This document shows, one piece after another, positions 1 through 64,000 of a stretch of DNA of 64,000 bases. Both the position numbers and the translations under genes were made by a program. Source of the DNA: Candidatus Kaiserbacteria bacterium (GTDB lineage Bacteria; Patescibacteriota; Minisyncoccia; Phycocordibacterales; Phycocordibacteraceae); contig DAIDIW010000002.1 in NCBI GenBank assembly GCA_027451665.1, forward strand, positions 48,251-112,250. The letters run 5' to 3'. Positions within the stretch are counted from its first letter, which is position 1; each line of letters opens with the position of its first letter. The notes beneath the pieces were generated by a model. It had not been told where the DNA came from. It saw only the letters and a list, made by a program, of their open reading frames with translations, and did no database searches.

Positions 1-1119
1 CTCTCGGCGCACGAAGAAGGACTGTCGCCGGTGAAGGTATCAGTTACCGAACGCGAGGGCTTCGTGACCGTCATAACCGCCCATAAGTCGAAGGGCATGG
101 AATTCGCCGAAGTGGTCATTCCGGATGCGACGGAACAGGCCTGGGAGAAGGGAGGTCGCGCCGGCATGATCCCGAGCCCGTTCGAACGTGCGCAGTCGCT
201 CGAGGATGCTCGGCGGCTCTTCTATGTGGCGCTCACGCGCGCCAAGGACCGGGCGTATCTTTCGTATGCCCATGAGAGCAGTGCCGGCCGCGAACGCGCG
301 CTGACCTCGCTTGTACCGCGAGGGCTACCGGAGATAGAAATCGAGAGTGAGGTGCTTCCGCTCCTCCATGCAAAAGTCAACGCGCCTCAAAAGGTACGCG
401 CGCTCGTCGAAACCTATCTTCAGACGGACGGGCTCTCGCCCTCGGCCGTGAACGAGTTCCTCTCCTCGCCGCCGACCTTCTTCGTGCGTCGCGTTCTGCG
501 TATCAAGGAACCGCCCGTTCCCGCGCTCGTGTACGGCTCGGCCGTCCACGCCGCGCTTGCCGTCGCACTCTCGGACAAATCGCTTCTCGCCGCCTACGCG
601 GCGCTCGAGCGCACGTTCTCACGCTCGCTTCTGCCGCGAGGCGCCGCTTTCGACAAGCTCCTCGCGGATGCGCGCCGCACATTCGATGCGGCTCGCGATG
701 AGCTTGCGTCGTTGGGTGAGCCGGTCGCTATAGAGAAGAGCCTCTCGATTGAGATACGCGTCGCAGATAAGCCGATAACGCTCAGCGGAAAGATTGACGC
801 GGTCTTCAAAGGCCCGCACGGCTTCATCGTCGCTGATTTCAAGACGGGCAGCGCCGTATCAGCAAAGAACGAAGAATATGCGCGACAGCTCGCATTCTAT
901 GCGGAGCTGCTTGCAGCGAATGACCTGCCGGTCGTCTCAGCACTCCTGCTCGGCGTCTCAGAGGACGGCATAAAACGGGTTGAATGCTCGATCGGGAAAG
1001 ACGACCGCGGGGCGGCTCTGCAGACGCTCAAGGGGATGGTCCAAGAACTCCGCTCAGGCGCGTGGCATACGGGTCAGCCGTCCGAATATGATGCGCTTCT
1101 GAAGCTATTCGAATCCTAG
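1..1119 (+). CDS. C-terminal part (5' truncated at the window edge) of a UvrD/PcrA-type helicase fused to a PD-(D/E)XK RecB/Cas4-like nuclease domain
   Basis: The frame is open from nt 1. Helicase motif VI-like 'VALTRAKDRAYLSY' and 'TAHKSKGMEF' are present. A C-terminal 'DFKTG...EY' nuclease-like motif (as in AddA/AddB/RecB) follows. Confidence 0.7.
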   Translation, partial: LSAHEEGLSPVKVSVTEREGFVTVITAHKSKGMEFAEVVIPDATEQAWEKGGRAGMIPSPFERAQSLEDARRLFYVALTRAKDRAYLSYAHESSAGRERALTSLVPRGLPEIEIESEVLPLLHAKVNAPQKVRALVETYLQTDGLSPSAVNEFLSSPPTFFVRRVLRIKEPPVPALVYGSAVHAALAVALSDKSLLAAYAALERTFSRSLLPRGAAFDKLLADARRTFDAARDELASLGEPVAIEKSLSIEIRVADKPITLSGKIDAVFKGPHGFIVADFKTGSAVSAKNEEYARQLAFYAELLAANDLPVVSALLLGVSEDGIKRVECSIGKDDRGAALQTLKGMVQELRSGAWHTGQPSEYDALLKLFES

Positions 1120-1799
1120 TGGTCAAGAGACTGGAGCGCGTGGTCCACGAGCTGCTTAACGGCTTCATAGGAATACGCGCCATCCATGACGATGGGCGGT
1201 TGGCCGGCTACGAGTATGAGGGAATAGGGCGTACCTTGCGCACCTGCAGCGAGCGCATTCGAGCGGTCGGCAGCGATGCGGGCGTCGACGGTTGAAGAGG
1301 CGTCGGCGAGACAGGTCGCGAAGGTATCGCTGCTGATGCCGGCGCGCGCCGCATACGTGCCGTAGTCCTGCGGATCTGCCGGCTGATTCGCGAACAACAG
1401 GTCGGCGAACTTCCAAAACGCTTCATTGCCGCCAACTTTCGACGCACATTCGGCGGCTTCGGCATCTTGTTCGGCGGTCGGGTGCAGCTCCATAATGGGG
1501 AACTCACGGAACACCCAATCTACCGCGCCATTTGCGCCCTCGTTCGCGATGATCGCGTGCAGTGTCGCGGAGAAGTTCTTGCAGTATTCGCAATCGAAAT
1601 CGGCATACTCGACGATCTTCACTGGCGCGGCAGGATTACCGAGGATATGATCGGCCGGCCCTACCGGGCGTACTGCTGCGGGATCTCCTTGCCCCGAGCT
1701 CGTCGAAGGCTCAGATCGATGGACCGAGAAATAGACCGCCGCGGCCACGATCACGCCGCCAAGGAGTATGGCGAGGGGAATCGTGGTTGAAGGCTTCAT
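1116..1799 (-). CDS. DsbA-like thiol:disulfide oxidoreductase, membrane anchored
   Basis: N-terminal TM helix and a CxxC motif 'CEYC' in a thioredoxin-like context. It ends convergent with, and overlaps by 4 nt, the upstream + gene. Confidence 0.65.
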   Translation of the reverse strand: MKPSTTIPLAILLGGVIVAAAVYFSVHRSEPSTSSGQGDPAAVRPVGPADHILGNPAAPVKIVEYADFDCEYCKNFSATLHAIIANEGANGAVDWVFREFPIMELHPTAEQDAEAAECASKVGGNEAFWKFADLLFANQPADPQDYGTYAARAGISSDTFATCLADASSTVDARIAADRSNALAAGAQGTPYSLILVAGQPPIVMDGAYSYEAVKQLVDHALQSLDH

Positions 1800-1838
1800 A
1801 CGCGTAGGATACCGCGGCGACGGTCGTCCTGTCTCCTG

Positions 1839-2429
1839 CTAAAGCGGGAGCGCGTGCGTGAGAGAAGGAGCGCCGTTTAACGCTTCACGCAGCCACCCGC
1901 TCGTGTCGAGCTTCACCTCGCGCTTTTCACGCAAATCCTTGTAGCGGAGCGAGCCTTTCTCGAGCGCGTGGTCGAAAAGCTCTTTCGTGATACGGACGTC
2001 CTGGATGCAATAGGCGCGCACCTTCTCGATTTCGCCGGCGGCCCACCATTCCTGGGCCAAAAGGCCGTCGGCGGACTTTCCCTTACCGAGCGTCGCTTCC
2101 GCGAGCGATTGGAGGCGCAGACGCCGTCCGAGCACGGCGTATACCTCGGCCATGAGATCGAGCGAACGGATGCGCGTGAGGTCACCTGGGTAGTAGCGAT
2201 TCAAGAGCGGTATGTCGAAGCTGTCAGAGTTATACCCGATGAACAGATCGGTTGATTCGAGTATCGGCCAGAGCGCGGGTAATTCTTCGCGCGTGTAGGA
2301 TTTATAGGTCGCATCCGCCGAATCGTAGAGTGCGAGGAGCGTCAATTCCTGATCGTCGAGATCGATACGACCGCGTACCAGAGTGCCGCTTTTCGAAATG
2401 CTCTCAATGTCGAAGACGAGATAGCGCAT
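1839..2429 (-). CDS. 3'-5' exonuclease, RNase H-like fold (DnaQ/PolB-exo-like)
   Basis: 'VFDIE' Exo I-like motif, 'YNSDSFDIPLL' and 'CIQDV'. Its start ATG overlaps the hisS stop (TAATG). Confidence 0.5.
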   Translation of the reverse strand: MRYLVFDIESISKSGTLVRGRIDLDDQELTLLALYDSADATYKSYTREELPALWPILESTDLFIGYNSDSFDIPLLNRYYPGDLTRIRSLDLMAEVYAVLGRRLRLQSLAEATLGKGKSADGLLAQEWWAAGEIEKVRAYCIQDVRITKELFDHALEKGSLRYKDLREKREVKLDTSGWLREALNGAPSLTHALPL

Positions 2430-3688
2430 TATCGTACGAAAGAGGGGAGCGCGTCGATCGAGAATGCCGTCTCCACACCGGTCGACAGCGTCTTCACGCG
2501 CATCGCATTATTTGCGAGTTCATCCGCTCCATAGGCGGCAAAGAAGGGTATGCCGCGCTTCACGGCATCTTTTACCTGGTCGCCGAGCCCCCTCTCGGTG
2601 AGATTCACGAATACCCGGACGCCGCGCGTGCGTAACTTCGCAGCGAACGCTTGGGCTGCGGGCACATCCTCCTGCCGAGGTGTCCCGAGATAGAGCTGCG
2701 GACGCGCTCTCCCGGTATCGAGCGGAAGCTTGTGCGCTTCGATGAAATCCGAGAGCGTGACGTCACCGAGCGCGAAACCGATTGCCGGGATGGGATCGCC
2801 TCCAAAAAGCGCGACGAGACGGTCATAGCGGCCGCCTCCAAAAAGCGCGCGCGGATTAGCGGGATCGGTGTCATAGAGCTCGAATACCATTCCGGTGTAA
2901 TAGTCGAATCCGCGTGTGATCGTCGGGTCGAAGACGGCATTGCTGACGCCGCGTGCGGAAAGCGCGGTGAGCCGGTCGAGGAGTCGCTTCTTCTCTTCCG
3001 CGACGGCCGGGTCCCGGCCGGCGTCCACGATGAATGCGAGCGGATCCTTGCTCGTAATCGCGCTTCGCGCCGCATTAAAGGCTTCAGGCGTCATCTTGTC
3101 CTTCTTATCGAGGAGCCGAAGATACGCGCGCACGCCGTCTTCGGTAAGACCGGCAGCGGTACACGCCGCGTTCAAGAGCGGACGTGCATTCACGCGGATT
3201 ACGAAGTCGCGCTCGGCCGCACCAAGATCCTTCATGAGCGTTGCGGCGAGCGCAAGCGTTTCGATGTCCGCTTCGCCCTCAGGAAGCCCGAGGACATCGA
3301 TGTCGCACTGGTAAAACTCACGGAGCCGTCCCTTCTGCGGTCGCTCATAGCGGAAACGGTTGCCAATTGAGAACCAGCGTAGCGGAAAGGCAAGTTCGCG
3401 GCGTTTGCCCGCGACCATGCGCGCCAAGGTCGGCGTCATCTCAGGGCGAAGCGTGACGCGGCGATCGCCGCGATCCGTAAAGGTATAGGTCTGCTCGTTC
3501 ACTATCTCTTCCGAGGTTTTCGCTTCGTAGAGCTCAGCGCGCTCGAGCGGGGATGCCTGGTATTCCTCGAAGCCGGCGAGCGCGAGCGTTTCCCGGAGCC
3601 GCGCGAACATAGCCTCCATTCGCGCCCAATCGGCAGGATAGAAGTCGCGCACCCCTTTGTACGGTTCTGTCGTAAGCTTTTCGCTCAT
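2429..3688 (-). CDS. hisS: histidyl-tRNA synthetase
   Basis: Class II aaRS motifs 'GVRDF', 'RPEMTP' and 'GGRYD', plus a C-terminal anticodon-binding domain. Confidence 0.9.
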   Translation of the reverse strand: MSEKLTTEPYKGVRDFYPADWARMEAMFARLRETLALAGFEEYQASPLERAELYEAKTSEEIVNEQTYTFTDRGDRRVTLRPEMTPTLARMVAGKRRELAFPLRWFSIGNRFRYERPQKGRLREFYQCDIDVLGLPEGEADIETLALAATLMKDLGAAERDFVIRVNARPLLNAACTAAGLTEDGVRAYLRLLDKKDKMTPEAFNAARSAITSKDPLAFIVDAGRDPAVAEEKKRLLDRLTALSARGVSNAVFDPTITRGFDYYTGMVFELYDTDPANPRALFGGGRYDRLVALFGGDPIPAIGFALGDVTLSDFIEAHKLPLDTGRARPQLYLGTPRQEDVPAAQAFAAKLRTRGVRVFVNLTERGLGDQVKDAVKRGIPFFAAYGADELANNAMRVKTLSTGVETAFSIDALPSFVR

Positions 3689-3759
3689 TCGACGATTTTA
3701 TCACGGCAGGTATCAGTCCGCAGTTTTCTGCGGCTGGACGCTTTCGCGCGCGCCGCTCG

Positions 3760-4299
3760 TCAGACCGACGGGTTCGGGCCGGCCTTCTCGGCGACGTACT
3801 TCAGGATGAGATCCCGCATCTGCATAGGGCGCGGTATGCCGTTCATGAGGAATTCCTCTTCCTCTCCCGCGGTCTGTACATGGATCGTACCGAGGTCGAG
3901 TAGCGAGGACAGGACGCCGGTTACCTCCGTGCTCACGTCCTGTACGCGATTGAGAAGGAGCGACGAGACCCTGCGATCGAAATAGCTGCGCTGCCGCACC
4001 TCCACGATGCGGCGGTCGGTAAGCACCCAGAGATTGAGGTAGTAGCGGGTGAACGCGCTGAAGGCGCCCGTCCAGGCCGCGAGGAGCCAGATGCCGAGTG
4101 CGAGCCGCATGAGCGGCTGCCGCACGTCGAGTGCGACCGCGTAAGGAGCGAAAAGTGGTGTGAGGCGTAAGAGCCCCGGAAGCGCGAAGGGGATGGCGAG
4201 CAGTATCGCGTAGGGAAGCAGGGTCGCAGCGAAGAGAAGCCAGTGCTTGCGCGCCTGCTTCACGACGTGTTCGCCCGGTTCGAGCTCGAATTCCTTCAT
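3760..4299 (-). CDS. bacterial PH-domain (YdbT/bPH_2-like) membrane protein
   Basis: Two TM helices followed by 'LTDRRIVEV...' typical of the membrane-flanked bPH domain. Confidence 0.5.
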   Translation of the reverse strand: MKEFELEPGEHVVKQARKHWLLFAATLLPYAILLAIPFALPGLLRLTPLFAPYAVALDVRQPLMRLALGIWLLAAWTGAFSAFTRYYLNLWVLTDRRIVEVRQRSYFDRRVSSLLLNRVQDVSTEVTGVLSSLLDLGTIHVQTAGEEEEFLMNGIPRPMQMRDLILKYVAEKAGPNPSV

Positions 4300-4556
4300 A
4301 CGAGCAGCGTTCCTGACAGGGCGTACGCCATGAGCGTAATCGAGAGGAAGATATGGACTGCGATCGCGGGGAAGGCAACGCGCGAGTCATGCGAGTACTT
4401 GAGCCAATGATAGATGATCACAATCGAATAGAACGCCCAGAGGCCGAATACGGCATAGAGGAAGTACTCAAGCGTGAGTCCGGCCGGTATCGTCCCGATC
4501 GGAAGATGGGCGAGGAGCGTCGCAGGCGACGATACAGAATGAAGCGGCTGGTTCAT
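4296..4556 (-). CDS. small membrane protein (trimmed to the internal Met 'MNQPLHS')
   Basis: Hydrophobic. Its ATG at 4556-4554 overlaps the prmC stop (ATGA), and its end overlaps the next gene (operon prmC-small-bPH). Confidence 0.35.
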   Translation of the reverse strand: MNQPLHSVSSPATLLAHLPIGTIPAGLTLEYFLYAVFGLWAFYSIVIIYHWLKYSHDSRVAFPAIAVHIFLSITLMAYALSGTLLV

Positions 4557-5311
4557 CTTGCTTTTGAGCGTACCACCAAGAGCCGGAGGATACCGTGCTG
4601 GTCCGGGGATAGCTCCGTCGCGAAGCCCTCCGACTCGAAGAGCGCTCGCGCGTTCTTGGCGTTCGCGTGATCGCACTCGATCCATGCCTGCCCGTCCGGC
4701 GAAAGATGCTCGGGCAGCTCGCGTGCGATGCGTCGCAAGATCGCGAGTCCATCATTCCCCGCGAAGAGCGCGGCGGGCGGCTCGAAGTCAGCGACGCTAG
4801 GGTCGAGTACGCGATGGGCAGGGATGTACGGAGGATTGCTCGCGATGACCTCGAAGCGCAGCTTCGGAAAAGGCTCGAACAGATCGCCGATCCCTACGTG
4901 CGCGCGCGAGCCGTCGAGCCCGTTCTCTCGTATATTCGCGCGGATGGTCGCCTCGTGCGCTCCGTCGAGTTCGCCGAAGTGGACATCCGCTTGCGGGAGT
5001 CTCGCGAGCGCAGCGCACCCGATCGCGCCGCTTCCCGAGCACAGGTCGAGAAACCGAATCTTGCTCGCTCCCCATTCATCCCGCACAGCCTTGAGCATGC
5101 GTTCCGTCCACCACTCGGTCTCGGAGCGGGGTATGAGCGGATGCGAATCGAGACGGATCGTAAGCCCGAGAAAGGGTGTGTGGCCGATAACGTAGGCCAC
5201 TGGCTCGCCGGCTGCAAGCCGGTGCCGGTCCTCTTCGAAGCCGGGGTTCGGCGTGCCGCCGTATTTCTCATCGAGCACCCAGCGCTCCTCGCGCGAGCCG
5301 TCCATGGGCAT
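4553..5311 (-). CDS. prmC: release-factor glutamine N5-methyltransferase (PrmC/HemK); the 150-codon N-terminal ORF extension is judged spurious
   Basis: 'LDLCSGSGAIG' SAM-binding motif and 'NPPY' catalytic motif. The start is set at the internal Met 'MPMDG' (cat at 5309-5311). Confidence 0.8.
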   Translation of the reverse strand: MPMDGSREERWVLDEKYGGTPNPGFEEDRHRLAAGEPVAYVIGHTPFLGLTIRLDSHPLIPRSETEWWTERMLKAVRDEWGASKIRFLDLCSGSGAIGCAALARLPQADVHFGELDGAHEATIRANIRENGLDGSRAHVGIGDLFEPFPKLRFEVIASNPPYIPAHRVLDPSVADFEPPAALFAGNDGLAILRRIARELPEHLSPDGQAWIECDHANAKNARALFESEGFATELSPDQHGILRLLVVRSKAR

Positions 5312-5341
5312 GCACGGTAGCACGCGTGGTAAGATTCGCCT

Positions 5342-5791
5342 ATGCGTTTCCACGTCTGGCACACGCTGCTGTCGGTCTTCTATGCGGCGCTCGCCGTCCT
5401 CGCGTATCTCTGGCTCGCCGCCACGCAGCGTCTCACGGGCTACCTGTCTGCGGGCGAATTCATCCTGATCGCGCTCGCGATACAGCGGCTCGTGCGTCTG
5501 TTCACGTACGACGCGATAACGGCATTCATCCGTGAGTGGTTCGCCGGTGCCGATCCCCGCAGTTTCCGCGGTTCGCTCGGGACGCTCATAAACTGCCCCT
5601 GGTGTACCGGTCTCTGGTTCGCGCTCGTCGTCGTATTCTGCTATTTCAGGTGGCCGACGGCGAGCTGGTATGCCATCCTCGTCCTCGCGCTCTCCTCGGT
5701 CGCTTCGATGCTGCAGCTCTTCGCGAACTATCTCGGATGGAGCGCCGAATCGCGTAAGCAAGCGTGCAAGCCGATGCCGCTCCCGCGCTAG
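5342..5791 (+). CDS. DUF1360-family membrane protein
   Basis: 'NCPWCTGLW' motif and four predicted TM segments. Confidence 0.5.
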   Translation: MRFHVWHTLLSVFYAALAVLAYLWLAATQRLTGYLSAGEFILIALAIQRLVRLFTYDAITAFIREWFAGADPRSFRGSLGTLINCPWCTGLWFALVVVFCYFRWPTASWYAILVLALSSVASMLQLFANYLGWSAESRKQACKPMPLPR

Positions 5792-5893
5792 CTTCCGACT
5801 GGTCTCGCGCGAGTCGCGTCTCTGTGCTCTACTGTGTGCAGCTTGTGAGATTCACAGGTCTTTGAGCGTAAGCTCTACGAGAGGGGGGCAGGT

Positions 5894-6361
5894 ATGGCTT
5901 GGACAGACGAACAAGTAGAGCGGCTTCGTTCCTTGTGGACCGAAGGACTTAGCGCGAGCGAGATCGCGGTGGCACTCCACCCCGTGACTCGGAACGCGGT
6001 CATAGGTAAGATACATCGCCTCGGGCTTGCGGGGAGGCGAGTCGCATCTCTCAGTGAGCGACCGCGGCTCTTAAGAGCTCCGCGGCTGCCAAAGCTCGGA
6101 CCGCAGGAGCTTCCTCCGTCTCCGGCGCTTCCAGTCACGTATGACGAGCCGCCGCCAGTGCGGCTTGATGACGGTGAACTGGTCGGCATCCTTGCAGTCA
6201 ACGATCGCACGTGCCGATGGCCGATTGGCGACCCGAGCGAGGATGGTTTCCACTTCTGCGGAAGAAAGCCGGAACCAGGCTCGCCGTATTGCGATCACCA
6301 TAAGCGCAGGGCGCATCAGCCGCCGAATGAGAAGCGGCTGAAAGGGACGATGCGCTCATGA
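5894..6361 (+). CDS. gcrA: GcrA-family cell-cycle/transcription regulator
   Basis: N-terminus 'MAWTDEQVERLRSLWTEGLSASEIA...VTRNAVIGKIHRLGL' and C-terminus 'CRWPIGDP...FHFCG...PYCDHH' match the two conserved GcrA domains. Confidence 0.8.
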   Translation: MAWTDEQVERLRSLWTEGLSASEIAVALHPVTRNAVIGKIHRLGLAGRRVASLSERPRLLRAPRLPKLGPQELPPSPALPVTYDEPPPVRLDDGELVGILAVNDRTCRWPIGDPSEDGFHFCGRKPEPGSPYCDHHKRRAHQPPNEKRLKGTMRS

Positions 6362-6429
6362 ACATACGTGCCGGCGGGGAGCGTTGCTCCCTGCCGGTTT
6401 TCTTCTGGGCATGCTGCGGATGTACGCAA

Positions 6430-6455
6430 GACGCCCGCGCATATGCGCGGGCGTC
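6430..6455. terminator. perfect 26-bp GC-rich palindrome between the convergent gcrA and RRM genes, likely a bidirectional terminator
   Basis: GACGCCCGCGCATATGCGCGGGCGTC followed by 'ttctgttcc'. A second hairpin plus T-tract lies at about 6375-6410. Confidence 0.5.
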
Positions 6456-6478
6456 TTCTGTTCCCAGCGAGGGAGCGA

Positions 6479-6814
6479 TTAGTAACCGCCGCGACCGAAG
6501 CCTCCGCGATCACCGCCGCCGAAACCGCCTTCGCGGCGCGGGGGGCGATCACCCTGCGGGCGAGCGAAGGAGACCGAGAGCGTGCGCCCGTCGAAGTCCT
6601 TGCCGTCCCAGCGATCGATAGCCGCCTGAGCCTCCTCCGGAGAGGACATCTCGACGAAACCGAAACCGCGCGAACGGCCGGTCATGCGATCGCTGATAAT
6701 GCTCGCGGAAACGACCGAGCCAGCCTCAGAAAAGGCCTTCTTGAGGTCATCTTCCGTCGAGCGGTAAGGGATACCGCCCACGTAGAGCTTGTTCCCCTGG
6801 ACTGAATTATCCAT
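6479..6814 (-). CDS. RRM-type RNA-binding protein with a Gly/Arg-rich tail (start trimmed to 'MDNSVQGNKLYVGG')
   Basis: RNP-2 'LYVGGI' and RNP-1 'RGFGFVEM' are present. The C-terminus is 'GGFGGGDRGGFGRGG'. Confidence 0.8.
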   Translation of the reverse strand: MDNSVQGNKLYVGGIPYRSTEDDLKKAFSEAGSVVSASIISDRMTGRSRGFGFVEMSSPEEAQAAIDRWDGKDFDGRTLSVSFARPQGDRPPRREGGFGGGDRGGFGRGGY

Positions 6815-6958
6815 GTGGATGTTGGGTGTGAACCGAGTAACCTCGCTGAAACTGAGCACTTGGGAGCAGGAGCGCCAAAGTTCGAATACTCTGCGAGTGC
6901 CTACAATATGCCAGAAATCCCTAGACCATGCAAGGGGAGTCGTCAAGAGTGGGGATAT

Positions 6959-7108
6959 CTAGCATTTGCGACCCATTCGTAGCGTATCGCCCTCGGCCAC
7001 GGGGAGCGCTTCTCCGTCTAGTGCGTGGTAAAGGCTGCAGGGAGCAGCGTAGCGATCATGCCGATGCCGAGAAGCACCACAATAATGATGGCGAATGCCC
7101 GCTTCATA
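6959..7108 (-). CDS. possible 49-aa single-TM small protein (absent from the ORF track, which only lists ORFs of 60 aa or more)
   Basis: Own reading: MKRAFAIIIVVLLGIGMIATLLPAAFTTHLDGEALPVAEGDTLRMGRKC. It sits in the gap between two minus-strand genes, and no clear SD was found. Confidence 0.2.
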   Translation of the reverse strand, partial: YEAGIRHHYCGASRHRHDRYAAPCSLYHALDGEALPVAEGDTLRMGRKC

Positions 7109-7163
7109 GGGCGAGCATAGCAGAAATCCCGTCCGGCCGCATGCAGCCGGGACGGAGTCTGTG

Positions 7164-7619
7164 CTACTGCAGGCGCGGCGTAGGGATCATGGGCGCGTTC
7201 GTGCCTGGTGCCATTGGTGCCGATCCTGCAGGGCGGATATCGATCGTCTGTGCGGAGATGCTGCCGTCGCTATTGTTTGATCCGGTCACAAGGACGTTCT
7301 CTCCTACGATAAGATCGGTCGTAGTCCCCGCGACGCTTTTAAGGATGGACGTGTCGGGCGCGAGCAGCACGAGATGTGATGAGCCGTCGCGGGTCGAGAG
7401 GGTGAGGCTGCCGTTGGCGGTCTTCGCGATTGAACCCACGAGAATGCCGCCCGATACTTGCGAGCCGAGACGCGCTGTGAAGCCGCCGCGGGCGGTGCCT
7501 GTTTGAGAACCGGCCGGGAAGGTCGGTTGCGCCCTCCCGCGCGGAAGGGCATAGCCGATGCCGCCGCCCATGAGGAATACCGCTATGAGCGCACTAATCA
7601 CTTTTGCGTCGAATTTCAT
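7164..7619 (-). CDS. secreted/anchored hypothetical protein, last gene of the ABC efflux module
   Basis: N-terminal signal/TM followed by a Gly/Ser/Thr-rich beta-like sequence. Confidence 0.4.
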   Translation of the reverse strand: MKFDAKVISALIAVFLMGGGIGYALPRGRAQPTFPAGSQTGTARGGFTARLGSQVSGGILVGSIAKTANGSLTLSTRDGSSHLVLLAPDTSILKSVAGTTTDLIVGENVLVTGSNNSDGSISAQTIDIRPAGSAPMAPGTNAPMIPTPRLQ

Positions 7620-7709
7620 ACGAGGATGGACAGTCTAAGAAGAGTAATGCTGCGTTCCCAGAGGATATCGCACCAGGGCGGACCCCATGCTCCTTTGGCG
7701 GTACGGGTA

Positions 7710-8945
7710 TCATTCATAGCGCAGCGCGTCGATGGGGTTAAGCGCGGCAGCTCGGCGCGCGGGATACCAGCCGAAGACGATGCCGATTGCCGCTGAGACG
7801 CCAAAGGCAAGGAGTACGGATTGCGAGGTAACCTGCGCTGTAACGACGCCCGTGGCAGTCACGAGATAGCTCGCGCCCCAGCCGAGCGCTACGCCGATGG
7901 TGCCTCCGATGAACGTGAGTGCGACCGCTTCGGCGAGGAATTGCGTATTGATATCGGCACGTGTTGCGCCGATGGCCTTACGCAGACCGATCTCGCGCAT
8001 CCGCTCGGTCACGTTCGTGAGCATCATGTTCATAATGCCGATACCGCCTACGATGAGCGAGATGCCCGCGACCGCTGCCAGAAGGGTAGTGAACGTGCTC
8101 GTGACCGAGGAGGCTGCGGAGACGAGATCCTGCTGGTTCAGGATGCTAAAGTCGGCCTTTGTCGGATCGCTTATCCCATGGCGCGAAAGCAGTAGAGCCG
8201 TGACGTCATTCTGCACCTGAGTCATCGATTGCTGCGAGGCGGCCTGGATGTCGATTGTCGAAAGGTATTGGTTGCCTTCGCCGGCAAAGTACTGAAGCGC
8301 GGTGCCAAGCGGTATGAACACCTCGTTATCCTGGCTTCCAAAGCCGGAGCCGCCTTTCGTTGACATCAGTCCGATAACCGTGAACAGGAGATTATTGATG
8401 CGGATCTTGTCCCCGACGAGATTTGTAGAGGTCGCGTTCGGACCCCAGAGATCAGTCGCAACTGTCGAACCGATGACCGCGACCTTTTGGAGCGATTGTG
8501 ACTCGACGTCATTCAGGAATGAACCTTGCGCCATAGTGATATTGCGGATCGTCGCGTAACTGCCGTTCACGCCATCGACGGTCGTGTTCGTATTCGCGCC
8601 GGCAACGGCGATTTGATAACGCGCCGCGTATTCTCCGGAAACGAGCGAAACATTAGAGACGCCGGCGATAGCTATCTCGTCGCTCGGCGTAAGCGATTTC
8701 GCGCTCCCGCGGCCGCCTGAAGCACCGAAACCAAATGTGCGTGCGGCACCTGGCATGACCTCGAGCAGGTTCGATCCGAGGGAATTAATGGAGTTGGAAA
8801 TCGTATTTTGCGCGCCTTGGCCGATCGCGGTAAGGGCTATGACCGAGGCGATCCCGATGACGATGCCGAGGATGGTGAGACCGCTCCGCACCTTGTTCGC
8901 GGAGAGCGCAGCATACGTCTCGTCAACCAGGTCGTTCGTGGTCAT
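7710..8945 (-). CDS. ABC transporter permease, MacB/FtsX family
   Basis: N-terminal TM, a large periplasmic domain and a C-terminal FtsX-like 4-TM region. It overlaps the upstream ATPase by 4 nt. Confidence 0.8.
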   Translation of the reverse strand: MTTNDLVDETYAALSANKVRSGLTILGIVIGIASVIALTAIGQGAQNTISNSINSLGSNLLEVMPGAARTFGFGASGGRGSAKSLTPSDEIAIAGVSNVSLVSGEYAARYQIAVAGANTNTTVDGVNGSYATIRNITMAQGSFLNDVESQSLQKVAVIGSTVATDLWGPNATSTNLVGDKIRINNLLFTVIGLMSTKGGSGFGSQDNEVFIPLGTALQYFAGEGNQYLSTIDIQAASQQSMTQVQNDVTALLLSRHGISDPTKADFSILNQQDLVSAASSVTSTFTTLLAAVAGISLIVGGIGIMNMMLTNVTERMREIGLRKAIGATRADINTQFLAEAVALTFIGGTIGVALGWGASYLVTATGVVTAQVTSQSVLLAFGVSAAIGIVFGWYPARRAAALNPIDALRYE

Positions 8946-9697
8946 GAGAGCTTGTTCGTTACCGATTCGTCGGTGCCGTCATAGAGCTTTGTTTCCTGCG
9001 TTGCGTCGCGCGGCGTCGGATTCTTCTCATCCGCTACGACGCGGCCATCCCTTAGGCGTATGAGACGGTCAGCGTGCTCGGCGATGTCCGGTTCGTGCGT
9101 GATGAGGACGATCGTGCGCCCATGCGCGCGGTTCAACTTCTGGAGCGTGCCAAGCACGACGAGCGAGGTTTTTGAATCGAGGTTGCCCGTGGGCTCGTCC
9201 GCGAGAATAAGAGCCGGATCGTTTACGAGGGCGCGAGCGATCGCGACACGCTGTATCTGCCCGCCCGAAAGCTGATTCGAGAGATGGGAGAAGTGGTCCT
9301 CGGAGAGTCCCGCTGAAACGAGCGCCGCGCGGGCCCGGCGCTCGCGTTCCTCTTCCGGGACGTTTGCGTAGACGAGAGGAAGCATGACGTTCCTCAGTAC
9401 TGTGGTGCGGGGAAGGAGATTGAATGCTTGGAAGACAAAGCCGATTTTGTCCTTGCGCACCTCCGCGAGCTCGTCGTCAGTCATGGTCGATACGTCGCGA
9501 TCCTCGAGCACGTAGGTACCGCTCGAAGGTGTATCGAGACATCCGATGATATGCATCAGAGTCGACTTGCCGGAGCCCGAGGGCCCCATAATGGACACGA
9601 ACTCGCCTTCACGGATTGTGAATGAGATGCCCTTGAGCGCCGTGTACGCCTCTTGTCCCTCCCCGTAGGTCTTTGTGATGTCTGAAAGCTCAATCAT
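8942..9697 (-). CDS. ABC transporter ATP-binding protein (MacB/LolD-like); start trimmed to 'MIELSDITKTYG'
   Basis: Walker A 'GPSGSGKST', signature 'LSGGQIQRVAIARAL' and Walker B 'ILADEPTGNLD'. The ATG at 9697 lies 1 nt after the upstream stop. Confidence 0.85.
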   Translation of the reverse strand: MIELSDITKTYGEGQEAYTALKGISFTIREGEFVSIMGPSGSGKSTLMHIIGCLDTPSSGTYVLEDRDVSTMTDDELAEVRKDKIGFVFQAFNLLPRTTVLRNVMLPLVYANVPEEERERRARAALVSAGLSEDHFSHLSNQLSGGQIQRVAIARALVNDPALILADEPTGNLDSKTSLVVLGTLQKLNRAHGRTIVLITHEPDIAEHADRLIRLRDGRVVADEKNPTPRDATQETKLYDGTDESVTNKLS

Positions 9698-9698
9698 G

Positions 9699-11495
9699 TT
9701 AGCCGCCGATGGCCCGGAAGGCCCCGCCGCCCCTGAAGCTTCCGTTTCCCCCGAAGCGCGAGGTGGCATTGGCAGCAGCTGACGGGACCGCTGCCGCGCT
9801 CGTCGTAGTCTCGGTCACTACCTCCTCACCGGCGACCAGGCCTTGTTCGACGATGGTATTCGTATCATCGGTGAGTCCTGTGCGCACGAACACGCGTTCG
9901 GGCGGCGTCGCGCTTGGCACACCGGGTGCGGTCTCGCTGCCGGCGAGCGGCGTTTTGAATACCTCCACATAGCTCTGACTGCCGGATGTCTTTATCGCGC
10001 TGCTCGGGACCGTAAGCCCCGTCTCGGTGCCGGTTACGATCTCGGCGGTCGCACTCATACCGGGCAGAACCTTAGCGTTCGGCGTATCAAAAGTGATGAT
10101 GGCGTCATAGGAGACGACGCCCTGGTTCGCCGATCCGAGCGTATCGACCGCGGAGACCGTGCCGGCAATCGTGACACTCGGCAGCGCATCGAAAGTGAGC
10201 GTTGCCTTCTGTCCCGTTTTCAGCTTCGCCGCATCGACCTCGTTCACGGAAATGTCGACGGTCTGTTGTCGGGAGACCAGCGTTGCGACGGCAGTGCCCA
10301 GCGCGGCTTCATCGAACCGCTTCACGTCGACTGAGGCGATCGTGCCGGAGAATGGCGCTGTCACCGTGTAGTCAGCTACCGTTTGTTGCGCATTTGTCAC
10401 CGCCTGTTCAGCCTGCTCGAGCGCGAGCTGCGCCTGCTGCACGGTGAGGGCGTTACTACCGCCCTGCGTCACCTGCAACGTATTCTGCGCCTGGGCGAGA
10501 GATTGTTCTGCAGAAACGATGTTCGACTGTATGGTAAGCGCGGTCGCGAGGTCGTTGCTCATGGTCGTCGCGTCGGATGCGGTTGTCGTGAGCAATGCAT
10601 TCAGGACCGTACTCGACTTCAGATTGTAAGTCGTGTAGTCGTTATTTACCCGATCAAAAAAATCGTGCACGTTTTTCACTGCTTCAGCCATCGCTTGGGT
10701 GGCGGTATAGGTGGTTTGGGCGAGCGAGACGAGCTCGTCATTGGTGGCGGTGAGCGCGGTGGCCTTATAGGAAGAGGCAGCCGTGTTATAGGCCGCTACG
10801 GCCGCGGTGTAGGACGTCTGTGCGGCATTCTTGTAGATGCCGATCGAGTTGTCATATTGCGAGACCGTATCGGCGAATGCGTCCACATTGTCCTGGGTCG
10901 TACGGCCAGGCACGTTCTGGTCGTTCAGCGAATGGTCAAGGTCGTTCTGGACCGTCGACAGATCGCTATAGATATTCGACAGGGAAGCGTACGACGCGTC
11001 ATGCGTCTTTTGAAGCGCAGTCTGCGCATTCGTAACGCCGTTCTGGGCCGTGAGCAGGTTGAGCGAGAGCGTGGAAGACGCGGTCGCCTGTTCGTAGGAG
11101 AGCTGCTCGTTCTTAAGCGACAGCTCGGCGTTATGAAGCGTTTGAAGCGCATCGGTCGCGTCAAGCTGTGCGACGGCTTGCCCGGCGATCACCTGTTCAC
11201 CAGGCGTGACATAGACGGCCGTCACTTGACCCGAGGCTTTCGGCGTCAAGGGAAGCTCGTCCGACGCGCTTACCTGGCCGGTCTCGGTCATGCTCGCGAC
11301 GACCGTACTGGTCGCGACCCGGGCGGTCACATACAGAGTCTGCGACGGTGCGGCGGTAATCGCGACATACGCTTCATACCCGCCGTACAGCAACGCGATT
11401 GCGATCAAGAAGCTCCAGAAAGGATGTGAGCGGGCGAAGGCGCGGGCGGCCAGGTATGCTGATTCGGGTACGCGGGAGCGCGAGGCGGCGGCCAT
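9699..11495 (-). CDS. periplasmic adaptor / membrane-fusion protein (HlyD/MacA-like) with a long coiled-coil insert
   Basis: N-terminal TM, a beta-barrel/lipoyl-like 'GQVTAVYVTPGEQVIAGQAVAQLD', and an extended Q/A/T-rich coiled coil. Confidence 0.65.
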   Translation of the reverse strand: MAAASRSRVPESAYLAARAFARSHPFWSFLIAIALLYGGYEAYVAITAAPSQTLYVTARVATSTVVASMTETGQVSASDELPLTPKASGQVTAVYVTPGEQVIAGQAVAQLDATDALQTLHNAELSLKNEQLSYEQATASSTLSLNLLTAQNGVTNAQTALQKTHDASYASLSNIYSDLSTVQNDLDHSLNDQNVPGRTTQDNVDAFADTVSQYDNSIGIYKNAAQTSYTAAVAAYNTAASSYKATALTATNDELVSLAQTTYTATQAMAEAVKNVHDFFDRVNNDYTTYNLKSSTVLNALLTTTASDATTMSNDLATALTIQSNIVSAEQSLAQAQNTLQVTQGGSNALTVQQAQLALEQAEQAVTNAQQTVADYTVTAPFSGTIASVDVKRFDEAALGTAVATLVSRQQTVDISVNEVDAAKLKTGQKATLTFDALPSVTIAGTVSAVDTLGSANQGVVSYDAIITFDTPNAKVLPGMSATAEIVTGTETGLTVPSSAIKTSGSQSYVEVFKTPLAGSETAPGVPSATPPERVFVRTGLTDDTNTIVEQGLVAGEEVVTETTTSAAAVPSAAANATSRFGGNGSFRGGGAFRAIGG

Positions 11496-11609
11496 AGGAG
11501 TTAGTAAGGTTATTTAAGTATCGGCTTTCATAGTACTACGTTTCCCGGCCCTCTTTCCTTCAGGAAAGAGGGAGCCCGTAGATCCGCATGATCGGATCTA
11601 CGGGCTTGT

Positions 11610-11975
11610 TCATTTACGCGATTGCCAGGGACCTTGCTTCTTTTCCTTCCGCCACATGACACGAGCGGCGATGCACAGAGCGAACGCCGCTGTCATCCCG
11701 CCCACGAAGGCACAATCGCTGTACCGCCATCCTTCGATAATCCCGACAAGTAAGCTGAAGCTGAAGCCCACGGCTAGCGCCGTGAACGCCAGGAATGCGA
11801 GCGCGATCTGCTTCGCACGCACATGATTCCATACGAGCAGAAATCCGCAGAAGCCGACCGCGAAAGAGATGGTAAGCGCTTCGTGCGGCCGCGTTGCCTC
11901 GTAGCGCATGACGACCGTCAGTATCCGGTGAGCTTCCATAGCCACCTCCTTCAATTTCTGCACCCATAGTGCCAC
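11610..11975 (-). CDS. hypothetical membrane protein
   Basis: Three or four hydrophobic segments and no recognisable motif. Confidence 0.3.
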   Translation of the reverse strand: MALWVQKLKEVAMEAHRILTVVMRYEATRPHEALTISFAVGFCGFLLVWNHVRAKQIALAFLAFTALAVGFSFSLLVGIIEGWRYSDCAFVGGMTAAFALCIAARVMWRKEKKQGPWQSRK

Positions 11976-12006
11976 GGACGGCGCGGGAAGGGAACCCAGG
12001 TTCCGG

Positions 12007-13704
12007 TCAGACTCCGGTGATCATGTCTTTCCGGATATCCTCGAATGTGCCGCCCACTTTTTTCCCCGGGTTCAGGATGTTAAGCGGATCGAACGCGTTT
12101 TTCGTGCGCTCGAAGAGCGCTTCCATCTCCGGCCCGAAAAGCTGCGCGAGATACGGGGTCCGGATAATGCCGTCGTTATGTTCGCCGGTCGTCGTCCCGC
12201 CCGCCCCGATTACCAGGTCGTAGACTTTCGGCGCAAGCTCGAGCACTACCTCGCGATTTTCCTTCCTCGAGAGATCCATGAGCGGAATGATATGGAAATT
12301 GCCATTACCGATGTGGCCCGCGATCGTATAGATGAAATGACTCTTGTATTGATCGAGCAGCGCGTCGAGTTTCGGAAGAAAGGTGGGATAGGTCTCCGGC
12401 GGGACGACGAAGTCATCAATGAACGGGCTCGCATAGAGGCCATGCAGGTTCTTGCGCAGCAAGGAGAAGGATTCTCGTCGCACGATCCAGAATTTCTCAG
12501 ACTCCCTCTCGTTGCGCTCGATCTTCGTGCGGATAGGCAGTCCAAGCAGAGCATTTTTCGCCGCGACCGCCTTGCGGTCGGCTTCAGCCGTCGAGTCTTC
12601 GGCAAATTCCGCCATGAGCACGAGTTTCGGCACGCCGCCTGCGGCCACCATGGCGGCCTCCGGTATGAAATCGATGCCAAGCCGTACCGCGCGCGTCCAG
12701 CCCATCTGGCGGAGCATATCCGGAAGGAAACGGACGGCGAGTTCGAACGTCTTATCGTCGTAGCTCTCGAACGACTCGGGCTTCGTCGGGAGCACGCGCT
12801 TCACCACTTCGGGCAGGATGGCAAGATCCGAGAGGAAGATGACGAGCATCGCGCGGTGCTCCTTCGGTGTCACGAGTCCGAGTCGCGCCTTGGTCCAGAG
12901 CGCGAGTGTCCCCTGGCTGCCGCACACGAGTCGCGCGAGATTCATGTTGCCGGTCGTGAAGTCGCGTACATTCCAGAGGGCGTACCCGGCGGAATTCTTC
13001 GATACGCGCGGCGTATGGGCAGCGATGACATCTGCGTGTTTTGTAAGCAGCTCGTCCATTTCGCGATAGATCGCACCCTCGAGATCCTGCTGACGCTTCT
13101 TGTCCCCGACCTCTTCGGGAGAGAGCGGTTTGAACGTGGTCTGCGTGCCGTCAGAGAGCACGACATCCATCTCCTCGATGTAGTTTTCCGTCTTGCCGTA
13201 TTCGAGCGTACGTTCGCCGCCGGAATTGTTGGCGACGATGCCGCCCATGGCACAGAGTTCGCGACTCGCGGGGTAGGAGGGAAGGATGAGATTTTCTTTG
13301 AGCGTCTCCCTCTCAAAGTCACGATAGTAGACGCCCGGCTCGGTAACCGCATAGCCGGTCGGGTCGGTCGGTGCGTGCGCCTGCGCGCCGCTACGCGCGA
13401 CGTCAAGCACACGATTCATGTGCTCGGTGAAGGATATGACGACGCCGGGCGTGAGCGGTCCGCCGCTCATATCCGTGCCGGCCGAACGACCGGCGAGGCA
13501 GATGTTGGCGCCTGCGCGTTTCGCGTCATATATCTCCTTCACAACGGCTGCCACATCAGCTGCATCTTTCGGACAGACGACGAGCTCCGGCCGTACCTCA
13601 AAGAGCGAGGTGTCGCGGCTGTTTTTGGCGAGCGTGGCCTCATCGTCCTTCACCTCGCCTTTCACACGACGCGAGAGCTCCTGCTTCAGGTCGTATTCCG
13701 TCAT
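12007..13704 (-). CDS. FAD-linked oxidase (GlcD/D-lactate dehydrogenase-like; FAD_binding_4 plus FAD-oxidase C domain); start trimmed to 'MTEYDLK'
   Basis: 'CLAGRSAGTDMSGGPL' FAD-binding region and a C-terminal 'GEHNDG...LNPGK' oxidase-C motif. Confidence 0.7.
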   Translation of the reverse strand: MTEYDLKQELSRRVKGEVKDDEATLAKNSRDTSLFEVRPELVVCPKDAADVAAVVKEIYDAKRAGANICLAGRSAGTDMSGGPLTPGVVISFTEHMNRVLDVARSGAQAHAPTDPTGYAVTEPGVYYRDFERETLKENLILPSYPASRELCAMGGIVANNSGGERTLEYGKTENYIEEMDVVLSDGTQTTFKPLSPEEVGDKKRQQDLEGAIYREMDELLTKHADVIAAHTPRVSKNSAGYALWNVRDFTTGNMNLARLVCGSQGTLALWTKARLGLVTPKEHRAMLVIFLSDLAILPEVVKRVLPTKPESFESYDDKTFELAVRFLPDMLRQMGWTRAVRLGIDFIPEAAMVAAGGVPKLVLMAEFAEDSTAEADRKAVAAKNALLGLPIRTKIERNERESEKFWIVRRESFSLLRKNLHGLYASPFIDDFVVPPETYPTFLPKLDALLDQYKSHFIYTIAGHIGNGNFHIIPLMDLSRKENREVVLELAPKVYDLVIGAGGTTTGEHNDGIIRTPYLAQLFGPEMEALFERTKNAFDPLNILNPGKKVGGTFEDIRKDMITGV

Positions 13705-13865
13705 TTGTTTGAGTATACCCCGGGAGTAAGGTACGAACGTGTGTACAGCGCGCAGGCGCTTTACGCGCACGTTATGAGACGGCGAGCAGGGTGGGAGGAG
13801 GCCTCCAATCGAACATGCTTCGTGTCGTATACTCTGGATGTTGCGATACGCGCACGGAAATCCTC

Positions 13866-14297
13866 ATGAAGCACCTAGTCCGTATCCTGGTCTATGCCGT
13901 CGTAACCATCGCGGGCCTCACGCTCCCCTATTATGGGCACGATTATGGGCACGAACAGGGCCCGCAGCCGGTTGTGCCGAGTATGTCGCGCGCTACGTCG
14001 ATCGCTACAGGCGTGCGCGGTTCCGTGCTGCTCGGAGCAGCCTGCCCGTTCCCTTTGGGCGCCATAACCGGCACGCCTTACCGAGCTGCAGTGACTGCCG
14101 TACGCCGCGGCACCACGAAGCCGATTGCAAACGTGCGCGCCGGCGCTGACGGGAGCTTCTTGCTCGCGCTTACGCCTGGCGCGTATACGCTCTCCGCGTA
14201 TACCGCGAAGACCTCCCCGGTCTGTCTGCCGCTCGAACTCACGGTGCCCGCGACAGGCTATGCGCTCGCAACAATCTGTTGTACGGCCGCCCCCTGA
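13866..14297 (+). CDS. secreted hypothetical protein (start at 'MKHLVRIL')
   Basis: Signal peptide and a beta-rich sequence with paired cysteines near the C-terminus. Confidence 0.3.
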   Translation: MKHLVRILVYAVVTIAGLTLPYYGHDYGHEQGPQPVVPSMSRATSIATGVRGSVLLGAACPFPLGAITGTPYRAAVTAVRRGTTKPIANVRAGADGSFLLALTPGAYTLSAYTAKTSPVCLPLELTVPATGYALATICCTAAP

Positions 14298-14327
14298 GCC
14301 CTCGACCACTTTGTTACAATCGGGAGC

Positions 14328-16001
14328 ATGACGCAGGCGGAAGCGCTTTCCATACTGAAGACCGGCGCGAACGTCTTCCTCACGGGAGAGCCGGGGAGCG
14401 GGAAAACGCACACTGTAAACGCGTTCATCACCTGGCTGCGCTCCTGCGGCATCGAGCCGTCCGTGACTGCCGCGACCGGCATCGCCGCTACGCACGTCTC
14501 GGGCATGACGCTCCATTCCTGGAGCGGTATCGGCATCCAGGACGCGCTCTCGCCCGCGGATATCGATCGCATCGCGTCCCACGAATCGGTGGCGCGCCGC
14601 ATAACGAAGGCAAAGTTGCTCATCATCGACGAGATATCGATGCTCTCTGCGTCTACGTTCGAGGCCGCGGATGCGGTCTGTCGGGAGGTCCGGCGCGATA
14701 CACGTCCGTTCGGCGGCCTCACACTCATCCTCGTCGGAGACTTCTTCCAGCTGCCGCCCGTATCGCGAGGCGCGGACGCCGCATTCGCGTTCACTTCGGA
14801 GACCTGGCGCGCCCTCAATCCGATCACGTGCTACCTCACCGAACAGTACCGCCAGGATGACGACGTGTTCCTCTCGGTGCTCTCCGCGATACGCGAAGGC
14901 TGCGTCGAAGAGCTCCAGTACGAAGTGCTCATGCGGCGGCAGGTGACGGACGGACCGCCCGCAGATGCACCGAGGTTGTTCTCCCATAATGCTGACGTGG
15001 ACCGTCTGAATGCCGAGGCACTCGCGGCGCTGCCAGGCGCTTCCCGGAAATTCCTCATGAGATCGAGCGGGAAGGAGACGCTCGTCGAAGCCCTGAAGCG
15101 CGGATGCCTGTCGCCGGAAGTGCTCGAGGTGAAGGAGGGCGCGCGCGCGATGTTCACGAAGAACTCGCCGCAAGGGAAGTTCGTCAACGGCACTCTCGGC
15201 ACTGTCGTCGGGTTTGCGCCGGGGAGCGCGCTTCCGATCGTTGAGACGTCGACGGGACGCACGGTTGAAGCTGAACCTATGGAGTGGCAGATCGAAGAGA
15301 ACGGAAAAGTGCGGGCCACGGTGACGCAGGTGCCGCTTCGGCTCGCGTACGCGATGACCGTTCATAAAAGCCAGGGACTCTCGATGGATGCGGCCGTCAT
15401 TGACCTATCGCGCGCCTTCGAGTACGGGCAAGGGTATGTCGCCCTCAGCCGCGTCAGACGTCTCGACGGGCTTCACCTGCTCGGCATGAATCAGCGCGCG
15501 CTCGAAGTGCACCCGCAGATCCGCGAGCAGGATTTTTCCTTCCGGCAAGCGTCAGAAACCGCTGCGGAGACATTCGCGGCGCTGCCGCGCGCAGAGCTCG
15601 AAGGGCTTCAGAAGCAGTTCGTGAAGGCGTTCGGTGGCGCCTGGCCCAAGGAGGGTTTCGCGACGCCGGCGTCTAAAGGCCGCATCCGCATGGACGGCGG
15701 CTTGCCTGGGCGGCTCGCGGAAACCTTGCAGACCGTGCGCGACACGAAGGATCTGAAAGAGGCCGCACGAGCGCGCGGCCTCGCGGTCTCGACCATTCTG
15801 CGCCACCTCGAAGAGCTTAACGAGCTCGGTCAGCTCGCGCGCGCGGACTTCGAGCACTTGTTCACTGATCGCCGCGGGCTTCACGAAATCCGTGAAGCGT
15901 TCCGGCAGGAACCGGGCGATACGCTCTCCCCGGTATTCCACGCCCTAGGCGGGAAGTACTCCTTTGAGACCATCCGTCTTGCGCGCTTGCTGAGATCCTG
16001 A
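14328..16001 (+). CDS. PIF1/RecD-family ATP-dependent DNA helicase
   Basis: Walker A 'GEPGSGKT', 'LIIDEISM' and 'GDFFQLPPV' PIF1 signature, plus a C-terminal HTH-like tail. Confidence 0.8.
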   Translation: MTQAEALSILKTGANVFLTGEPGSGKTHTVNAFITWLRSCGIEPSVTAATGIAATHVSGMTLHSWSGIGIQDALSPADIDRIASHESVARRITKAKLLIIDEISMLSASTFEAADAVCREVRRDTRPFGGLTLILVGDFFQLPPVSRGADAAFAFTSETWRALNPITCYLTEQYRQDDDVFLSVLSAIREGCVEELQYEVLMRRQVTDGPPADAPRLFSHNADVDRLNAEALAALPGASRKFLMRSSGKETLVEALKRGCLSPEVLEVKEGARAMFTKNSPQGKFVNGTLGTVVGFAPGSALPIVETSTGRTVEAEPMEWQIEENGKVRATVTQVPLRLAYAMTVHKSQGLSMDAAVIDLSRAFEYGQGYVALSRVRRLDGLHLLGMNQRALEVHPQIREQDFSFRQASETAAETFAALPRAELEGLQKQFVKAFGGAWPKEGFATPASKGRIRMDGGLPGRLAETLQTVRDTKDLKEAARARGLAVSTILRHLEELNELGQLARADFEHLFTDRRGLHEIREAFRQEPGDTLSPVFHALGGKYSFETIRLARLLRS

Positions 16002-18395
16002 GCCGCCCGGCTCCTTCAGGTGACCGAGCACGGCGAAGGTCAGCATCTTGAATACCTCCGCGCTCTGCATCCAGAAGAACGACCAGATCCATACGAATCC
16101 GACGACCCAGAGTGGTATCGCTGCCGTGAAGAACCCGGCAAGCGCCCAGGCGGTCGCCAAGAGTTGTGTGGCGCTCGTCGCGGAAATGACCTGCCAGGAG
16201 GGGAGGTAATCGAACCAGCGCCGTTCGGTGTGCGCGACGTAGATGAGCATGTGGCCTGACACGACGAGCTGGAGGAAGAAGAGCGTTTGGATCCATGGCC
16301 ACGGCAGGTGCAGGTAGTAATAGACGATGACCAGGAGCAGCACGCTGTTCAAGACGCCGGAAAGCCCGTAGAGGAACGAGAGCACCGCGCGGCGCATGCG
16401 ATCGATGGCGGCGGGTGCCCGCGGGACCTTCACGCGATCGAAGGCTATGGAAATGATCGGTACATCGTTCAGGAAGGCGAGCAAGAGCACCTGGATCGGC
16501 GTGAGCGGATAATTGCCGACCCACACGCCGATGATGAGTATCGTCATGACGAGCGCTGCACTCTCGGACATACGGTAGAGAGAATAGTGGTACACGCGCA
16601 TGAAGACCATGCGCGCCTGGTGGATTGCGGTTGCGATCACGGAGAGCCCGTTCGTGAGGAGCACGATATCCGCCGTCTCGCGCAATGCGTCGACCGAGTG
16701 TGCGACTGCGATACCGACGTCCGCATCGGAAACCGACGGGATATCGTTCGCACCATCGCCCGTAACCGCGACGCGGTAACGTTTCTTCGCCGCTTCGACG
16801 GCGGCGTATTTGTCCTTCGGCAGTACTTCGGCGAATCCTGCCGCGTCGGGAAGTGCTTCTTCGAGGCGTGCTTCGTCGGCAAAGACCGAACGGTCGTAGA
16901 TTTTTCCTTCGAGCCCAAGTTCGCTCGCGACTTCCCGCGCGATCGGAAGGCCGTCGCCAGTGAGCATCTTCACTGTTATGCCGCGTTCGCGCATCGTCGC
17001 TACGGTGGACGACGCGTCAGCACGCAGGGTATCCGCAAGGAAAAGGACGCCGACCGGTTCCATCCCTTTCTCCTCGAGGCCGTGCGCATTCACCGAGACG
17101 AGGAGAGATCGATCGCCGCGGCCTGCCGCCTTATCAATCGCCTCCTTGAACACTCGGCTCGTGACTGAGGTGAAGCGCGAGAGATCCGCCACGGTAGGTG
17201 GCGCGCCGAGGGTCACGATCCAGGTCTTACCCTCGCGCTCGATCGTCGCGGTGCTGCGTTTGCGTACCGAGTCGCCCGGGATGAGCTTCTTCTGGAGCGG
17301 CAGCGCGAGATGCCTCTTGGCCGCCGCTTCGCGGATCGCGGTCTCGAGCGGATTCGTTTCTGCGGCGTCGGTCGCAGCGGCTGCAAGCGCAAGCGCGTCA
17401 TCCTCCTTCCAGCTCCCGAAGGTGACGAGCGAAGCCACCTTTATCTTATTTTCCGTAAGCGTCCCCGTCTTGTCAGAGAGCAGGAGATTCACGTTCGCAA
17501 AATCCTCGAGCGCCGAAAGACGCCGGACGGCAGCGCCCCCTTCCGCGACCTTAATGACGCCTGCGGTGATGATGAGGGACATAACCGTCGGGAGAGCGAC
17601 CGGAATGCCGGCGATAAGGAGCGAGATATCGAGCGTCGCGAGGTCCGTGAGCGAACTGCCGTGGAGGAGCAATACGACCGTGAGCAGGGCGATCGCGACG
17701 AGCGCGAGCGCAGCAAGGAGCTTCGAGATGGAGAGGATGTCTTCCTCGAGGAGGCTGCGCTTGCGCGCAAACTCGAGCGTCTTCACGGCAGCGCCGAAAT
17801 AGGTGCGATTGCCGGTCTTTGTGACGAGGGCTTCCGCAGCGCCTGCCGTGACGAACGCCGCCGAATAGACGGTATCGCCCTCCGACTTGTCCTTCGGGAG
17901 CGATTCACCGGTGAGCATCGATTCATTCACACTCAGGTTGGTCGCGGTGAGGAGCTGGGCGTCCGCGGGTATCCTCGTGCCGACACGCAGCGCGATTCGG
18001 TCGCCCGGGACAATTTGTGCGGCCGGGAGCTGCTTCCACGCGCCATCGCGGAGCACGCGCGCGGTCGCTGCGAGATGTTGTTCGAGCTTCTCTACGGCCT
18101 GATCGGCCTTGTGCTCATGCCAGACCTGGATGCCGTAATTGGCGAGAAGCAGGAAAAGTATGAGACCGCCGTCCGCTTCCTTCCCGGTTGCGTAAGAGAG
18201 TCCTGCTGCTGCGAGCAGCATGAGCGGGATGGGGGAGAAGAACCAGCGCAGGAACTTGAGGATAGCGCTTTCCCGTTTTGTGGCGAGCTCGTTCGGTCCG
18301 TACTGTGCAAGACGGCGGCTCGCCTCGGCCTCGGAGAGACCGGTAGAAGCGTCCGCGTGCGAGCGCGCGGCGTACGTGACAGCGGCAGTACTCAC
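15945..18395 (-). CDS. P-type cation-transporting ATPase (type III H+/Mg2+-like)
   Basis: 'DKTGTLT' phosphorylation motif, 'GDGANDIPS' hinge and about 10 TM segments. Confidence 0.85.
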   Translation of the reverse strand: MSTAAVTYAARSHADASTGLSEAEASRRLAQYGPNELATKRESAILKFLRWFFSPIPLMLLAAAGLSYATGKEADGGLILFLLLANYGIQVWHEHKADQAVEKLEQHLAATARVLRDGAWKQLPAAQIVPGDRIALRVGTRIPADAQLLTATNLSVNESMLTGESLPKDKSEGDTVYSAAFVTAGAAEALVTKTGNRTYFGAAVKTLEFARKRSLLEEDILSISKLLAALALVAIALLTVVLLLHGSSLTDLATLDISLLIAGIPVALPTVMSLIITAGVIKVAEGGAAVRRLSALEDFANVNLLLSDKTGTLTENKIKVASLVTFGSWKEDDALALAAAATDAAETNPLETAIREAAAKRHLALPLQKKLIPGDSVRKRSTATIEREGKTWIVTLGAPPTVADLSRFTSVTSRVFKEAIDKAAGRGDRSLLVSVNAHGLEEKGMEPVGVLFLADTLRADASSTVATMRERGITVKMLTGDGLPIAREVASELGLEGKIYDRSVFADEARLEEALPDAAGFAEVLPKDKYAAVEAAKKRYRVAVTGDGANDIPSVSDADVGIAVAHSVDALRETADIVLLTNGLSVIATAIHQARMVFMRVYHYSLYRMSESAALVMTILIIGVWVGNYPLTPIQVLLLAFLNDVPIISIAFDRVKVPRAPAAIDRMRRAVLSFLYGLSGVLNSVLLLVIVYYYLHLPWPWIQTLFFLQLVVSGHMLIYVAHTERRWFDYLPSWQVISATSATQLLATAWALAGFFTAAIPLWVVGFVWIWSFFWMQSAEVFKMLTFAVLGHLKEPGGSGSQQARKTDGLKGVLPA

Positions 18396-18410
18396 GATTC
18401 CCTGAAGCGA

Positions 18411-18839
18411 TTAGCGGCGCGCGCGTGCGAAATGGAAGCTCGAGTACGACAGATACGCCGCGACGAATACGCCAACCCACGAGAGCCAGAGCGGGATCGC
18501 AAAGCCGCCAAGTATGAGATTCCAGCCGAACATGAGGCGGCAGAGATGCACGAGAGCCACGATAAGGAAGATGAGTCCGGCGAGATTGAGGAGCGTGCGC
18601 TCGGACGGGGAAGAGATGGGGAGCTTCATGTTCCAGCCGAAATGTATGAGCAGGAGCAGCAGCGCACCATCAAAGACAACGATCTCAGGGATTGCCTGGC
18701 TGGTCCAGGTGACGCCGAGGAGCGTCATGGGCAAAAGTCCGGTGGCCGAGAGCCAGAGCGCGCTGATAAGGTCTGCGAGCACGAGACCAGAACCTACTTT
18801 CGCGATCTCACGGAGCGTTCGATGATTCATAGATGGCAT
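18411..18839 (-). CDS. small membrane protein, 16 nt upstream of and co-oriented with the P-type ATPase
   Basis: Four hydrophobic helices and no motif. Confidence 0.35.
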   Translation of the reverse strand: MPSMNHRTLREIAKVGSGLVLADLISALWLSATGLLPMTLLGVTWTSQAIPEIVVFDGALLLLLIHFGWNMKLPISSPSERTLLNLAGLIFLIVALVHLCRLMFGWNLILGGFAIPLWLSWVGVFVAAYLSYSSFHFARARR

Positions 18840-18908
18840 GCTGAGCGGATATGCCTTCAGTATGACGTACTCATTGACGCAGGAAAGCAGTGAACGTGCA
18901 TAACTTTG

Positions 18909-20876
18909 CTACGGCGCGGGATTGCAGTCGTCGCAGATGCCGAGCCGTTCGAGCGCGTCGAGGTAATCGAGCGTCGTGTTCACGAACGCGGCATGGCTCC
19001 ACGCCAGCGGTGCGACCGAACGCTGCGTGCGTGTGTCGAAGTCGAGCTGTTCCGAGAGAACGCCGGAATCCTGTGCATGCGCAGCCACCCAGGCGAGAAT
19101 GGCACGGGCTGGTTCGAGATCGGCATCCTCTTTCGCGCGCGCGATGAGAAATTGCGCGTGCCAGAGGGTCGCGATGAACCAGGGATTCCCGCGCCCTCCG
19201 CTCCGGAAATACTGATCGCCTTCGTAGCGCATGAGGCCGCCAGCTGCTGTGAGACGCTGCGTGGTCGCGGTGAACGCATCGACGAGCCGCGGATCGTCCG
19301 GCGCGAGTACGCCGAACGCGAAGAGCCCGTATACGCTCGAGATATCAGGCGTCCGATCATAGACGGTCTTCTCCTCGAACGTCTCGATGAGCTTCACGAA
19401 TCCGCCTGCTTCTTCGGAAGCGAAATGCGCAAGGATCGCCTCGCGTATCTCTCGCGCAGCGCGTTCGTACTCCTGCGCGCGGTCTTCTTTCCCAAGCACG
19501 CGCGCGATCTCCGCAGTCGCCGTGAGCGCGCCGAACACCGCCGCAGAGGTGAAGGTGGAGATGCCGTGTTTCTCCTCCCAGAGATCGTAGGAGGCGTGGG
19601 GCAGCCCGGTCGCCGCGTCGCGGTAGCGCACCATGAAATCCGCCGCCTTTGCGATGAGCGGGTTATAAAGCTTCTCGATGAATTCGAGATCCTTGCTGTG
19701 CCGGTACTGTTCCGTGATCGTCCATACGACGAGCGCGGTCTCGTCCTCCTGGATCGGCAGCTGGAGTTCGCCGTCGCGAATCCAGGGATGCCACGAAGAG
19801 CCGAGCGAACGGTCCGGAAGATACTTGTGCATGAAATAGCCTTCGTCCGAGATGACTTTCTCGCAGAACGCAAAGAACCGCTCGGCGACGTTCGGATCGC
19901 CCGCGCGCAAGAGCGCGCGAGCCGCGAAGCTCGCGTCGCGCGGCCAGACGTAGGCGTAGGTGTCCTCATTGTATTGGAGCGTCTCCGCGTCTGCGCTCGC
20001 GATGATGCCGCCATCATCGTCGGCGTGCGCACGCACGAACATGAGCGACCTGCGGAAGAGGGCGGCAACCGCCGGTGAAAGGCCATGGAAATCCCAGTCG
20101 TACCGATGCACCCATGCCTTCCAGTAATCGCTCGTGGTCGTGAGGAGGTGCGTGGGGCTCTTGGCGAGCACGTAGGCATTGAGGGCTGTGGCTTCAGGGA
20201 TGCCTTCGGCGGCGGTGAGCCAATAGTGGACGGTGCCCGACGAGTCAGGCGCGAGCGCAAGGGTGAATCCCATGACCGAATCGACGGACCCGTGCTCGAC
20301 GGCGTTCTTCGAGAGCACCCCGTCTTCCGCATCGCGGAAGGTGCCATCCTTGCCGGCGATGCCGAATAAGCCGACGGCATACTCGTCGAATGGTGTCTCA
20401 CCCGCGCGACCGTTCGCGAGGAAGGCGCGGGCGCCCTTGTAGTGGATGAGGGAATGGCTCGCGGGGTCGAAGTAGGCGGTGTCGCCTCCCGGCGAATGGC
20501 TGATCTCGAACTCGTGACCGAGGAAGAGTTTCACCGTGCGCGGCTCATCGCGAAGATTGCGGATCTCGATCTTACGCACGAGTATAGGACGTTCATTGTA
20601 GACGACATCGGTAAACGATAGGCGTAGCCCGAGCGCCTCGTGTTCGGCGGTGATGCGGCTCTCGAGGGAATCCTCAGCACTGCCGACGCGCACGCGCCAG
20701 CGGGTATCTTCCGAGAGCCAGGAACAGCTTCCGTCGGCGTAGATGCCGATGCGGTGCCGCATCGCGCCGCCCGCATGATTCTCGAGTCCGACGTGAGGAA
20801 AATAAAGGTCGCGCACCTCGCCTCGGTCATCGAGCGTCACGAGGAGCGAACCGTTGCCGAGGATGAGCGATCTCAT
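18909..20876 (-). CDS. glycoside hydrolase family 15 (glucoamylase/glucodextranase-like)
   Basis: N-terminal beta domain, then an (alpha/alpha)6-type region with the 'LWEEKHG' general-acid motif. Confidence 0.7.
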   Translation of the reverse strand: MRSLILGNGSLLVTLDDRGEVRDLYFPHVGLENHAGGAMRHRIGIYADGSCSWLSEDTRWRVRVGSAEDSLESRITAEHEALGLRLSFTDVVYNERPILVRKIEIRNLRDEPRTVKLFLGHEFEISHSPGGDTAYFDPASHSLIHYKGARAFLANGRAGETPFDEYAVGLFGIAGKDGTFRDAEDGVLSKNAVEHGSVDSVMGFTLALAPDSSGTVHYWLTAAEGIPEATALNAYVLAKSPTHLLTTTSDYWKAWVHRYDWDFHGLSPAVAALFRRSLMFVRAHADDDGGIIASADAETLQYNEDTYAYVWPRDASFAARALLRAGDPNVAERFFAFCEKVISDEGYFMHKYLPDRSLGSSWHPWIRDGELQLPIQEDETALVVWTITEQYRHSKDLEFIEKLYNPLIAKAADFMVRYRDAATGLPHASYDLWEEKHGISTFTSAAVFGALTATAEIARVLGKEDRAQEYERAAREIREAILAHFASEEAGGFVKLIETFEEKTVYDRTPDISSVYGLFAFGVLAPDDPRLVDAFTATTQRLTAAGGLMRYEGDQYFRSGGRGNPWFIATLWHAQFLIARAKEDADLEPARAILAWVAAHAQDSGVLSEQLDFDTRTQRSVAPLAWSHAAFVNTTLDYLDALERLGICDDCNPAP

Positions 20877-20879
20877 GAG

Positions 20880-22157
20880 CTATACGCCGACTCCGACGGC
20901 CGCTTCGCGGGACGGCTGCGTACGCGCGGCGGTCGCGGATCCATGCGGGGACGTTTGCACGGAGGATTCGTTCACGCGCAGGCGCCACTCGAGATCCTTG
21001 AGCACATGCATGTAGATCTTATAGGCCTCATAGGGCGATCCATAGGGGGAGAAGTACGCATGTACGTCGCCGTCCGCAGACCACTTCGTGCACAGATAAT
21101 AGAAATGATCAGACGTCTGAAGCCGTCGCCAATCCTCGAGGAGCGACGCGTCCGAGGCCGCATGCACGCGCGCCTCGAGGCCGTAGAGCGTCCCGATCGC
21201 TGCTTGTTGCAGTTCGTTCCCGAGCCAGGCGGTGAGATCACGGTCGGTGTCGGCCCAGGTAGTCACGTGCGGTACGTCGATGACGCCGCGGTCTGGAAGT
21301 GCGGCGATAGCGCCGGATGGCGTCATGAACGTGATTTGCGGGTTCTTGAGCAGTTCGCCCGGAAGCGCCGAGAGGAAATCGAAGATTCCGGTATCTTCCC
21401 ATTGATGCTCGCCGAACGTTTCGTAATCCATAAAGAGATTCATGGTCTCGCCGTCGGCTGCGGAGAGCCACTGGCCAAATTTCTCCGTCGTAAGCGGCCA
21501 CTCGTTCCAGTCGCGCGAGGAGAAGCGGAAGGCGACATCATCTGAAAGCTTGTAGTTTTTGAGTAGGAGTTTCGTGCGGCGCGCGTTCATCGGGCGATAC
21601 ACATGATTCGGACTTCGTCCGCCGAGTACCGGATCCCACCCCTCGGCGAGAATGCCGAGATAACCGTGTTCGTCGGCCCACGCGCCGAGTGCGTTCGTAT
21701 ACGATAGTTCCGTATTGCGGAAGACGCGCGGCGACTGCTCGAAAAGCCGTTCGATCGTCTCGGCATGCATGCGTACTTGGCGCTCGAATTCGGGGCGCGA
21801 GTAGAAGAAAGAAAGCGAATGGTAGTACGTCTCGCCGAGGAATTCGACGCGCCTGCTCTTCGCGAACAAACGGAAGAGATCGATAACGTCCGGGGCATCG
21901 CGCTCGAGCTGCTCGAGCGCGATGCCCGAGATGGAAAGCGAGAATCGGAATTGCGGATAGCGCTCAAGCAGCGCGAGCAGACGCTGAGCGGTAGGCAGGT
22001 ATGACTTCGCTGCTACTTTTTGTAAGACGCGAGCATTATTCAGGTCGTTCTCTTCATCGCCGCCGAAATATGCGTGGTCGTGTCCGATATCGAAAAGGCC
22101 GTACCGCTTCACGCGGTAGGGCTGGTGCACTTGCAGGTAGATGCAGACGTTCTTCAT
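20880..22157 (-). CDS. glycoside hydrolase family 57 (alpha-amylase/4-alpha-glucanotransferase-like)
   Basis: 'YLQVHQPYR' GH57 N-terminal signature. It lies 3 nt from GH15 and overlaps GT4 by 4 nt. Confidence 0.7.
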   Translation of the reverse strand: MKNVCIYLQVHQPYRVKRYGLFDIGHDHAYFGGDEENDLNNARVLQKVAAKSYLPTAQRLLALLERYPQFRFSLSISGIALEQLERDAPDVIDLFRLFAKSRRVEFLGETYYHSLSFFYSRPEFERQVRMHAETIERLFEQSPRVFRNTELSYTNALGAWADEHGYLGILAEGWDPVLGGRSPNHVYRPMNARRTKLLLKNYKLSDDVAFRFSSRDWNEWPLTTEKFGQWLSAADGETMNLFMDYETFGEHQWEDTGIFDFLSALPGELLKNPQITFMTPSGAIAALPDRGVIDVPHVTTWADTDRDLTAWLGNELQQAAIGTLYGLEARVHAASDASLLEDWRRLQTSDHFYYLCTKWSADGDVHAYFSPYGSPYEAYKIYMHVLKDLEWRLRVNESSVQTSPHGSATAARTQPSREAAVGVGV

Positions 22158-23476
22158 ATGCCCGACAGCGCGAGCTCGTCCATGATCGCGCGAATCTCGC
22201 TCGCGGCGCGATCCCAGGACAGCCGCGCGGCCGCGTTGTGTCCGCGCACGGCATGGGCTTCGCGTTCCTTAGGCCGTGCGGCGAGCACCTGCTCGATCGC
22301 CTGCGCGAGCGCATCGGCATCCCAGAAATCGACCTGTATCGCTTCGGGTACTGCTTCCGCGACACCGGACTGCTTCGAGATGATGACCGGCGTACCGAGG
22401 CGCATGGCCTCAAGGGCGGATATGCCGAACGGCTCCGAAACGCTCGGCATGACGTAGACGTCGGCAGACGCGTATGCTTCATGGAGATCGTGGTCGCGCA
22501 GGAAGCCTGGGAAGAGCACGCGGTTCCCGATGCCAAGACCCGCCGCTTGCCTCAGGAGTTGAGCTTCCATGTCGCCCGAACCTGCCATAACGAACAGCAC
22601 GTCCGGGTCCTTTGCTGCCACTTTTGCCGCGGCGTTCAGGAAGTGATCCGGACCTTTCTGGAGCGTGAGCCGGCCGGCGAACAATACAAGCGTATGACCA
22701 GCGCGAGTCAGCTGGGCGAGGCGTCCGGCACGCATTTCGTCATACGCAGGTGCCGTCTCGTCGTCTACACCGTTCCACACCGCGTGCGTCTTTTCTCTCG
22801 GAACGCCATAATGCTGTATGGCCATGTCTCTAGTGCGACGCGATACCGCGATCACCCGATCGGCGGCGTGCATGCCCTCGCGCTCGAGATCGTATACCGT
22901 TTGGTTCACGCGCCCGCCGCCCGAGCGATCGAATTCGGTCGCATGCACGTGCGAAATGAGCGGCTTCTTTGAGATGCCCTTCGCAGCCTTTCCCGCACCG
23001 AACGCGAGCCAGTCATGCGCGTAGATGATGTCATGTGGTTCTCGCTTTGCGATCTGCGCGCCCGCTTTCGCATACCGCTTCACCTGGCCGATCATGTCCT
23101 CGCCGTAGAGCGGCGTGCCGTCAGCTGCCGTTGCAGAAGGGTAGGCATACGTCACCTTCGCGCCTGCTTCCTCAAGCTCGGCAGCGACCATCTTGGCGTA
23201 GGGAACGGAGAGCGGGTACGCTTTCGGCAGGACGAACGTGATATCGACGTCTTGCCTCGAGAGCGCCCGCGTAAGGCCAAGAGAAGCGACACCCAAGCCG
23301 CCGCTGTTAAACGGGGGGAACTCCCAGCCGAAGATGAGCGCCCGCAGGCGACGCCTAGCGCCGTCTACAGCCGCGCGACCCGAGCGCGTATGCGTGAAAA
23401 CCGCACCAAGCAACGCTCCGGCGACGAAAAGCGAGAGGAAGAGTGCCAGAAGGTTAGCTATGAAAATAGTACTCAT
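22154..23476 (-). CDS. GT4/GT5-type glycosyltransferase, glycogen/alpha-glucan synthase-like, with an N-terminal TM
   Basis: 'GWEFPPFNSGGLGV' and 'EPFGISALEAM' GT-B motifs. It is the first gene of the GT4-GH57-GH15 operon. Confidence 0.7.
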   Translation of the reverse strand: MSTIFIANLLALFLSLFVAGALLGAVFTHTRSGRAAVDGARRRLRALIFGWEFPPFNSGGLGVASLGLTRALSRQDVDITFVLPKAYPLSVPYAKMVAAELEEAGAKVTYAYPSATAADGTPLYGEDMIGQVKRYAKAGAQIAKREPHDIIYAHDWLAFGAGKAAKGISKKPLISHVHATEFDRSGGGRVNQTVYDLEREGMHAADRVIAVSRRTRDMAIQHYGVPREKTHAVWNGVDDETAPAYDEMRAGRLAQLTRAGHTLVLFAGRLTLQKGPDHFLNAAAKVAAKDPDVLFVMAGSGDMEAQLLRQAAGLGIGNRVLFPGFLRDHDLHEAYASADVYVMPSVSEPFGISALEAMRLGTPVIISKQSGVAEAVPEAIQVDFWDADALAQAIEQVLAARPKEREAHAVRGHNAAARLSWDRAASEIRAIMDELALSGI

Positions 23477-23552
23477 GGCCGACGAGCTATTTCCATCGTA
23501 ACACTGTGTACATGCTCGTAGTGCTAGAAATGCACAAGCTGTTGCACAAATA

Positions 23553-23580
23553 TTGACAATTTTCGCATGGCATGTATAGT
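23553..23580 (+). promoter_or_regulatory. strong sigma70-like promoter: TTGACA, 16-bp spacer, TATAGT
   Basis: TTGACA at 23553-58 and TATAGT at 23575-80. An AGGAGG Shine-Dalgarno sits at 23596-23601, 5 nt before the ATG at 23607. Confidence 0.55.
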
Positions 23581-23606
23581 ATTCTCAGAGTTTCCAGGAG
23601 GCAACC

Positions 23607-23816
23607 ATGTCGAAATGGTTCACACGCATACGTTCGTTATGTTTGATCAGCATGATTACGACCGGGGCCCCCTTGCTATCCCTGGCGTGCTTCTGCAGGG
23701 CTTTTCACTGTAGGGTCCCTGTGTCTGAACAGGGATACCTCGTCATCGCAATTGCCGTTATGACTATCTCGGCAATCTTATGGATGACGCTTGAGTGGAT
23801 CGCTCAACAATACTGA
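23607..23816 (+). CDS. 69-aa two-TM small protein in an AT-rich islet
   Basis: It has the best promoter and RBS signals in the window. Sequence: MSKWFTRIRSLCLISMITTGAPLLSLACFCRAFHCRV...ILWMTLEWIAQQY. Composition is atypically AT-rich. Confidence 0.45.
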   Translation: MSKWFTRIRSLCLISMITTGAPLLSLACFCRAFHCRVPVSEQGYLVIAIAVMTISAILWMTLEWIAQQY

Positions 23817-23824
23817 CGGGAACT

Positions 23825-23870
23825 AAGCCGGCTTCTGCGTAACAGGAGCCGGCTAAACATTTTATTTATA
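23825..23870 (+). terminator. rho-independent terminator
   Basis: 12-bp stem AGCCGGCTTCTG / CAGGAGCCGGCT with one G-U pair and loop cgtaa, followed after 5 nt by 'ttttatttat'. Confidence 0.5.
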
Positions 23871-24414
23871 GGTGGACCGTGAGGCTAAAGGTTCCGCGCC
23901 AGGGGAGGACCTCCTCGATGATTGGATGCGCGTAGCGCGCGTTACCGGGCGCCTCGACTGCGGTAGGGAGCTGGGAATCGTAACAGAGGAAGTCGAGCGC
24001 TTCGGGTGTTTCTTCGTGGCCCCACGAGCTTATCCAGTGTAAGTCGCCGTTCCCCCAGATGGAATCGATGACGAAGAGCGTCGGCTTATCCTCATGGATC
24101 GCTTCAACGAGGCGGTCCTTGAATTTCCGGCGCGTCCAGAAGTGCACGTCGGAATCGATGCCGAAGCGGCCAAGTATGTGCGGCATGAAATAGGGGAGCG
24201 AGATGTCGTGCTTGCGGAAGAGATCGTTCAGGTACAGCTTCTCGACTGCTGCGTCGTGCCCGAACGCACGCAACACTGCCTGTAGCTGGTAGGCGCCGCA
24301 CTGCTGATGGATATCCTCGGCCATCGGGAATATGTTCGGTTGCTTCGAGACGAGTACCATTGCGCGCACTATATCATATGGTGTCAAGGATTCTGACATG
24401 GAAGCGCTATACAC
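23866..24414 (-). CDS. papain-like (peptidase C39-like) cysteine peptidase domain protein; start may be at the internal Met (24399)
   Basis: 'HQQCGAYQLQAVLRAFG' resembles the C39/papain catalytic Cys segment (Q...CG.A). A candidate His lies in 'HWISSWGHEE'. Confidence 0.4.
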   Translation of the reverse strand: MYSASMSESLTPYDIVRAMVLVSKQPNIFPMAEDIHQQCGAYQLQAVLRAFGHDAAVEKLYLNDLFRKHDISLPYFMPHILGRFGIDSDVHFWTRRKFKDRLVEAIHEDKPTLFVIDSIWGNGDLHWISSWGHEETPEALDFLCYDSQLPTAVEAPGNARYAHPIIEEVLPWRGTFSLTVHL

Positions 24415-24473
24415 GGGCCTCCCAGGTGGTCATACGGATTCTGCTCGCCGCAGGGTATACTGCTTTCACCTTC

Positions 24474-25073
24474 ATGGTGCTCACGCATTTCATTGATTTC
24501 ATCGTGACGGGTTCCTTGCCGCACGTCTACCTTATTCCGGTTGCGATTATCGTCGGGACCTTCATCCTCGAGGACGCGACCACGTTGCTTGTCGGTGTGC
24601 TCGCCGCTGACGGGTCTATCGGGATTCCGCTCGCCATCATTTCGCTCTACGCCGGAATCATTCTCGGTGACTTTTGGCTTTATGGCATGGGCTATCTCGC
24701 TGCGAACCATAAGTGGGCGGTGCGTCTCGTGAATCATCACCGGTACGACCATATCCGGAGTTGGCTCGAAGAGCGGTTTGAAAGCGCGGTATTCACGAGC
24801 CGCTTCGTACCGGGTATGCGGCTGCCCACCTATACGGCCGCCGGTTTCCTGAAGCTTCCGTTCCGGCGGTTCGTGCCTCCTGTAGTCATCGGGACGCTCA
24901 TCTGGACATCTGCGTTCTTCGGAACGGCGTATCTTTTCGGTAATCTCACCGAACAGTGGCTCGGCGTGTGGCGATGGCCGCTCGCGTTCTCCCTCATCAT
25001 CGGCTGGTTCCTTTTCACTCAGTGGCGCATTCGCCGCAAGATGCGCGAGGAGGATCGAGAAAAGCAGCGGTAA
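24474..25073 (+). CDS. DedA/VTT-domain (SNARE-associated) membrane protein; start trimmed to 'MVLTHF'
   Basis: 'FVPGMRLPTYTAAG' DedA signature. Confidence 0.7.
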   Translation: MVLTHFIDFIVTGSLPHVYLIPVAIIVGTFILEDATTLLVGVLAADGSIGIPLAIISLYAGIILGDFWLYGMGYLAANHKWAVRLVNHHRYDHIRSWLEERFESAVFTSRFVPGMRLPTYTAAGFLKLPFRRFVPPVVIGTLIWTSAFFGTAYLFGNLTEQWLGVWRWPLAFSLIIGWFLFTQWRIRRKMREEDREKQR

Positions 25074-25098
25074 GCCTGAGATACGGTATACTGGCGGT

Positions 25099-25488
25099 AT
25101 GTTGCTGAATGTCTGTATAGCGAAATTGCATCGCGCGACCGTTACCGATGCCGACCTGAATTACATCGGCTCCATAACGATCGATGAGAAGCTACTGGAA
25201 GCTGCGGGTCTGCGGGAAGGGCAGATGGTACAGATCACGAACGCGAGCAACGCCGTGCTCTGGCGCACCTACATTCTGAAAGGGGAGCGCGGCAAGGGCC
25301 AGATTGTGCTGAACGGCCCGCCGGCCCGCCTATTCCAGAAGGGCGATAAGGTGGTCATCCTGGGCGAAGCCTGGGTCACGCCCGAGGAGGCGGACGCCAT
25401 GAAGGGTCCGACGGTCGTCTTCTTTACCGAACAGGGTCCGAATCCGAATGAGATCAGGGAAGTGAAGAGGGTTGAGCGTCCGGTCTAA
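25099..25488 (+). CDS. panD: aspartate 1-decarboxylase (pyruvoyl-dependent)
   Basis: 'KLHRATVTDADLNYIGSITID' with the Gly-Ser self-cleavage site, co-linear with E. coli PanD. A strong 11-bp-stem hairpin plus T-tract follows at about 25493-25550. Confidence 0.85.
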   Translation: MLLNVCIAKLHRATVTDADLNYIGSITIDEKLLEAAGLREGQMVQITNASNAVLWRTYILKGERGKGQIVLNGPPARLFQKGDKVVILGEAWVTPEEADAMKGPTVVFFTEQGPNPNEIREVKRVERPV

Positions 25489-25625
25489 TACCGGCTGGAA
25501 GCCGGCTGTGCAGCGGCTTCCAGCCGCGGCGTTTGCTTTTCCAACAATCCGGCGTAGAGTCAAATCCGGATGGCCTTTTAGGTAAAAGGCTGTATCGTGT
25601 AACTACACCTGCGAAGGGGAATGCA

Positions 25626-26720
25626 ATGCAAACGACTTGGCAACAGGAAAAGCTTGCGGATCCGGTCTTTGATCCGATCCGCTATCACGAGCAGATATTG
25701 CTCGCGACTACGTCAGATCCGTTCCTGCCGGCGTTCGTCCCTCCGCATCACGCTGCACTGGGGGTCGAATATAAAGCGGTGAGTGCCGCGCGTGGCACGA
25801 GCAGCATGAGCGGCAAGCGCATGATGGCGCTCTTCGCGTTCTTCGACGCGATCAAGGAGGGTCTTCTCGGCCCTGGAATGACCGGCGTTGAAGCGTCGAG
25901 CGGCAACACAGGCCCGGAGATGCAGATGGTCGCGATGCAACTTGGCATCACGTTCATCCTCATCCTGCAAAACTCCATGCCGCGTCCAAAGCTTGAGCGC
26001 GCAAGCGTTCTCGTGGATCGAAACGTACAAACCCTAAATGTCTCGGGCGGGGGCGCAAAGCTCGCGCGCGAGATGGGGAACGATGCGGATAAGCATAACT
26101 TCGATCAATATCGTGGCAATGCTAACGGGTGGAATGCAACAGCGCAGGGCACATTCCTCGCGCCACAAGTGTTCGCTGGCAATGAAGATGCTGCTGCGAT
26201 TGTCCTCGTTGGCGGTTCTTGGGGTACGGCGCTCGGCTTTCGTAACTACGTGAAAGCCCAGGGTCTCCGCACCAAGGTGGTGCCCGTGATTGCGGCAGGA
26301 CGTCAAGATATCTCTGGCGGGAAAAACATGGAACAGACCGAGCAGGACATTCTCGAGAGCGTGTTTCCGATTTTCCCGAAAGAGAGCATTCTGCGTTGCC
26401 CGCGCGATCAGGCCACACTGCTTTCGTGGTTATCGTGGCCGTACGTTGTGAGCCGCAAGCGCGGCGTACAGTTCATGTTCGGACAATCATTTGGTGCCAC
26501 GGTTCGTGGTGCGTATGAGTGGGTCGAAGCGCGTATCAAGGACGGCACGCTCGATAGCTATCGCAACGCTGAAGGCAAGGTTGTCGTGCTTACGTTCGGC
26601 ATGGACGACTTCCAAGGCTATACGAATATTTATCTAAGCGAACTTCCTGACTTCGTGCTCAATGGGTCGCGGGTACTTCCGTCTCTCGAAGAGCTGTTCC
26701 AGTTTGGTCGGGTAGTCTGA
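25626..26720 (+). CDS. divergent PLP-dependent enzyme of the tryptophan-synthase-beta/cysteine-synthase (PALP, fold type II) superfamily; start trimmed to 'MQTTWQQEK'
   Basis: 'VEASSGNTG' glycine-rich PLP-phosphate loop (compare 'PTSGNTG' in CysK) and a candidate Lys in 'SMSGKRM'. AGGGGA Shine-Dalgarno 8 nt upstream, and a terminator hairpin at about 26735-26785. Confidence 0.5.
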   Translation: MQTTWQQEKLADPVFDPIRYHEQILLATTSDPFLPAFVPPHHAALGVEYKAVSAARGTSSMSGKRMMALFAFFDAIKEGLLGPGMTGVEASSGNTGPEMQMVAMQLGITFILILQNSMPRPKLERASVLVDRNVQTLNVSGGGAKLAREMGNDADKHNFDQYRGNANGWNATAQGTFLAPQVFAGNEDAAAIVLVGGSWGTALGFRNYVKAQGLRTKVVPVIAAGRQDISGGKNMEQTEQDILESVFPIFPKESILRCPRDQATLLSWLSWPYVVSRKRGVQFMFGQSFGATVRGAYEWVEARIKDGTLDSYRNAEGKVVVLTFGMDDFQGYTNIYLSELPDFVLNGSRVLPSLEELFQFGRVV

Positions 26721-26876
26721 CTTGTTCTTACCCGTTACTCAATAGATAGATCCCCGGCGCCGTAAAGGCGGTCCGGGGATTCTTTTTACGCACCGAGTGC
26801 GCAAACGCGTTCACGATGACGGTTATGTCGATGATTTCCTGAAGGCTGACAGTGATGACCAGCCGATTTTCTTACG

Positions 26877-27395
26877 TTGTATGATACGCTTCATCCCATG
26901 AAGCGCTCATTCCCGCTCTATCTCGGCACCATCATCTTCGGCATCACTGACGGCATCGTCTCGACCGTGGGACTCCTCGCCGGTATCACGGTGGGCGGCG
27001 CATCCTCGCGCATCATCATCCTCACGGGGATGGTGTATGCCTTTGTTGAAGCGTTCTCGATGGCGGTAGGGAACTTCCTTTCCGAGGAATCATCAGAAGA
27101 ATATGTCGCGAAGGCTGACGTGGCTGATGGTTTGCCGATTCTTGTCGGCCTGCTCATGTTCATTGCGTTCGTGCTCGCATCGCTCATACCGCTCGTGCCG
27201 TATCTGCTGCTCTCGTCCGCTACCGCCCTGCCGGTTTCTATAGCCGTGTCCTTCGCCGCGCTCTTCGTTGCCGGTGCAGTGGGAGCGCGCCTCTCACGCC
27301 TCCCGCTCTTCTGGCGGGGCGTCCGCATGGCGCTCCTTGGCGGATTCGCGATATTGCTTGGTATCGTGATCGGCCGCCTGTTCCCCGGGGTCTAA
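26877..27395 (+). CDS. VIT1/CCC1-family iron/manganese transporter-like membrane protein
   Basis: 'GITDGIVSTVGLLAG' VIT-family signature. An alternative start at 26898 is possible. Confidence 0.65.
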   Translation: MYDTLHPMKRSFPLYLGTIIFGITDGIVSTVGLLAGITVGGASSRIIILTGMVYAFVEAFSMAVGNFLSEESSEEYVAKADVADGLPILVGLLMFIAFVLASLIPLVPYLLLSSATALPVSIAVSFAALFVAGAVGARLSRLPLFWRGVRMALLGGFAILLGIVIGRLFPGV

Positions 27396-27401
27396 GATTA
27401 A

Positions 27402-28214
27402 TTAAAGGAAGAGCCACGCGGCGAACACGAGCGAAAGGACGATACGGTACCAGCCGAAGCTCTTGAAAGAGTGGCTGCGTACATAGCCGAGAAACCAGCG
27501 CACGATCGGCATGGCCACGAGGAATGCGATGACGAATCCCACGCCAAGCGCGGTCCACTCGTGTGGGGTATAAGAGAACGCATGTGATTTATAGAGGGAA
27601 TAGAGGGTAGCGGCGAACATGGTAGGCACGGCAAGCAGGAAGGAAAATTCGACGATCGCCGGCCGCGAGATACCCATCGACATGCCGCCCACGATAGTGG
27701 CGCCGCTGCGGGAGACGCCCGGGATGATGGCGACCGCCTGCGCGAACCCAATGCCGACCGCTTGCGGATAGGAGATCTTGTCGAGCTCGGGCACTTCAAG
27801 GCCCGGAGCAGCCCCAGAGCCTTGATCCGCAGCCGCCGCATCTTCTCGCGAACCGTAGAACGATTCGAACGCGATGAGGATGATGCCGCCCACGAAGAGC
27901 GTCGCGAGCACGACGAGATCGCTCCCGAGCAGTTCCTTCACGAGGTGATAAGCGAGCAGTCCAATGATGCCGGTCGGGACGAATGCCGCGATGAGCTTTC
28001 CGATCCGATCCCAGTGCCAGAATTTCTCCCAGAAGACGATAACAACCGCGAGGATCGCGCCGAGTTGTATTGCGATATCAAAATTCTTCGCGAAGTCGGT
28101 CGCCGGGACGCCGAGCAGGGAAGAGGCGAGGATGAGGTGTCCGGTCGATGATACCGGGAGGAATTCCGTGAGCCCTTCAACCAGCCCGAGGATGACCGCA
28201 TGTAGGATAGTCAT
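27402..28214 (-). CDS. uppP: undecaprenyl-diphosphatase (UppP/BacA); start trimmed to 'MTILHAV'
   Basis: 'GLTEFLPVSSTGHL' and 'PGVSRSGATI' BacA motifs. Confidence 0.85.
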   Translation of the reverse strand: MTILHAVILGLVEGLTEFLPVSSTGHLILASSLLGVPATDFAKNFDIAIQLGAILAVVIVFWEKFWHWDRIGKLIAAFVPTGIIGLLAYHLVKELLGSDLVVLATLFVGGIILIAFESFYGSREDAAAADQGSGAAPGLEVPELDKISYPQAVGIGFAQAVAIIPGVSRSGATIVGGMSMGISRPAIVEFSFLLAVPTMFAATLYSLYKSHAFSYTPHEWTALGVGFVIAFLVAMPIVRWFLGYVRSHSFKSFGWYRIVLSLVFAAWLFL

Positions 28215-28263
28215 GACGGAATCGTAGCATGCAAAAAGACGGCTCTCGTGAGAGCCGTCTTTT

Positions 28264-28662
28264 TTACTTGCTTGCGACGACGATACTGACCTGCGCGGTT
28301 CCTTCGGTGAGGAACCGAAGATCCTGCGCAGCAGCCCGGGTGAGGTCGATGCGACGACCTTTCCGTACCATGGCTTCCGACGGCCCGAGATCATGCGAGA
28401 CGGTTCGCACTTTCTTACAATTCCGTAGATTCGTCACGATGAGCTCGGTTCCGAACGGGAAATCGACGGTCGCGGCAATGTGCGGATTGTTCGCATTGAA
28501 CCGCGTGCCGTCCGCCGTATGAGCATTACAACAGTCGTACCATGATGCCTGTGTAATGAGCGCACCGCGTGGCGGAGGACAGGACGTCTTCGTGACCGGA
28601 TCCGTGGCGAGAGCCGCCGGCACGCACACGAGTACGCCGAGTAGAATGAACAACGGTTTCAT
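28264..28662 (-). CDS. RlpA-like double-psi beta-barrel (DPBB) secreted protein
   Basis: Signal peptide, then 'ASWYDCC...TADGTRF' DPBB/RlpA motif. Confidence 0.55.
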   Translation of the reverse strand: MKPLFILLGVLVCVPAALATDPVTKTSCPPPRGALITQASWYDCCNAHTADGTRFNANNPHIAATVDFPFGTELIVTNLRNCKKVRTVSHDLGPSEAMVRKGRRIDLTRAAAQDLRFLTEGTAQVSIVVASK

Positions 28663-28874
28663 TTGCACCTCAATTCGTAGGTTTAGGGCGTCTTTTCATT
28701 AAGACGCATACCTGCAGGCTTTTCTTTCGCGCTCGCCGGAACCTCCATAAAACGGCTATTTTACAAGCTTTTATGAACAGCGCGCAGGCCTGTCAAGGTA
28801 TAATAACTATTGACTTTTGTTTGTCAATGTGCTAGCGTATAACCACGGAAGCTAGCTTCCTCTAATCCAAATCG

Positions 28875-29477
28875 ATGCCTATCCTTGGAGCCCTAGTGGG
28901 CTTTTTTGCTTTGTCTGGCGCTATTGCCGCACTGCCGGCCACGGCAGTAGCTCTTGCGCCAGCCCCGGTACCGGTTGCGCATACCATCGCGCTGCCGATG
29001 AATCTCCCGACTTATGCCGTGACAATGACTGGCTATAATGCGGTCCCGGCCCAGACGGACAACAACCCGACCATCACGGCGTCCGGCGCATTCGCGAACC
29101 CGCAGGTGGTAGCGGCACGCTCACAGGACCTCGGGAAGGAACTCCCCTTCGGCACCATCATCGAGGTGGAAGGACCGTCCAAAACGCCTGGCGGCGGCTG
29201 CGGGTACGGCATAGTCCAGAACGATATCGGCTATCGCGTCATCGCCGATACCATGAACCGTAAATTCACGGATCGCGTCGATGTCTTGTTCGCCACAAAG
29301 GATAACTATCTTCTTATGGGTAACGGTCATGTGTTGAACGCTGCGACTATCATGGGCGTCTGTCCGGCGATGCGGATTCGGGTGGTCGGATTCGTGAACA
29401 TCAGCAATCCGGCGAACTTGCCGACAAGTCAGGCCGCGCTTGCCGCGCTAGTGCGAGGCAGGACGGCGTCAAATTAA
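28875..29477 (+). CDS. 3D-domain (MltA-like) secreted protein
   Basis: 'MTGYNAVPAQTDNNPTITASG' 3D-domain signature. It is divergent from the RlpA-like gene, with which it shares a 206-nt regulatory region. Confidence 0.55.
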   Translation: MPILGALVGFFALSGAIAALPATAVALAPAPVPVAHTIALPMNLPTYAVTMTGYNAVPAQTDNNPTITASGAFANPQVVAARSQDLGKELPFGTIIEVEGPSKTPGGGCGYGIVQNDIGYRVIADTMNRKFTDRVDVLFATKDNYLLMGNGHVLNAATIMGVCPAMRIRVVGFVNISNPANLPTSQAALAALVRGRTASN

Positions 29478-29533
29478 TCGTCGTCCTTAGGATAGGAAGA
29501 AAGCAATAAGAAAACCGCCGTTCGGCGGCCTTC

Positions 29534-30232
29534 TTACATCATGACCTCCGCCTCTTCGGATTCGATTTGGTCGACAATCCTCCGGGCGACGGCTTCAGCG
29601 GTATCCACCTGCATGCCGGGACGCCCTGCGGACGAGTCGTAGGTGGTGCCGAGCGCGTTCGCCCCAAAATCAGTCGCGGTCATCTTCGGGTGAAAGACGC
29701 AGACTGCGATGCCTTCATGCGAGAGCTCTGCGCGCGCCGTGAGCGAGAGCGCGTTCAGGGCGTATTTAGTCGACGCGTACGCGGCAAGTCCGGGGAAATA
29801 ATTCTTCGAAACGAGGGAACTGACGTTCAGTATGACTCCGCGCTCCCGTTCTCGCATCACAGGGATGGTTGCTTGCATTGCCTCGAGTACGGCGAAGACA
29901 TTAAGCTCGACGATAGCGCGGTACGCCTTGAGGTCGATGGATTCGACCGGTGCGAGGAGGCCCTGTCCGGCATTGTTCACGAGAATGTCGATCCGCCGGA
30001 AGATCTCGTGCGTGCGGCTGATAAGGCGGGTGACCTCTTCAGGCTTGCGTAGGTCAGTAACAATCGCGGTTGCGCCCGGCATCTCGGCGGCAAGCGCTTC
30101 GAGCCGTTCGGCAGATCGTGCGGCGAGCACTACCTGTGCTCCGCGTTTCGCAAGCTCCCTGGCTGTGGCGCGTCCGATTCCGCCTGAAGCTCCGGTCACG
30201 ATCGCGACTGCGTCACGTACTTCCATAGGCAA
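29534..30232 (-). CDS. short-chain dehydrogenase/reductase
   Basis: 'TGASGGIGRATA' Rossmann motif and 'YASTKYAL' catalytic YxxxK. Confidence 0.8.
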   Translation of the reverse strand: MPMEVRDAVAIVTGASGGIGRATARELAKRGAQVVLAARSAERLEALAAEMPGATAIVTDLRKPEEVTRLISRTHEIFRRIDILVNNAGQGLLAPVESIDLKAYRAIVELNVFAVLEAMQATIPVMRERERGVILNVSSLVSKNYFPGLAAYASTKYALNALSLTARAELSHEGIAVCVFHPKMTATDFGANALGTTYDSSAGRPGMQVDTAEAVARRIVDQIESEEAEVMM

Positions 30233-30297
30233 AAGCTTAACATCGCGCCTGCATAGGTGCGGTGGGGAAAAGCACGGCTCTGCTATACTCTGCGCAT

Positions 30298-31020
30298 ATG
30301 TTTCAGACGCTTTTCAATACGGTGACCGGGGAGCAGAAAAAGGATGCAATCGAGAAGATCATCTCGCACGCGAGCCCGCGGCCGGATTTTTTCCTCATGA
30401 TAATGCTTGCGGTCGCGATGGCGGCCATGGGGGTCGTCACGAATTCGGTCGTCGTCCTCATCGGGAGCATGCTTATCGCGCCGATGCTCTATCCGCTGCT
30501 CTCGTTCTCGCTCGGGATCGTTATAAGCGACCAGGCTGTGCTCGGCCGCTCGCTCTATACGATCGTGAAGTCAGTGATGCTTGCGCTTGCAGCCTCTTTC
30601 GTCATCGGCGTCTTCTTCACGAGCGCTGATCTCTCCTCGTCTCTCATTAACGGCAGCGTGCCGACGCTCGCGTACGCTCTCATCGCTGGCATCGCTGGAT
30701 TCGCCGCGGCGTTCGCCATGACCAAGGAGAATCTGAACGAGATGCTTCCCGGAGTTGCCATCTCGGTGGCGCTCGTGCCGCCCCTTGCTGTGGCGGGGAT
30801 TGGGCTCGCGCACTTCGACTGGGCCGTCTTCGTGAATGCCATCCTTCTTTTCCTCACGAACGTCATCGGCATCGTACTCTTTTCGACGGTGGTCTTTTCT
30901 CTCATGGGCTTCTCGACGAAGCGTCATGTCGCACGCGAGGCGGTGAAGGCAGACGAGAAGCAGATACAGCAGGAAGCGCAAACGGCATCTGCCACGTCCG
31001 CCTCGAAGAGCGCCGTCTAG
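30298..31020 (+). CDS. DUF389/TIGR00341-family membrane protein (start at 'MFQTLF')
   Basis: Multi-TM with a 'GSMLIAPML' segment. Family assignment is by overall pattern only. Confidence 0.45.
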   Translation: MFQTLFNTVTGEQKKDAIEKIISHASPRPDFFLMIMLAVAMAAMGVVTNSVVVLIGSMLIAPMLYPLLSFSLGIVISDQAVLGRSLYTIVKSVMLALAASFVIGVFFTSADLSSSLINGSVPTLAYALIAGIAGFAAAFAMTKENLNEMLPGVAISVALVPPLAVAGIGLAHFDWAVFVNAILLFLTNVIGIVLFSTVVFSLMGFSTKRHVAREAVKADEKQIQQEAQTASATSASKSAV

Positions 31021-31046
31021 CAGAAGTCAGACTTCTGCAGCAGGCG

Positions 31047-31760
31047 TCAGGCCTTCCGGATGAGCATGAATGGCGTCATCTCGCTGTCCTGTCCTGCGGG
31101 ATTATCGCGCAACAGCTTGTAGATGAACGCCTCCGTGATCGCGGACGTGGATTTCCCGAGCGAGATGGCGCCGCGGTAGTTCGCGTCGACGACGACCGTT
31201 TCAACTCCGTAGCGCGTTTTGAGCGACCGTGCGACCCCGTCTGGATCATGCGGCGCAAGCTTTGCCTTATCCTTATATTCCTCAATTGTCCAACTCATCG
31301 GACAATCGATGGATTTCGCTTGCTTGCCAACAAGGTAATAGAAGGCGCCATTCACGCCGAGCGGGCGCGTGAGCGCTGAAACGAATGCCGCGAAGAGCAC
31401 ACGCGGGTAGCCGGCTTCATCGATGAGCAGTTGCATGGCGGGCGCCGTCCCGTGTCCGAGACCGCGGAATTGAGGCGTACCGACATAATTGCGCACCTTC
31501 GACGCGAGGAATCGCGCGAGCTTGCCGGTCTTCACGTCCGCCGTATTCACGATCCGACCTTGCGTGATACATACGATCTTCTCAGAGACGAAAAGATAAT
31601 CGCCCGAGCGTATGTGGGGCCGGACGAATTCGTCGAGAAGCGCGAACAGGTCGTCACCCGGTTCGACGAGGCGCGACTTCAGGGGTATGCGAAGATAGCA
31701 CGTCCCGTCTACCTCCCGGGCGAGTTCTTTGCCGGGATTCGGCGCAAAGCGTTCGTTCAT
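31047..31760 (-). CDS. CofE-like (F420-0:gamma-glutamyl ligase fold) protein, tentative
   Basis: 'YLFVSEKIVCITQGRIV' resembles the CofE 'SK..S..QGR' segment. Assignment is weak. Confidence 0.35.
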   Translation of the reverse strand: MNERFAPNPGKELAREVDGTCYLRIPLKSRLVEPGDDLFALLDEFVRPHIRSGDYLFVSEKIVCITQGRIVNTADVKTGKLARFLASKVRNYVGTPQFRGLGHGTAPAMQLLIDEAGYPRVLFAAFVSALTRPLGVNGAFYYLVGKQAKSIDCPMSWTIEEYKDKAKLAPHDPDGVARSLKTRYGVETVVVDANYRGAISLGKSTSAITEAFIYKLLRDNPAGQDSEMTPFMLIRKA

Positions 31761-31927
31761 GCCGAGCAGTATACCGCGGGAAGGTGTCTATGCGCACAAA
31801 GAGCCTCGTGGCGGGACGCGCAATCGTTGCAAGGGCGACGAAGCTCGAGGCGCTCGCGTGCCGATTGCACCGAATCGGCGGTAAAACCGAGACAGTAGCT
31901 GCGTCTATCTGCTAGAATGCCGCGGCT

Positions 31928-32377
31928 ATGGCTCACACACCTAAACATCCCCACGCACGCGCGAGACGCACCGCGGCTGTGCAGGTCGGCATGGCCGTAC
32001 GACGTTCTTCGGCCGGGCTCGGGCTCTTTGCGACGCGCCCGTATAAGAAAGGAGAGACGGTAATCGAGTACGTGGGGCGCGAGCTTCCGGAAGCGGAGTG
32101 GTATACGAGCCGCAGCCGCTACCTTTTCGAAGTGAATGCGAGAAAGACGATCGATGGGAAGCCGGCGTGGAATATTGCTGGATACATCAATCATTCCTGC
32201 CGTCCGAATTGCGAGCCGGTGATCCGTAACGCGCGCGTCTTTATCAAAACGCGCCGGGCGATCATACCGGGTGAGGAGTTCACCTACGATTACGGTAGGG
32301 AATATTTCGACGATTACATCAAGCCGTTTGGCTGCCGTTGCGCCGCATGCGCACGTAAGCGGCGAAAGGGGAGCTAG
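31928..32377 (+). CDS. SET-domain protein-lysine methyltransferase
   Basis: 'GYINHSCRPNC' SET core, 'EELTYDY'-like 'EEFTYDYG', and post-SET Cys cluster 'CRCAAC'. TAGAAT at 31913-18 ends 10 nt before the ATG, suggesting a near-leaderless mRNA. Confidence 0.8.
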   Translation: MAHTPKHPHARARRTAAVQVGMAVRRSSAGLGLFATRPYKKGETVIEYVGRELPEAEWYTSRSRYLFEVNARKTIDGKPAWNIAGYINHSCRPNCEPVIRNARVFIKTRRAIIPGEEFTYDYGREYFDDYIKPFGCRCAACARKRRKGS

Positions 32378-32486
32378 ACAGTTGTTCGGGACGCCTCGTT
32401 GCAGAATCTCGTGCGCGTCCTACCATGGGGGTGGCGGGCTCGCCCGCTCGTGCGGATCGGAACCTTACCCGCTAACAATTTCGATT

Positions 32487-32678
32487 ATGTGGCAGGATTG
32501 GGTTAATGGCATCCTCGGTCTCTGGGTCATCCTTCTTCCGTTCATCGGCATGACGGACCAGACGACGCTTATTATCACGGGTATCGTCATCGCGATCCTC
32601 GGATTCTGGGCAGCCGCTTCCGGCGGTTCGTCGAGTTCGAAGTCTATGGGCGGCGGAGCTCCGATGAAGCAGAGCTAG
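32487..32678 (+). CDS. small membrane protein (63 aa)
   Basis: Two hydrophobic helices: 'MWQDWVNGILGLWVILLPFIG...'. Confidence 0.3.
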   Translation: MWQDWVNGILGLWVILLPFIGMTDQTTLIITGIVIAILGFWAAASGGSSSSKSMGGGAPMKQS

Positions 32679-32750
32679 GACGCTATCGCACGTTCAATCG
32701 CGGCGCCTCCGGGCGCCGCGATCATTTTCGTTTTCCCCTTGTCCTTGTAT

Positions 32751-32768
32751 GGTGAACCATGGTTCACC
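32751..32768 (+). promoter_or_regulatory. LexA operator (Cheo-type SOS box) in the lexA promoter spacer, with the -10 TATAAT at 32769-74
   Basis: Perfect 18-bp palindrome GGTGAACCATGGTTCACC containing GAAC-N4-GTTC. It lies between TTGTAT (-35, 32745-50) and TATAAT. Confidence 0.7.
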
Positions 32769-32781
32769 TATAATGTATCGT

Positions 32782-33351
32782 ATGTCATACGAAGAACAAC
32801 GCGGGAGATTGCTTATGTTCTATGCGCGGCACAGGCGTATGCCGGGGTATCAGGAGCTCATGCGGCTCATGGGATTCCGCTCGAAGAACGCAGCCTACAA
32901 GCTTATCGGTCGATTCGTTGAGGACGGCGTTCTCGACAAGGACGCGAAAGGACACATTGCGCCGGGTAGGATCCTCCGTGGCGCGCGATTACTGGGAGTG
33001 GTCGAGGCTGGATTCCCGTCGCCGGCGGAAGAAGAACTCCTCGACATCATGGATTTCGATGAATATCTCGTTCCGAATAAAGAAGCCGCGTACATTCTTA
33101 AGGTGAAGGGGGATTCGATGATTGAGGCCGGCATTCAGCCGGGGGACATGGTCATCGTCGAGCGCCGGCAGACGTATAAGCCCGGGCAGATCGTCATCGC
33201 GAACGTGGACGGTGAGTACACCATGAAATACCTGCGCCGTGAGCGCGATCGTTATTATCTTGAGCCGGCAAATGCGAAATATAAGCCCCTCTACCCGGCG
33301 GAGCACCTCGACATCGAGGCGGTCGTGACCGGGGTCGTGCGCAAATACTGA
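32782..33351 (+). CDS. lexA: LexA repressor (S24 peptidase); start set at the ATG just after the -10 box (leaderless)
   Basis: N-terminal wHTH, then 'VKGDSMIEAGI' (catalytic Ser) and '...K...' of the S24 LexA/UmuD family. Confidence 0.85.
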   Translation: MSYEEQRGRLLMFYARHRRMPGYQELMRLMGFRSKNAAYKLIGRFVEDGVLDKDAKGHIAPGRILRGARLLGVVEAGFPSPAEEELLDIMDFDEYLVPNKEAAYILKVKGDSMIEAGIQPGDMVIVERRQTYKPGQIVIANVDGEYTMKYLRRERDRYYLEPANAKYKPLYPAEHLDIEAVVTGVVRKY

Positions 33352-33421
33352 CGAGTATGCGCGCACTGCCTCCGGTCCGCACCGTACGCCGTATTTTTCC
33401 TCCAGGGGATCGGTTCGCTCT

Positions 33422-34726
33422 ATGACGTGGGGAATCTCGCAATCGTATCCGCGCGCGATACTCCATGTCGACGGAGATGCGTTTTTTGCGTCCTGCGAAG
33501 TGGCGAAGGAACCTGCGCTACGCGGGAAGCCGGTTATTACGGGGAAGGAACGCGGCATCGTTTCGGCTGCGACCTACGAGGCGAAGGCGCGCGGCGTTGT
33601 GCGCAGCATGAAGCTCCATGAGGCGAAACGGGTCTGCCCGGACGCAATCATCCTGCCTTCCGATTATGAGACGTACGCGCTCTTCTCGGCCCGCATGTAT
33701 GCGGTTGTCCGTCGCTATACGAATTCGGTCGAGGAGTACGGCATCGACGAATGCTTCGCGGACATTACGGGACTCAGGCGCACTCATCGTATGGGGTATG
33801 CGGAAATCGCCGCGGCGATTAAGCGGGAACTCGAAGCGGAGCTCGGCATGACGTTCTCGGTGGGACTCTCCTGTACGAAGACCTTGGCGAAGGTTGGCTC
33901 GAAATGGCAGAAGCCTTCCGGGCTCACGTGCGTCCCGCTGTTTGCCGCGTCGCGCTTTCTCGATGGGCTCTCGGTAGGGAAGGTTTGGGGTATCGGCCCC
34001 AATACCGCTGCGTTTCTCGCACTGCACGAGGTCACCACCGCAGGACAGTTCGCGAGGAAGGATGAGGCGTGGGTGAAGGCAAAACTCACGAAGCCGTCCA
34101 TCGAGACCTGGCAGGAATTGAACGGCGTCGTAGCGCTTCCGCTCGATACAAAAGGACGCGAGGGCTATCAATCCATCTCGAAGACGAAGACGTTCACGCC
34201 GCCGTCAATCGATCCGGTCTTTATCCTCGCACAGCTTTCTAAGAACGTAGAGAACGCGTGTATCAAGGCACGGCGCTGGAATCTCGCGACAGCGAAGGTC
34301 TTCTTTTTCCTGAAGACGCAGGATTTCCGGTATCACGGTTGCGAGGTGCGGCTTCCATACGCGACTAATCAGCCGCATGAGATACTCACCGAGGTGAAGC
34401 AATACGTGCCGAAGGTATTCAGAAAGGGAACCGCCTATCGCGCAACCGGCATCACGCTCTGCGAGCTCAAGGAAGCAGCGAGCGTGCAGCTCGACCTTTT
34501 CGGTGCAGTGGCGACCTCGTCAGCGCGCGCAGCGGTCTATGCGAGTGTCGATGAGATCGCGGCGAAGTACGGGAAGCATGCGGTTTTCCTCGGCTCTTCC
34601 TGGTACGCGATGCAGCATGTCGCGCATGAAGGCGCGCGCGGCGATACGCCCGTCCGTACGAAGAATCTTTTCAAAGGCGAGACCGCACGCAAGCGGCTCA
34701 ACCTGCCGCTGCTGGGGGAGGTTTGA
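33422..34726 (+). CDS. dinB: DNA polymerase IV (Y-family)
   Basis: 'ILHVDGDAFFASCE' and 'SIDECFADITG' Y-family palm motifs. It lies 70 nt downstream of lexA. Confidence 0.85.
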   Translation: MTWGISQSYPRAILHVDGDAFFASCEVAKEPALRGKPVITGKERGIVSAATYEAKARGVVRSMKLHEAKRVCPDAIILPSDYETYALFSARMYAVVRRYTNSVEEYGIDECFADITGLRRTHRMGYAEIAAAIKRELEAELGMTFSVGLSCTKTLAKVGSKWQKPSGLTCVPLFAASRFLDGLSVGKVWGIGPNTAAFLALHEVTTAGQFARKDEAWVKAKLTKPSIETWQELNGVVALPLDTKGREGYQSISKTKTFTPPSIDPVFILAQLSKNVENACIKARRWNLATAKVFFFLKTQDFRYHGCEVRLPYATNQPHEILTEVKQYVPKVFRKGTAYRATGITLCELKEAASVQLDLFGAVATSSARAAVYASVDEIAAKYGKHAVFLGSSWYAMQHVAHEGARGDTPVRTKNLFKGETARKRLNLPLLGEV

Positions 34727-34876
34727 GCGGTCGCCTTTCTCGTTGAATGGATTCCACGATGCAGTTCAGTCGTTCGCAGTCGGTACGCGCAAGGGCGATC
34801 GGGGGATGCGAGGATTTTGCCTCTGGACGTGCGGTATCATGCAGGCATAGGGTGCCGACTGGAGCCCGTTCTGTTC

Positions 34877-35758
34877 ATGAATCGCTACCTCTTCCTTATC
34901 ATCCTTGGGATCATGGCCTCGATTGCGCTCTTCGCGCTCTCGCTTGGGGGCAGCCATATCGTGCTGTTCTCTCCGCAGGGTTATATCGCGAAGCGCGAAG
35001 TCGCGCTCATGGCGCTCGCACTTCGGCTCATGCTTATCATTGTGATTCCGGTGTTCGCGCTCACTTTCGCCATCGCCTGGCACTATCGCGCGGGGAACGC
35101 TAAGGCACGCTACCTTCCAAACTGGGAGCATAACCGGCTGGAAGAAGCGATCTGGTGGGCAGTGCCGTTCCTCATCATTATCGCGCTCGCGAGCATCACC
35201 TGGACTTCCTCGCACGCGCTCGATTCGTACAAGGGGATCGCAACGTCGACGCCGGCGCTCGAAATTGATGTCGTTGCGCTCGATTGGAAATGGCTGTTCA
35301 TCTATCCCGCACAAAGGATCGCCACCGTGAACACGCTTACAATCCCGACGGGCACGCCGATTGCCTTCAAACTCACTGCGGATGCGCCCATGAATGCGCT
35401 TTGGATACCGCAGCTCTCGGGGCAGGAGATGGCGATGCCCGGCATGGTGACCGAGCTTCATATCGAGGCTGACGCGCCCGGAGCGTACCACGGGCTCTCT
35501 GGCAATTACAGCGGCGCCGGGTTCGCCGGGATGCAGTTCACCGCGCATGCGGTATCGAAGTCTGCTTTCGGCGCTTGGGTCGCCGAGACGCGTATGTCCA
35601 CCTCGACGCTTGATCGCGTAACGTATGCGTCGCTCGCCGCGCCGAGCGAGAATGTCGCGCCCGAGCGCTACGTGCTCGGTGATCCGGGCTTGTATACTTG
35701 GATCGTGATGAAATACATGACGCCGCCGGCCGCCTCGTCGACGCCGGCCTCCGGATGA
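34877..35758 (+). CDS. cyoA: quinol oxidase subunit II (CyoA/QoxA-like; no obvious CuA ligands)
   Basis: Two N-terminal TM helices, then a cupredoxin-like domain. It is adjacent to cyoB. Confidence 0.7.
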   Translation: MNRYLFLIILGIMASIALFALSLGGSHIVLFSPQGYIAKREVALMALALRLMLIIVIPVFALTFAIAWHYRAGNAKARYLPNWEHNRLEEAIWWAVPFLIIIALASITWTSSHALDSYKGIATSTPALEIDVVALDWKWLFIYPAQRIATVNTLTIPTGTPIAFKLTADAPMNALWIPQLSGQEMAMPGMVTELHIEADAPGAYHGLSGNYSGAGFAGMQFTAHAVSKSAFGAWVAETRMSTSTLDRVTYASLAAPSENVAPERYVLGDPGLYTWIVMKYMTPPAASSTPASG

Positions 35759-35760
35759 CT

Positions 35761-37716
35761 ATGCTTGGAAGACTCACGTTTGCCGCCCTCGAGCAGGGCC
35801 CCATCGTCTTCGCCGCACAGATGCTCGTGCTTTTCGGCGCGCTCGGTGTTGCTGCGCTCATTACCTATCTGAAACGCTGGAAGTGGCTCTGGAACGAGTA
35901 TCTCACATCGCTCGATGCGAAGAAGATCGGCATCATGTATCTCGTCGTTGCGGCCGTAATGCTCGTCCGCGGCGGCATCGACGCGCTTATGATGCGCGCA
36001 CAGCAGGCGGTCGCGGTGGGGAATAATGCCGGCTACCTACCGCCGGAGCACTTCGCGCAGGTATTCACCGGGCACGGCGTCATCATGATTTTCTTCGTTG
36101 CGATGCCGCTCATGTTTGGCATCATGAACGTGATCCTGCCAGTCATGCTCGGGACGCGCGATGTCGCGTACCCGTTCCTGAACTCGGTCTCGTTCTATCT
36201 CTTTACCGCGGGTGCGGCGCTTGTGATGGCTTCGCTTGTGATAGGGCAGTTCGCGACGACCGGATGGACTGCCTACCCGCCGCTCTCAGAGCTCGCCTAT
36301 AGTCCGGGCGTCGGCGTCGACTACTACATCTGGGCGCTCCAGATCTCGGGCATCGGGACCCTTCTCGCCGGCATCAATTTTATAGTGACGATCCTTAAGA
36401 AGCGTGCGCCCGGCATGTCTCTCATGAAGATGCCGATGTATGCCTGGACGGTGCTCGGAAGCATGATGCTTGTCGTCACTGCGTTTCCGGTGCTTACGGC
36501 TACGCTCGGATTGCTCACCCTCGATCGCTATCTCGGCATGCATTTTTTCACGGCGGGCGGCGGCGGCAATATGATGATGTACGTGAACCTGTTCTGGGCG
36601 TGGGGCCACCCTGAGGTCTATATCCTCGTACTTCCGGCGTTCGGCGTCTTCAGCGAGGTCGTTGCAACGTTCTCTGGGAAGCGGCTCTTCGGCTATACCT
36701 CCATGGTGATCGCAACGATGGCGATTACGATTCTTTCGTGGCTCGTCTGGCTACATCATTTCTTCACCATGGGCGCGGGCGCGGATGTGAACGCCTTCTT
36801 CGGCATTATGACGATGATCATTGCCATTCCGACGGGCGTGAAGATCTTCAACTGGCTCTTTACCATGTATCGTGGCCGCGTACGCTTCACGACGCCGATG
36901 CGCTGGTTCCTCGGATTCGTCGCGCTCTTTACGATTGGCGGCATGGCGGGCGTGCTTATGGCAGTGCCGCCGGCAGATTTCGAGCTCCACGAAAGCCTGT
37001 TCCTTGTCGCGCACTTCCACACGATGATCGTCTCCGGCGTTCTTTTCGGCGATTTTGCGGCGCTCGCGTACTGGTTCCCGAAAGTGTTCGGATTCACGCT
37101 CTCGGAAAAGTGGGGGATACGCGCGTTCTGGGCCTGGACGGTGGGGTTCATGCTCGCCTTCATCCCGCTTTATGTGCTCGGCTTCATGGGCGCCACGCGC
37201 CGGCTTGATCACTATCCGGCCGGGCTCGGATGGAATCCGCTCTTCATCGTCGCTGGCGTTGGTGCGCTTGTAATCGCTTCGGGCGTCGTATGCCAGGCGA
37301 TTCAACTCTATGTGAGCATTCGCGACCGTCGGAAGAATCGAGACTTGACCGGAGATCCGTGGGACGGACGGACGCTCGAGTGGTCGACTCCCTCTCCCGT
37401 CCCGTTCTATAACTTCGCAAGGACGCCAATAGTCGCTATCCGTGATCCGTTCTGGGCGGTGAAGTACGGTCTGGCGCCTCAGACGCCGGAGAACGACTAT
37501 CTTTCCATCGAGCTGCCGCGCGGGAGCGGTCTTGGGCTCGTCATTGGCGGAGCCGCCTTCGCCTTCGCCTTCGCGATGGTCTGGCATATCTGGTGGCTCG
37601 TGATGCTCGGCGCGCTCGTGATGCTCGGCGCGCTCTTTGTGCGCTTCCTCGACGAGGATACCGAGTCAATCATCTCTGCCGATACTCTGCGCCGCTTTGA
37701 TACCGCTACCGTATGA
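35761..37716 (+). CDS. cyoB: quinol oxidase subunit I (heme-copper oxidase catalytic subunit)
   Basis: 'WAWGHPEVYILVLP' CuB/His region and 'HFHTMIVSG' conserved HCO motifs. Confidence 0.9.
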   Translation: MLGRLTFAALEQGPIVFAAQMLVLFGALGVAALITYLKRWKWLWNEYLTSLDAKKIGIMYLVVAAVMLVRGGIDALMMRAQQAVAVGNNAGYLPPEHFAQVFTGHGVIMIFFVAMPLMFGIMNVILPVMLGTRDVAYPFLNSVSFYLFTAGAALVMASLVIGQFATTGWTAYPPLSELAYSPGVGVDYYIWALQISGIGTLLAGINFIVTILKKRAPGMSLMKMPMYAWTVLGSMMLVVTAFPVLTATLGLLTLDRYLGMHFFTAGGGGNMMMYVNLFWAWGHPEVYILVLPAFGVFSEVVATFSGKRLFGYTSMVIATMAITILSWLVWLHHFFTMGAGADVNAFFGIMTMIIAIPTGVKIFNWLFTMYRGRVRFTTPMRWFLGFVALFTIGGMAGVLMAVPPADFELHESLFLVAHFHTMIVSGVLFGDFAALAYWFPKVFGFTLSEKWGIRAFWAWTVGFMLAFIPLYVLGFMGATRRLDHYPAGLGWNPLFIVAGVGALVIASGVVCQAIQLYVSIRDRRKNRDLTGDPWDGRTLEWSTPSPVPFYNFARTPIVAIRDPFWAVKYGLAPQTPENDYLSIELPRGSGLGLVIGGAAFAFAFAMVWHIWWLVMLGALVMLGALFVRFLDEDTESIISADTLRRFDTATV

Positions 37717-38327
37717 CGCGCGATCTCCTCGTACCGTCCGTTCAGGTCACCGTGCCGCCGTTCACGGAACGTCGCGAGATAACGCTGCTCGGTTTCTGGA
37801 TCTATCTCCTCTCGGATGCCATCATCTTCGCCTGTCTGTTTGCAACCTATGCCGTCCTGCACGTCAACACATTCGGCGGCCCTGGGGCCCGCGATCTCTT
37901 CTCGCTGCCCTATGTGCTTCTAGAGACCTTCGTGCTTCTCGTCTCAAGCTTCACGGCTGGGCTCGGGGCGCTTGCCGCCTATCGCGGCAATGCGCGACAG
38001 GTACTCGGCTGGTTCTCCGTGACGCTCCTCCTCGGGCTCGCATTCCTCTCCCTTGAGGCGCACGAATTCGTCGGCCTTGTCGCGGGAGGACACGGACCCG
38101 CGCAAAGCGGATTCCTCTCTTCCTACTTCACGCTCGTCGGAACGCACGGGCTTCACGTCGCCCTCGGATCATTCTGGATGCTCTTTATGCTCATCGCTGT
38201 CTACCTTCGGGGGCTTACGGAAACGAACGTGCGCCGTCTCACGATGCTCTCGCTGTTCTGGCATTTCCTCGATGTGATATGGATCTTCATCTTTACCATC
38301 GTGTATCTGCTCCCCTTCATTAAGTGA
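37713..38327 (+). CDS. cyoC: quinol oxidase subunit III
   Basis: Five TM segments and a 'WHFLDVIW' subunit III motif. It overlaps cyoB by 4 nt. Confidence 0.85.
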   Translation: MTRDLLVPSVQVTVPPFTERREITLLGFWIYLLSDAIIFACLFATYAVLHVNTFGGPGARDLFSLPYVLLETFVLLVSSFTAGLGALAAYRGNARQVLGWFSVTLLLGLAFLSLEAHEFVGLVAGGHGPAQSGFLSSYFTLVGTHGLHVALGSFWMLFMLIAVYLRGLTETNVRRLTMLSLFWHFLDVIWIFIFTIVYLLPFIK

Positions 38328-38677
38328 ATATGGATTCTTACCGCGGCACATTTGGGACCTATATCGCCGGCTTCGTCGGTTCGCTCGTGTGTACGTGTGC
38401 CGCATACTATCTTGTGGTCGTGCATCCGGCTGCGCCCGCGCTCATTCTCGCAGCGGTAATCGCGCTCGCAACGTTCCAGTTTGGTGTGCAGCTCGTACTG
38501 TTTCTTCACTTGGGACGCAGTGCGAAGGTCTGGAATGTCGTCGCCTTTGCCTTCGCGTTCATCATTGTATGCATCGTGGTCGCCGGGTCGCTTTGGATCA
38601 TGCAGAACCTGAGCGGCCGGATGATGCCGTCGCAGGCGCAGATGATGCAATATATGAACAATCAGGATTCTCTGTGA
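38324..38677 (+). CDS. cyoD: quinol oxidase subunit IV
   Basis: Small three-TM protein overlapping cyoC by 4 nt. Confidence 0.65.
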   Translation: MNMDSYRGTFGTYIAGFVGSLVCTCAAYYLVVVHPAAPALILAAVIALATFQFGVQLVLFLHLGRSAKVWNVVAFAFAFIIVCIVVAGSLWIMQNLSGRMMPSQAQMMQYMNNQDSL

Positions 38678-38679
38678 GT

Positions 38680-39531
38680 ATGCCTCGGGACTATTACGCG
38701 CTCCTGAAGCCGGGCATCATCTACGGAAACGCGATCACCGCGGCAGGCGGCTTCATGCTTGCGGCAGGCGGGCATCCCGATTGGCTGCTCCTGCTCGCAA
38801 CTCTCGTGGGACTCTCGCTCGTCATCGGCAGCGGCTGCGTCTTCAATAATTGCGTCGATCGCGATATTGATGCGCTCATGCAGCGGACACAATCGCGGCC
38901 GCTCGTGCGTGGCACAATCACGTTCCGCGCCGCGTTCGTATATGGGGCGGTCGTTGGCCTCGCCGGATTTGCCATCCTGCTTACATTCACCAACATTCGT
39001 GCGACTCTCGTCGCGCTGTTCGGATTTGTCGCATATGTATTCGTCTACAGCCTCTGGGCGAAGCGGCGCACCGTATACGGAACGCATCTCGGCGCGCTTT
39101 CAGGCGCGGTACCGCCGGTCGTTGGATATGTGGCGGTGGCGAACCGTCTCGATCTCGCCGCGCTCATCCTGTTCCTTATACTATTTTTTTGGCAGATGCC
39201 GCATTTCTTCGCGATTGCGATTCGTCGTGAGGAGGACTATCGTGGAGCGCGTATTCCGGCGCTCCCTCTCGTGCGGAGCGCACAAGAAACCCGTCTACAG
39301 ATACGGCTCTATATCTTTGCGTTCCTCTTTGCGGCGCTCTCGCTCTGGTATGCGGGATTCGCGAGCGCGACCTATGCGGTTGCTGCGTGCCTACTCGGTC
39401 TTTTCTGGCTCATGAGTTCGCTGTTGCCGGCAACGAATGAACGCGTGTGGGCTGCGCGCATATTTTCCTTTTCGCTCATTGTGCTCACGCTCCTCTCGGT
39501 CGCGTGGATGCTCTCACCAATCACCCCTTGA
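38680..39531 (+). CDS. cyoE: protoheme IX farnesyltransferase (heme O synthase); start trimmed to 'MPRDYYALLKPG'
   Basis: UbiA-family motifs 'NCVDRDIDALMQRT' and 'YSLWAKRRT'. Confidence 0.85.
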   Translation: MPRDYYALLKPGIIYGNAITAAGGFMLAAGGHPDWLLLLATLVGLSLVIGSGCVFNNCVDRDIDALMQRTQSRPLVRGTITFRAAFVYGAVVGLAGFAILLTFTNIRATLVALFGFVAYVFVYSLWAKRRTVYGTHLGALSGAVPPVVGYVAVANRLDLAALILFLILFFWQMPHFFAIAIRREEDYRGARIPALPLVRSAQETRLQIRLYIFAFLFAALSLWYAGFASATYAVAACLLGLFWLMSSLLPATNERVWAARIFSFSLIVLTLLSVAWMLSPITP

Positions 39532-40018
39532 AGGGTCCGCTGAGCGGGAGTTCGAGGAATCGCGCTACGCGAACCGCGGGCGCCATAGGGTGCGTTGTAA
39601 GTCGCGGTCGCGCGTCGCCGATACGTATTCGGGTGCCGTCAGCGAGCACGAGAAATGCTTCGACGCGCGATACGAGGGGGGTCGCCGTCATGCGCGCTTC
39701 CCGAAGCTCTACACGTGTAGCGGCAGCGAGAGGATAGGAGTGTGTCCTCGTGAGCAGGAATCGCCGTGTCCGTCTCCGGATTTGGCCTCCGCGCTTATCG
39801 AGCTCTACGGTTTCGGCCATGTTCGCGAAAAGTACTACCAGCCCGAGCGCAAACAGGGCTGCCGCTGCTTGCGCCATGGCAAGTGCATCGCTCGTACCGA
39901 GCACGGATGCCGTAAATAGCACCATGCCAAGAATGGTCAGGCTGCCTCCCGCGGTCAATTGCGCCACGCTCGCATGGATGAGCGACAGTTCGTCTGTGGT
40001 CTCATTGAGTACCCTCAT
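39521..40018 (-). CDS. hypothetical membrane-anchored protein
   Basis: No motif recognised. It is convergent with and overlaps cyoE. Confidence 0.3.
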   Translation of the reverse strand: MRVLNETTDELSLIHASVAQLTAGGSLTILGMVLFTASVLGTSDALAMAQAAAALFALGLVVLFANMAETVELDKRGGQIRRRTRRFLLTRTHSYPLAAATRVELREARMTATPLVSRVEAFLVLADGTRIRIGDARPRLTTHPMAPAVRVARFLELPLSGPFKG

Positions 40019-40115
40019 TACGCCATATGATAGCGCATGCGCTCGGCGTTACAGATACGTGCGAGTATAAAAGAATCCCGCCATTTCGGCGGGATTCGTA
40101 GCACCTCCACGGGAT

Positions 40116-40652
40116 TTAGGCATGGGTGGTATACCGTGCGCGTAGGCGTTTGGATCGGCGCCGCCAGAGTGCGTGCGTAGCGAGCAGTACGATGCACGCA
40201 ATGACGCTGAGCATGCGCGTCGCACGGCCAAGCGCGGGGAAGCTCGCGATGCCGTAGAACGCGGCAAGAAGCGAGATGCCCCAGACGATTCTCCTGAATC
40301 GGTCGCTACGGATAAAGATCCGAATCCGATCCTTTCTACGTACCCCGTACGGGGAGGATGCAAGGAGAAGCGTCACACAGACGATTCCAATCGACCACGA
40401 GCCCGTCCACGGAAGTCCGGTGTTGAGGGAAAGCACGGGAGATAGTATGAGCATACTGAGTCCCGCCGTGATGATTCCCGCAGGTATGTTCTGCAAGGTA
40501 CGGTCCATCATTTGTACACTCCTGATGGTGTTTCGTAGTGCATAGTACCCATCGGTTAAGGAAGACGTCAACCGCAGTGCGTGCTCGCGCGAGAACACGC
40601 CTAGGTGGTGTAAGCTTTGTACATGCAGCGAAAGCGCTTCCAACTGTGGCAC
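40116..40652 (-). CDS. hypothetical membrane protein
   Basis: Hydrophobic segments only. Confidence 0.3.
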   Translation of the reverse strand: MPQLEALSLHVQSLHHLGVFSREHALRLTSSLTDGYYALRNTIRSVQMMDRTLQNIPAGIITAGLSMLILSPVLSLNTGLPWTGSWSIGIVCVTLLLASSPYGVRRKDRIRIFIRSDRFRRIVWGISLLAAFYGIASFPALGRATRMLSVIACIVLLATHALWRRRSKRLRARYTTHA

Positions 40653-41105
40653 TCCATCCTGGGTGTCGGGATACTTCTTGTGGGCGAGGCCGTCGTACTT
40701 TCTGTCTCGGCGAATTTTCCAGGCGAGATAATGGTGCTACTTGGCGCGAGCGTCGGCGGAGCGGGCATCATATTCGTGGCCACAGAAGTTATTGAAGAAG
40801 TGCGTAACGCGCGCCGCATGCTTTTTCTGCTTTCGGCGATTGTCTTTGAGTTCATTCTTTTCTTTGGCTTTCAGTACGGGTATCTCATCAATGTGCTGCC
40901 GGGCGCGTTCCAAGGTCTTTCCGCGGATCCCATGAGCATTTTGCTGCAAAGTGTGATGGTCTTCGTATTTAATCCGCTCTATCTGCCGATAACTGCTGCT
41001 GGAAAGGCGCTCATGCTTCTCAACACCGCGGAGGCGCTTATTCTGGTTTTCTTCGTATTGCAGAATATCTGGCAATTTCGTACGCGCACGTTCATCAGTT
41101 CCTAA
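40617..41105 (+). CDS. hypothetical membrane protein
   Basis: Five hydrophobic segments. Confidence 0.3.
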   Translation: MYMQRKRFQLWHSILGVGILLVGEAVVLSVSANFPGEIMVLLGASVGGAGIIFVATEVIEEVRNARRMLFLLSAIVFEFILFFGFQYGYLINVLPGAFQGLSADPMSILLQSVMVFVFNPLYLPITAAGKALMLLNTAEALILVFFVLQNIWQFRTRTFISS

Positions 41106-41111
41106 CTATCC

Positions 41112-41861
41112 TCATGATGGCGGATGGGCGGCGAGTGACGCTTCTTGCGCAGCCGTGAGATAGCGGTTGCGGCGTAGGGTAGAAAGCACGTGGAGATAGC
41201 GTGCGGCCGCAGCTGATGGGTGGGAACCGAAATAGCTCGGTGCTTGCGGCAGGCCCGTGAGGTAGTAGCACTGCGCACGCGAGAGCTGCGCAGGCGACTC
41301 ATTGAAGTAAGTACGCGCCGCTGCGGCAAACCCCAGCGCACCGCGGCCGTAGTAGACGCTGTTCAGATAAAGCTCAAGTATCCGTTGCTTGGAGAAATCG
41401 TGTTCGAGTATGAGCCCGTATTTAACTACCCTCAGCTCGCTCCATATCTCGGCAGGGAGCGAAGGCTGTGCGCGGGGTTCGTCGATTATAATGCGGGAGA
41501 GCTGTTGCGTGATCGTGCTACCACCGTGATCCTGGTGATCGTTCTTGAAGGTGGCGAATCCGGCGCGCACGAGCGCGATCGGATCGACCCCCGGATTATA
41601 GAAGAATCGTTTGTCTTCGACCGAGGTCGTTCCCTGCACGGCACAGTGGGGGATTGCGCTGAAGGGCAGATAGGTGCCGCCGCGCTCGGCATACGCGGCT
41701 TCGAGCTGCGCGGGGTATCGCGCGACGATGCCGCCGCTCGTAAGCGCAAAGATCGCGCCGAAAAAGTATGCCGCGAGGTAGAAGACGGCGACGCATCCTG
41801 CGGCGCCCGCAATCGCGTACACGGCAAAGCGCAGTGCCGTATATATCCTTTGCATCGGCAT
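41112..41861 (-). CDS. mtgA: monofunctional peptidoglycan glycosyltransferase (GT51)
   Basis: 'EDKRFFYNPGVDP' and 'GGSTITQQL' GT51 motifs. Confidence 0.8.
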   Translation of the reverse strand: MPMQRIYTALRFAVYAIAGAAGCVAVFYLAAYFFGAIFALTSGGIVARYPAQLEAAYAERGGTYLPFSAIPHCAVQGTTSVEDKRFFYNPGVDPIALVRAGFATFKNDHQDHGGSTITQQLSRIIIDEPRAQPSLPAEIWSELRVVKYGLILEHDFSKQRILELYLNSVYYGRGALGFAAAARTYFNESPAQLSRAQCYYLTGLPQAPSYFGSHPSAAAARYLHVLSTLRRNRYLTAAQEASLAAHPPS

Positions 41862-41914
41862 AAGATTCCTTACGATACCGAACCAGACGATGATAGGGAA
41901 GGCGCGTCCCGCTT

Positions 41915-43378
41915 TCAGCGTCGCGTTCTTCGCCAGATGAACGGGGCGAGGCCAATTTTCTCGGGGAGGCGGTTGAGGTACGGTATGTAGGGGAAGGTAA
42001 TCACCACAATCATAAGCAGGCCAAGTATCTCCGCGGCGTCTCTATCGCCGTACGCCTTGTCCGGCAGATCGAAGACGTAATTCGAGAGGGCTAGCGGCAT
42101 GAGCCACCACGATCCTGGAGGCAGCTTATAGACGCTCCCAGTTTCGTCTTTCACCATGCCCCATTCGACAGTGCTCATGTGGAGCGCCGCCGCGCGCTCT
42201 TCGGGAATTCCCATGTCGTCGAGAAAACGTAGGCTATAGGTGTAGTTGATGCTCGGGTTCTCGTTATCCAGGATCGATTCATAGAGGCCGCTCTTTGTCA
42301 TAGGAATGAGCGTTTGCAGCATCTCAATAACCGGGTTCGAGCTCGTCGCGTACCTGGTCTCGTCTGAGGACGATGCGAACCGATATGCCTGTGCGATATA
42401 CGCGCGCTGTGCGTCCGGGGAAGCGTGCGTAAATGCCTCCCACGCATCTGGCGTGACTACGGGCGGCGTCCCTGATGCGGTCAAAGCAGGCTGCCTGCTT
42501 TGGAGGTACGTCTCATAGGGAGACACCACATATACTCGCCGCGTATCGAAGGAGTATGGGTCAATAGAGTCAAGATAGGTTGCGGTATCGGAGGTATGAT
42601 CGAATTCCTGGAGGAGGGTGGTCGTCACGAGTGGCTGGCGCACGCGGGCAATGTCTGCGATACGTACCGACGGTACGTACGGCGAATGGAAAAAGAAGGC
42701 AAGCGTAAGTATGACGAGCAAGAGCGCAAGTCCGCGCTCATACATGATGCGGTGATTCGCCGCTTCCATCGTATAAGAAATGTCCGACCGGTATGGTTTT
42801 GCGATGCCGTACGTATGTTCAAGCAAATAGTGCGCAATGAAGAGTACGAAGATCGTGAGAGGGATAAGCGCGACGTGTATCAGGAACGTCTGCGAATAGT
42901 TTAAGGGGTTCAGCCAATAGCCGAGGTATGCACCGTTCCAGAAATCAGCTCCGGAGACGGCCCGGAATTGCGACGCGAAATCTCCGCGTAACCCATAGCC
43001 GAATTCCGTCTGAATGAGCGCTAGACAGAAGATGGTTGCCCCGAACACCCAGACCATGCGCCGCGGCTTCCGAAAGCCGCTCGTCGTGAAGCCTACGAGC
43101 CCATGCAGGATAAGGATGAAAATAAAGGCCTGGACTGTCCACAGATGCACGCTGCGTACGTAAATGCCCCAAGGGTTAAAAAGCCACCAATTTTGACCCA
43201 TAAAGGCCAACGTGAGACCTGAAATACCGAGAAGGACGAGACAGGTGAGCGCGAGAAAACCGAGACCGTAGAATATGGTGTTGCCGTAGGAGGGAAGTCG
43301 GTGAAAATAGACTTTATCGAGGATTGTATGCAGCGCATTGGTATCGGGACTATACTCGTGAACCTCGTCGGGTGTCAT
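41915..43378 (-). CDS. di-heme cytochrome b N-terminal domain fused to a non-canonical, mostly hydrophilic ~280-aa C-terminal region
   Basis: Paired His in 'VRSVHLWTVQAFIFILILH' and 'FLIHVALIPLTIFVLFIAHYLL' (cyt b/b6 helices B and D). No Rieske or cytochrome c gene is adjacent. Confidence 0.55.
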   Translation of the reverse strand: MTPDEVHEYSPDTNALHTILDKVYFHRLPSYGNTIFYGLGFLALTCLVLLGISGLTLAFMGQNWWLFNPWGIYVRSVHLWTVQAFIFILILHGLVGFTTSGFRKPRRMVWVFGATIFCLALIQTEFGYGLRGDFASQFRAVSGADFWNGAYLGYWLNPLNYSQTFLIHVALIPLTIFVLFIAHYLLEHTYGIAKPYRSDISYTMEAANHRIMYERGLALLLVILTLAFFFHSPYVPSVRIADIARVRQPLVTTTLLQEFDHTSDTATYLDSIDPYSFDTRRVYVVSPYETYLQSRQPALTASGTPPVVTPDAWEAFTHASPDAQRAYIAQAYRFASSSDETRYATSSNPVIEMLQTLIPMTKSGLYESILDNENPSINYTYSLRFLDDMGIPEERAAALHMSTVEWGMVKDETGSVYKLPPGSWWLMPLALSNYVFDLPDKAYGDRDAAEILGLLMIVVITFPYIPYLNRLPEKIGLAPFIWRRTRR

Positions 43379-43667
43379 ACTCGAAAAATATCACAGACTA
43401 AGGGGATCCGGCGCGGAATTCACTCGCGACTCAAAATGTGCATCGACGTGGAACAACGTAACGGAGAAGGGTCCGAGCCTAACGGGGAGCCGCGATACAT
43501 CTTTGCGTTCAGACCTGCGTCTGCTTGCTAGCGTGTTTTTTGCCCCGGAGGAGAAGAACAAAAGGATGCAGGGAACTCGTTACCGGCCCAGGCTGAACGC
43601 ATAACAGCGTACGGAGCACGCCAAAGCAGACCATGACTACAAACGAGAGCGCTTCTACCTCGCGAAC

Positions 43668-44123
43668 GTGCGGCAGTTGCTCGCTATTGACCCAGACATG
43701 CCAGTGCGTGAATTGCAGCGGCAGCTTGCCGACAACGGCATCGAACTGAGCCGCGAATACCTTACGAAGCTCGTGAAGAAGCAGGAGCGCGGGCTCGCGC
43801 ACCGCTTCGACTGCGCGACCGCGAAGAAAGCCGTCGCGCAGATCCATGACGTCCTCACCGAGACCACGCGGCGCATCTGGCCGATCCTCCTCGCGAAGAC
43901 TTCCACGAACAAAGAAAAAATCTCGGCAGCGGCCGAAATCCGCGGGGCGCACATGACTGCATTCAAGCTCGCGCGGCTCGCAAACATTCTCGAAGAACCC
44001 GCACCCGGCAGCGCCAGCACGAGCCTATGGAGGAAGGAGGACGAAACCACCGAACAGCTCGTTGCCGACCTTCGTAAGCTGTGGGGTTACCCTCCCCAGG
44101 AGAGCACTACCGGCTCGCGCTGA
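43668..44123 (+). CDS. hypothetical protein (GTG start in the ORF track; Met at 43698 is an alternative)
   Basis: No motif recognised. Confidence 0.3.
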   Translation: MRQLLAIDPDMPVRELQRQLADNGIELSREYLTKLVKKQERGLAHRFDCATAKKAVAQIHDVLTETTRRIWPILLAKTSTNKEKISAAAEIRGAHMTAFKLARLANILEEPAPGSASTSLWRKEDETTEQLVADLRKLWGYPPQESTTGSR

Positions 44124-44162
44124 TCGCGCGATCAAAACCCGCAACCACCCGCAATTCTCGCG

Positions 44163-44567
44163 CTACTTCGTCTCGATTACCACGTCCGCTTTCTTGAACT
44201 TGTTGCCCGCGATTGAGCCGAGGATCGCATAGACGATGCTGATCAAGAACGCAAAGGCTATGCCGCCAGCCGTGTGCGCGCTCGCCCCTCCCGTTGCCTG
44301 TGACAAGCCGCCGCTGATACCCGCCCCGATCACGCCGCCGATTACCCCGAGGAACATGAGTATGCCCGCCGTGATCGTGAGGCCGATGGCCCGGTACCCG
44401 GTGAAGAGGACGATGAAGGCGAGAACGAGGCCGATGAGGTACGTGAGCGAGAACGGCACGACGTAGTTGAGGCCGGTGTAGGTCGCGGTGCCCATGCGGC
44501 TCCATGGCGAAAAGAACGCCCAGAGCGCGAGCAATGAGAGAATGCCGTACGTGATGCGCCATTTCAT
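44163..44567 (-). CDS. membrane protein with an SPW-like motif
   Basis: 'FFSPWSRMG' followed by Gly-rich TM helices. Confidence 0.35.
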   Translation of the reverse strand: MKWRITYGILSLLALWAFFSPWSRMGTATYTGLNYVVPFSLTYLIGLVLAFIVLFTGYRAIGLTITAGILMFLGVIGGVIGAGISGGLSQATGGASAHTAGGIAFAFLISIVYAILGSIAGNKFKKADVVIETK

Positions 44568-44680
44568 ATGGAAGCCATTATAACCTCTGGTGCTAACCTA
44601 AGTGGCGGGCGCTTTACTTTACACAATAGGTTTGCTATCTTAGCAAGTAGCAATCCGCTCCTTGGAAACGAGATTCACAG

Positions 44681-44749
44681 GGCATGAGACGAGCTTTTTA
44701 CGGCTTACTTTTTACAATCTACTAGGCCGTAGACAGCTCGTCTCATGCC
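44681..44749 (+). promoter_or_regulatory. long imperfect hairpin (15-bp perfect outer stem plus 6-bp inner stem) whose right arm contains the ATG at 44745
   Basis: GGCATGAGACGAGCT (44681-95) pairs with AGCTCGTCTCATGCC (44735-49), and TACGGC (44699-704) pairs with GCCGTA (44726-31). The left arm starts a 13-codon mini-ORF, MRRAFYGLLFTIY. Confidence 0.45.
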
Positions 44750-44801
44750 GAGACAGCCGTTCTCTCGCAGCGCAATGCGGGTTCACCTATGGAGGCATCC
44801 G

Positions 44802-45620
44802 ATGCCAGACATCGCACCCCTCAGTCTTGCCAGCAACGCACTCGACACCTTCGCCAAGTGGGCGCGGGTCATGGAGAGGGCGGGCGTCACGTACGACCAG
44901 CTCGTGCTGCCAATCAACAGCCGGACGGCGCGCCGGAACCTCGCCGAATACCTGAAGGCGGGCTGCCCGAAGCTGGGAAACGCAACCGCAACAGCCGATC
45001 CCGCACCGCTCACCGGCTACGACCTCGCCTCGATCATCCTCGGGAAGGATTTCATTCGTCCCGACGAGGTCGCGGCGAACCGCCCCGGCGTCGTATACAG
45101 CGACGAGCAGTTCGAATCGTTCGAGAACATGCTGCCCGGCCGCGAGGAACTCGAAGAGCTTCGCGACGATGGCTATATGCTCGTCCCTGGTCCCGCGCAA
45201 CCGATGGCGCTCCTCGACATCCGCAGCCTCAAACCCGGCTACTTCTACACGAAAACGGGCGGCTGGTATGCGGAGGAGAAGCAGCGCTTCTCGCGCGAAG
45301 ATCGCGCCCCGACGAAGTGGCTCAAGCTCCGCAAGGGGCCGGTGCCGAACTCGACGGGCAAGAACTGGGACGAACAAAGCCCGCTCCTCTCGGCCGTCGA
45401 GCACGTCCCGAACGACGCCGAAGTCGAATGGGCCGTGACGACGTACAAGGCCGTCCGGGGCATCTACCTGCTCCCGAACGTCTACGTGCGCACGTCCAGT
45501 CGCACCGCTGGCGGCAGTCGCGTCGACGTGGGCCGCTTCGACGCCGAGGGTCTCGACGTCAACGACGTCTGGGGCGACGGCCGCTTCTCTTACTTGGGCC
45601 TGGCGTCTGCTCGGGAGTGA
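44802..45620 (+). CDS. hypothetical protein (start 44802 'MPDIAPL', or the ATG at 44745 inside the hairpin)
   Basis: No motif recognised. Hairpins followed by T-tracts at about 45640-45720 look like terminators. Confidence 0.35.
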   Translation: MPDIAPLSLASNALDTFAKWARVMERAGVTYDQLVLPINSRTARRNLAEYLKAGCPKLGNATATADPAPLTGYDLASIILGKDFIRPDEVAANRPGVVYSDEQFESFENMLPGREELEELRDDGYMLVPGPAQPMALLDIRSLKPGYFYTKTGGWYAEEKQRFSREDRAPTKWLKLRKGPVPNSTGKNWDEQSPLLSAVEHVPNDAEVEWAVTTYKAVRGIYLLPNVYVRTSSRTAGGSRVDVGRFDAEGLDVNDVWGDGRFSYLGLASARE

Positions 45621-45969
45621 ATCTCGAAGCCTTGAGGGCTTGTCCCTCTTGATCTCTTGACTCCTTGAGCCCTCTCGTTTTTTGCGGATACAACTGCAAA
45701 AGCGCGAGGGCTTTTTCTTTGGTCACTTTTTGGGCAACCCGTGGGCAACCGCGGGCATTACCAACCAACGCAACGCGGACAAAAAGTGGCCAGAGAAAAC
45801 GTTACACCCTCCCAACTTGGGAAGGGTGTTTCGCTTTGACTGCTTCAGAGGCAGAACAGTCCGGGAGCCTTTTGAGGACTGCGTAACGTTCACGATGCGC
45901 ACTTGTTCATCACCTCCTGTATGCGATCTGATTGGTGGGAATCCTGACCATTTGGGATATAATCAACAC

Positions 45970-46317
45970 GTGTCCGATATAAAGAAACTAACTAAGGACT
46001 TGGTCAAATTTCGAGATGCGCGGGATTGGAAACAATTCCACAACCCCAAGGACTGCGCCATCTCTCTGTCGCTCGAGGCCGCAGAGGTACTCGAGCATTT
46101 TCAATGGAAGGATACGAAAGAAGTAGAGCAATACCTAAAGACAAACAAGGCTGATATTGGCGAGGAACTCGCAGACGTTTTGTACTGGGTACTGCTCATC
46201 TCTCACGACCTAAAAATTGACCTCGCGCGGGCATTCGAGAAAAAGATGGAAAAGAACAGTGCCAAGTATCCCGTTGCGAAGGCGAAAGGGAAGCATACCA
46301 AATACACTGAACTATGA
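45970..46317 (+). CDS. MazG-like all-alpha nucleotide pyrophosphohydrolase (YpjD-like); GTG start 6 nt after a TATAAT box
   Basis: 'LSLEAAEVLEHFQWK...IGEELADVLYWVLLISH' with the paired EExxE/D metal-binding helices of the MazG family. TATAAT at 45958-63. The stop overlaps the next start (ATGA). Confidence 0.55.
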   Translation: MSDIKKLTKDLVKFRDARDWKQFHNPKDCAISLSLEAAEVLEHFQWKDTKEVEQYLKTNKADIGEELADVLYWVLLISHDLKIDLARAFEKKMEKNSAKYPVAKAKGKHTKYTEL

Positions 46318-47162
46318 GATTGTTCTCGGGCTCGTCAACAGAGTTTATTAGCGACGCGATACATAACCAGATTGCTGACAAACTCAAAAACGCATTCTTC
46401 CAGTACTACCGATACAATCCCTCGCCCGGCGAGATCCGCTCTTGGCAGAACTCCTTACGAGCCCTGTCGCAGGTTTTTACATACTCGAATCTCGACGACA
46501 ACGGGGTGATTCTTGAATACCAGCTCCCGCTAACCTCGAAGCGGCTTGATTGCCTCATTACGGGTCACGACGAGGAGAGATCAAATGCAGTCATAATCGA
46601 ACTCAAACAATGGGAGAAGTGTGAAATGTCCGAAAGCGAAAATGAGGTCCTCACTTGGGTCGGTGGAGCAAAGCGCGAGGTGTTACACCCCTCCGTTCAA
46701 GTCGGTCGCTATCAAATGTACCTAAAGGATACGCATACAGCTTTTAATATCGATAACCCGGTACAGCTCGAAGCGTGCTCTTATCTACACAACTACACTC
46801 CGCACCCCCACGACGAGATATATTCAACGAAATTCCAGAATTTGCTCGAAACCTTCCCGGTCTTTACGGCTGACGACGTAGATCCCTTCCGGGAGTACCT
46901 AACTTCCAAACTCTCTCGAGGCGGCGGGATGGAGATTTTGGATCGTATCGAAAAAAGCGAGTACAAGCCGAGCAAACAACTCATGGATCACGTGAGCAAG
47001 ATTATCCGCGAACGAAGCGAGTACATTCTGCTCGATGAGCAACTCATTGTGTATGACAAGGTACTCTCCATTGTAAAAAAAGGACTGGATAGCCAGAAGA
47101 AGACGGTCGTTATTGTCCGTGGAGGTCCAGGGACAGGGAAATCCGTGATAGCTATAAACTGA
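46314..47162 (+). pseudogene. N-terminal 282 codons of a PD-(D/E)xK-like plus P-loop NTPase (DUF2075/Schlafen-like ATPase architecture), cut off immediately after Walker A by an IS3 insertion
   Basis: Putative nuclease motif 'RLDCLITGHDEE...IIELKQW' and Walker A 'VIVRGGPGTGKSVIA'. The stop TGA at 47160-62 is the first triplet of the IS left inverted repeat. Confidence 0.55.
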
Positions 47163-47227
47163 CCCGTACCCCAAATTTTGCACACCCTCTTGGGAGGATT
47201 AACCTGTGCGCATAACCCTCCCGCCAT

Positions 47228-47482
47228 ATGAAGCAGCGACGCATCGCTCCAGAACTCAAGGAGCAGATACTTGGGCGCATTAAGAACGACGGCGTCTCCG
47301 TCTCGCAGGCGGCCGCCGATCACGGCGTGAACCCCACCACCATATATGAGTGGCTCAAGGCAGGCATCGAAAGCGGTCCCTCATACGCAGAACGCTCCCG
47401 CCTGAAGAGGGAGAACCTCGACTTGAAGCTCCTCGTGGGCGAGATGACGCTCCGCCTCTCCGAGGCCCAAAAAAAGAGGTGA
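47228..47482 (+). CDS. IS3-family transposase OrfA (HTH)
   Basis: 'SVSQAAADHGVNPTTIYEWLK' HTH and a leucine-zipper-like C-terminus. A slippery A AAA AAG heptamer at 47470-47476 is followed by the stop. Confidence 0.8.
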   Translation: MKQRRIAPELKEQILGRIKNDGVSVSQAAADHGVNPTTIYEWLKAGIESGPSYAERSRLKRENLDLKLLVGEMTLRLSEAQKKR

Positions 47483-48294
47483 GGAGCGCATACCGTGCGA
47501 ACACCGCGCTCCTCGCGCGGCAGCTCGGCGTGTCTCGCCGGAGCCTGTACCACCGCCCCCGCATGGAAGCGAAGGATTGGGCGCTCAAGGTGCGGATCGA
47601 AGAAGCGCTCAGAGAATTCCCCGCATACGGGCACCGCCGCTTGGCGCTTCACCTTCGCGCCAACAAGAAGCGGGTGCGCCGCGTGATGAAGAAGTTCGGC
47701 ATCAAGCCGTATCGAAGGAGGGTACGGCACTGGAAGAAACCGAGGAAACTGCTCGGTATCTATCCGAACCTCCTCATGACCATGCGGCCGTCCTTCCCGC
47801 ACCACGCCTGGGCGGCAGACTTCACGCATATCCTCTGGCGGGAACACGACATCCGCATGGCGACCGTGGTGGACATCTTCACGCGCAGGATCGTGGGCCT
47901 CGCGATTGGGACCCGCGGCGGCACCGCCCTCGTGACCGCCGCGCTCTGCAACGCGCTCCTGGCACATCCCCGCCCTGTCCTCTTCCACAGCGACAATGGG
48001 GTTGAGTATGACGCATGTTCCTTCCGGAGACTTCTCGATTCGCTTGACATCCGCATCTCACGGAGCAAGAAGGGCTGTCCCTGGGAGAACGGGTACCAGG
48101 AGAGCTTCTATGACAAGTTCAAGATCGACCTCGGGGATCCGAACCGCTTCGAGACGCTCGGCGAACTCACCGCAGAACTCTATGCGGCCGTGCATGCATA
48201 CAACACCCGCCGCATACATTCCACGCTTCGCATGCCGCCACAAGAATTCGCAGCAAGGCACGCACGTGCTACGCTATTAGCAATCCCAAGTTAG
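47350..48294 (+). CDS. IS3-family transposase OrfB (DDE integrase core), expressed as OrfAB by -1 frameshifting at 47470-47476
   Basis: After the frameshift the reading continues 'KKEVRSAYRANTALLARQ'. DDE motifs 'HSDNGVEY' and 'CPWENGYQES' are present. Confidence 0.8.
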   Translation: MAQGRHRKRSLIRRTLPPEEGEPRLEAPRGRDDAPPLRGPKKEVRSAYRANTALLARQLGVSRRSLYHRPRMEAKDWALKVRIEEALREFPAYGHRRLALHLRANKKRVRRVMKKFGIKPYRRRVRHWKKPRKLLGIYPNLLMTMRPSFPHHAWAADFTHILWREHDIRMATVVDIFTRRIVGLAIGTRGGTALVTAALCNALLAHPRPVLFHSDNGVEYDACSFRRLLDSLDIRISRSKKGCPWENGYQESFYDKFKIDLGDPNRFETLGELTAELYAAVHAYNTRRIHSTLRMPPQEFAARHARATLLAIPS

Positions 48295-48347
48295 TGTGCA
48301 AGAAAAGGGGTGCATTCCAATTACCGCTGGAATGTCCTTTGTTTCCC

Positions 48348-49106
48348 TTACGCATTACTCGCGATAGGACTCGAACCGCGTATATTCTCCAGAAATTGCT
48401 CCCAAGATTCCTGCGAGTTAATGCCAAGGATTTCTTGGTATGCTCGCTCGTTCTCTTGCGGAGTAGATTTTCTTTGAAGAGTTTTATAGAGCAGAAGATA
48501 CTTTTCTTTCCCGAAATTATTGAGGAGGTATTCGGAAAAAAGAGCTGCGAGTGCGTAGTATTGGCGAGCGAGGTCGTCATTGGTTGCAATCCAAGCATCG
48601 TGGCTCGTTAGTAAATCAGGAGAGATGACGAAACGTTCATTTGTGAACGCTTCTTTTACAACATCTGCAAAGTCATTGCCGTACCAGTCGTGTCCGACCA
48701 TACGCTCCGCAAGTCCTTCTTGAAGGAAACCGATTGAAAGGCCAAGGGGAAGCGAGAGAAGGTGGGTATCTTCGTGAGGTCCTATCACTCGGTCTTTTTC
48801 GGTATAGAGCGCATGCACGGCAAAATCATTGTAAATAGATTGAGCGAACCATGGAGTGCCCATTAATTTCTCCTTTGTCTCGGCGTCAGGATAAAGATAG
48901 TAGGAGATTTTCTTATCAACAGATGGAAGTTCAAGAAATGCGACTATCTGCCGGTACGCGCGTTCCTGAACCTCAACGATTTTCTCGATTTCCTTCTCGG
49001 CCAAGGAATTTTTAAAGTAATGAAAGCGATAGTGCGCAGAATCTCGTGCCTCCCACGGGGCATCTTTAAATGCAGTGGTATAGCCGGGTAACTGCTGTTC
49101 GTACAT
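48348..49106 (-). CDS. hypothetical protein with an HExxH motif (possible zincin-like metallopeptidase)
   Basis: 'GPHEDTHLLS' HExxH, AT-rich codon usage. It lies directly downstream of the radical-SAM gene. Confidence 0.35.
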   Translation of the reverse strand: MYEQQLPGYTTAFKDAPWEARDSAHYRFHYFKNSLAEKEIEKIVEVQERAYRQIVAFLELPSVDKKISYYLYPDAETKEKLMGTPWFAQSIYNDFAVHALYTEKDRVIGPHEDTHLLSLPLGLSIGFLQEGLAERMVGHDWYGNDFADVVKEAFTNERFVISPDLLTSHDAWIATNDDLARQYYALAALFSEYLLNNFGKEKYLLLYKTLQRKSTPQENERAYQEILGINSQESWEQFLENIRGSSPIASNA

Positions 49107-49117
49107 GGACCCACTTT

Positions 49118-49160
49118 ACTACAAGAAGAAAACGGCCGCATGTCTGTGACATACGGCCGC
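49118..49160 (-). terminator. rho-independent terminator after the radical-SAM gene
   Basis: Stem CGGCCGCATGTC/GACATACGGCCG with one mismatch, followed on the minus strand by 'uuuucuucuu'. Confidence 0.5.
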
Positions 49161-49175
49161 CAAGTGTGAAAGACC

Positions 49176-50480
49176 TCATGAATGCACGATCCGGAGGAGA
49201 CCCCGATTCATACGGTCAAGAAGCGCTTTTTGACAGAATCGTCGCGCACCGCCTTGCTCGGGTCCGTGTTCGACCATCGCCTCGAACGTGCACCCACCAC
49301 CGCAGACCGGTAGATATGTGCAGCGTTCTTTGATGCAGTCATCGGTTCGTTTCCACTGTTCAAACCGCGGATCCTTCGTATACGTCGTCGGTTTTGCGGC
49401 GACGTTCGCGAAGTTGAACTCAGGTCGACCGCTGGTGCAGAAGCATTTTTGCAGGTTGCCATCCGGCTGTAGAACTGCTGCGTGTTTTGCCACGGCTACA
49501 CAGAGCGGACCGGCGATGAACTCATCCGGAACTTCGAACCCCTTAGCTTTCGCATACTCCCACGTGGAGAGCGCTGCGTCTGCCAGTTGTTCTTGCGTCA
49601 TGCGACCGGGCGTTACCGAAAGCGATGGCGTGGTGAGTCCGAGCGAAAGGCGTATGCGAGAATGCCTCCCGAGCGCATCAAGCTCGTCGATGAGACGGGC
49701 CAAGTGGTTCTTAGTTCCGGTGTCGAGTGTCAGCCGGATGTCGACGGCCGGAATGTAGTCAGTCGACAGCAGCATCCGAACGTTCTTCATGATGTTTGCG
49801 AATGTCGGACGGTTCTTCCGCCCGAAACGCCGCGTGTCATGAATCTCCGCCGGTCCATCCAGCGTAATCTGTACTCGTCGCCAGTTATAGCGGGAGAACA
49901 TCTCGGCTGTTTTTTCGTCGAGTAGTTCACCGTTCGTCGTAATTTCGACCCAGAAGTCGAGACCAAGTTCTCGACAGAGCGATTGGTAGGCTTCAAGAGC
50001 TTGGGCGATAACCCCCTTGCAGAGAAGCGGTTCGCCACCGAAGAACTTGAGACGCAGCGAATCGACCTCTGGATGGAGCCGAACGTATTCTCGGAACCAC
50101 GTGAGCGAGTGTTCCAGGATTTCCGGCCTCATTGGACGGCCCCTGTCAGCGCCATTCTCGAAGCAATACGGACACTCGAACTGGCACTGAATGGTTGGTT
50201 CGAAATGAAGCGTAAACACATGCGCTTCATCGTTCCGGGTCGTGAGCATGAGTTTGTGCCACTCGGCGATTTCGTCGATATCGCCTTCGACGAGGAAGCC
50301 GTTCTCGATGAGGTCGTCAAGACCTTTCGGGACCGGATTCTCGTCTTGTCGGGCGAGCCATTGGTCGAGTTCAAGCTTGGCCTCGTGACTCATCAAGATG
50401 GCCGCTTCGGTGAAGGTGTTCTTGGCGAGCACTCCTCGAGGTAGATTTTCAAAGATCGTGAACGCACTGAGTAACCACAT
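49176..50480 (-). CDS. radical SAM/SPASM-domain peptide-modifying enzyme with a ~95-aa N-terminal RRE-like extension
   Basis: 'CQFECPYC' CxxxCxxC, 'FFGGEPLL', and a C-terminal SPASM cysteine array 'C...CFC...CIKERCTYLPVCGGGC'. AGGAGA Shine-Dalgarno 7 nt upstream. Confidence 0.8.
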   Translation of the reverse strand: MWLLSAFTIFENLPRGVLAKNTFTEAAILMSHEAKLELDQWLARQDENPVPKGLDDLIENGFLVEGDIDEIAEWHKLMLTTRNDEAHVFTLHFEPTIQCQFECPYCFENGADRGRPMRPEILEHSLTWFREYVRLHPEVDSLRLKFFGGEPLLCKGVIAQALEAYQSLCRELGLDFWVEITTNGELLDEKTAEMFSRYNWRRVQITLDGPAEIHDTRRFGRKNRPTFANIMKNVRMLLSTDYIPAVDIRLTLDTGTKNHLARLIDELDALGRHSRIRLSLGLTTPSLSVTPGRMTQEQLADAALSTWEYAKAKGFEVPDEFIAGPLCVAVAKHAAVLQPDGNLQKCFCTSGRPEFNFANVAAKPTTYTKDPRFEQWKRTDDCIKERCTYLPVCGGGCTFEAMVEHGPEQGGARRFCQKALLDRMNRGLLRIVHS

Positions 50481-50564
50481 GGAACATTCTCCTTTTCGGT
50501 TTGCATGAATAGTGCCCGGAGCTAAAAAGCCCCGGGCACTAAGGTGAAGGAGGTAGGCCTGGCT

Positions 50565-50705
50565 TCAGTAGCCGCAGCCGTCCTTGCCGAACTTGGTGGC
50601 GCCGACGATGCGACGCTTCCCGGGTTTCAGCACCTGCACCGCAGGCTTGGCTTCCGGCTCGATCGCCTTCGTGGCAGTCGAAACGGAGGAGGGGATTGCA
50701 TTCAT
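50565..50705 (-). CDS. 46-aa candidate RiPP precursor peptide (not in the ORF track)
   Basis: Own translation: MNAIPSSVSTATKAIEPEAKPAVQVLKPGKRRIVGATKFGKDGCGY. GAGAGG Shine-Dalgarno 7 nt upstream. It is on the same strand as, and 84 nt upstream of, the radical-SAM gene, with a GC hairpin between them. Confidence 0.4.
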   Translation of the reverse strand: MNAIPSSVSTATKAIEPEAKPAVQVLKPGKRRIVGATKFGKDGCGY

Positions 50706-50779
50706 GGCAAAACCTCTCTATTGAGGAGGACCATTCCTCCACGATACAGAGTGCCACAAAAACGTATGCTTTTCAATAG

Positions 50780-50909
50780 AAAAAGTTCGAGTCCTATCCG
50801 CGAGCGGATGGGACTCGAATTTTTTGACTCATTTCTAAGTCACGATATGTTGCATTTCCTCACTATTTTCTGGACGGGAATGGGTCGGATGCACAGGAAT
50901 CATCTGCTC
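50780..50909. repeat. copy A of a ~130-bp imperfect direct repeat; contains a bidirectional terminator-like hairpin (50780-50826)
   Basis: About 80% identical to 52282-52412. Hairpin GTTCGAGTCCTATCCGC/GCGGATGGGACTCGAA flanked by AAAAA and TTTTTT. Confidence 0.6.
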
Positions 50910-50985
50910 TGGGGATGCGATCCTAACTCTCAAAATATCCTTGCTTTATCTCGCACTCGATGGCGATGGGATTCGAACCTGGATC

Positions 50986-51017
50986 ATAAAAAAGAGCCAC
51001 TGGATTCCCAGCGGCTC
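50986..51017 (-). terminator. rho-independent terminator of purM
   Basis: 10-bp stem GAGCCGCUGG/CCAGUGGCUC (one G-U), loop gaau, then UUUUUU on the minus strand. Confidence 0.6.
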
Positions 51018-51035
51018 TCAAGTCTGTCGACGGTG

Positions 51036-52151
51036 CTATTCGCCCGGAGGCTCGAGCACCATGTCGTTTATCGGTCCAAAGACAGTTTTGCGTTCGCCAT
51101 CTTCGACGCAGCCGACTTCAAGCGCTTCGTAGCCGGCCGTTTTCGCGATGGCCAGAACCCGATCGGCTTCGTTCACTGGAACGAAGACGTAGTAGCCAAC
51201 GCCCCAGTTGAAGGTGGTAATGCAATCCTTGTCCGAGACCCCGAGCTCCCACATGAAGCGGAAGAGCGGCGGCACCTCCGGCCAGGAGTGGATGCGGTAG
51301 GTGTGCGGGCGATGGTCGAAGGCGACCTTCGCGACGCCGCTCCCCGTTCCTGGCAGGAGCGCGTGGATGTCCACCCCGTGATTGAGGAGCGTCTCAACGA
51401 GTCCGACATAACACCGCGTCGGAATAAGCGCCTCATCGCCGAGCGTATTGCCACCCGGCAGTTTAGCGAGGAACTTATCCGGAAGATCCATCGCCCGCTT
51501 GATAACGAGCGATACACCATTGGCGTGCAAGCCGGAGCTCGTAATGCCGATGATGCGATCGCCGGTCGCGAGCTTGCTGCCGTCAATCAGGTTGCTAAGC
51601 GGCGCGATGATGCCTGTGACGCAGCCGCTCAACGATGGCGCACTCTTGACCGGTTCCTGCGCACGAACCAGATATTTGAGCGCAGGAGATTCGCCGGCGA
51701 CGAGTGCCATGCCAGACATCTTGCAGGCCTCGTAAAAGCCCTGCGCGAGGTCTTGAGCACGCTTCACATCTTGGAACCATTCACTGTCTCCGGCGGCGAC
51801 CTCGTCCACATACGCCACGGGCATTGCGCCCTGGGCGATGCAATCGTTCACCGCCATCATTGCGTTGTCGATGCCGATGCCGCGATAGTGCGGGTCGCCG
51901 GTACCGTCGTTCTGCTACATCCACTCGGCGATCCAATTCTTGTTCCCGAGGCCTTCCATGGTATTGCACCAGGCGTGTTTGTAGTTGCCCTCGTAGCGGA
52001 AGATGCCGCCGTGTGAGTGCAGCACGCTGGTGTTGATGAATACCTGTCGTGCTTCGGGGAAGCCGACAGTACGTTTGGCGGTCGCAATCATTGCGTCCTT
52101 GAAGGGCTCGATCTTGGTGTAATCGACTCCAGCCTTCGCATATTCGCTCAT
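51036..52151 (-). pseudogene. purM: phosphoribosylformylglycinamidine cyclo-ligase (AIR synthase) interrupted by an in-frame TAG at 51915-51917
   Basis: The N-terminal ORF 'MSEYAKAGVDYTKI...' and the C-terminal ORF '...GITSSGLHANGVSLV...' are in the same frame, and the 18 codons between them also align to PurM. A single amber codon separates them. Confidence 0.65.
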
Positions 52152-52281
52152 TTTTACTCTCGCTTTCGTTGAGTTTTGGTGGTTTGTGCTGGTCTGTCGG
52201 TCATCCTACAGACGTCTCTCGGGAAGGCAAGCAACGACACAATATCGGGCGGGGGAATTTTGTAATCCGGACTCGGGATAT

Positions 52282-52412
52282 AAAAAGTTCGAGTCCCATC
52301 CAAGGGCGGATAGGACTCGAACTTTCTTGACTCTTCACGAATCTAGAATGTGTTGCGATTGCTCGCTTTTTTCCGGACGGGAATGGGTCGGTTGCACAGA
52401 AATCATCTGCTC
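52282..52412. repeat. copy B of the ~130-bp direct repeat; this copy is the 3' trailer of tRNA-Asn and carries a minus-strand terminator hairpin (52284-52329)
   Basis: Alignment with 50780-50909; the hairpin position has compensatory differences. Confidence 0.6.
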
Positions 52413-52481
52413 CGCGGGTAGGATTCGAACCTACGACCAATCGGTTAACAGCCGACCGCTCTACCACTGAGCTACCGCGGA
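52410..52481 (-). tRNA. tRNA-Asn (anticodon GTT)
   Basis: Folded by hand: acceptor TCCGCGG/CCGCGGA, D-arm GCTC-AGTGGTA-GAGC, anticodon loop CTGTTAA, T-arm GTAGG-TTCGAAT-CCTAC, discriminator G. No encoded CCA. Confidence 0.85.
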
Positions 52482-52576
52482 ATATCGAATCGAATATGTA
52501 CGCCTCCCAAAGGAGGCCAGGGCATTGTAGCGGAAAAGGGGAAGGAAGTGAAGACACACTGATATACTGGCAGATA

Positions 52577-52849
52577 ATGTACATCCTGTATTATCGACCC
52601 ACGTGCCCGTACTCGAAGAAGGTGCTCGCCGCCGCAAAGGAATATGGCGTCGGTATGGAACTTCGCGACGTGGCTGAATCTTGCCATGCCGATGCACTCA
52701 GGAAACGTGGCGGGAAGCTACAGGTACCGTACCTCATTGATACCGCGCGAGGGAAGGAGATGTATGAATCGGATGACATCGTCGCCTATTTGAAGGGTGA
52801 ACCGCTTCCTCATACGAAGGATGAATCGAAGGTCTGTGCATCGCAATAA
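52577..52849 (+). CDS. glutaredoxin/NrdH-like thiol-disulfide protein (start at 'MYILYYRPTCPYS')
   Basis: 'CPYS' active site. Confidence 0.6.
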   Translation: MYILYYRPTCPYSKKVLAAAKEYGVGMELRDVAESCHADALRKRGGKLQVPYLIDTARGKEMYESDDIVAYLKGEPLPHTKDESKVCASQ

Positions 52850-52891
52850 CGTAAGACCCCACGATGAAGTCGCGGGGTCTTACGTTATTGT
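52845..52891. terminator. 17-bp perfect-stem hairpin between the convergent grx-like and peroxiredoxin genes
   Basis: CAATAACGTAAGACCCC pairs with GGGGTCTTACGTTATTG around a 13-nt loop. The grx stop codon lies in the left arm. Confidence 0.45.
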
Positions 52892-52904
52892 GCATCGGAT
52901 CAGC

Positions 52905-53456
52905 TTACGCTGCTGAGCCCTTCACGTAGGCGAGTATGGTATCGGCATCCGAGACCTCGAACGGATCGTCCGGACAATTGTCCGTGAGACCGGGCTCGAT
53001 GAAGAGCTTCTTGATCTTGCCGTCCTCAACGAGCATGGAGTAGCGCCAGGAACGATCGCCGAAGCCGAGGTTCTCCTTCGAGACGAGCATGCCCATGCCC
53101 TTGGTAAACGCCGCGTTGCCGTCGGGGAGCATTTTCACCTTTTTGATGCCGAGCTTATCGGCCCACTGCTTCATCACGAATGCATCATTAACAGATAGAC
53201 AATACACTTCGTCGATACCTGCGGCCTTGAAGTTGTCATAGCGCGCTTCATAACCCGGCAGATGGGTGGATGAGCAGGTGGGCGTGAACGCGCCCGGCAG
53301 GCCGAACACTACGATCTTCTTTCCGCCGAAGATCTCATCCGAGCTGACGTCCTGCCAACGGTACGGATTCTCGCCGCCCACGGATTCGTCGCGGACGCGC
53401 GTCTTGAAGACTACGGAAGGGACTCGCGTGCCTTCTTTGAGGGGTTCTTGCGCCAT
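52905..53456 (-). CDS. peroxiredoxin (Prx5-like, AhpC/TSA family)
   Basis: 'GLPGAFTPTCS' peroxidatic Cys motif. Confidence 0.85.
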   Translation of the reverse strand: MAQEPLKEGTRVPSVVFKTRVRDESVGGENPYRWQDVSSDEIFGGKKIVVFGLPGAFTPTCSSTHLPGYEARYDNFKAAGIDEVYCLSVNDAFVMKQWADKLGIKKVKMLPDGNAAFTKGMGMLVSKENLGFGDRSWRYSMLVEDGKIKKLFIEPGLTDNCPDDPFEVSDADTILAYVKGSAA

Positions 53457-53524
53457 ACGGTATACTTAATCATGAGTAAAGGATGCTTGTACTATAACGG
53501 TAGCTGCGGTTGACGCAAAATCAT

Positions 53525-53890
53525 ATGAAAATCTCCATCAATGCCACTCAGTTCATTGCGCTTCCGCAGGCATCGCGGGATGCCGTGGAAGAGAAGCTCA
53601 CTCCGATCGCGAGACTCCTCGGGACGGATGAGCCGGTCGCTTTGCTCGAGGTGGAAATTGCAACCGCTCCTCCCGAAGGACGAAGCGCGACGCCGACGCG
53701 GATTACCGCGCGTCTCGCGATAGGCAATGATGTTCTGCGTGCCGAAGCGGTGAAGCCGACCGCTGAAGCAGCAGCCGATCGCGTGCGGAGCACGCTTGAG
53801 CATGAGATTCGGAAGACGCGCGGAAAGGGAAAAAGCGTCTGGAGGCGCGGTGCCGAACGTCTTAAGGACATGTTGCGCGCCGTAGATTAA
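53525..53890 (+). CDS. hpf: ribosome hibernation promoting factor / RaiA family
   Basis: 'MKISINATQF...' with the short-HPF beta-alpha-beta-beta-beta-alpha pattern. A terminator hairpin follows at 53897-53925. Confidence 0.7.
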   Translation: MKISINATQFIALPQASRDAVEEKLTPIARLLGTDEPVALLEVEIATAPPEGRSATPTRITARLAIGNDVLRAEAVKPTAEAAADRVRSTLEHEIRKTRGKGKSVWRRGAERLKDMLRAVD

Positions 53891-53914
53891 ATTAATAAGA
53901 GCCCCCATGGGCTC

Positions 53915-54757
53915 TTATGCTTTTAGGTCGACATACGCGATCTCGCGCCTGCCTTCGGGGATGACGCGATCGATCACGAAGCGGTCACCGTCCAGGTGCG
54001 CGGCAGTAATCTTCACGCGCGTACCATCTGCCGTAAAGAAATGCGTTCCGATGGTATCGAGATAGCCACGGTACTTGTTCCAATTTGCGATACCTGACGC
54101 ACCGAGGTCAATCTGCCCGTCTTCTTTCTTGAATTTCCCCGAATGGGTGGCGAGCGCCGGGTCCTGCGGGATGGGCGTAAGCTCGCCGCGCTCGAAGCGC
54201 GGCAGAGCCTCGACGAGTAATTTCGAGCCGAGCGAAATGAGCCGCGGCCGCAGCTCGAGAACGGTCTCATTGGGCGCGATGGGAAGCTTCTCCTGCACGA
54301 GAATATCGCCTGCGTCGAGTTCTTTCGTCATTTTCTGGACGGTAATGCCGGTCTCGATATCGCCGTGTAAAAGAGCAGCTTCGGTCGGAGTGGCGCCTCG
54401 ATATCTCGGAAGGAGCGAATAGTGGACGTTCAATACGCCCTTTGGGAACGCCTGTATGAGCGCCTCGGGAAAGATCTTCCCGTAGGCGACGACTACCGCG
54501 TACTCCGCACCAAAGGCGCGGATTGCTTCTTGCGTCGCGTCATCAAGCTTTACCGGGGTGCGCACTTCGATGTTGCGCGCGAGCGCGAGTTCCTTTACCG
54601 GAGAAGGCGCGAGCGCAAGTCCGCGCCCCTTGGGAGCATCGGGGTTCGTGATGACCGCGTGCGGCACGAAGCCGGCATCGAGGAGCGCGCGCAAGGTCTC
54701 CGCGGCTACGTGCGGCGTTCCGAAGAAGAGGAACGGTACGCGGGAATCATTCGGCAT
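53915..54757 (-). CDS. fmt: methionyl-tRNA formyltransferase (start trimmed to 'MPNDSRV')
   Basis: 'FFGTP', 'NVHYSLLPRYRGATP' and 'HGDIETGITVQKM' formyltransferase motifs. Confidence 0.85.
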   Translation of the reverse strand: MPNDSRVPFLFFGTPHVAAETLRALLDAGFVPHAVITNPDAPKGRGLALAPSPVKELALARNIEVRTPVKLDDATQEAIRAFGAEYAVVVAYGKIFPEALIQAFPKGVLNVHYSLLPRYRGATPTEAALLHGDIETGITVQKMTKELDAGDILVQEKLPIAPNETVLELRPRLISLGSKLLVEALPRFERGELTPIPQDPALATHSGKFKKEDGQIDLGASGIANWNKYRGYLDTIGTHFFTADGTRVKITAAHLDGDRFVIDRVIPEGRREIAYVDLKA

Positions 54758-55286
54758 GGTCACGAGTGTCTTGTAGATGCGACGGCTGCACATGCACGAG
54801 ATCGGTCGCATGATCGATGAAAAGCGCACCGTTCAGGTGGTCGATCTCGTGCTCGAAAATCTGCGCGAGCAAGCCGCCGCCGCCGCGTGTGAAGGAGGAA
54901 CCGTCTTCGCGACGCGCCCTCACCATGACGCGCTCATGCCGGTCGGTCGTACCGTAGACGCCGCGCACGGACAAGCATCCCTCGTCTGCTTGCTGTCGCC
55001 GCCGCGACGTCTTTATAATTTCCGGGTTGATGTAGACGTCATTCTGCGGCGCGTGAGGCGGCGCATTCACCGGCGGCGGAAGCGTCCGATCGGTACGCAC
55101 GATAAAGATGCGGTAGGAAATGCCGATCTGAGGCGCAGCGATGGCGACGCCATCCGGCTCCGCGTCGAGGGCCTCGGCCATGTCCGCAATGATACGCGAC
55201 AGATCCTCGGTGCCGAACAGGCCTTCCGGGATCGGTTTTGCGCTCTGTCGCAAGACGGGCGCGTCCTGCTGCACGATCGGCTTCAT
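54747..55286 (-). CDS. def: peptide deformylase
   Basis: 'GVAIAAPQIG', 'EGCLS' and 'HEIDHLNG' metal-binding motifs. It overlaps fmt by 11 nt. Confidence 0.85.
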   Translation of the reverse strand: MKPIVQQDAPVLRQSAKPIPEGLFGTEDLSRIIADMAEALDAEPDGVAIAAPQIGISYRIFIVRTDRTLPPPVNAPPHAPQNDVYINPEIIKTSRRRQQADEGCLSVRGVYGTTDRHERVMVRARREDGSSFTRGGGGLLAQIFEHEIDHLNGALFIDHATDLVHVQPSHLQDTRDHAE

Positions 55287-55352
55287 GTCGAAACAGTAGC
55301 AGATTCGGTGAGTAATTGCCGCTCCGCATCAGCGGCGTGCGCGCATCGCAGG

Positions 55353-55652
55353 TCAGAACGGATTCTCCTGGAGGTGCTTTTTCGGATCAATCTCCCACCA
55401 GAAACGCTTCGAGAAATTCTTCGCCTTCGAGCAGACGCTCTGGAGATAATACAGGTCTTCGGTGGGAATGGATTCGAGGATGAATCCCATGCGCGCCATA
55501 CTTATCTCGGGCAGCCCGTCGAGCTTCCGTGCGTGGTTCAAGTGCCGGCAAAAAAAGCGCATGAGCTCGCCGCGTTCGGTCTTTTTGCCGCGGCCCTTCG
55601 CGACCGCGAACTTCTTCCGATACTCGCCTGAGAGATCACCGAGCGGCTGCAT
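55353..55652 (-). CDS. hypothetical small protein
   Basis: No motif recognised. Confidence 0.3.
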   Translation of the reverse strand: MQPLGDLSGEYRKKFAVAKGRGKKTERGELMRFFCRHLNHARKLDGLPEISMARMGFILESIPTEDLYYLQSVCSKAKNFSKRFWWEIDPKKHLQENPF

Positions 55653-55709
55653 GTCTCTATGATACCGGAATGCGGAGGGCGGGAAAATTGAAAGCGGGCC
55701 GTGCGCGCG

Positions 55710-57038
55710 TCACTCCCCGGAGGCGTCGATGGACGCGCCCAAGGATTTCAGACGTGCGACGATGTCTTCATATCCGCGGTTGATGGAGTAGACGCTCCGC
55801 AGTACTGAACGACCCTGCGCTGCAAGCATGCCGACCAGAATGATAGTCGCCGGCCGGAGCGCGGGTGGGCAGATGACCTCCGCCGCTTTTAGGCGCGTCG
55901 GACCTTCGATACTGATGCGGTGCGGGTCGTACAGATGGGTAGTGGCACCGAGGCGGTCAAGTTCGGTGTAGTAGATGGCGCGTTTTTCGAATACCCAGTC
56001 GTGGATGACGGTCGTTCCGTCCGCCTGCGTGGCGATCACGGCGAAGAAGGGGAGATTATCAATGTTCAGTCCCGGGTAAGGTCGGGGATGGATCTTCTCC
56101 GGGAAGGCGGTGAGCTCTGACGGCTCGAGGTGGAGGTCGACGAGGCGGGTAATGCCGTTTTCACTCGTCCGCTCGTTTGTTGCGGCATAGCGCAGCCCCA
56201 TCTTCTCGAGGATGAAGAGCTCGATCTCAAGGAAGTCGAGTGGCGCGCCCACGATGGTGATTGCTGACTTCGTGACGATCGCGGACGCGATGAAGAACAT
56301 CGCATCGGTCGGATCTTGCGCTACAGAATAGGACACATTCATCTCGATATGCTCCTTGCCGCGCACACGCAGGGTTGACGTGCCGATGCCTTCGACCGAG
56401 ACGCCGAGCTGCTTCAGAAACCCGCAGACCTCCTGCACCTGATAGTTCGGCGACGCATACTTGATGACCGTCTCGCCCGGGATGCCCGCCGCCGCGAAGA
56501 GTGCATTCTCCGTGGCCGTATCGCTTGATTCGTGCAAGATGATCTCTGCCGCACGCAATCCGTCATGCGCAACGACGTAACGGTCAGAGCGCGCCTCGAT
56601 AGAGACGCCGAGCTTCTCGAGTGCGTAAAGATGCGGCCGCACCGTTCGCGTGCCGAACGAGCAGCCGCCGGATTGGGGAATATCGAATTCCTTGAACCAG
56701 TGGAGGAGTGGGCCGATAAACATAAGGATGCTCCGCGTTCTCGTCGCGGCCTCTTTGTCCATAGCCTCGAGATTGAGCGAGGCGGGCGGCGTGATGACGA
56801 CATCATGGTCCGTGCGCGCGACTGAGACGCCGATTGATCGGAGCACTTCAATGAGACGATTCACCTCTTCGATCTTCGGTACGTTTCGGAGCGTCGTGAT
56901 GCCGCGGTTAAGGAGCGAAGCGGCCAGGAGCGCGACGGCTCCGTTCTTTGAGCGACTCGTCTCGACCGCGCCAGAGAGAGAGTTACCGCCGTCAATTACG
57001 AAATTCAATCCTTCCTGCATGCCCGTCCATACTACCAC
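55710..57038 (-). CDS. murA: UDP-N-acetylglucosamine 1-carboxyvinyltransferase
   Basis: EPT-family fold motifs including 'KNGAVALLAASLL' and a catalytic Cys region 'GGCSFG'. Confidence 0.85.
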   Translation of the reverse strand: MVVWTGMQEGLNFVIDGGNSLSGAVETSRSKNGAVALLAASLLNRGITTLRNVPKIEEVNRLIEVLRSIGVSVARTDHDVVITPPASLNLEAMDKEAATRTRSILMFIGPLLHWFKEFDIPQSGGCSFGTRTVRPHLYALEKLGVSIEARSDRYVVAHDGLRAAEIILHESSDTATENALFAAAGIPGETVIKYASPNYQVQEVCGFLKQLGVSVEGIGTSTLRVRGKEHIEMNVSYSVAQDPTDAMFFIASAIVTKSAITIVGAPLDFLEIELFILEKMGLRYAATNERTSENGITRLVDLHLEPSELTAFPEKIHPRPYPGLNIDNLPFFAVIATQADGTTVIHDWVFEKRAIYYTELDRLGATTHLYDPHRISIEGPTRLKAAEVICPPALRPATIILVGMLAAQGRSVLRSVYSINRGYEDIVARLKSLGASIDASGE

Positions 57039-57098
57039 TCGCGGCCCGCAGCCTTCGGGATAACGCCGTTTTGCGCCGCGAGCGGGAAACGCGGTAGA

Positions 57099-58133
57099 AT
57101 GCGGCTAATGGCATTCTTCTCGCCCAAGCTCGGCATCGATCTCGGTACCACGAATGTGCTTGTTTTTGTCCCTGGCAAGGGCGTCGTCATAAACGAGCCG
57201 TCAGTCGTCGCGGTCGGCAAGGATCGCGGGAAGGGCGGCAAGAGCAAGATCCTCGCCATTGGGAGTGCGGCGAAGGAGATGATAGGCAGGACGCCCGAAG
57301 ACATCATCGCGTACCGTCCGATGAAGGATGGCGTCATCGCAGATTATCGCGTTACGGAAGCGATGCTGCGTTACTTCATCCGCAAGGCGCTCGGCTGGAA
57401 TCCCTTCAAGCCGACCGTGCTCGTCTCGGTGCCGGCGGGTGTGACCTCTACGGAGAAGCGCGCGGTCATCGAGGCTGCGATCAAGGCAGGGGCGAAGAAC
57501 GCGTATGTGGTAAAGGAGCCGATCCTTGCCGCGATTGGCGCAGGGATACCGATCCACGAACCTATGGGACGAATGGTCGCGGACATCGGCGGCGGGACGA
57601 TCGACGTCGCCGTGATATCGCTCGGCGGGATCGTCGCAAGCACGTCCGTCAAATGCGCAGGCAACCGCCTTGACCGCGCCATCGTGGATTACGTGAAGCG
57701 TCAGTACAACCTTGCGATAGGCGATAAGACCGCAGAGGAGATAAAGATCCGAATCGGCGCCGCAGTGCCGATGAACGAGGAGCTCACAATTGCCGTGAAG
57801 GGGCGCGATCAGGTATCAGGACTGCCGCGCACGGTTGAACTCTCAACGAACGATATTGCGCAGGCGATGGTGCGCGAGTTGCGCGAGATGACGCAGGCGG
57901 TCCGGAAGGTCCTTCAGGATACGCCGCCGGAACTTGCCGCGGATATCATCGACAATGGCATCATTCTCACAGGTGGCACCTCGCAGCTCCGCCAGATTAC
58001 GGAACTCATCTACCGGCGGACTGGGGTCATCGCGAAGCTCGCGAACGATCCGTATTACTGCGTGGCGCGCGGCACGGGCATAGCGCTGAAACATCTCGAT
58101 ACGTACGAGAAAAGCGTGATGGCGAAGGGGTAA
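57099..58133 (+). CDS. mreB: rod-shape determining actin homologue MreB (copy 1)
   Basis: 'GIDLGTTNVLVFV', 'DIGGGTIDVAVIS' and 'TGGTSQL' actin-fold motifs. Confidence 0.9.
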   Translation: MRLMAFFSPKLGIDLGTTNVLVFVPGKGVVINEPSVVAVGKDRGKGGKSKILAIGSAAKEMIGRTPEDIIAYRPMKDGVIADYRVTEAMLRYFIRKALGWNPFKPTVLVSVPAGVTSTEKRAVIEAAIKAGAKNAYVVKEPILAAIGAGIPIHEPMGRMVADIGGGTIDVAVISLGGIVASTSVKCAGNRLDRAIVDYVKRQYNLAIGDKTAEEIKIRIGAAVPMNEELTIAVKGRDQVSGLPRTVELSTNDIAQAMVRELREMTQAVRKVLQDTPPELAADIIDNGIILTGGTSQLRQITELIYRRTGVIAKLANDPYYCVARGTGIALKHLDTYEKSVMAKG

Positions 58134-58208
58134 GCGCAAAACAAGTGCGACTCAGATAAAAATGCGGCGGCACGAATGTGCCGCCGCATGTTTTGAGACA
58201 TATCCTCT

Positions 58209-58703
58209 TTACCATCGCGCGGTGAACTGGAATGCGAGGATAAGACGATAGCTTCGTCCCTGGCCGAAACGCGTGTCCGCCGGGACGAGCCCAAACGGAT
58301 CGGGATGTACCGGCTTGTCGGCGACGGCATACACCGTGAATCCGCTGCCGACGTAGTGCACGAGCTCCGCGTGCATCGAAGAATCGCTATATCCGAGACC
58401 GCCCGGAAGCTCGGCGAGCAGCGTATCCCGAAACGGCAGGATCCGTGGTTGCAACCGGTACGGATTCCTGTCGCTTAACGCCGGATTCTGATCGCTTATG
58501 ACGACCTTCGTCGTCGGAATGCTGAGATCGAGCGGCTGGGTCCTGGATGGATAACGATTCAACAGTGCGATATCCTGTGAAGCATCTTCCAGAGTGAACG
58601 GGTAATGGGTGGGTATAATGAGCTTCAGCGGGTGGGCGGTCGCGATCGTTGCCGTGAGGCTGAGGATACAGAAGATAAGCGTATTCAGGGCATTCGCACG
58701 CAT
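58209..58703 (-). CDS. secreted hypothetical protein (trimmed to the internal Met 'MRANALNTLIF')
   Basis: Signal peptide. The upstream ORF extension overlaps holB and is judged spurious. Confidence 0.3.
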   Translation of the reverse strand: MRANALNTLIFCILSLTATIATAHPLKLIIPTHYPFTLEDASQDIALLNRYPSRTQPLDLSIPTTKVVISDQNPALSDRNPYRLQPRILPFRDTLLAELPGGLGYSDSSMHAELVHYVGSGFTVYAVADKPVHPDPFGLVPADTRFGQGRSYRLILAFQFTARW

Positions 58704-58796
58704 GATCTCCCCCTTTCGCGCATGAGTCTCGCGCCATACTCGCACATCCCGCACGGGCGTCAATCGCGCTATGCACCGGCACGGTATACTGGCCGT

Positions 58797-59501
58797 ATGC
58801 GGCATCACGCCACCGTCATCGAGGCGAAGAATGAGGCAGGCATAGCCGAGGCGCTTCGGATCGTCGAACGCGAGCTCGGGCTTGCGGTGAAGGGGAATCC
58901 GGACGTCCTCGTGCGAAGGTATGGATTGTTTTCCGTTGAGGATGCGCGGAGGCTCCGGGAACGTGCGCACGACGCTCCGTTTTCGGGCGAAGCACGGGCG
59001 CTCATTATCGCTGTCGAGCGGTTTTACCATGAAGCGCAGAACGCGCTCCTGAAGCTCCTTGAGGAACCGCCGAAGGGCACCTACGTTTTTCTCGTCGTAC
59101 CGGCCGCCGGTACGCTCTTGCCCACTATCCGATCGCGCGTACATCTTCTGCGCCTCGATGAGGAACGCGATGCGAGATCAATAAAACCGTCTGTCGGAGA
59201 AGACGCTGAGGGCTTCATCCGGGGAGGGAAGGAGATGCGCGCGAAGATCATAAAGCGCCTCACCTCCGGGACCGACGACGAGGATCGGCGTAAGAAGCGC
59301 GATCAAGCAATCGCCCTCGTGAATGGGATCGAACAAACCGTTCACGTGCGTGCCGTCCGCGTTGGATGTACGGAACCGGACGTCCGGCTGCTTGTGGAAC
59401 TTCAAACCATGCGCGGGTATCTCTACGACCGCTCATCGCCCCTGAAGCTCATGCTCGAGCATCTGGCACTCGTGACGCCCCGTGTTACTCGCGAGGCATA
59501 G
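58797..59501 (+). CDS. holB: DNA polymerase III delta-prime subunit, minimal form (start at 'MRHHATV')
   Basis: 'ALLKLLEEPP' and 'TIRSRV' clamp-loader motifs. Confidence 0.65.
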   Translation: MRHHATVIEAKNEAGIAEALRIVERELGLAVKGNPDVLVRRYGLFSVEDARRLRERAHDAPFSGEARALIIAVERFYHEAQNALLKLLEEPPKGTYVFLVVPAAGTLLPTIRSRVHLLRLDEERDARSIKPSVGEDAEGFIRGGKEMRAKIIKRLTSGTDDEDRRKKRDQAIALVNGIEQTVHVRAVRVGCTEPDVRLLVELQTMRGYLYDRSSPLKLMLEHLALVTPRVTREA

Positions 59502-59588
59502 GCAACGGAAGCCAAATCCAGGCCGCCATGGCGGCCTGGATTTGGTATCATTTCCGTACCCTTTACCCGCTTTTCCTTATTACTGCAC

Positions 59589-60137
59589 ATGGCCTACGAT
59601 TTTTCCGGACTCAAGAAGCAGATCGCAGATACCGAGCAATGGCTTTCCCATGAGCTTGCCGGAGTGCGTACGGGACGCGCGACGCCGCTCCTTCTCGATA
59701 GTGTGAAAGTCGCCGCCTATGGCGCCCTCACGCCCTTGACTCAGGTGGGGAATATTTCCGTAGAGGATGCGCGTACGCTTCGCGTCATTCCGTGGGACGC
59801 GTCTCTCGTGAAAGACATCGAGAAGGCCATTACCGATGCGAACCTCGGTGTCGGCGTCTCGACCGATGATCAAGGCCTGCGCGTGTCATTCCCGGAATTG
59901 ACCGCTGAACGCCGCACGCAGCTCGTGAAGCTCGCTGGCGATAAGACGGAGCAGGCGAAGGTGACGCTGCGCGGTCACCGTACGGAGGCCGTAAAGGAGA
60001 TCGAGGCGCTCAAGAAAGAAGGCATGAGCGAAGACCAGGCGAAGCGCGATAAGGAGGAACTCCAGAAGCTTATTGATGCCGGTAATGAGGCGCTCGGGAA
60101 GCAGCTTACGAGGAAGGAGGAGGAGATCTCGCTCTAG
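59589..60137 (+). CDS. frr: ribosome recycling factor
   Basis: Full-length RRF pattern: 'LSHELAGVRTGRATP' and 'TEERRKELVK'-like 'TAERRTQLVK'. Confidence 0.9.
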   Translation: MAYDFSGLKKQIADTEQWLSHELAGVRTGRATPLLLDSVKVAAYGALTPLTQVGNISVEDARTLRVIPWDASLVKDIEKAITDANLGVGVSTDDQGLRVSFPELTAERRTQLVKLAGDKTEQAKVTLRGHRTEAVKEIEALKKEGMSEDQAKRDKEELQKLIDAGNEALGKQLTRKEEEISL

Positions 60138-60200
60138 ACCTTCGGATGAGGCACAGACGGGACGCGGCATCGGACGCGTCCCGTTCCCCTTCGTCCTGGC

Positions 60201-61322
60201 GTGTCGATACCGTGTAGTACACTGCTCGTCATGGAAGTCCTCATCTTCGTCATCGTCATCATCGCGCTCATCGTCGTGCATGAGTTCGGACACTTCGTTG
60301 CGGCGAAGCTCTCGGGGATGCGGGTGGATGAATTCGGTATCGGGTATCCGCCGCGGGCGCTCACGATAGGGAAATGGGGCGAAACGGAATACACCCTGAA
60401 CTGGCTCCCGTTCGGCGGATTCGTGAAGATTTACGGAGAGGACGGCGAGGACCACGGCCCGCGTTCGTTCGCCTCGCGCCCGCGCATCCTGCAGGCGATC
60501 GTATTGGTGGCCGGGGTGACGATGAACCTCGTGTTTGCGTATGTGCTCATCACGGGTGCTCTCGTCTCCGGTACCCCCCGAGCGCTCTCCGTAGTCGAGA
60601 TTCCGCACGCGACGGATCTGCAGATCGTGGTTGCCGCCGTCCTACCGGGCTCTCCTGCCGCCCGCGCGGGACTGAACGAGGGGGATTTGATCAACGCGGC
60701 GGCGGACGCGCATGGATCCTGGACGGCGCGTTCAAGCGAATCGTTTCCGGATTTCGTGACGGCGAGCCAGGGTGCGCCGATTACACTCGCGGTCGAGAAA
60801 GCGACTGGCGAGAAGACATCGATAGTCGTCCGCCCTACAACCGGCCTCATCCCGCATGATCCGTCGCGTTATGCGCTCGGCATCGACGAAGGTATCGTTG
60901 GCGTCGTACCGGTCGCGCTCGGGGCGGCTATCATCCAGGGAGCGAATCTTACGTGGGGGATGACCATACTCACGGCACAGGGGCTCTGGCATTTCTTTTA
61001 CGGTCTGTTCACGCTGCATGCGAACCTCTCGCAGGTTTCGGGGCCGGTCGGCATCGCCGGTGCGGTGGGTGCCGCAAGCCGACAGGGGTTTGGAGACCTG
61101 CTTTCGCTTATGGCAGTCATTTCCGTCAATCTCGCTCTCATAAACCTTATTCCCGTGCCGGCGCTCGACGGCGGTCGTCTGCTCTTCGTCATTATCGAAG
61201 GCGTCTCCCGCAGGCGCATTAAACCCGTCATCGGGCAGGCCGTGAACAGTATCGGCTTTGTAGCGCTCGCCCTGCTTATGGTGGTCGTGACGGTCCACGA
61301 TCTCCTGAAGCTCGTCCACTAA
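60201..61322 (+). CDS. rseP: RIP site-2 metalloprotease
   Basis: 'HEFGHF' HExxH in TM1, a PDZ region and a C-terminal 'NLIPVPALDGG' LDG motif. Confidence 0.85.
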   Translation: MSIPCSTLLVMEVLIFVIVIIALIVVHEFGHFVAAKLSGMRVDEFGIGYPPRALTIGKWGETEYTLNWLPFGGFVKIYGEDGEDHGPRSFASRPRILQAIVLVAGVTMNLVFAYVLITGALVSGTPRALSVVEIPHATDLQIVVAAVLPGSPAARAGLNEGDLINAAADAHGSWTARSSESFPDFVTASQGAPITLAVEKATGEKTSIVVRPTTGLIPHDPSRYALGIDEGIVGVVPVALGAAIIQGANLTWGMTILTAQGLWHFFYGLFTLHANLSQVSGPVGIAGAVGAASRQGFGDLLSLMAVISVNLALINLIPVPALDGGRLLFVIIEGVSRRRIKPVIGQAVNSIGFVALALLMVVVTVHDLLKLVH

Positions 61323-61378
61323 GCGCGGAGGGGCGTCTGGTTACGGGATTTTTAGGGTTCAGGTATACTGGTGCGCAT

Positions 61379-62632
61379 ATGCGGCAATCGAGACTCTTCA
61401 CGAAGACGCGGCGGGAGGCGCCGAAGGATGAAGTATCGAAGAATGCGCAGCTCCTCATCCGTGCGGGGTTCATTCATAAGGAGATGGCTGGCGTGTACGC
61501 GTATCTGCCGCTCGGGCTGCGCACGCTCGAAAAGATAAAAGCGATCGTTCGCGAAGAGATGGACGCGCTCGGGGCGCAGGAGCTCATCATGACGAGCCTC
61601 CAACGCAAGGAAGTGTGGGAAAAGACGGACCGTTGGGACGAAGCGAAGGTCGATGTGTGGTTCAAATCGAAGCTCGCAGCTGGCGGTGACGTCGGCTTCG
61701 GCTGGTCACACGAAGAGCCAATCACCGAGATGATGACGCAGTACCTCTCGAGCTATCGGGACCTGCCGGTGTACGTCTATCAGTTCCAGACAAAACTGCG
61801 CAACGAGCTGCGCGCGAAGAGCGGCATCATGCGCGGCCGCGAGTTCGTGATGAAAGACATGTATTCCTACACGGCAGACGCGGCCGAGCACAAGAAAATC
61901 TATGATGCGGCCATCGACGCCTATCTTCGCATATACCGCCGCGTCGGACTCGGCGATCGTACCTTCCTCACATTCGCTTCCGGTGGGGCGTTTACGGAGT
62001 TTTCGCACGAGTTTCAGACGCTCTCCGATGTCGGCGAGGATACCGTATACGTGCATCGCGGGAGGGGCATCGCCATAAACGAAGAGGTAATGCGCGACGA
62101 TGTCCTTTCAAAGCTTGGGGTGGCGCGGAACGAGCTTGAGAAAGCAAAAGCCATAGAGGTGGGCAACATTTTCGATTTTGGCGGCGCAAAATCCGAGCAG
62201 CTCAGCCTCTTCTTTAAGAATGAAGCGGGTGAGAACGTGCCGGTTCACCTCGGTTCCTACGGTATCGGCGTCACGAGACTCATGGGCGTGCTCGCCGAGG
62301 TATTCGCTGACGATAAAGGTCTCGTGTGGCCGGCGACGGTGGCGCCGTTCCGGATCCATCTCATTTCGCTTGGCAAGGACGGCGACGAAGTCGCGCGCGC
62401 GGCGGAAGACCTTTACGAGGTATTCAAGAATGCTGGCCTAGAGGTGCTCTTCGACGATCGTGATCTGCGTGCCGGCGAGAAATTCGCAGACGCGGATCTT
62501 ATCGGCATCCCGACGCGCGTCGTCGTTGGCCGGGACGCGCTCGCGAAAGGAGCGCTTGAGGTCACAGACCGCGCGACCGGCGCAGTGGAGCTCATTACCC
62601 GGGAAGAAATCCTCCGCACCTACCATGCCTAA
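61379..62632 (+). CDS. proS: prolyl-tRNA synthetase, short bacterial form lacking the INS editing domain
   Basis: Class II motifs and a C-terminal anticodon-binding domain. At 417 aa it has no room for the editing insertion. Confidence 0.9.
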   Translation: MRQSRLFTKTRREAPKDEVSKNAQLLIRAGFIHKEMAGVYAYLPLGLRTLEKIKAIVREEMDALGAQELIMTSLQRKEVWEKTDRWDEAKVDVWFKSKLAAGGDVGFGWSHEEPITEMMTQYLSSYRDLPVYVYQFQTKLRNELRAKSGIMRGREFVMKDMYSYTADAAEHKKIYDAAIDAYLRIYRRVGLGDRTFLTFASGGAFTEFSHEFQTLSDVGEDTVYVHRGRGIAINEEVMRDDVLSKLGVARNELEKAKAIEVGNIFDFGGAKSEQLSLFFKNEAGENVPVHLGSYGIGVTRLMGVLAEVFADDKGLVWPATVAPFRIHLISLGKDGDEVARAAEDLYEVFKNAGLEVLFDDRDLRAGEKFADADLIGIPTRVVVGRDALAKGALEVTDRATGAVELITREEILRTYHA

Positions 62633-63677
62633 GTTTTCGAAGAATTCGCTCTTCTCGTCAGACATCGCAATCGACCTCGGTACGGCGAATACGCTTGTCT
62701 ACGTGCGTGGGAAAGGGGTCATCATCAACGAACCGTCTGTCGTTGCCGTTAACGATAAGACCGGACAGGTGGTAGCGGTCGGAAAAGAGGCAAAGCAGAT
62801 GCTCGGCAAGACGCCGCCGCATATCCGCACGGTGCGGCCGCTCTCGCATGGCGTCATCAGCGATTTCGAGGTGACGGAGGAACTTCTCACGTATCTCATC
62901 AATAAGGCGCAGGGAGGTCGCGCGCGTCTGTTCGGTCCACGCGTGGTAATCGGAGTCCCGACCGGTGTGACGAATGTCCAGAGCCGGGCGGTACGCGATG
63001 CGGCGAAGAACGCCGGTGCGCGCGAGGCGATCATTCTCGAAGAGCCGGTCGCGGGCGCAATCGGCGCGAAGCTTCCGGTTTCCGAAGCCGTCGGCACCAT
63101 GGTGCTCGATATCGGCGGGGGCACGACCGATATCGCAGTGATCGCCCTTAAGGGTTCGGTTGCCGCGAAAAGTTCGCAAGTCGCCGGGGATCGGTTCAAT
63201 GAGAACATCATCGATTTCGTACGCAGCGAATTCAAGCTTGGTATCGGCGAACGGACCGCTGAGGAAGTAAAGATAACGATCGGTGCGGTCATGCCGCTTA
63301 CGGAAACCTTGACCCACGCCGTCCGTGGACGCGATCTTGCTACCGGTCTCCCGCGGGAGGTCACGCTTACCGACGCGCATGTGCGCGAGGCGCTCGCCCC
63401 ATCTCTCGACGCGCTCATGGATGCGATGAAAGAGGTCATCGAAGTAACGCCTCCGGAACTTCTTTCAGACGTGCTTGAGCGCGGCGTCACCGTGTTCGGT
63501 GGCGGTGCACTCTTGCGGGGGTTGCCGCAGATCCTCGCGAAAATGCTCGGAGTGCCGGTAAAGGTCGCACCGGATCCCTTGACAGCGGTCGTGCGCGGGG
63601 CCGGCATGGTGACCGAGAACCCCACGCCGTTCGCTGATTTCTTTATCGATGAAGAAGACATACTTAGCGAAACGTAA
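62625..63677 (+). CDS. mreB: MreB paralogue (copy 2), start overlapping the proS stop by 8 nt
   Basis: 'AIDLGTANTLVYV', 'DIGGGTTDIAVIA' and 'FGGGALL'. Confidence 0.85.
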   Translation: MPKFSKNSLFSSDIAIDLGTANTLVYVRGKGVIINEPSVVAVNDKTGQVVAVGKEAKQMLGKTPPHIRTVRPLSHGVISDFEVTEELLTYLINKAQGGRARLFGPRVVIGVPTGVTNVQSRAVRDAAKNAGAREAIILEEPVAGAIGAKLPVSEAVGTMVLDIGGGTTDIAVIALKGSVAAKSSQVAGDRFNENIIDFVRSEFKLGIGERTAEEVKITIGAVMPLTETLTHAVRGRDLATGLPREVTLTDAHVREALAPSLDALMDAMKEVIEVTPPELLSDVLERGVTVFGGGALLRGLPQILAKMLGVPVKVAPDPLTAVVRGAGMVTENPTPFADFFIDEEDILSET

Positions 63678-64000
63678 TGCGCTCCTGTCGCCCTCAGGTT
63701 TCTCGGGAGGCGTGCTAGCGCTCATCATCATCGGACTCCTCGTGGTCTGCCGGTTCCTGCTGCCCGGTCTCTTCCTCACCGCCACGATGCCGTTCGTGCG
63801 CGCCGGCGATTCGGTCAGCCGTTCGTTCGGTGATGCGCTCGGCGGTTTCGGCAACCGAGTTGCGCTTACTGTCTCGAACGAGCACCTTACGCAGCAGAAC
63901 GAAGCGCTCGCCGTCGAGAATCGTACGCTTGCGGATAAGATCGCGAGCCTGACGGCGCTCCTCGGCGCGACGAGCGCCCCCGCCGCGCAACCTGCTGTCG
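63649..64000 (+). CDS. mreC: rod-shape protein MreC, N-terminal part (runs off the window)
   Basis: The ATG at 63649 gives 'MKKTYLAKRNALLSP...' with a TM then a coiled-coil 'LTQQNEALAVENRTLADKIASL'. It overlaps the mreB 3' end by 29 nt. Confidence 0.55.
   Translation, partial: MKKTYLAKRNALLSPSGFSGGVLALIIIGLLVVCRFLLPGLFLTATMPFVRAGDSVSRSFGDALGGFGNRVALTVSNEHLTQQNEALAVENRTLADKIASLTALLGATSAPAAQPAV

What the first reader, a model, noticed from the sequence alone, without database searches (positions are those of the whole stretch)
49118..50760. Candidate RiPP module: unannotated 46-aa peptide ending -KDGCGY upstream of a radical-SAM/SPASM enzyme with a fused RRE-like N-terminus
The peptide ORF at 50565..50705 (minus strand) has a good Shine-Dalgarno (GAGAGG, 7 nt upstream) and its own upstream hairpin GGAGGA/TCCTCC. 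It is followed after a GC-rich hairpin (GTGCCCGG/CCGGGCAC, no U-tract, attenuator-like) by a radical-SAM gene with CxxxCxxC, GGEPLL and a complete SPASM cysteine array. That gene's ~95 residues before the radical-SAM core are not part of the core fold and resemble RiPP recognition elements. The peptide C-terminus D-G-C-G-Y resembles the mycofactocin precursor MftA C-terminus (…DGMCGVY), where the radical-SAM enzyme MftC decarboxylates and crosslinks the terminal Tyr. No mftB/D/E/F homologues are nearby, so this is not canonical mycofactocin. It may be a different, possibly undescribed C-terminal Tyr/Cys modification system. The unit lies in a compositionally atypical island and ends at a terminator, with an HExxH protein immediately downstream.
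Basis: partly seen in the sequence, partly recalled or inferred. Interest (0 to 1): 0.8.

Follow-up and report, generated by a model that had tools for sequence, protein, structure and literature searches.

The report
Three-gene modified-peptide cassette in Patescibacteria
A tiny gene for a peptide ending in KDGCGY, a radical-SAM enzyme and a zinc protease form a conserved cassette in ultra-small Patescibacteria (CPR) bacteria; it very probably makes a short chemically cross-linked peptide of a family I found no description of.

Summary
The 46-aa ORF (50565..50705, minus) sits upstream of a 434-aa radical-SAM/SPASM gene (49176..50480). A homologous short ORF lies in the same place in 46 of 47 related loci that have at least 200 nt upstream. 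These loci span rSAM identity from 80% down to 30%, and nearly all are Patescibacteria/Parcubacteria. Of 141 distinct peptides, 134 end exactly in D-x-C-G-Y-stop, with D, C, G and Y invariant. Six carry a K-D-x-C-C variant. The leaders vary apart from a hh[LV]K-x-G…RF motif. The enzyme has a fused RRE-like N-terminal domain, and its closest solved structure is the thioether synthase CteB. It falls far below the cut-off of every NCBIfam maturase family. No MftC match appears among the listed hits, and it is not anSME. The HExxH gene downstream (48348..49106) belongs to the cassette: it is syntenic in every locus that extends far enough and folds as a gluzincin metalloprotease. Nothing else is conserved nearby. 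Structured hairpins follow both the peptide gene and the rSAM gene across loci. The chemistry is inferred: most likely a Cys thioether to a carbon next to a carboxylate (Asp at Cys−2, or the C-terminal Tyr). The mycofactocin analogy is not supported. I rate it a new family of a known kind.

The parts
50565..50705 (-). Precursor peptide gene, 46 aa. The N-terminus is variable. The leader motif is VQVLKPGKRRIVG. The core is F-G-K-D-G-C-G-Y followed by stop.
   Evidence: ORF. Homologous ORFs lie upstream of the rSAM gene in 46 loci. The collection holds 126 peptide clusters, all named hypothetical protein. Of 141 distinct peptides, 134 end in D-x-C-G-Y.
50713..50718 (-). Shine-Dalgarno-like GAGAGG, 7 nt before the peptide ATG
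   Evidence: Read directly from the sequence.
50725..50740 (-). Small hairpin GGAGGA-ATGG-TCCTCC just upstream of the SD. Its significance was not tested.
   Evidence: Read directly from the sequence. Its conservation was not examined.
50510..50541 (-). 14-bp stem-loop between the peptide stop and the rSAM start. It is probably a partial terminator or mRNA-stabilising element that sets the precursor:enzyme transcript ratio.
   Evidence: RNAfold gives the 84-nt spacer -33.4 kcal/mol, z = -4.4. An equivalent hairpin of unrelated sequence occurs in 33 of 43 loci at z < -2, mean z -3.4.
49176..50480 (-). Radical-SAM/SPASM peptide maturase, 434 aa
   Evidence: PF04055 scores 54.8 bits (cut-off 29.5). 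The best NCBIfam hit is TIGR04463 at 174 bits against a cut-off of 525. The AF2 model has pLDDT 92.5. The top Foldseek hit is CteB 5why/5wgg, TM 0.70-0.72.
50217..50480 (-). N-terminal RRE-like domain (residues about 1-88): three beta-strands followed by three helices
   Evidence: DSSP of the AF2 model gives E8-12, E17-21, E27-30, H32-43, H54-59, H70-83. The segment matches only the N-terminal domains of the TIGR04463 and FlmE/OhkG maturases. The CteB structural alignment spans the full length. No Pfam hit of any kind, PqqD included, was found even at E <= 10.
50163..50186 (-). C99-x3-C103-x2-C106 radical-SAM cluster motif
   Evidence: These columns are invariant in a 31-sequence alignment.
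49233..49502 (-). SPASM region with C327, C346, C348, C382, C387, C393, C397 and C416
   Evidence: TIGR04085 SPASM domain scores 44.5 bits (cut-off 27). The Cys columns are invariant or nearly invariant.
49121..49161 (-). Intrinsic-terminator-like hairpin plus T-run between the rSAM gene and the peptidase gene
   Evidence: Found by the terminator scan. An equivalent hairpin occurs in 29 of 33 loci at z < -2, mean z -3.8.
48348..49106 (-). Gluzincin-type zinc metallopeptidase, 252 aa, no signal peptide. It is the probable leader peptidase.
   Evidence: A homologue lies directly downstream of the rSAM gene in 32 genome loci and 10 metagenome loci. H111, E112, H115 and E130 are invariant. The AF2 model has pLDDT 94.8. 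The top Foldseek hits are M9 collagenase peptidase domains, M30 lugdulysin and M1 aminopeptidases.
48717..48776 (-). H111-E-D-T-H115 … E130 zinc-binding and catalytic motif of the peptidase
   Evidence: These columns are invariant in a 32-sequence alignment.
50992..51019 (-). Terminator-like hairpin ending the upstream purM-like gene. It marks the upstream boundary of the cassette.
   Evidence: Found by the terminator scan.

Best explanation
This is a compact three-gene RiPP cassette found almost only in Patescibacteria (Parcubacteria/Paceibacteria).

Proposed steps:
1. The ribosome makes a 30-60-aa precursor.
2. The conserved leader motif (two hydrophobic residues, L/V, K, x, G, then about 4 residues and RF) docks as a beta-strand on the RRE-like N-terminal domain of the radical-SAM/SPASM enzyme. 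This step is inferred.
3. The enzyme modifies the invariant C-terminal core (hydrophobic)-G-K-D-x-C-G-Y. The most likely reaction uses the 5'-deoxyadenosyl radical to abstract a hydrogen from a carbon next to a carboxylate and joins that carbon to the Cys sulfur held on an auxiliary Fe-S cluster, giving a small thioether ring. The favoured acceptor is C-beta of the invariant Asp two residues before the Cys. The alternative is C-alpha of the C-terminal Tyr two residues after it. This step is inferred.
4. The adjacent cytoplasmic gluzincin metalloprotease removes the leader. This would release a modified peptide of about 7-8 residues. This step is inferred.

Transcription appears to be in two units. 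The first is peptide, stem-loop, rSAM, terminator. The second is the peptidase gene, probably from its own promoter.

Shown here: the co-conservation and order of the three genes, the leader/core architecture, the domain composition and folds, and the conserved RNA hairpins.

Not shown: the chemistry, the cleavage site and the biological role.
For: - Synteny: the peptide is present in 33 of 33 genome loci and 13 of the 14 metagenome loci that have at least 200 nt upstream, down to 30% rSAM identity.
- The peptidase lies directly downstream in every locus that extends far enough.
- No other gene is shared among the loci.
- Core conservation: D, C, G and Y are invariant in 134 of 134 type-A peptides. 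D-x-C is the only element shared with the six type-B cores.
- Core type tracks the enzyme tree.
- Enzyme: it has radical-SAM and SPASM domains. All the best family matches are RiPP maturases, many of them for Cys-rich peptides (rSAM_vs_C_rich, CefB, CcpM, SCIFF, PapB, QhpD).
- The closest solved structure by sequence and by fold is the thioether-forming CteB, which also has an N-terminal RRE (PMC8172795).
- Distant outgroup enzymes sit next to other Cys-rich peptides.
- Chemical precedents: PapB links Cys to the carbon alpha to an Asp/Glu side-chain carboxylate, and can also link Cys to C-terminal residues (PMC12373016). NxxcB makes a beta-thioether to an acceptor upstream of the Cys and tolerates Asp there (PMC9389541).
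- Peptidase: it has the HExxH…E motif, a high-confidence gluzincin fold and no signal peptide.
- Hairpins: they are conserved in structure but not in sequence.
Against: - Chemistry cannot be read from RS-SPASM homology. TigE (cyclopropyl synthase), ChlB (cyclophane) and anSME are structural neighbours only slightly behind CteB (PMC10878394).
- A D-x-C thioether alone does not explain why G and the C-terminal Y are invariant in type A.
- No exporter, immunity gene or receptor is conserved nearby, so the role is open.
- The window's own peptidase misses the Pfam Peptidase_MA_2 threshold (14.5 bits against 32.4).
- No expression or product data exist.
- One related locus (L057) lacks the peptide gene and has an IS3 transposase upstream instead.
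Confidence: 0.75

Rival explanations
1. Mycofactocin-like chemistry. The enzyme would oxidatively decarboxylate the C-terminal Tyr, as MftC does, possibly followed by a cross-link. The product would be a redox-cofactor-like molecule.
For: - Tyr is the C-terminal residue in 134 of 134 type-A peptides.
- The core D-G-C-G-Y resembles the MftA C-terminus …DGMCGVY. This sequence is from my own knowledge and was not tested here.
- An invariant core with a variable leader is the pattern of cofactor precursors such as PqqA and MftA, not of antimicrobial RiPPs.
Against: - No MftC model appears among the 25 best full-length NCBIfam hits or among the hits to the SPASM segment at E <= 1.
- The penultimate residue is an invariant Gly. 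It lacks the C-beta that MftC cross-links in Val-Tyr (own knowledge of MftC).
- None of the type-B cores (HKDSCCGRRT, HKDACCGGR, GKDGCCVYNR, …CCGSRY) keeps the C-G-Y ending, two have no Tyr at all, and one does not end in Tyr.
- No gene besides the three is conserved, so there are no mftB/D/E/F-like partners.
- The distribution is patchy and island-like, which is unlike a core cofactor.
Confidence: 0.1
2. Carbon-carbon or ether cross-link to the Tyr ring (streptide-, cyclophane- or darobactin-like). The enzyme would abstract a hydrogen from Asp, Lys or Cys C-beta, and the resulting radical would attack the aromatic ring of the C-terminal Tyr, for example D(i) to Y(i+4).
For: - Tyr and Asp are invariant at fixed spacing in type A.
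- Cyclophane and ether-forming maturases (DynA, YhhB, AmcB, GrrM/OscB, XyeB, DarW) are among the family hits, and ChlB is among the structural neighbours.
- Streptide enzymes make Lys-Trp links (PMC9389541).
Against: - These families score lower than the Cys-peptide maturases.
- The hypothesis leaves the invariant Cys unexplained.
- Lys(-6) is replaced by Q, L or P in 12 of 134 peptides.
- Type-B cores change or lose the Asp-Tyr spacing.
Confidence: 0.12
3. Non-cross-linking oxidation of the Cys, such as anSME-like conversion to formylglycine, or another single-residue modification such as epimerisation.
For: anSME is a structural neighbour (Foldseek E about 1e-14) and gives a weak family hit.
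Against: - TIGR03942 scores 74 bits against a cut-off of 349.
- The peptide lacks the C/S-x-P/A-x-R sulfatase motif (sequence).
- anSME has no RRE, whereas this enzyme has one.
- A dedicated leader peptidase fits a released RiPP product.
Confidence: 0.04
4. The small ORF is a chance ORF, and the rSAM enzyme acts on something else.
For: None beyond its small size. Pfam and NCBIfam give no hit for the peptide.
Against: The motif, the stop-codon position and the gene order are conserved in 46 loci while the surrounding DNA and the leader sequences diverge.
Confidence: 0.01

Closest known systems
CteB / thermocellin and other SCIFF-type ranthipeptide maturases
   Same: Both have the architecture RRE, then radical-SAM barrel, then SPASM with two auxiliary clusters. 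CteB is the best PDB match by sequence (2.5e-23) and by fold (TM 0.70-0.72, full length). Both substrates carry Cys in the core.
   Different: Identity is about 15%, and the SCIFF maturase model TIGR03974 scores 67.6 bits against a cut-off of 425. SCIFF precursors have six Cys, whereas this core has one (type A) or two (type B). The dedicated gluzincin peptidase is a conserved partner here.
PapB / freyrasin (Cys-Asp beta-thioether ranthipeptide) and QhpD
   Same: These are radical-SAM/SPASM enzymes that join Cys sulfur to the carbon next to an Asp/Glu carboxylate. PapB can also use a C-terminal carboxylate (PMC12373016). Asp and Cys are the only residues invariant across both core types here.
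   Different: In PapA the Cys precedes the Asp (C-x3-D, repeated six times). Here the Asp precedes the Cys (D-x-C) and occurs once. PapB scores 94.7 bits against a cut-off of 340, and QhpD 79.6 against 453. PapB's match covers only the core domain.
NxxcB / NxxC streptococcal RaS-RiPP
   Same: A single beta-thioether forms between a Cys and an acceptor residue a few positions upstream. The enzyme tolerates Asp as the acceptor (PMC9389541).
   Different: The spacing differs (N-x-x-C against D-x-C), as do the taxon and the operon. No NxxcB-specific model was tested here.
TIGR04463 (rSAM_vs_C_rich) RiPP maturase family
   Same: It is the best HMM match over nearly the full length, including the N-terminal domain (174 bits overall; N-terminal segment E = 3.2e-5).
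   Different: The score is one third of the 525-bit cut-off. Distant rSAM relatives in the Bacteroidales and gut-metagenome outgroup loci (not themselves tested against TIGR04463) sit next to other Cys-rich peptides or none, have no KDxCGY peptide, and the genome-derived ones checked have no peptidase homologue.
Mycofactocin (MftA/MftB/MftC) and PQQ (PqqA/D/E) cofactor pathways
   Same: Each pathway combines a short precursor with a near-invariant C-terminal core, a radical-SAM/SPASM enzyme, an RRE and a metallopeptidase. The C-terminal Tyr and the D-G…C-G…Y resemblance to MftA come from my own knowledge.
   Different: No MftC or PqqE match appears among the hits listed. The RRE is fused, not a separate MftB/PqqD. 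There is no Val-Tyr. No further pathway genes are present. The distribution is patchy and accessory.

Membership tests
Radical SAM superfamily | CxxxCxxC cluster motif and the radical-SAM core domain | tested here: met
   C99-x3-C103-x2-C106 is invariant. PF04055 scores 54.8 bits against a cut-off of 29.5.
SPASM subfamily | C-terminal SPASM domain with the Cys array for two auxiliary 4Fe-4S clusters | tested here: met
   TIGR04085 scores 44.5 bits against a cut-off of 27. The array is C327-x13-G-x4-C346, C382-x4-C387-x5-C393-x3-C397 and C416, all invariant, plus C348 in at least 90% of sequences.
RiPP system (general) | A short precursor gene adjacent to the modifying enzyme, conserved across homologues, with leader/core organisation | tested here: met
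   46 loci carry the peptide immediately upstream. The leader motif and an invariant core are present.
RiPP system (general) | RiPP recognition element (PqqD-like winged helix) in or next to the enzyme | tested here: inconclusive
   The fold topology (three strands then three helices) and the full-length structural match to RRE-containing CteB support it. No PqqD/RRE sequence model hit was found. Peptide binding was not tested.
RiPP system (general) | A post-translationally modified, leader-cleaved product exists | not testable with these tools
   This needs expression and mass spectrometry.
Sactipeptide / ranthipeptide | Cys sulfur-to-carbon thioether installed by the rSAM enzyme | not testable with these tools
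   Only indirect evidence exists: the invariant Cys and the closest relatives being thioether synthases.
TIGR04463 / CefB / geopeptide / Clo7bot / FlmE-OhkG maturase families | Score at or above the curated NCBIfam cut-off | tested here: not met
   Scores against cut-offs are 174/525, 143/600, 135/400, 132/600 and 128/500 bits.
Mycofactocin system | MftC-type enzyme | tested here: not met
   No MftC model appears among the 25 best full-length hits (the weakest of those has E = 2.8e-11) or among the SPASM-segment hits at E <= 1.
Mycofactocin system | MftA precursor ending in Val-Tyr, with mftB/D/E/F neighbours | tested here: not met
   The core ends in Gly-Tyr. No NCBIfam peptide model hits even at E <= 10. 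Only the three genes are conserved.
Anaerobic sulfatase-maturating enzymes | TIGR03942 cut-off reached, and a C/S-x-P/A-x-R substrate motif | tested here: not met
   The score is 74.4 bits against a cut-off of 349. The motif is absent from the peptides.
Gluzincin (clan MA) metallopeptidases, for the 252-aa protein | HExxH plus a downstream Glu as the third zinc ligand, and the thermolysin-like fold | tested here: met
   H111, E112, H115 and E130 are invariant. Foldseek gives probability 1.00 to M9, M30 and M1 peptidase domains.
Pfam Peptidase_MA_2 (PF13485) | Gathering score of 32.4 bits | tested here: not met
   The window protein scores 14.5 bits, E = 0.032. A few homologues carry a precomputed PF13485 hit.

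The most novel reading that the evidence does not exclude
The cassette would define a new RiPP class specific to Patescibacteria. Its product would be a peptide of about 7 residues with a cross-link topology not yet described: a Cys thioether to an Asp two residues upstream, or to the C-terminal Tyr alpha-carbon. The core is essentially invariant across enzymes only 30% identical, while the leader drifts. That is the reverse of antimicrobial RiPPs. On this reading the product would act on a conserved target, for example as a signal, a metal-binding compound or a cofactor-like small molecule used in the episymbiotic lifestyle of these ultra-small bacteria.
Probability: 0.3. Interest if true: 0.8.

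Novelty: new variant of a known kind. Interest (0 to 1): 0.64.

Why it matters
Patescibacteria (CPR) have tiny genomes, and few natural products from them have been characterised (my own knowledge, not tested here). A recurrent, self-contained three-gene cassette with an invariant core is therefore a tractable entry point. The three genes are about 2.4 kb in total and can be synthesised and co-expressed. The expected read-out is a single mass shift on an 8-residue core.

The work could reveal a new radical-SAM cross-link topology. It could also supply a minimal thioether-macrocyclisation catalyst and its matching leader peptidase.

The reversed conservation pattern (invariant core, variable leader) suggests a product with a conserved target. 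If so, it would bear on how these episymbionts interact with hosts or neighbours.

For annotation, neither the peptide family nor this enzyme and peptidase subfamily has a curated model. All members are currently named 'hypothetical protein' or 'radical SAM protein'.

Tried and rejected
- Pfam and NCBIfam scans of the peptide, even at E <= 10, gave nothing.
- Pfam on residues 1-95 of the enzyme gave no hit of any kind, PqqD included.
- A profile search of PDB sequences with the peptidase alignment gave nothing. Only the fold search worked.
- Exact look-up of the window's rSAM protein to identify the source contig found nothing on record.
- Literature searches found nothing on this system. The terms were Patescibacteria, Parcubacteria or candidate phyla radiation combined with radical SAM, RiPP, SPASM or thioether, and the string DGCGY. 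The one CPR RiPP paper found concerns ATP-grasp graspetides.
- Hudson 2019 and Grove 2017 are not held in the library.
- I tried to infer an open coordination site on auxiliary cluster I by aligning the conserved Cys residues to CteB and anSME. Without the ligand assignments from the CteB paper the mapping was not decisive, so I dropped it.
- I considered and rejected three readings: anSME, canonical mycofactocin, and a chance ORF (see the rival explanations).
- I considered Lys(-6) as a cross-link partner and rejected it, because it is Q, L or P in 12 of 134 peptides.
- The sigma-70 promoter scan of the window found nothing useful for the cassette.
Full report
**What is in the window**

On the minus strand, 50565..50705 encodes MNAIPSSVSTATKAIEPEAKPAVQVLKPGKRRIVGATKFGKDGCGY. 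A GAGAGG lies 7 nt before the ATG, and a small GGAGGA/TCCTCC hairpin lies just upstream. The 84-nt spacer that follows contains a 14-bp stem-loop at 50510..50541. The spacer folds at -33.4 kcal/mol, z = -4.4 against shuffles.

A 434-aa gene follows at 49176..50480. It carries C99-x3-C103-x2-C106 and FGGEPLL. Its cysteine array is C327-x13-G-x4-C346(-x-C348) … C382-x4-C387-x5-C393-x3-C397 … C416. Pfam Radical_SAM passes its threshold (54.8 bits against 29.5). The NCBIfam SPASM domain also passes (44.5 against 27).

After a terminator-like hairpin and T-run at 49161..49131 comes a 252-aa HExxH gene at 48348..49106.

**Is the small ORF real?**

The enzyme has about 290 relatives in the protein collection. 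Nearly all come from Kaiserbacteria, Minisyncoccota, Paceibacterota and other Patescibacteria.

I fetched 50 loci from species-representative genomes and 80 from metagenomes. All 33 genome loci whose enzyme is 32-73% identical to the window's have a short ORF ending 50-150 nt upstream of the enzyme gene. The same holds for 13 of the 14 metagenome family loci that have at least 200 nt upstream. Two further loci have too little upstream sequence to judge, and L060 has only 161 nt.

A profile of these peptides finds 126 clusters in the collection. All are named 'hypothetical protein', and one is an identical copy of the window's peptide from an NCBI record.

Pooling gives 141 distinct peptides. 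Of these, 134 end exactly in D-x-C-G-Y followed by stop:
- D, C, G and Y are present in 134 of 134.
- Position -7 is G in 127.
- Position -6 is K in 122, otherwise Q, L or P.
- Position -4 is G in 119.
- Position -8 is hydrophobic in 133.

Six peptides have a second core type, K-D-x-C-C-(G/V)…, for example GKDSCCGSRY, HKDSCCGRRT and GKDGCCVYNR. One further sequence reads through the stop. Only D-x-C is shared by both types.

The leaders vary in length and sequence. The exception is a motif (two hydrophobic residues, L/V, K, x, G, about 4 residues, RF) that lies 16-23 residues before the Asp. On a rough NJ tree the type-B enzymes cluster together, and type A lies on both sides of them. This is not a chance ORF.

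**The enzyme**

Its best family matches are all RiPP maturases, and all fall far below their curated cut-offs:
- TIGR04463 rSAM_vs_C_rich: 174 bits against 525
- CefB: 143 against 600
- geopeptide maturase: 135 against 400
- Clo7bot: 132 against 600
- FlmE/OhkG: 128 against 500
- PapB, DynA, nif11, QhpD, CcpM and SCIFF maturases: lower still

anSME scores 74 bits against 349. No MftC model is among the 25 best hits, or among the hits to the SPASM segment at E <= 1.

The N-terminal 95 residues hit no Pfam model at all. They do match the N-terminal domains of TIGR04463 (E = 3.2e-5) and FlmE/OhkG.

The AlphaFold model (pLDDT 92.5) shows three strands and then three helices before the barrel. Its best solved neighbour is CteB, with TM 0.70-0.72 over essentially the full length. 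CteB is also the best hit by sequence profile, at 2.5e-23. CteB is a thioether synthase with an N-terminal RRE. One of its auxiliary clusters has an open site that binds the substrate cysteine (PMC8172795).

TigE (a cyclopropyl synthase, PMC10878394), ChlB and anSME follow closely in the ranking. Homology alone therefore does not fix the chemistry.

**The third gene**

A tblastn search with the 252-aa protein finds a homologue starting 50-100 nt after the enzyme's stop. This holds in 32 genome loci and 10 metagenome loci, which is every locus that extends far enough.

All-against-all clustering of ORFs from 36 loci finds no other real shared gene. The remaining recurrent clusters are antisense or overlapping ORFs inside the enzyme and peptidase genes. 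There is no transporter, no immunity gene and no mft-like gene. The flanking genes differ from locus to locus.

The protein has invariant H111-E-x-x-H115 and E130-G-L-A. Its model has pLDDT 94.8. Foldseek matches it to M9 collagenase peptidase domains, M30 lugdulysin and M1 aminopeptidases at probability 1.00. It has no N-terminal hydrophobic segment.

Against 1.84 billion representative proteins, about 25 score above 185 bits. These form the cassette subfamily. A wider domain family of 591 proteins (E <= 1e-10), often within multidomain proteins, lies behind them. This protein is the obvious candidate for leader removal.

**RNA features**

A strong stem-loop between the peptide and enzyme genes is present in 33 of 43 loci at z < -2 (mean -3.4). 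The sequences are unrelated. Some are followed by a U-run and some are not.

A second hairpin with a T-run lies between the enzyme and peptidase genes in 29 of 33 loci (mean z -3.8). In 18 of 30 loci a TATAAT-like hexamer matching at least 5 of 6 positions ends 6-16 nt before the peptidase start. Composition-matched shuffles give 9.3 +/- 2.4, with a maximum of 17 in 500.

My reading, which is an inference, is as follows. The first hairpin sets a high ratio of precursor transcript to enzyme transcript. The second ends that transcription unit. The peptidase is then made from its own, nearly leaderless transcript. In the window itself the -10-like match is weak.

**Genomic setting**

The cassette is the lowest-GC 2.4 kb of the window (0.526 against 0.589 +/- 0.024). 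It lies in a low-GC block between tRNA-Thr and tRNA-Asn. An IS3-family element lies 37 nt away. The different neighbours in every locus add to this picture of an accessory, mobile or frequently rearranged module.

**Mechanism**

The gene content and architecture of a RiPP pathway are shown. The chemistry is inferred.

I favour a thioether from the invariant Cys for three reasons. Cys is the one side chain that none of the 141 peptides lacks. The nearest families and the nearest structure act on Cys peptides. More distant relatives of the enzyme sit next to other Cys-rich peptides.

For the acceptor I favour C-beta of the invariant Asp at Cys-2. Three precedents support this:
- PapB joins Cys to the carbon next to Asp/Glu side-chain carboxylates (PMC12373016).
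- QhpD is reported to do the same (my own knowledge).
- NxxcB links a Cys to an upstream acceptor and tolerates Asp there (PMC9389541).

The free alpha-carboxylate of the Tyr at Cys+2 is an alternative acceptor. PapB can cyclise onto C-terminal residues (PMC12373016), and this would explain why Tyr is always the last residue in type A.

My estimates are about 0.45 that the modification is a Cys thioether and about 0.25-0.3 that Asp is the acceptor. I put the RiPP-cassette model as a whole at about 0.75, and the narrower claim that the peptide is this enzyme's substrate higher still.

**Comparison and novelty**

The system works like an RRE-dependent RS-SPASM RiPP pathway, with CteB, PapB and NxxcB as the nearest analogues. 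It is not a member of any curated maturase family I tested, and its peptide matches no model.

The mycofactocin resemblance is limited to a few letters of the core. The invariant Gly replaces the Val that MftC cross-links, and no MftC match was seen.

I found no description of this system in the searchable literature. That library lacks most subscription journals, so prior description in a large-scale radical-SAM RiPP survey cannot be excluded.

One unusual feature is that the core is invariant while the leader drifts. This is the pattern of cofactor or signal precursors, not of antimicrobial RiPPs.

**Verdict**

I rate it a new variant of a known kind, with interest about 0.64.

Noticed in passing
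window 51036..52151 (-), stop at 51915..51917: The purM-like gene (AIR synthase, TIGR00878 1.2e-41 for the downstream part) is interrupted by an in-frame TAG (…NWIAEWM*QNDGTG…). It could be a pseudogene, a sequencing error or read-through.
   Followed up: partly
window 47168..48311 (+): An IS3-family insertion sequence. It has 28-nt imperfect inverted repeats, orfA at 47228..47482 and an overlapping orfB at 47350..48294 with rve domains. It lies 37 nt from the peptidase stop codon. It abuts a gene (46314..47162) that ends right after a P-loop (GPGTGKS), which suggests IS-mediated truncation.
   Followed up: partly
L057:1255-1986 (-) and L057:2501-3739: This is the one related cassette that lacks a precursor gene. 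It has an IS3 transposase 52% identical to the window's orfB directly upstream of its rSAM gene. The precursor may have been lost to an IS insertion, and related IS elements associate with the cassette in two genomes.
   Followed up: no
window 49107..49175 and the equivalent spacers in L001-L057: A conserved terminator-like hairpin is followed in many loci by a perfect or near-perfect TATAAT that ends 6-12 nt before the peptidase ATG (18 of 30 loci at >=5/6 match; shuffles give 9.3 +/- 2.4). This suggests a separate, nearly leaderless peptidase transcript.
   Followed up: partly
window about 45600..51000, tRNA-Thr 45408..45484 (-), tRNA-Asn 52409..52481 (-): A low-GC block (0.46-0.56 against a window mean of 0.59) holds a MazG-like gene (45682..46317), the truncated P-loop gene, the IS3 element and the cassette. 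tRNA genes lie near both ends, which makes it a possible genomic island.
   Followed up: partly
L025, L026, L027, L061, L062, L063 (upstream of the rSAM match): A second core type occurs with two adjacent cysteines and a short basic tail (KD[SGA]CC[GV]…, for example GKDSCCGSRY, HKDSCCGRRT). Its enzymes cluster together on the tree, so the product may differ.
   Followed up: partly
L029-L033 (upstream of the rSAM match): A deep clade (enzyme about 32% identical) has very short, acidic precursors of 29-41 aa, such as MTEYSIPNDDLQILDEGTDCGTRTGNVGKDGCGY. The leader motif is L-x-EGTD…TRTGN. One of these peptides (P0309) is seen on 226 contigs.
   Followed up: no
L093:384-554 and L067:1018-1308: Distant outgroup rSAM/SPASM genes (22-27% identical) sit next to other Cys-rich precursors: …NNPQCNNCQCNNCGC in a gut-metagenome contig (L093), and a long-leader peptide ending …RYGCGLECNMCSTLCTPYG.
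   Followed up: no

Follow-up and report, generated by a model that had tools for sequence, protein, structure and literature searches.

The PurM-family (AIR synthetase) gene at positions 51036..52151 (minus strand) of the window, the 64-kb stretch of DNA that was analyzed, is interrupted by an in-frame amber codon at a site where almost all of its orthologues encode tyrosine. The source is an uncultured, ultra-small CPR bacterium of the Paceibacteria type with affinity to Kaiserbacteria and Adlerbacteria MAGs. The stop is either an ordinary, very recent knockout or a base-calling error, and a recoding signal is not supported. The explanation that we regard as probable, with moderate confidence, is that an orphan purM acquired a nonsense mutation very recently, within a clade that is losing de novo purine synthesis. 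According to this explanation, a third-position substitution (TAC or TAT to TAG) at position 51915 would have converted the conserved Tyr79 into an amber stop, translation would end after 78 residues without formation of the two-domain enzyme (a presumed null allele), and the knockout would fit the continuing disappearance of this pathway from the clade. For this case we infer that the population truly carries the TAG and that its members depend on salvaged purines.

The gene consists of 371 codons and a terminal TAG (51038->51036) and remains in a single frame throughout. Translation of the minus strand yields 78 sense codons, the amber TAG (51917->51915), 292 sense codons, and the terminal TAG. 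The amber codon is codon 79 (51915..51917, minus strand) and appears as CTA on the plus strand, where base 51915 of the window is a C, so that the third base of the codon is a G when the coding strand is read. The residues around the codon are NKNWIAEWM*QNDGTGDPHYRGIGID. Based on translation and alignments, the stop divides the gene into an N-terminal fragment of 78 codons (51918..52151, minus strand), which carries the EGLGNKNW motif (the counterpart of the PurM DGVGTK motif), and a C-terminal part of 292 codons plus stop (51036..51914, minus strand). The original prediction described the TAG at 51915-51917 as an in-frame nonsense codon within purM, not a frameshift, with PurM-like sequence on both sides, and each of these points holds. 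Minus-strand translation recovers the codon with identical flanking text, and no frameshift was found in purM; on either side of the TAG the alignments to full-length homologues are free of gaps. A search with the 371-residue product, in which the stop was masked, returned 1334 matches at E <= 1e-3, the best of which covers the query in full (100%) at 87% identity (E = 2e-222), and the similarity reflects homology rather than chance. Among solved structures, the top matches are PurM throughout, and PDB entry 9jzy aligns to query residues 3-349 (E = 1.3e-33).

The assignment of the gene to PurM agrees with its domain content. Pfam identified PF00586 (AIRS) at residues 75-181 and PF02769 (AIRS_C) at residues 196-357, both above the respective cut-offs. 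The NCBIfam purM model (TIGR00878) was far ahead of all other NCBIfam models (E = 6.9e-49 vs. 1.6e-4 for the next one), and its score of 166.8 bits is below the equivalog cut-off of 236.35, which places the gene in a divergent PurM clade. The clade shares with characterized PurM (TIGR00878; PDB 1CLI, 9JZY) the AIRS plus AIRS_C architecture and an end-to-end structural alignment but differs in an extended N-terminal segment and in the EGLGNKNW motif that replaces DGVGTK. Furthermore, the copy in the window differs from PurM in its premature stop and in the absence of pur neighbors, whereas members of the family in relatives are found within purF/D/N/L/E/K/C/B operons.

A total of 81 relative loci (59-90% identity) were fetched for the family comparison. 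The loci belong to Paceibacteria, Kaiserbacteria, Adlerbacteria, and other CPR metagenome-assembled genomes (MAGs), to Berkelbacteria, Woesebacteria, an Aenigmatarchaeota MAG, Aminicenantes, and Acidobacteriota, and to the cultured Faunimonas pinastri. Clustering of the flanking ORFs revealed purL directly upstream of the family member in 51 out of 81 loci, and the other conserved neighbors are purE, purK, purC, purB, purD, purN, purF, and a purH-like gene. In many CPR loci essentially the whole purine pathway is encoded around the family member. This operon context indicates that the clade represents genuine PurM despite the sub-threshold NCBIfam score. The PurM identity of the gene in the window is based on the operon context of its relatives, and the ATP-dependent cyclization of FGAM to AIR is its predicted activity. 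The purM label of the original prediction is thus supported by the operons of the relatives, with the qualification that the TIGR00878 cut-off is not reached and that the clade is divergent. Members of this sub-threshold clade are often labeled “hypothetical” or “AIR synthase-related” and the operon context identifies them as PurM. Sequence identity within the clade amounts to 60-70% even between members from CPR, DPANN, Aminicenantes, Acidobacteriota, and one alphaproteobacterium, a cross-phylum similarity that suggests horizontal spread.

The sequence KNWIAEWM that precedes the amber codon is present in all 81 loci. The following codon is TAT in 43 loci, TAC in 36, CAC in one, and CGC in one, such that codon 79 encodes tyrosine in 79 out of 81 orthologues, histidine in one, and arginine in one. 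None of the 81 orthologous loci contains a stop at codon 79, and no JGI metagenome contig matched a degenerate DNA pattern that encodes KNWIAEWM and continues with TAG. The orthologues therefore place a tyrosine codon (TAY), a single base away from TAG, at the site of the stop. The closest relative is an Adlerbacteria MAG (L002; 90% amino acid and 85.7% nucleotide identity), which carries TAC at codon 79 (GAATGGATGTACCAG compared with GAGTGGATGTAGCAG in the window), indicating that a lone third-position change at base 51915 accounts for the stop.

The expected consequence of the stop is a loss of function. The 78-residue fragment lacks nearly the entire enzyme, and the earliest in-frame start beyond the TAG is an ATG at 51860 (Met98). 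A restart at Met98 yields a product of 274 amino acids, which is the protein annotated by NCBI (P0006), and this product lacks residues 80-97 and with them the GIGID motif that is conserved throughout the family. As there is no in-frame start before Met98, neither fragment should be able to form the two-domain enzyme and no restart is predicted to rescue the gene, which argues for a null allele. The two polypeptides (residues 1-78 and 98-371) might alternatively assemble into an active split enzyme, given that both reading frames are intact and an ATG is available at codon 98. The loss of residues 80-97 with the GIGID motif and the absence of any split arrangement among the 81 loci make such an enzyme extremely improbable. 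One database protein (P0062, 294 amino acids, start at Met78) resembled a recurrent truncation and was rejected as a gene-calling artifact: the corresponding locus (L001) contains an intact ORF of 372 amino acids with TAT at the site, and the short call is due to an over-extended call of the neighboring gene.

The remainder of the gene displays no sign of decay. A comparison of purM in the window with L002 resulted in a dN/dS ratio of 0.11 (dS 0.49), with values of 0.06 for the part before the stop and 0.13 for the part after it. Besides the stop, the window lineage carries 12 private amino acid changes and L002 carries 11 (with L001 and L004 as outgroups). Neither the dN/dS ratios nor the lineage-specific changes relative to L002 reveal a trace of relaxed selection or of secondary lesions in purM. 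The promoter-like region, the terminator, the reading frame, and the conserved residues are all intact, indicating that the lesion is either very recent or artifactual. The case resembles the point-nonsense pseudogenes of reduced or host-dependent genomes in that a lone premature stop occupies a conserved sense codon, in a pathway that is patchy within the group and that carries other lesions in sister lineages. It differs from these pseudogenes in the lack of secondary decay in purM, as expected if the gene is at the very start of pseudogenization or if the stop is not real.

Both pseudogenization and a sequencing error were offered as explanations in the original prediction and both remain live. 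An artifact of sequencing, polishing, or consensus calling, or a minority allele in the MAG consensus, would imply that the true codon is TAC or TAT and that the gene is functional. This explanation is a real but lesser possibility. It would account for a gene that is otherwise perfect (promoter-like element, terminator, dN/dS of 0.11, no excess of changes) by a single base, and an intact gene with one miscalled base would look identical in every test that was run. The closest relatives were assembled in projects that derive MAGs from long reads (MFD isolates), and the source contig measures 286.7 kb, which suggests a similar type of assembly here. Furthermore, the TAG site is located 2-3 nt past a GGATG motif; methylation-linked miscalls near GGATG are conceivable, if speculative. 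However, long-read errors are mostly indels, and no frameshift was observed in about 25 other genes of the window, all of which gave full-length Pfam profile matches without premature stops. A generally error-prone assembly was rejected on the same grounds, with no other broken gene among the approximately 25 that were tested in the window. Stop-creating substitution errors are also rare per gene, and the independent lesions in the same pathway of sister lineages (described below) make a real knockout plausible. Exact-protein look-ups of the 274-amino-acid product, the 78-amino-acid fragment, and the neighboring peroxiredoxin returned no second assembly of the same species, and a search of the JGI metagenome contigs with a species-specific DNA pattern was likewise empty.

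TAG is an ordinary terminator in the window. Based on a gene map derived from GC3, approximately 13 of about 60 predicted genes end in TAG, among them the genes encoding RRF, GH57, GH15, a P-type ATPase, a DsbA-like protein, and the IS3 orfB, as well as purM itself. The TAG at the end of RRF follows a Pfam profile match over positions 1-163 of 164, the GH57, GH15, and P-type ATPase genes likewise reach their TAG at the C-terminus of their homologues, and the terminal TAG of purM (after ...PPGE) is located where the homologues also end. In two regions, genes in the same frame are separated only by a TAG: the GH57, GH15, and P-type ATPase genes (15945-22157), which are separate and complete, and the genes of an RNase-H-like exonuclease and the DsbA-like protein (1116-2429). 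These distinct full-length genes within one frame, together with the C-terminus of purM at a TAG, rule out an alternative genetic code with TAG reassignment. That TAG functions as a true stop at the end of purM and of the IS orfB (47350-48294, rve domains), as stated at the outset, is confirmed.

The use of TAG as a terminator also bears on a tolerated or programmed readthrough of the amber codon, in which a suppressor tRNA encoded elsewhere or a near-cognate tRNA-Tyr or tRNA-Gln would produce enough full-length PurM. The absence of further degeneration is compatible with continued function, and the base immediately after the amber codon is a C. In E. coli, termination at UAG-C is weak, a point in favor of readthrough. 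On the other hand, the stop is present in none of the 81 orthologous loci, the search of the JGI metagenome contigs for KNWIAEWM plus TAG was empty, and many genes in the window, purM among them, end in TAG. Neither ARAGORN nor Rfam identified a suppressor tRNA with a CTA anticodon in the 64-kb window, pyl genes are likewise absent from it, and the 120 nt that follow from the TAG fold no better than shuffled sequences (z = +0.71). In the purM flanks, a search for known RNA elements (riboswitches, sRNAs) produced only sub-threshold chance matches to terminator hairpins. The programmed readthrough that had been listed among the options is consequently not supported: there is no conserved stop, no suppressor tRNA in the window, and no downstream structure, and TAG terminates genes. 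Readthrough of any kind is very unlikely. Even less probable is a useful decoding of the UAG that keeps PurM functional, for instance if another part of the genome encodes a tRNA with a CUA anticodon or if a near-cognate tRNA-Tyr reads the codon efficiently in the weak UAG-C context; if true, it would explain the lack of decay and mean that amber codons are naturally suppressed in a CPR bacterium. The likeness to established UAG recoding systems (pyrrolysine, reassigned lineages, amber suppression) consists of an in-frame UAG inside a conserved ORF and nothing more. Unlike in these systems, the UAG in the window is an ordinary terminator, no orthologue carries the stop, the window contains no suppressor tRNA, and there is no downstream element.

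The tRNA content of the window is limited to a tRNA-Asn and a tRNA-Thr that was called by ARAGORN without support from Rfam. The putative tRNA-Thr(tgt) (77 nt, 45408-45484, minus strand) was rejected as the Rfam tRNA model remained silent even at E <= 1; it is located within a high-GC3 ORF (44745-45620) and is probably a false positive. Two segments beside purM (50906-50927 and 50957-50979) were considered as a potential suppressor tRNA and dismissed, being merely 3′-end fragments that neither Rfam nor ARAGORN recognized as a tRNA. The second of these, a 23-mer resembling a tRNA 3′ end (GGTTCGAATCCCATCGCCATCGA), is an orphan located just after the purM terminator.

The purM gene is part of a compact cassette. 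An intrinsic terminator (a hairpin followed by a T-run; 50992..51019, minus strand) is located just past the purM stop and is kept in L002. The 5′ flank (52152..52237, minus strand), also conserved with L002, contains a leader and, judging from its sequence, a promoter-like element (TTGCCT-16 nt-TAGGAT). DNA homology to L002 is restricted to positions 50988-52237, which corresponds to the unit of promoter, gene, and terminator with the 5′ flank as its upstream end, and the surroundings are wholly different. The upstream neighbor of the cassette is the tRNA-Asn (GTT; 52409..52481, minus strand). Two direct repeats of approximately 150 nt bracket the cassette, and the copies are 76-85% identical. 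The first copy (52278..52430, minus strand) consists of the last 22 nt of the tRNA-Asn, a trailer, and a hairpin, and is joined to the real tRNA-Asn. The second copy (50776..50927, minus strand) is located downstream of purM and consists of a degenerate tRNA-Asn 3′ end, the trailer, and the hairpin. The repeats and the orphan 23-mer look like old att-type scars of integration or rearrangement.

Several features of the surroundings were observed in addition. An IS3 transposase and a stretch of lower GC content are found just beyond the purM cassette, where the region 45600-50500 has a GC content of 0.52-0.54 compared with approximately 0.60 elsewhere. The region contains the IS3-family orfB (47350-48294), two low-GC3 ORFs (45682-47162 and 48348-49106), and a gene for a radical-SAM protein (49176-50480), and it may be an acquired island adjoining the tRNA-Asn. 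In L002, a large serine-recombinase-like ORF (10867-12567) is located immediately downstream of purM, which hints at a mobile element beside the cassette in that genome. A further region of the window (34727-39531) encodes genes of a cyo-type quinol oxidase (COX2 with a COX_ARM motif, COX1, and a UbiA-family protein that is heme O synthase-like) and displays a marked AT skew on the plus strand (-0.23 to -0.27).

A tblastn search identified no other pur genes in the 64-kb window, so that purM is an orphan there. In the sister lineages, purL adjoins purM and is broken. The purL gene of L002 (6048-9714, minus strand) is split by a +1 insertion (aactcTAgagca vs. aactcc-gaaca) in a non-homopolymer context. 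L001 (8561-9904, minus strand) and L003 carry an in-frame internal deletion of approximately 880 amino acids that joins ...RAVGR to HLAMMPHPE..., leaving a purL remnant that consists of the N-domain, the linker, and the extreme C-terminus. Together with the TAG in the window, the insertion in L002 and the deletion in L001 and L003 amount to three different lesions in three lineages that affect a single pathway. Against a knockout stands the strong purifying selection that has acted on purM throughout the clade even though purL genes are broken, which indicates that selection for purM was acting until recently. A purM knockout in the window fits a loss of the pathway, given the orphan state of the gene within 64 kb and the broken adjacent purL in the sisters.

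About a third of 399 CPR MAGs encode the complete de novo purine pathway, which is thus patchy in the CPR (PMC11608272). An event of this type is already known, and the feature is ordinary whether it represents a knockout or a miscall. The purM lesion agrees with the patchy nucleotide biosynthesis and the host dependence known from the Patescibacteria. If the base is real, the window would show a CPR lineage that is losing its de novo purine synthesis one gene at a time, caught at the first mutational step.
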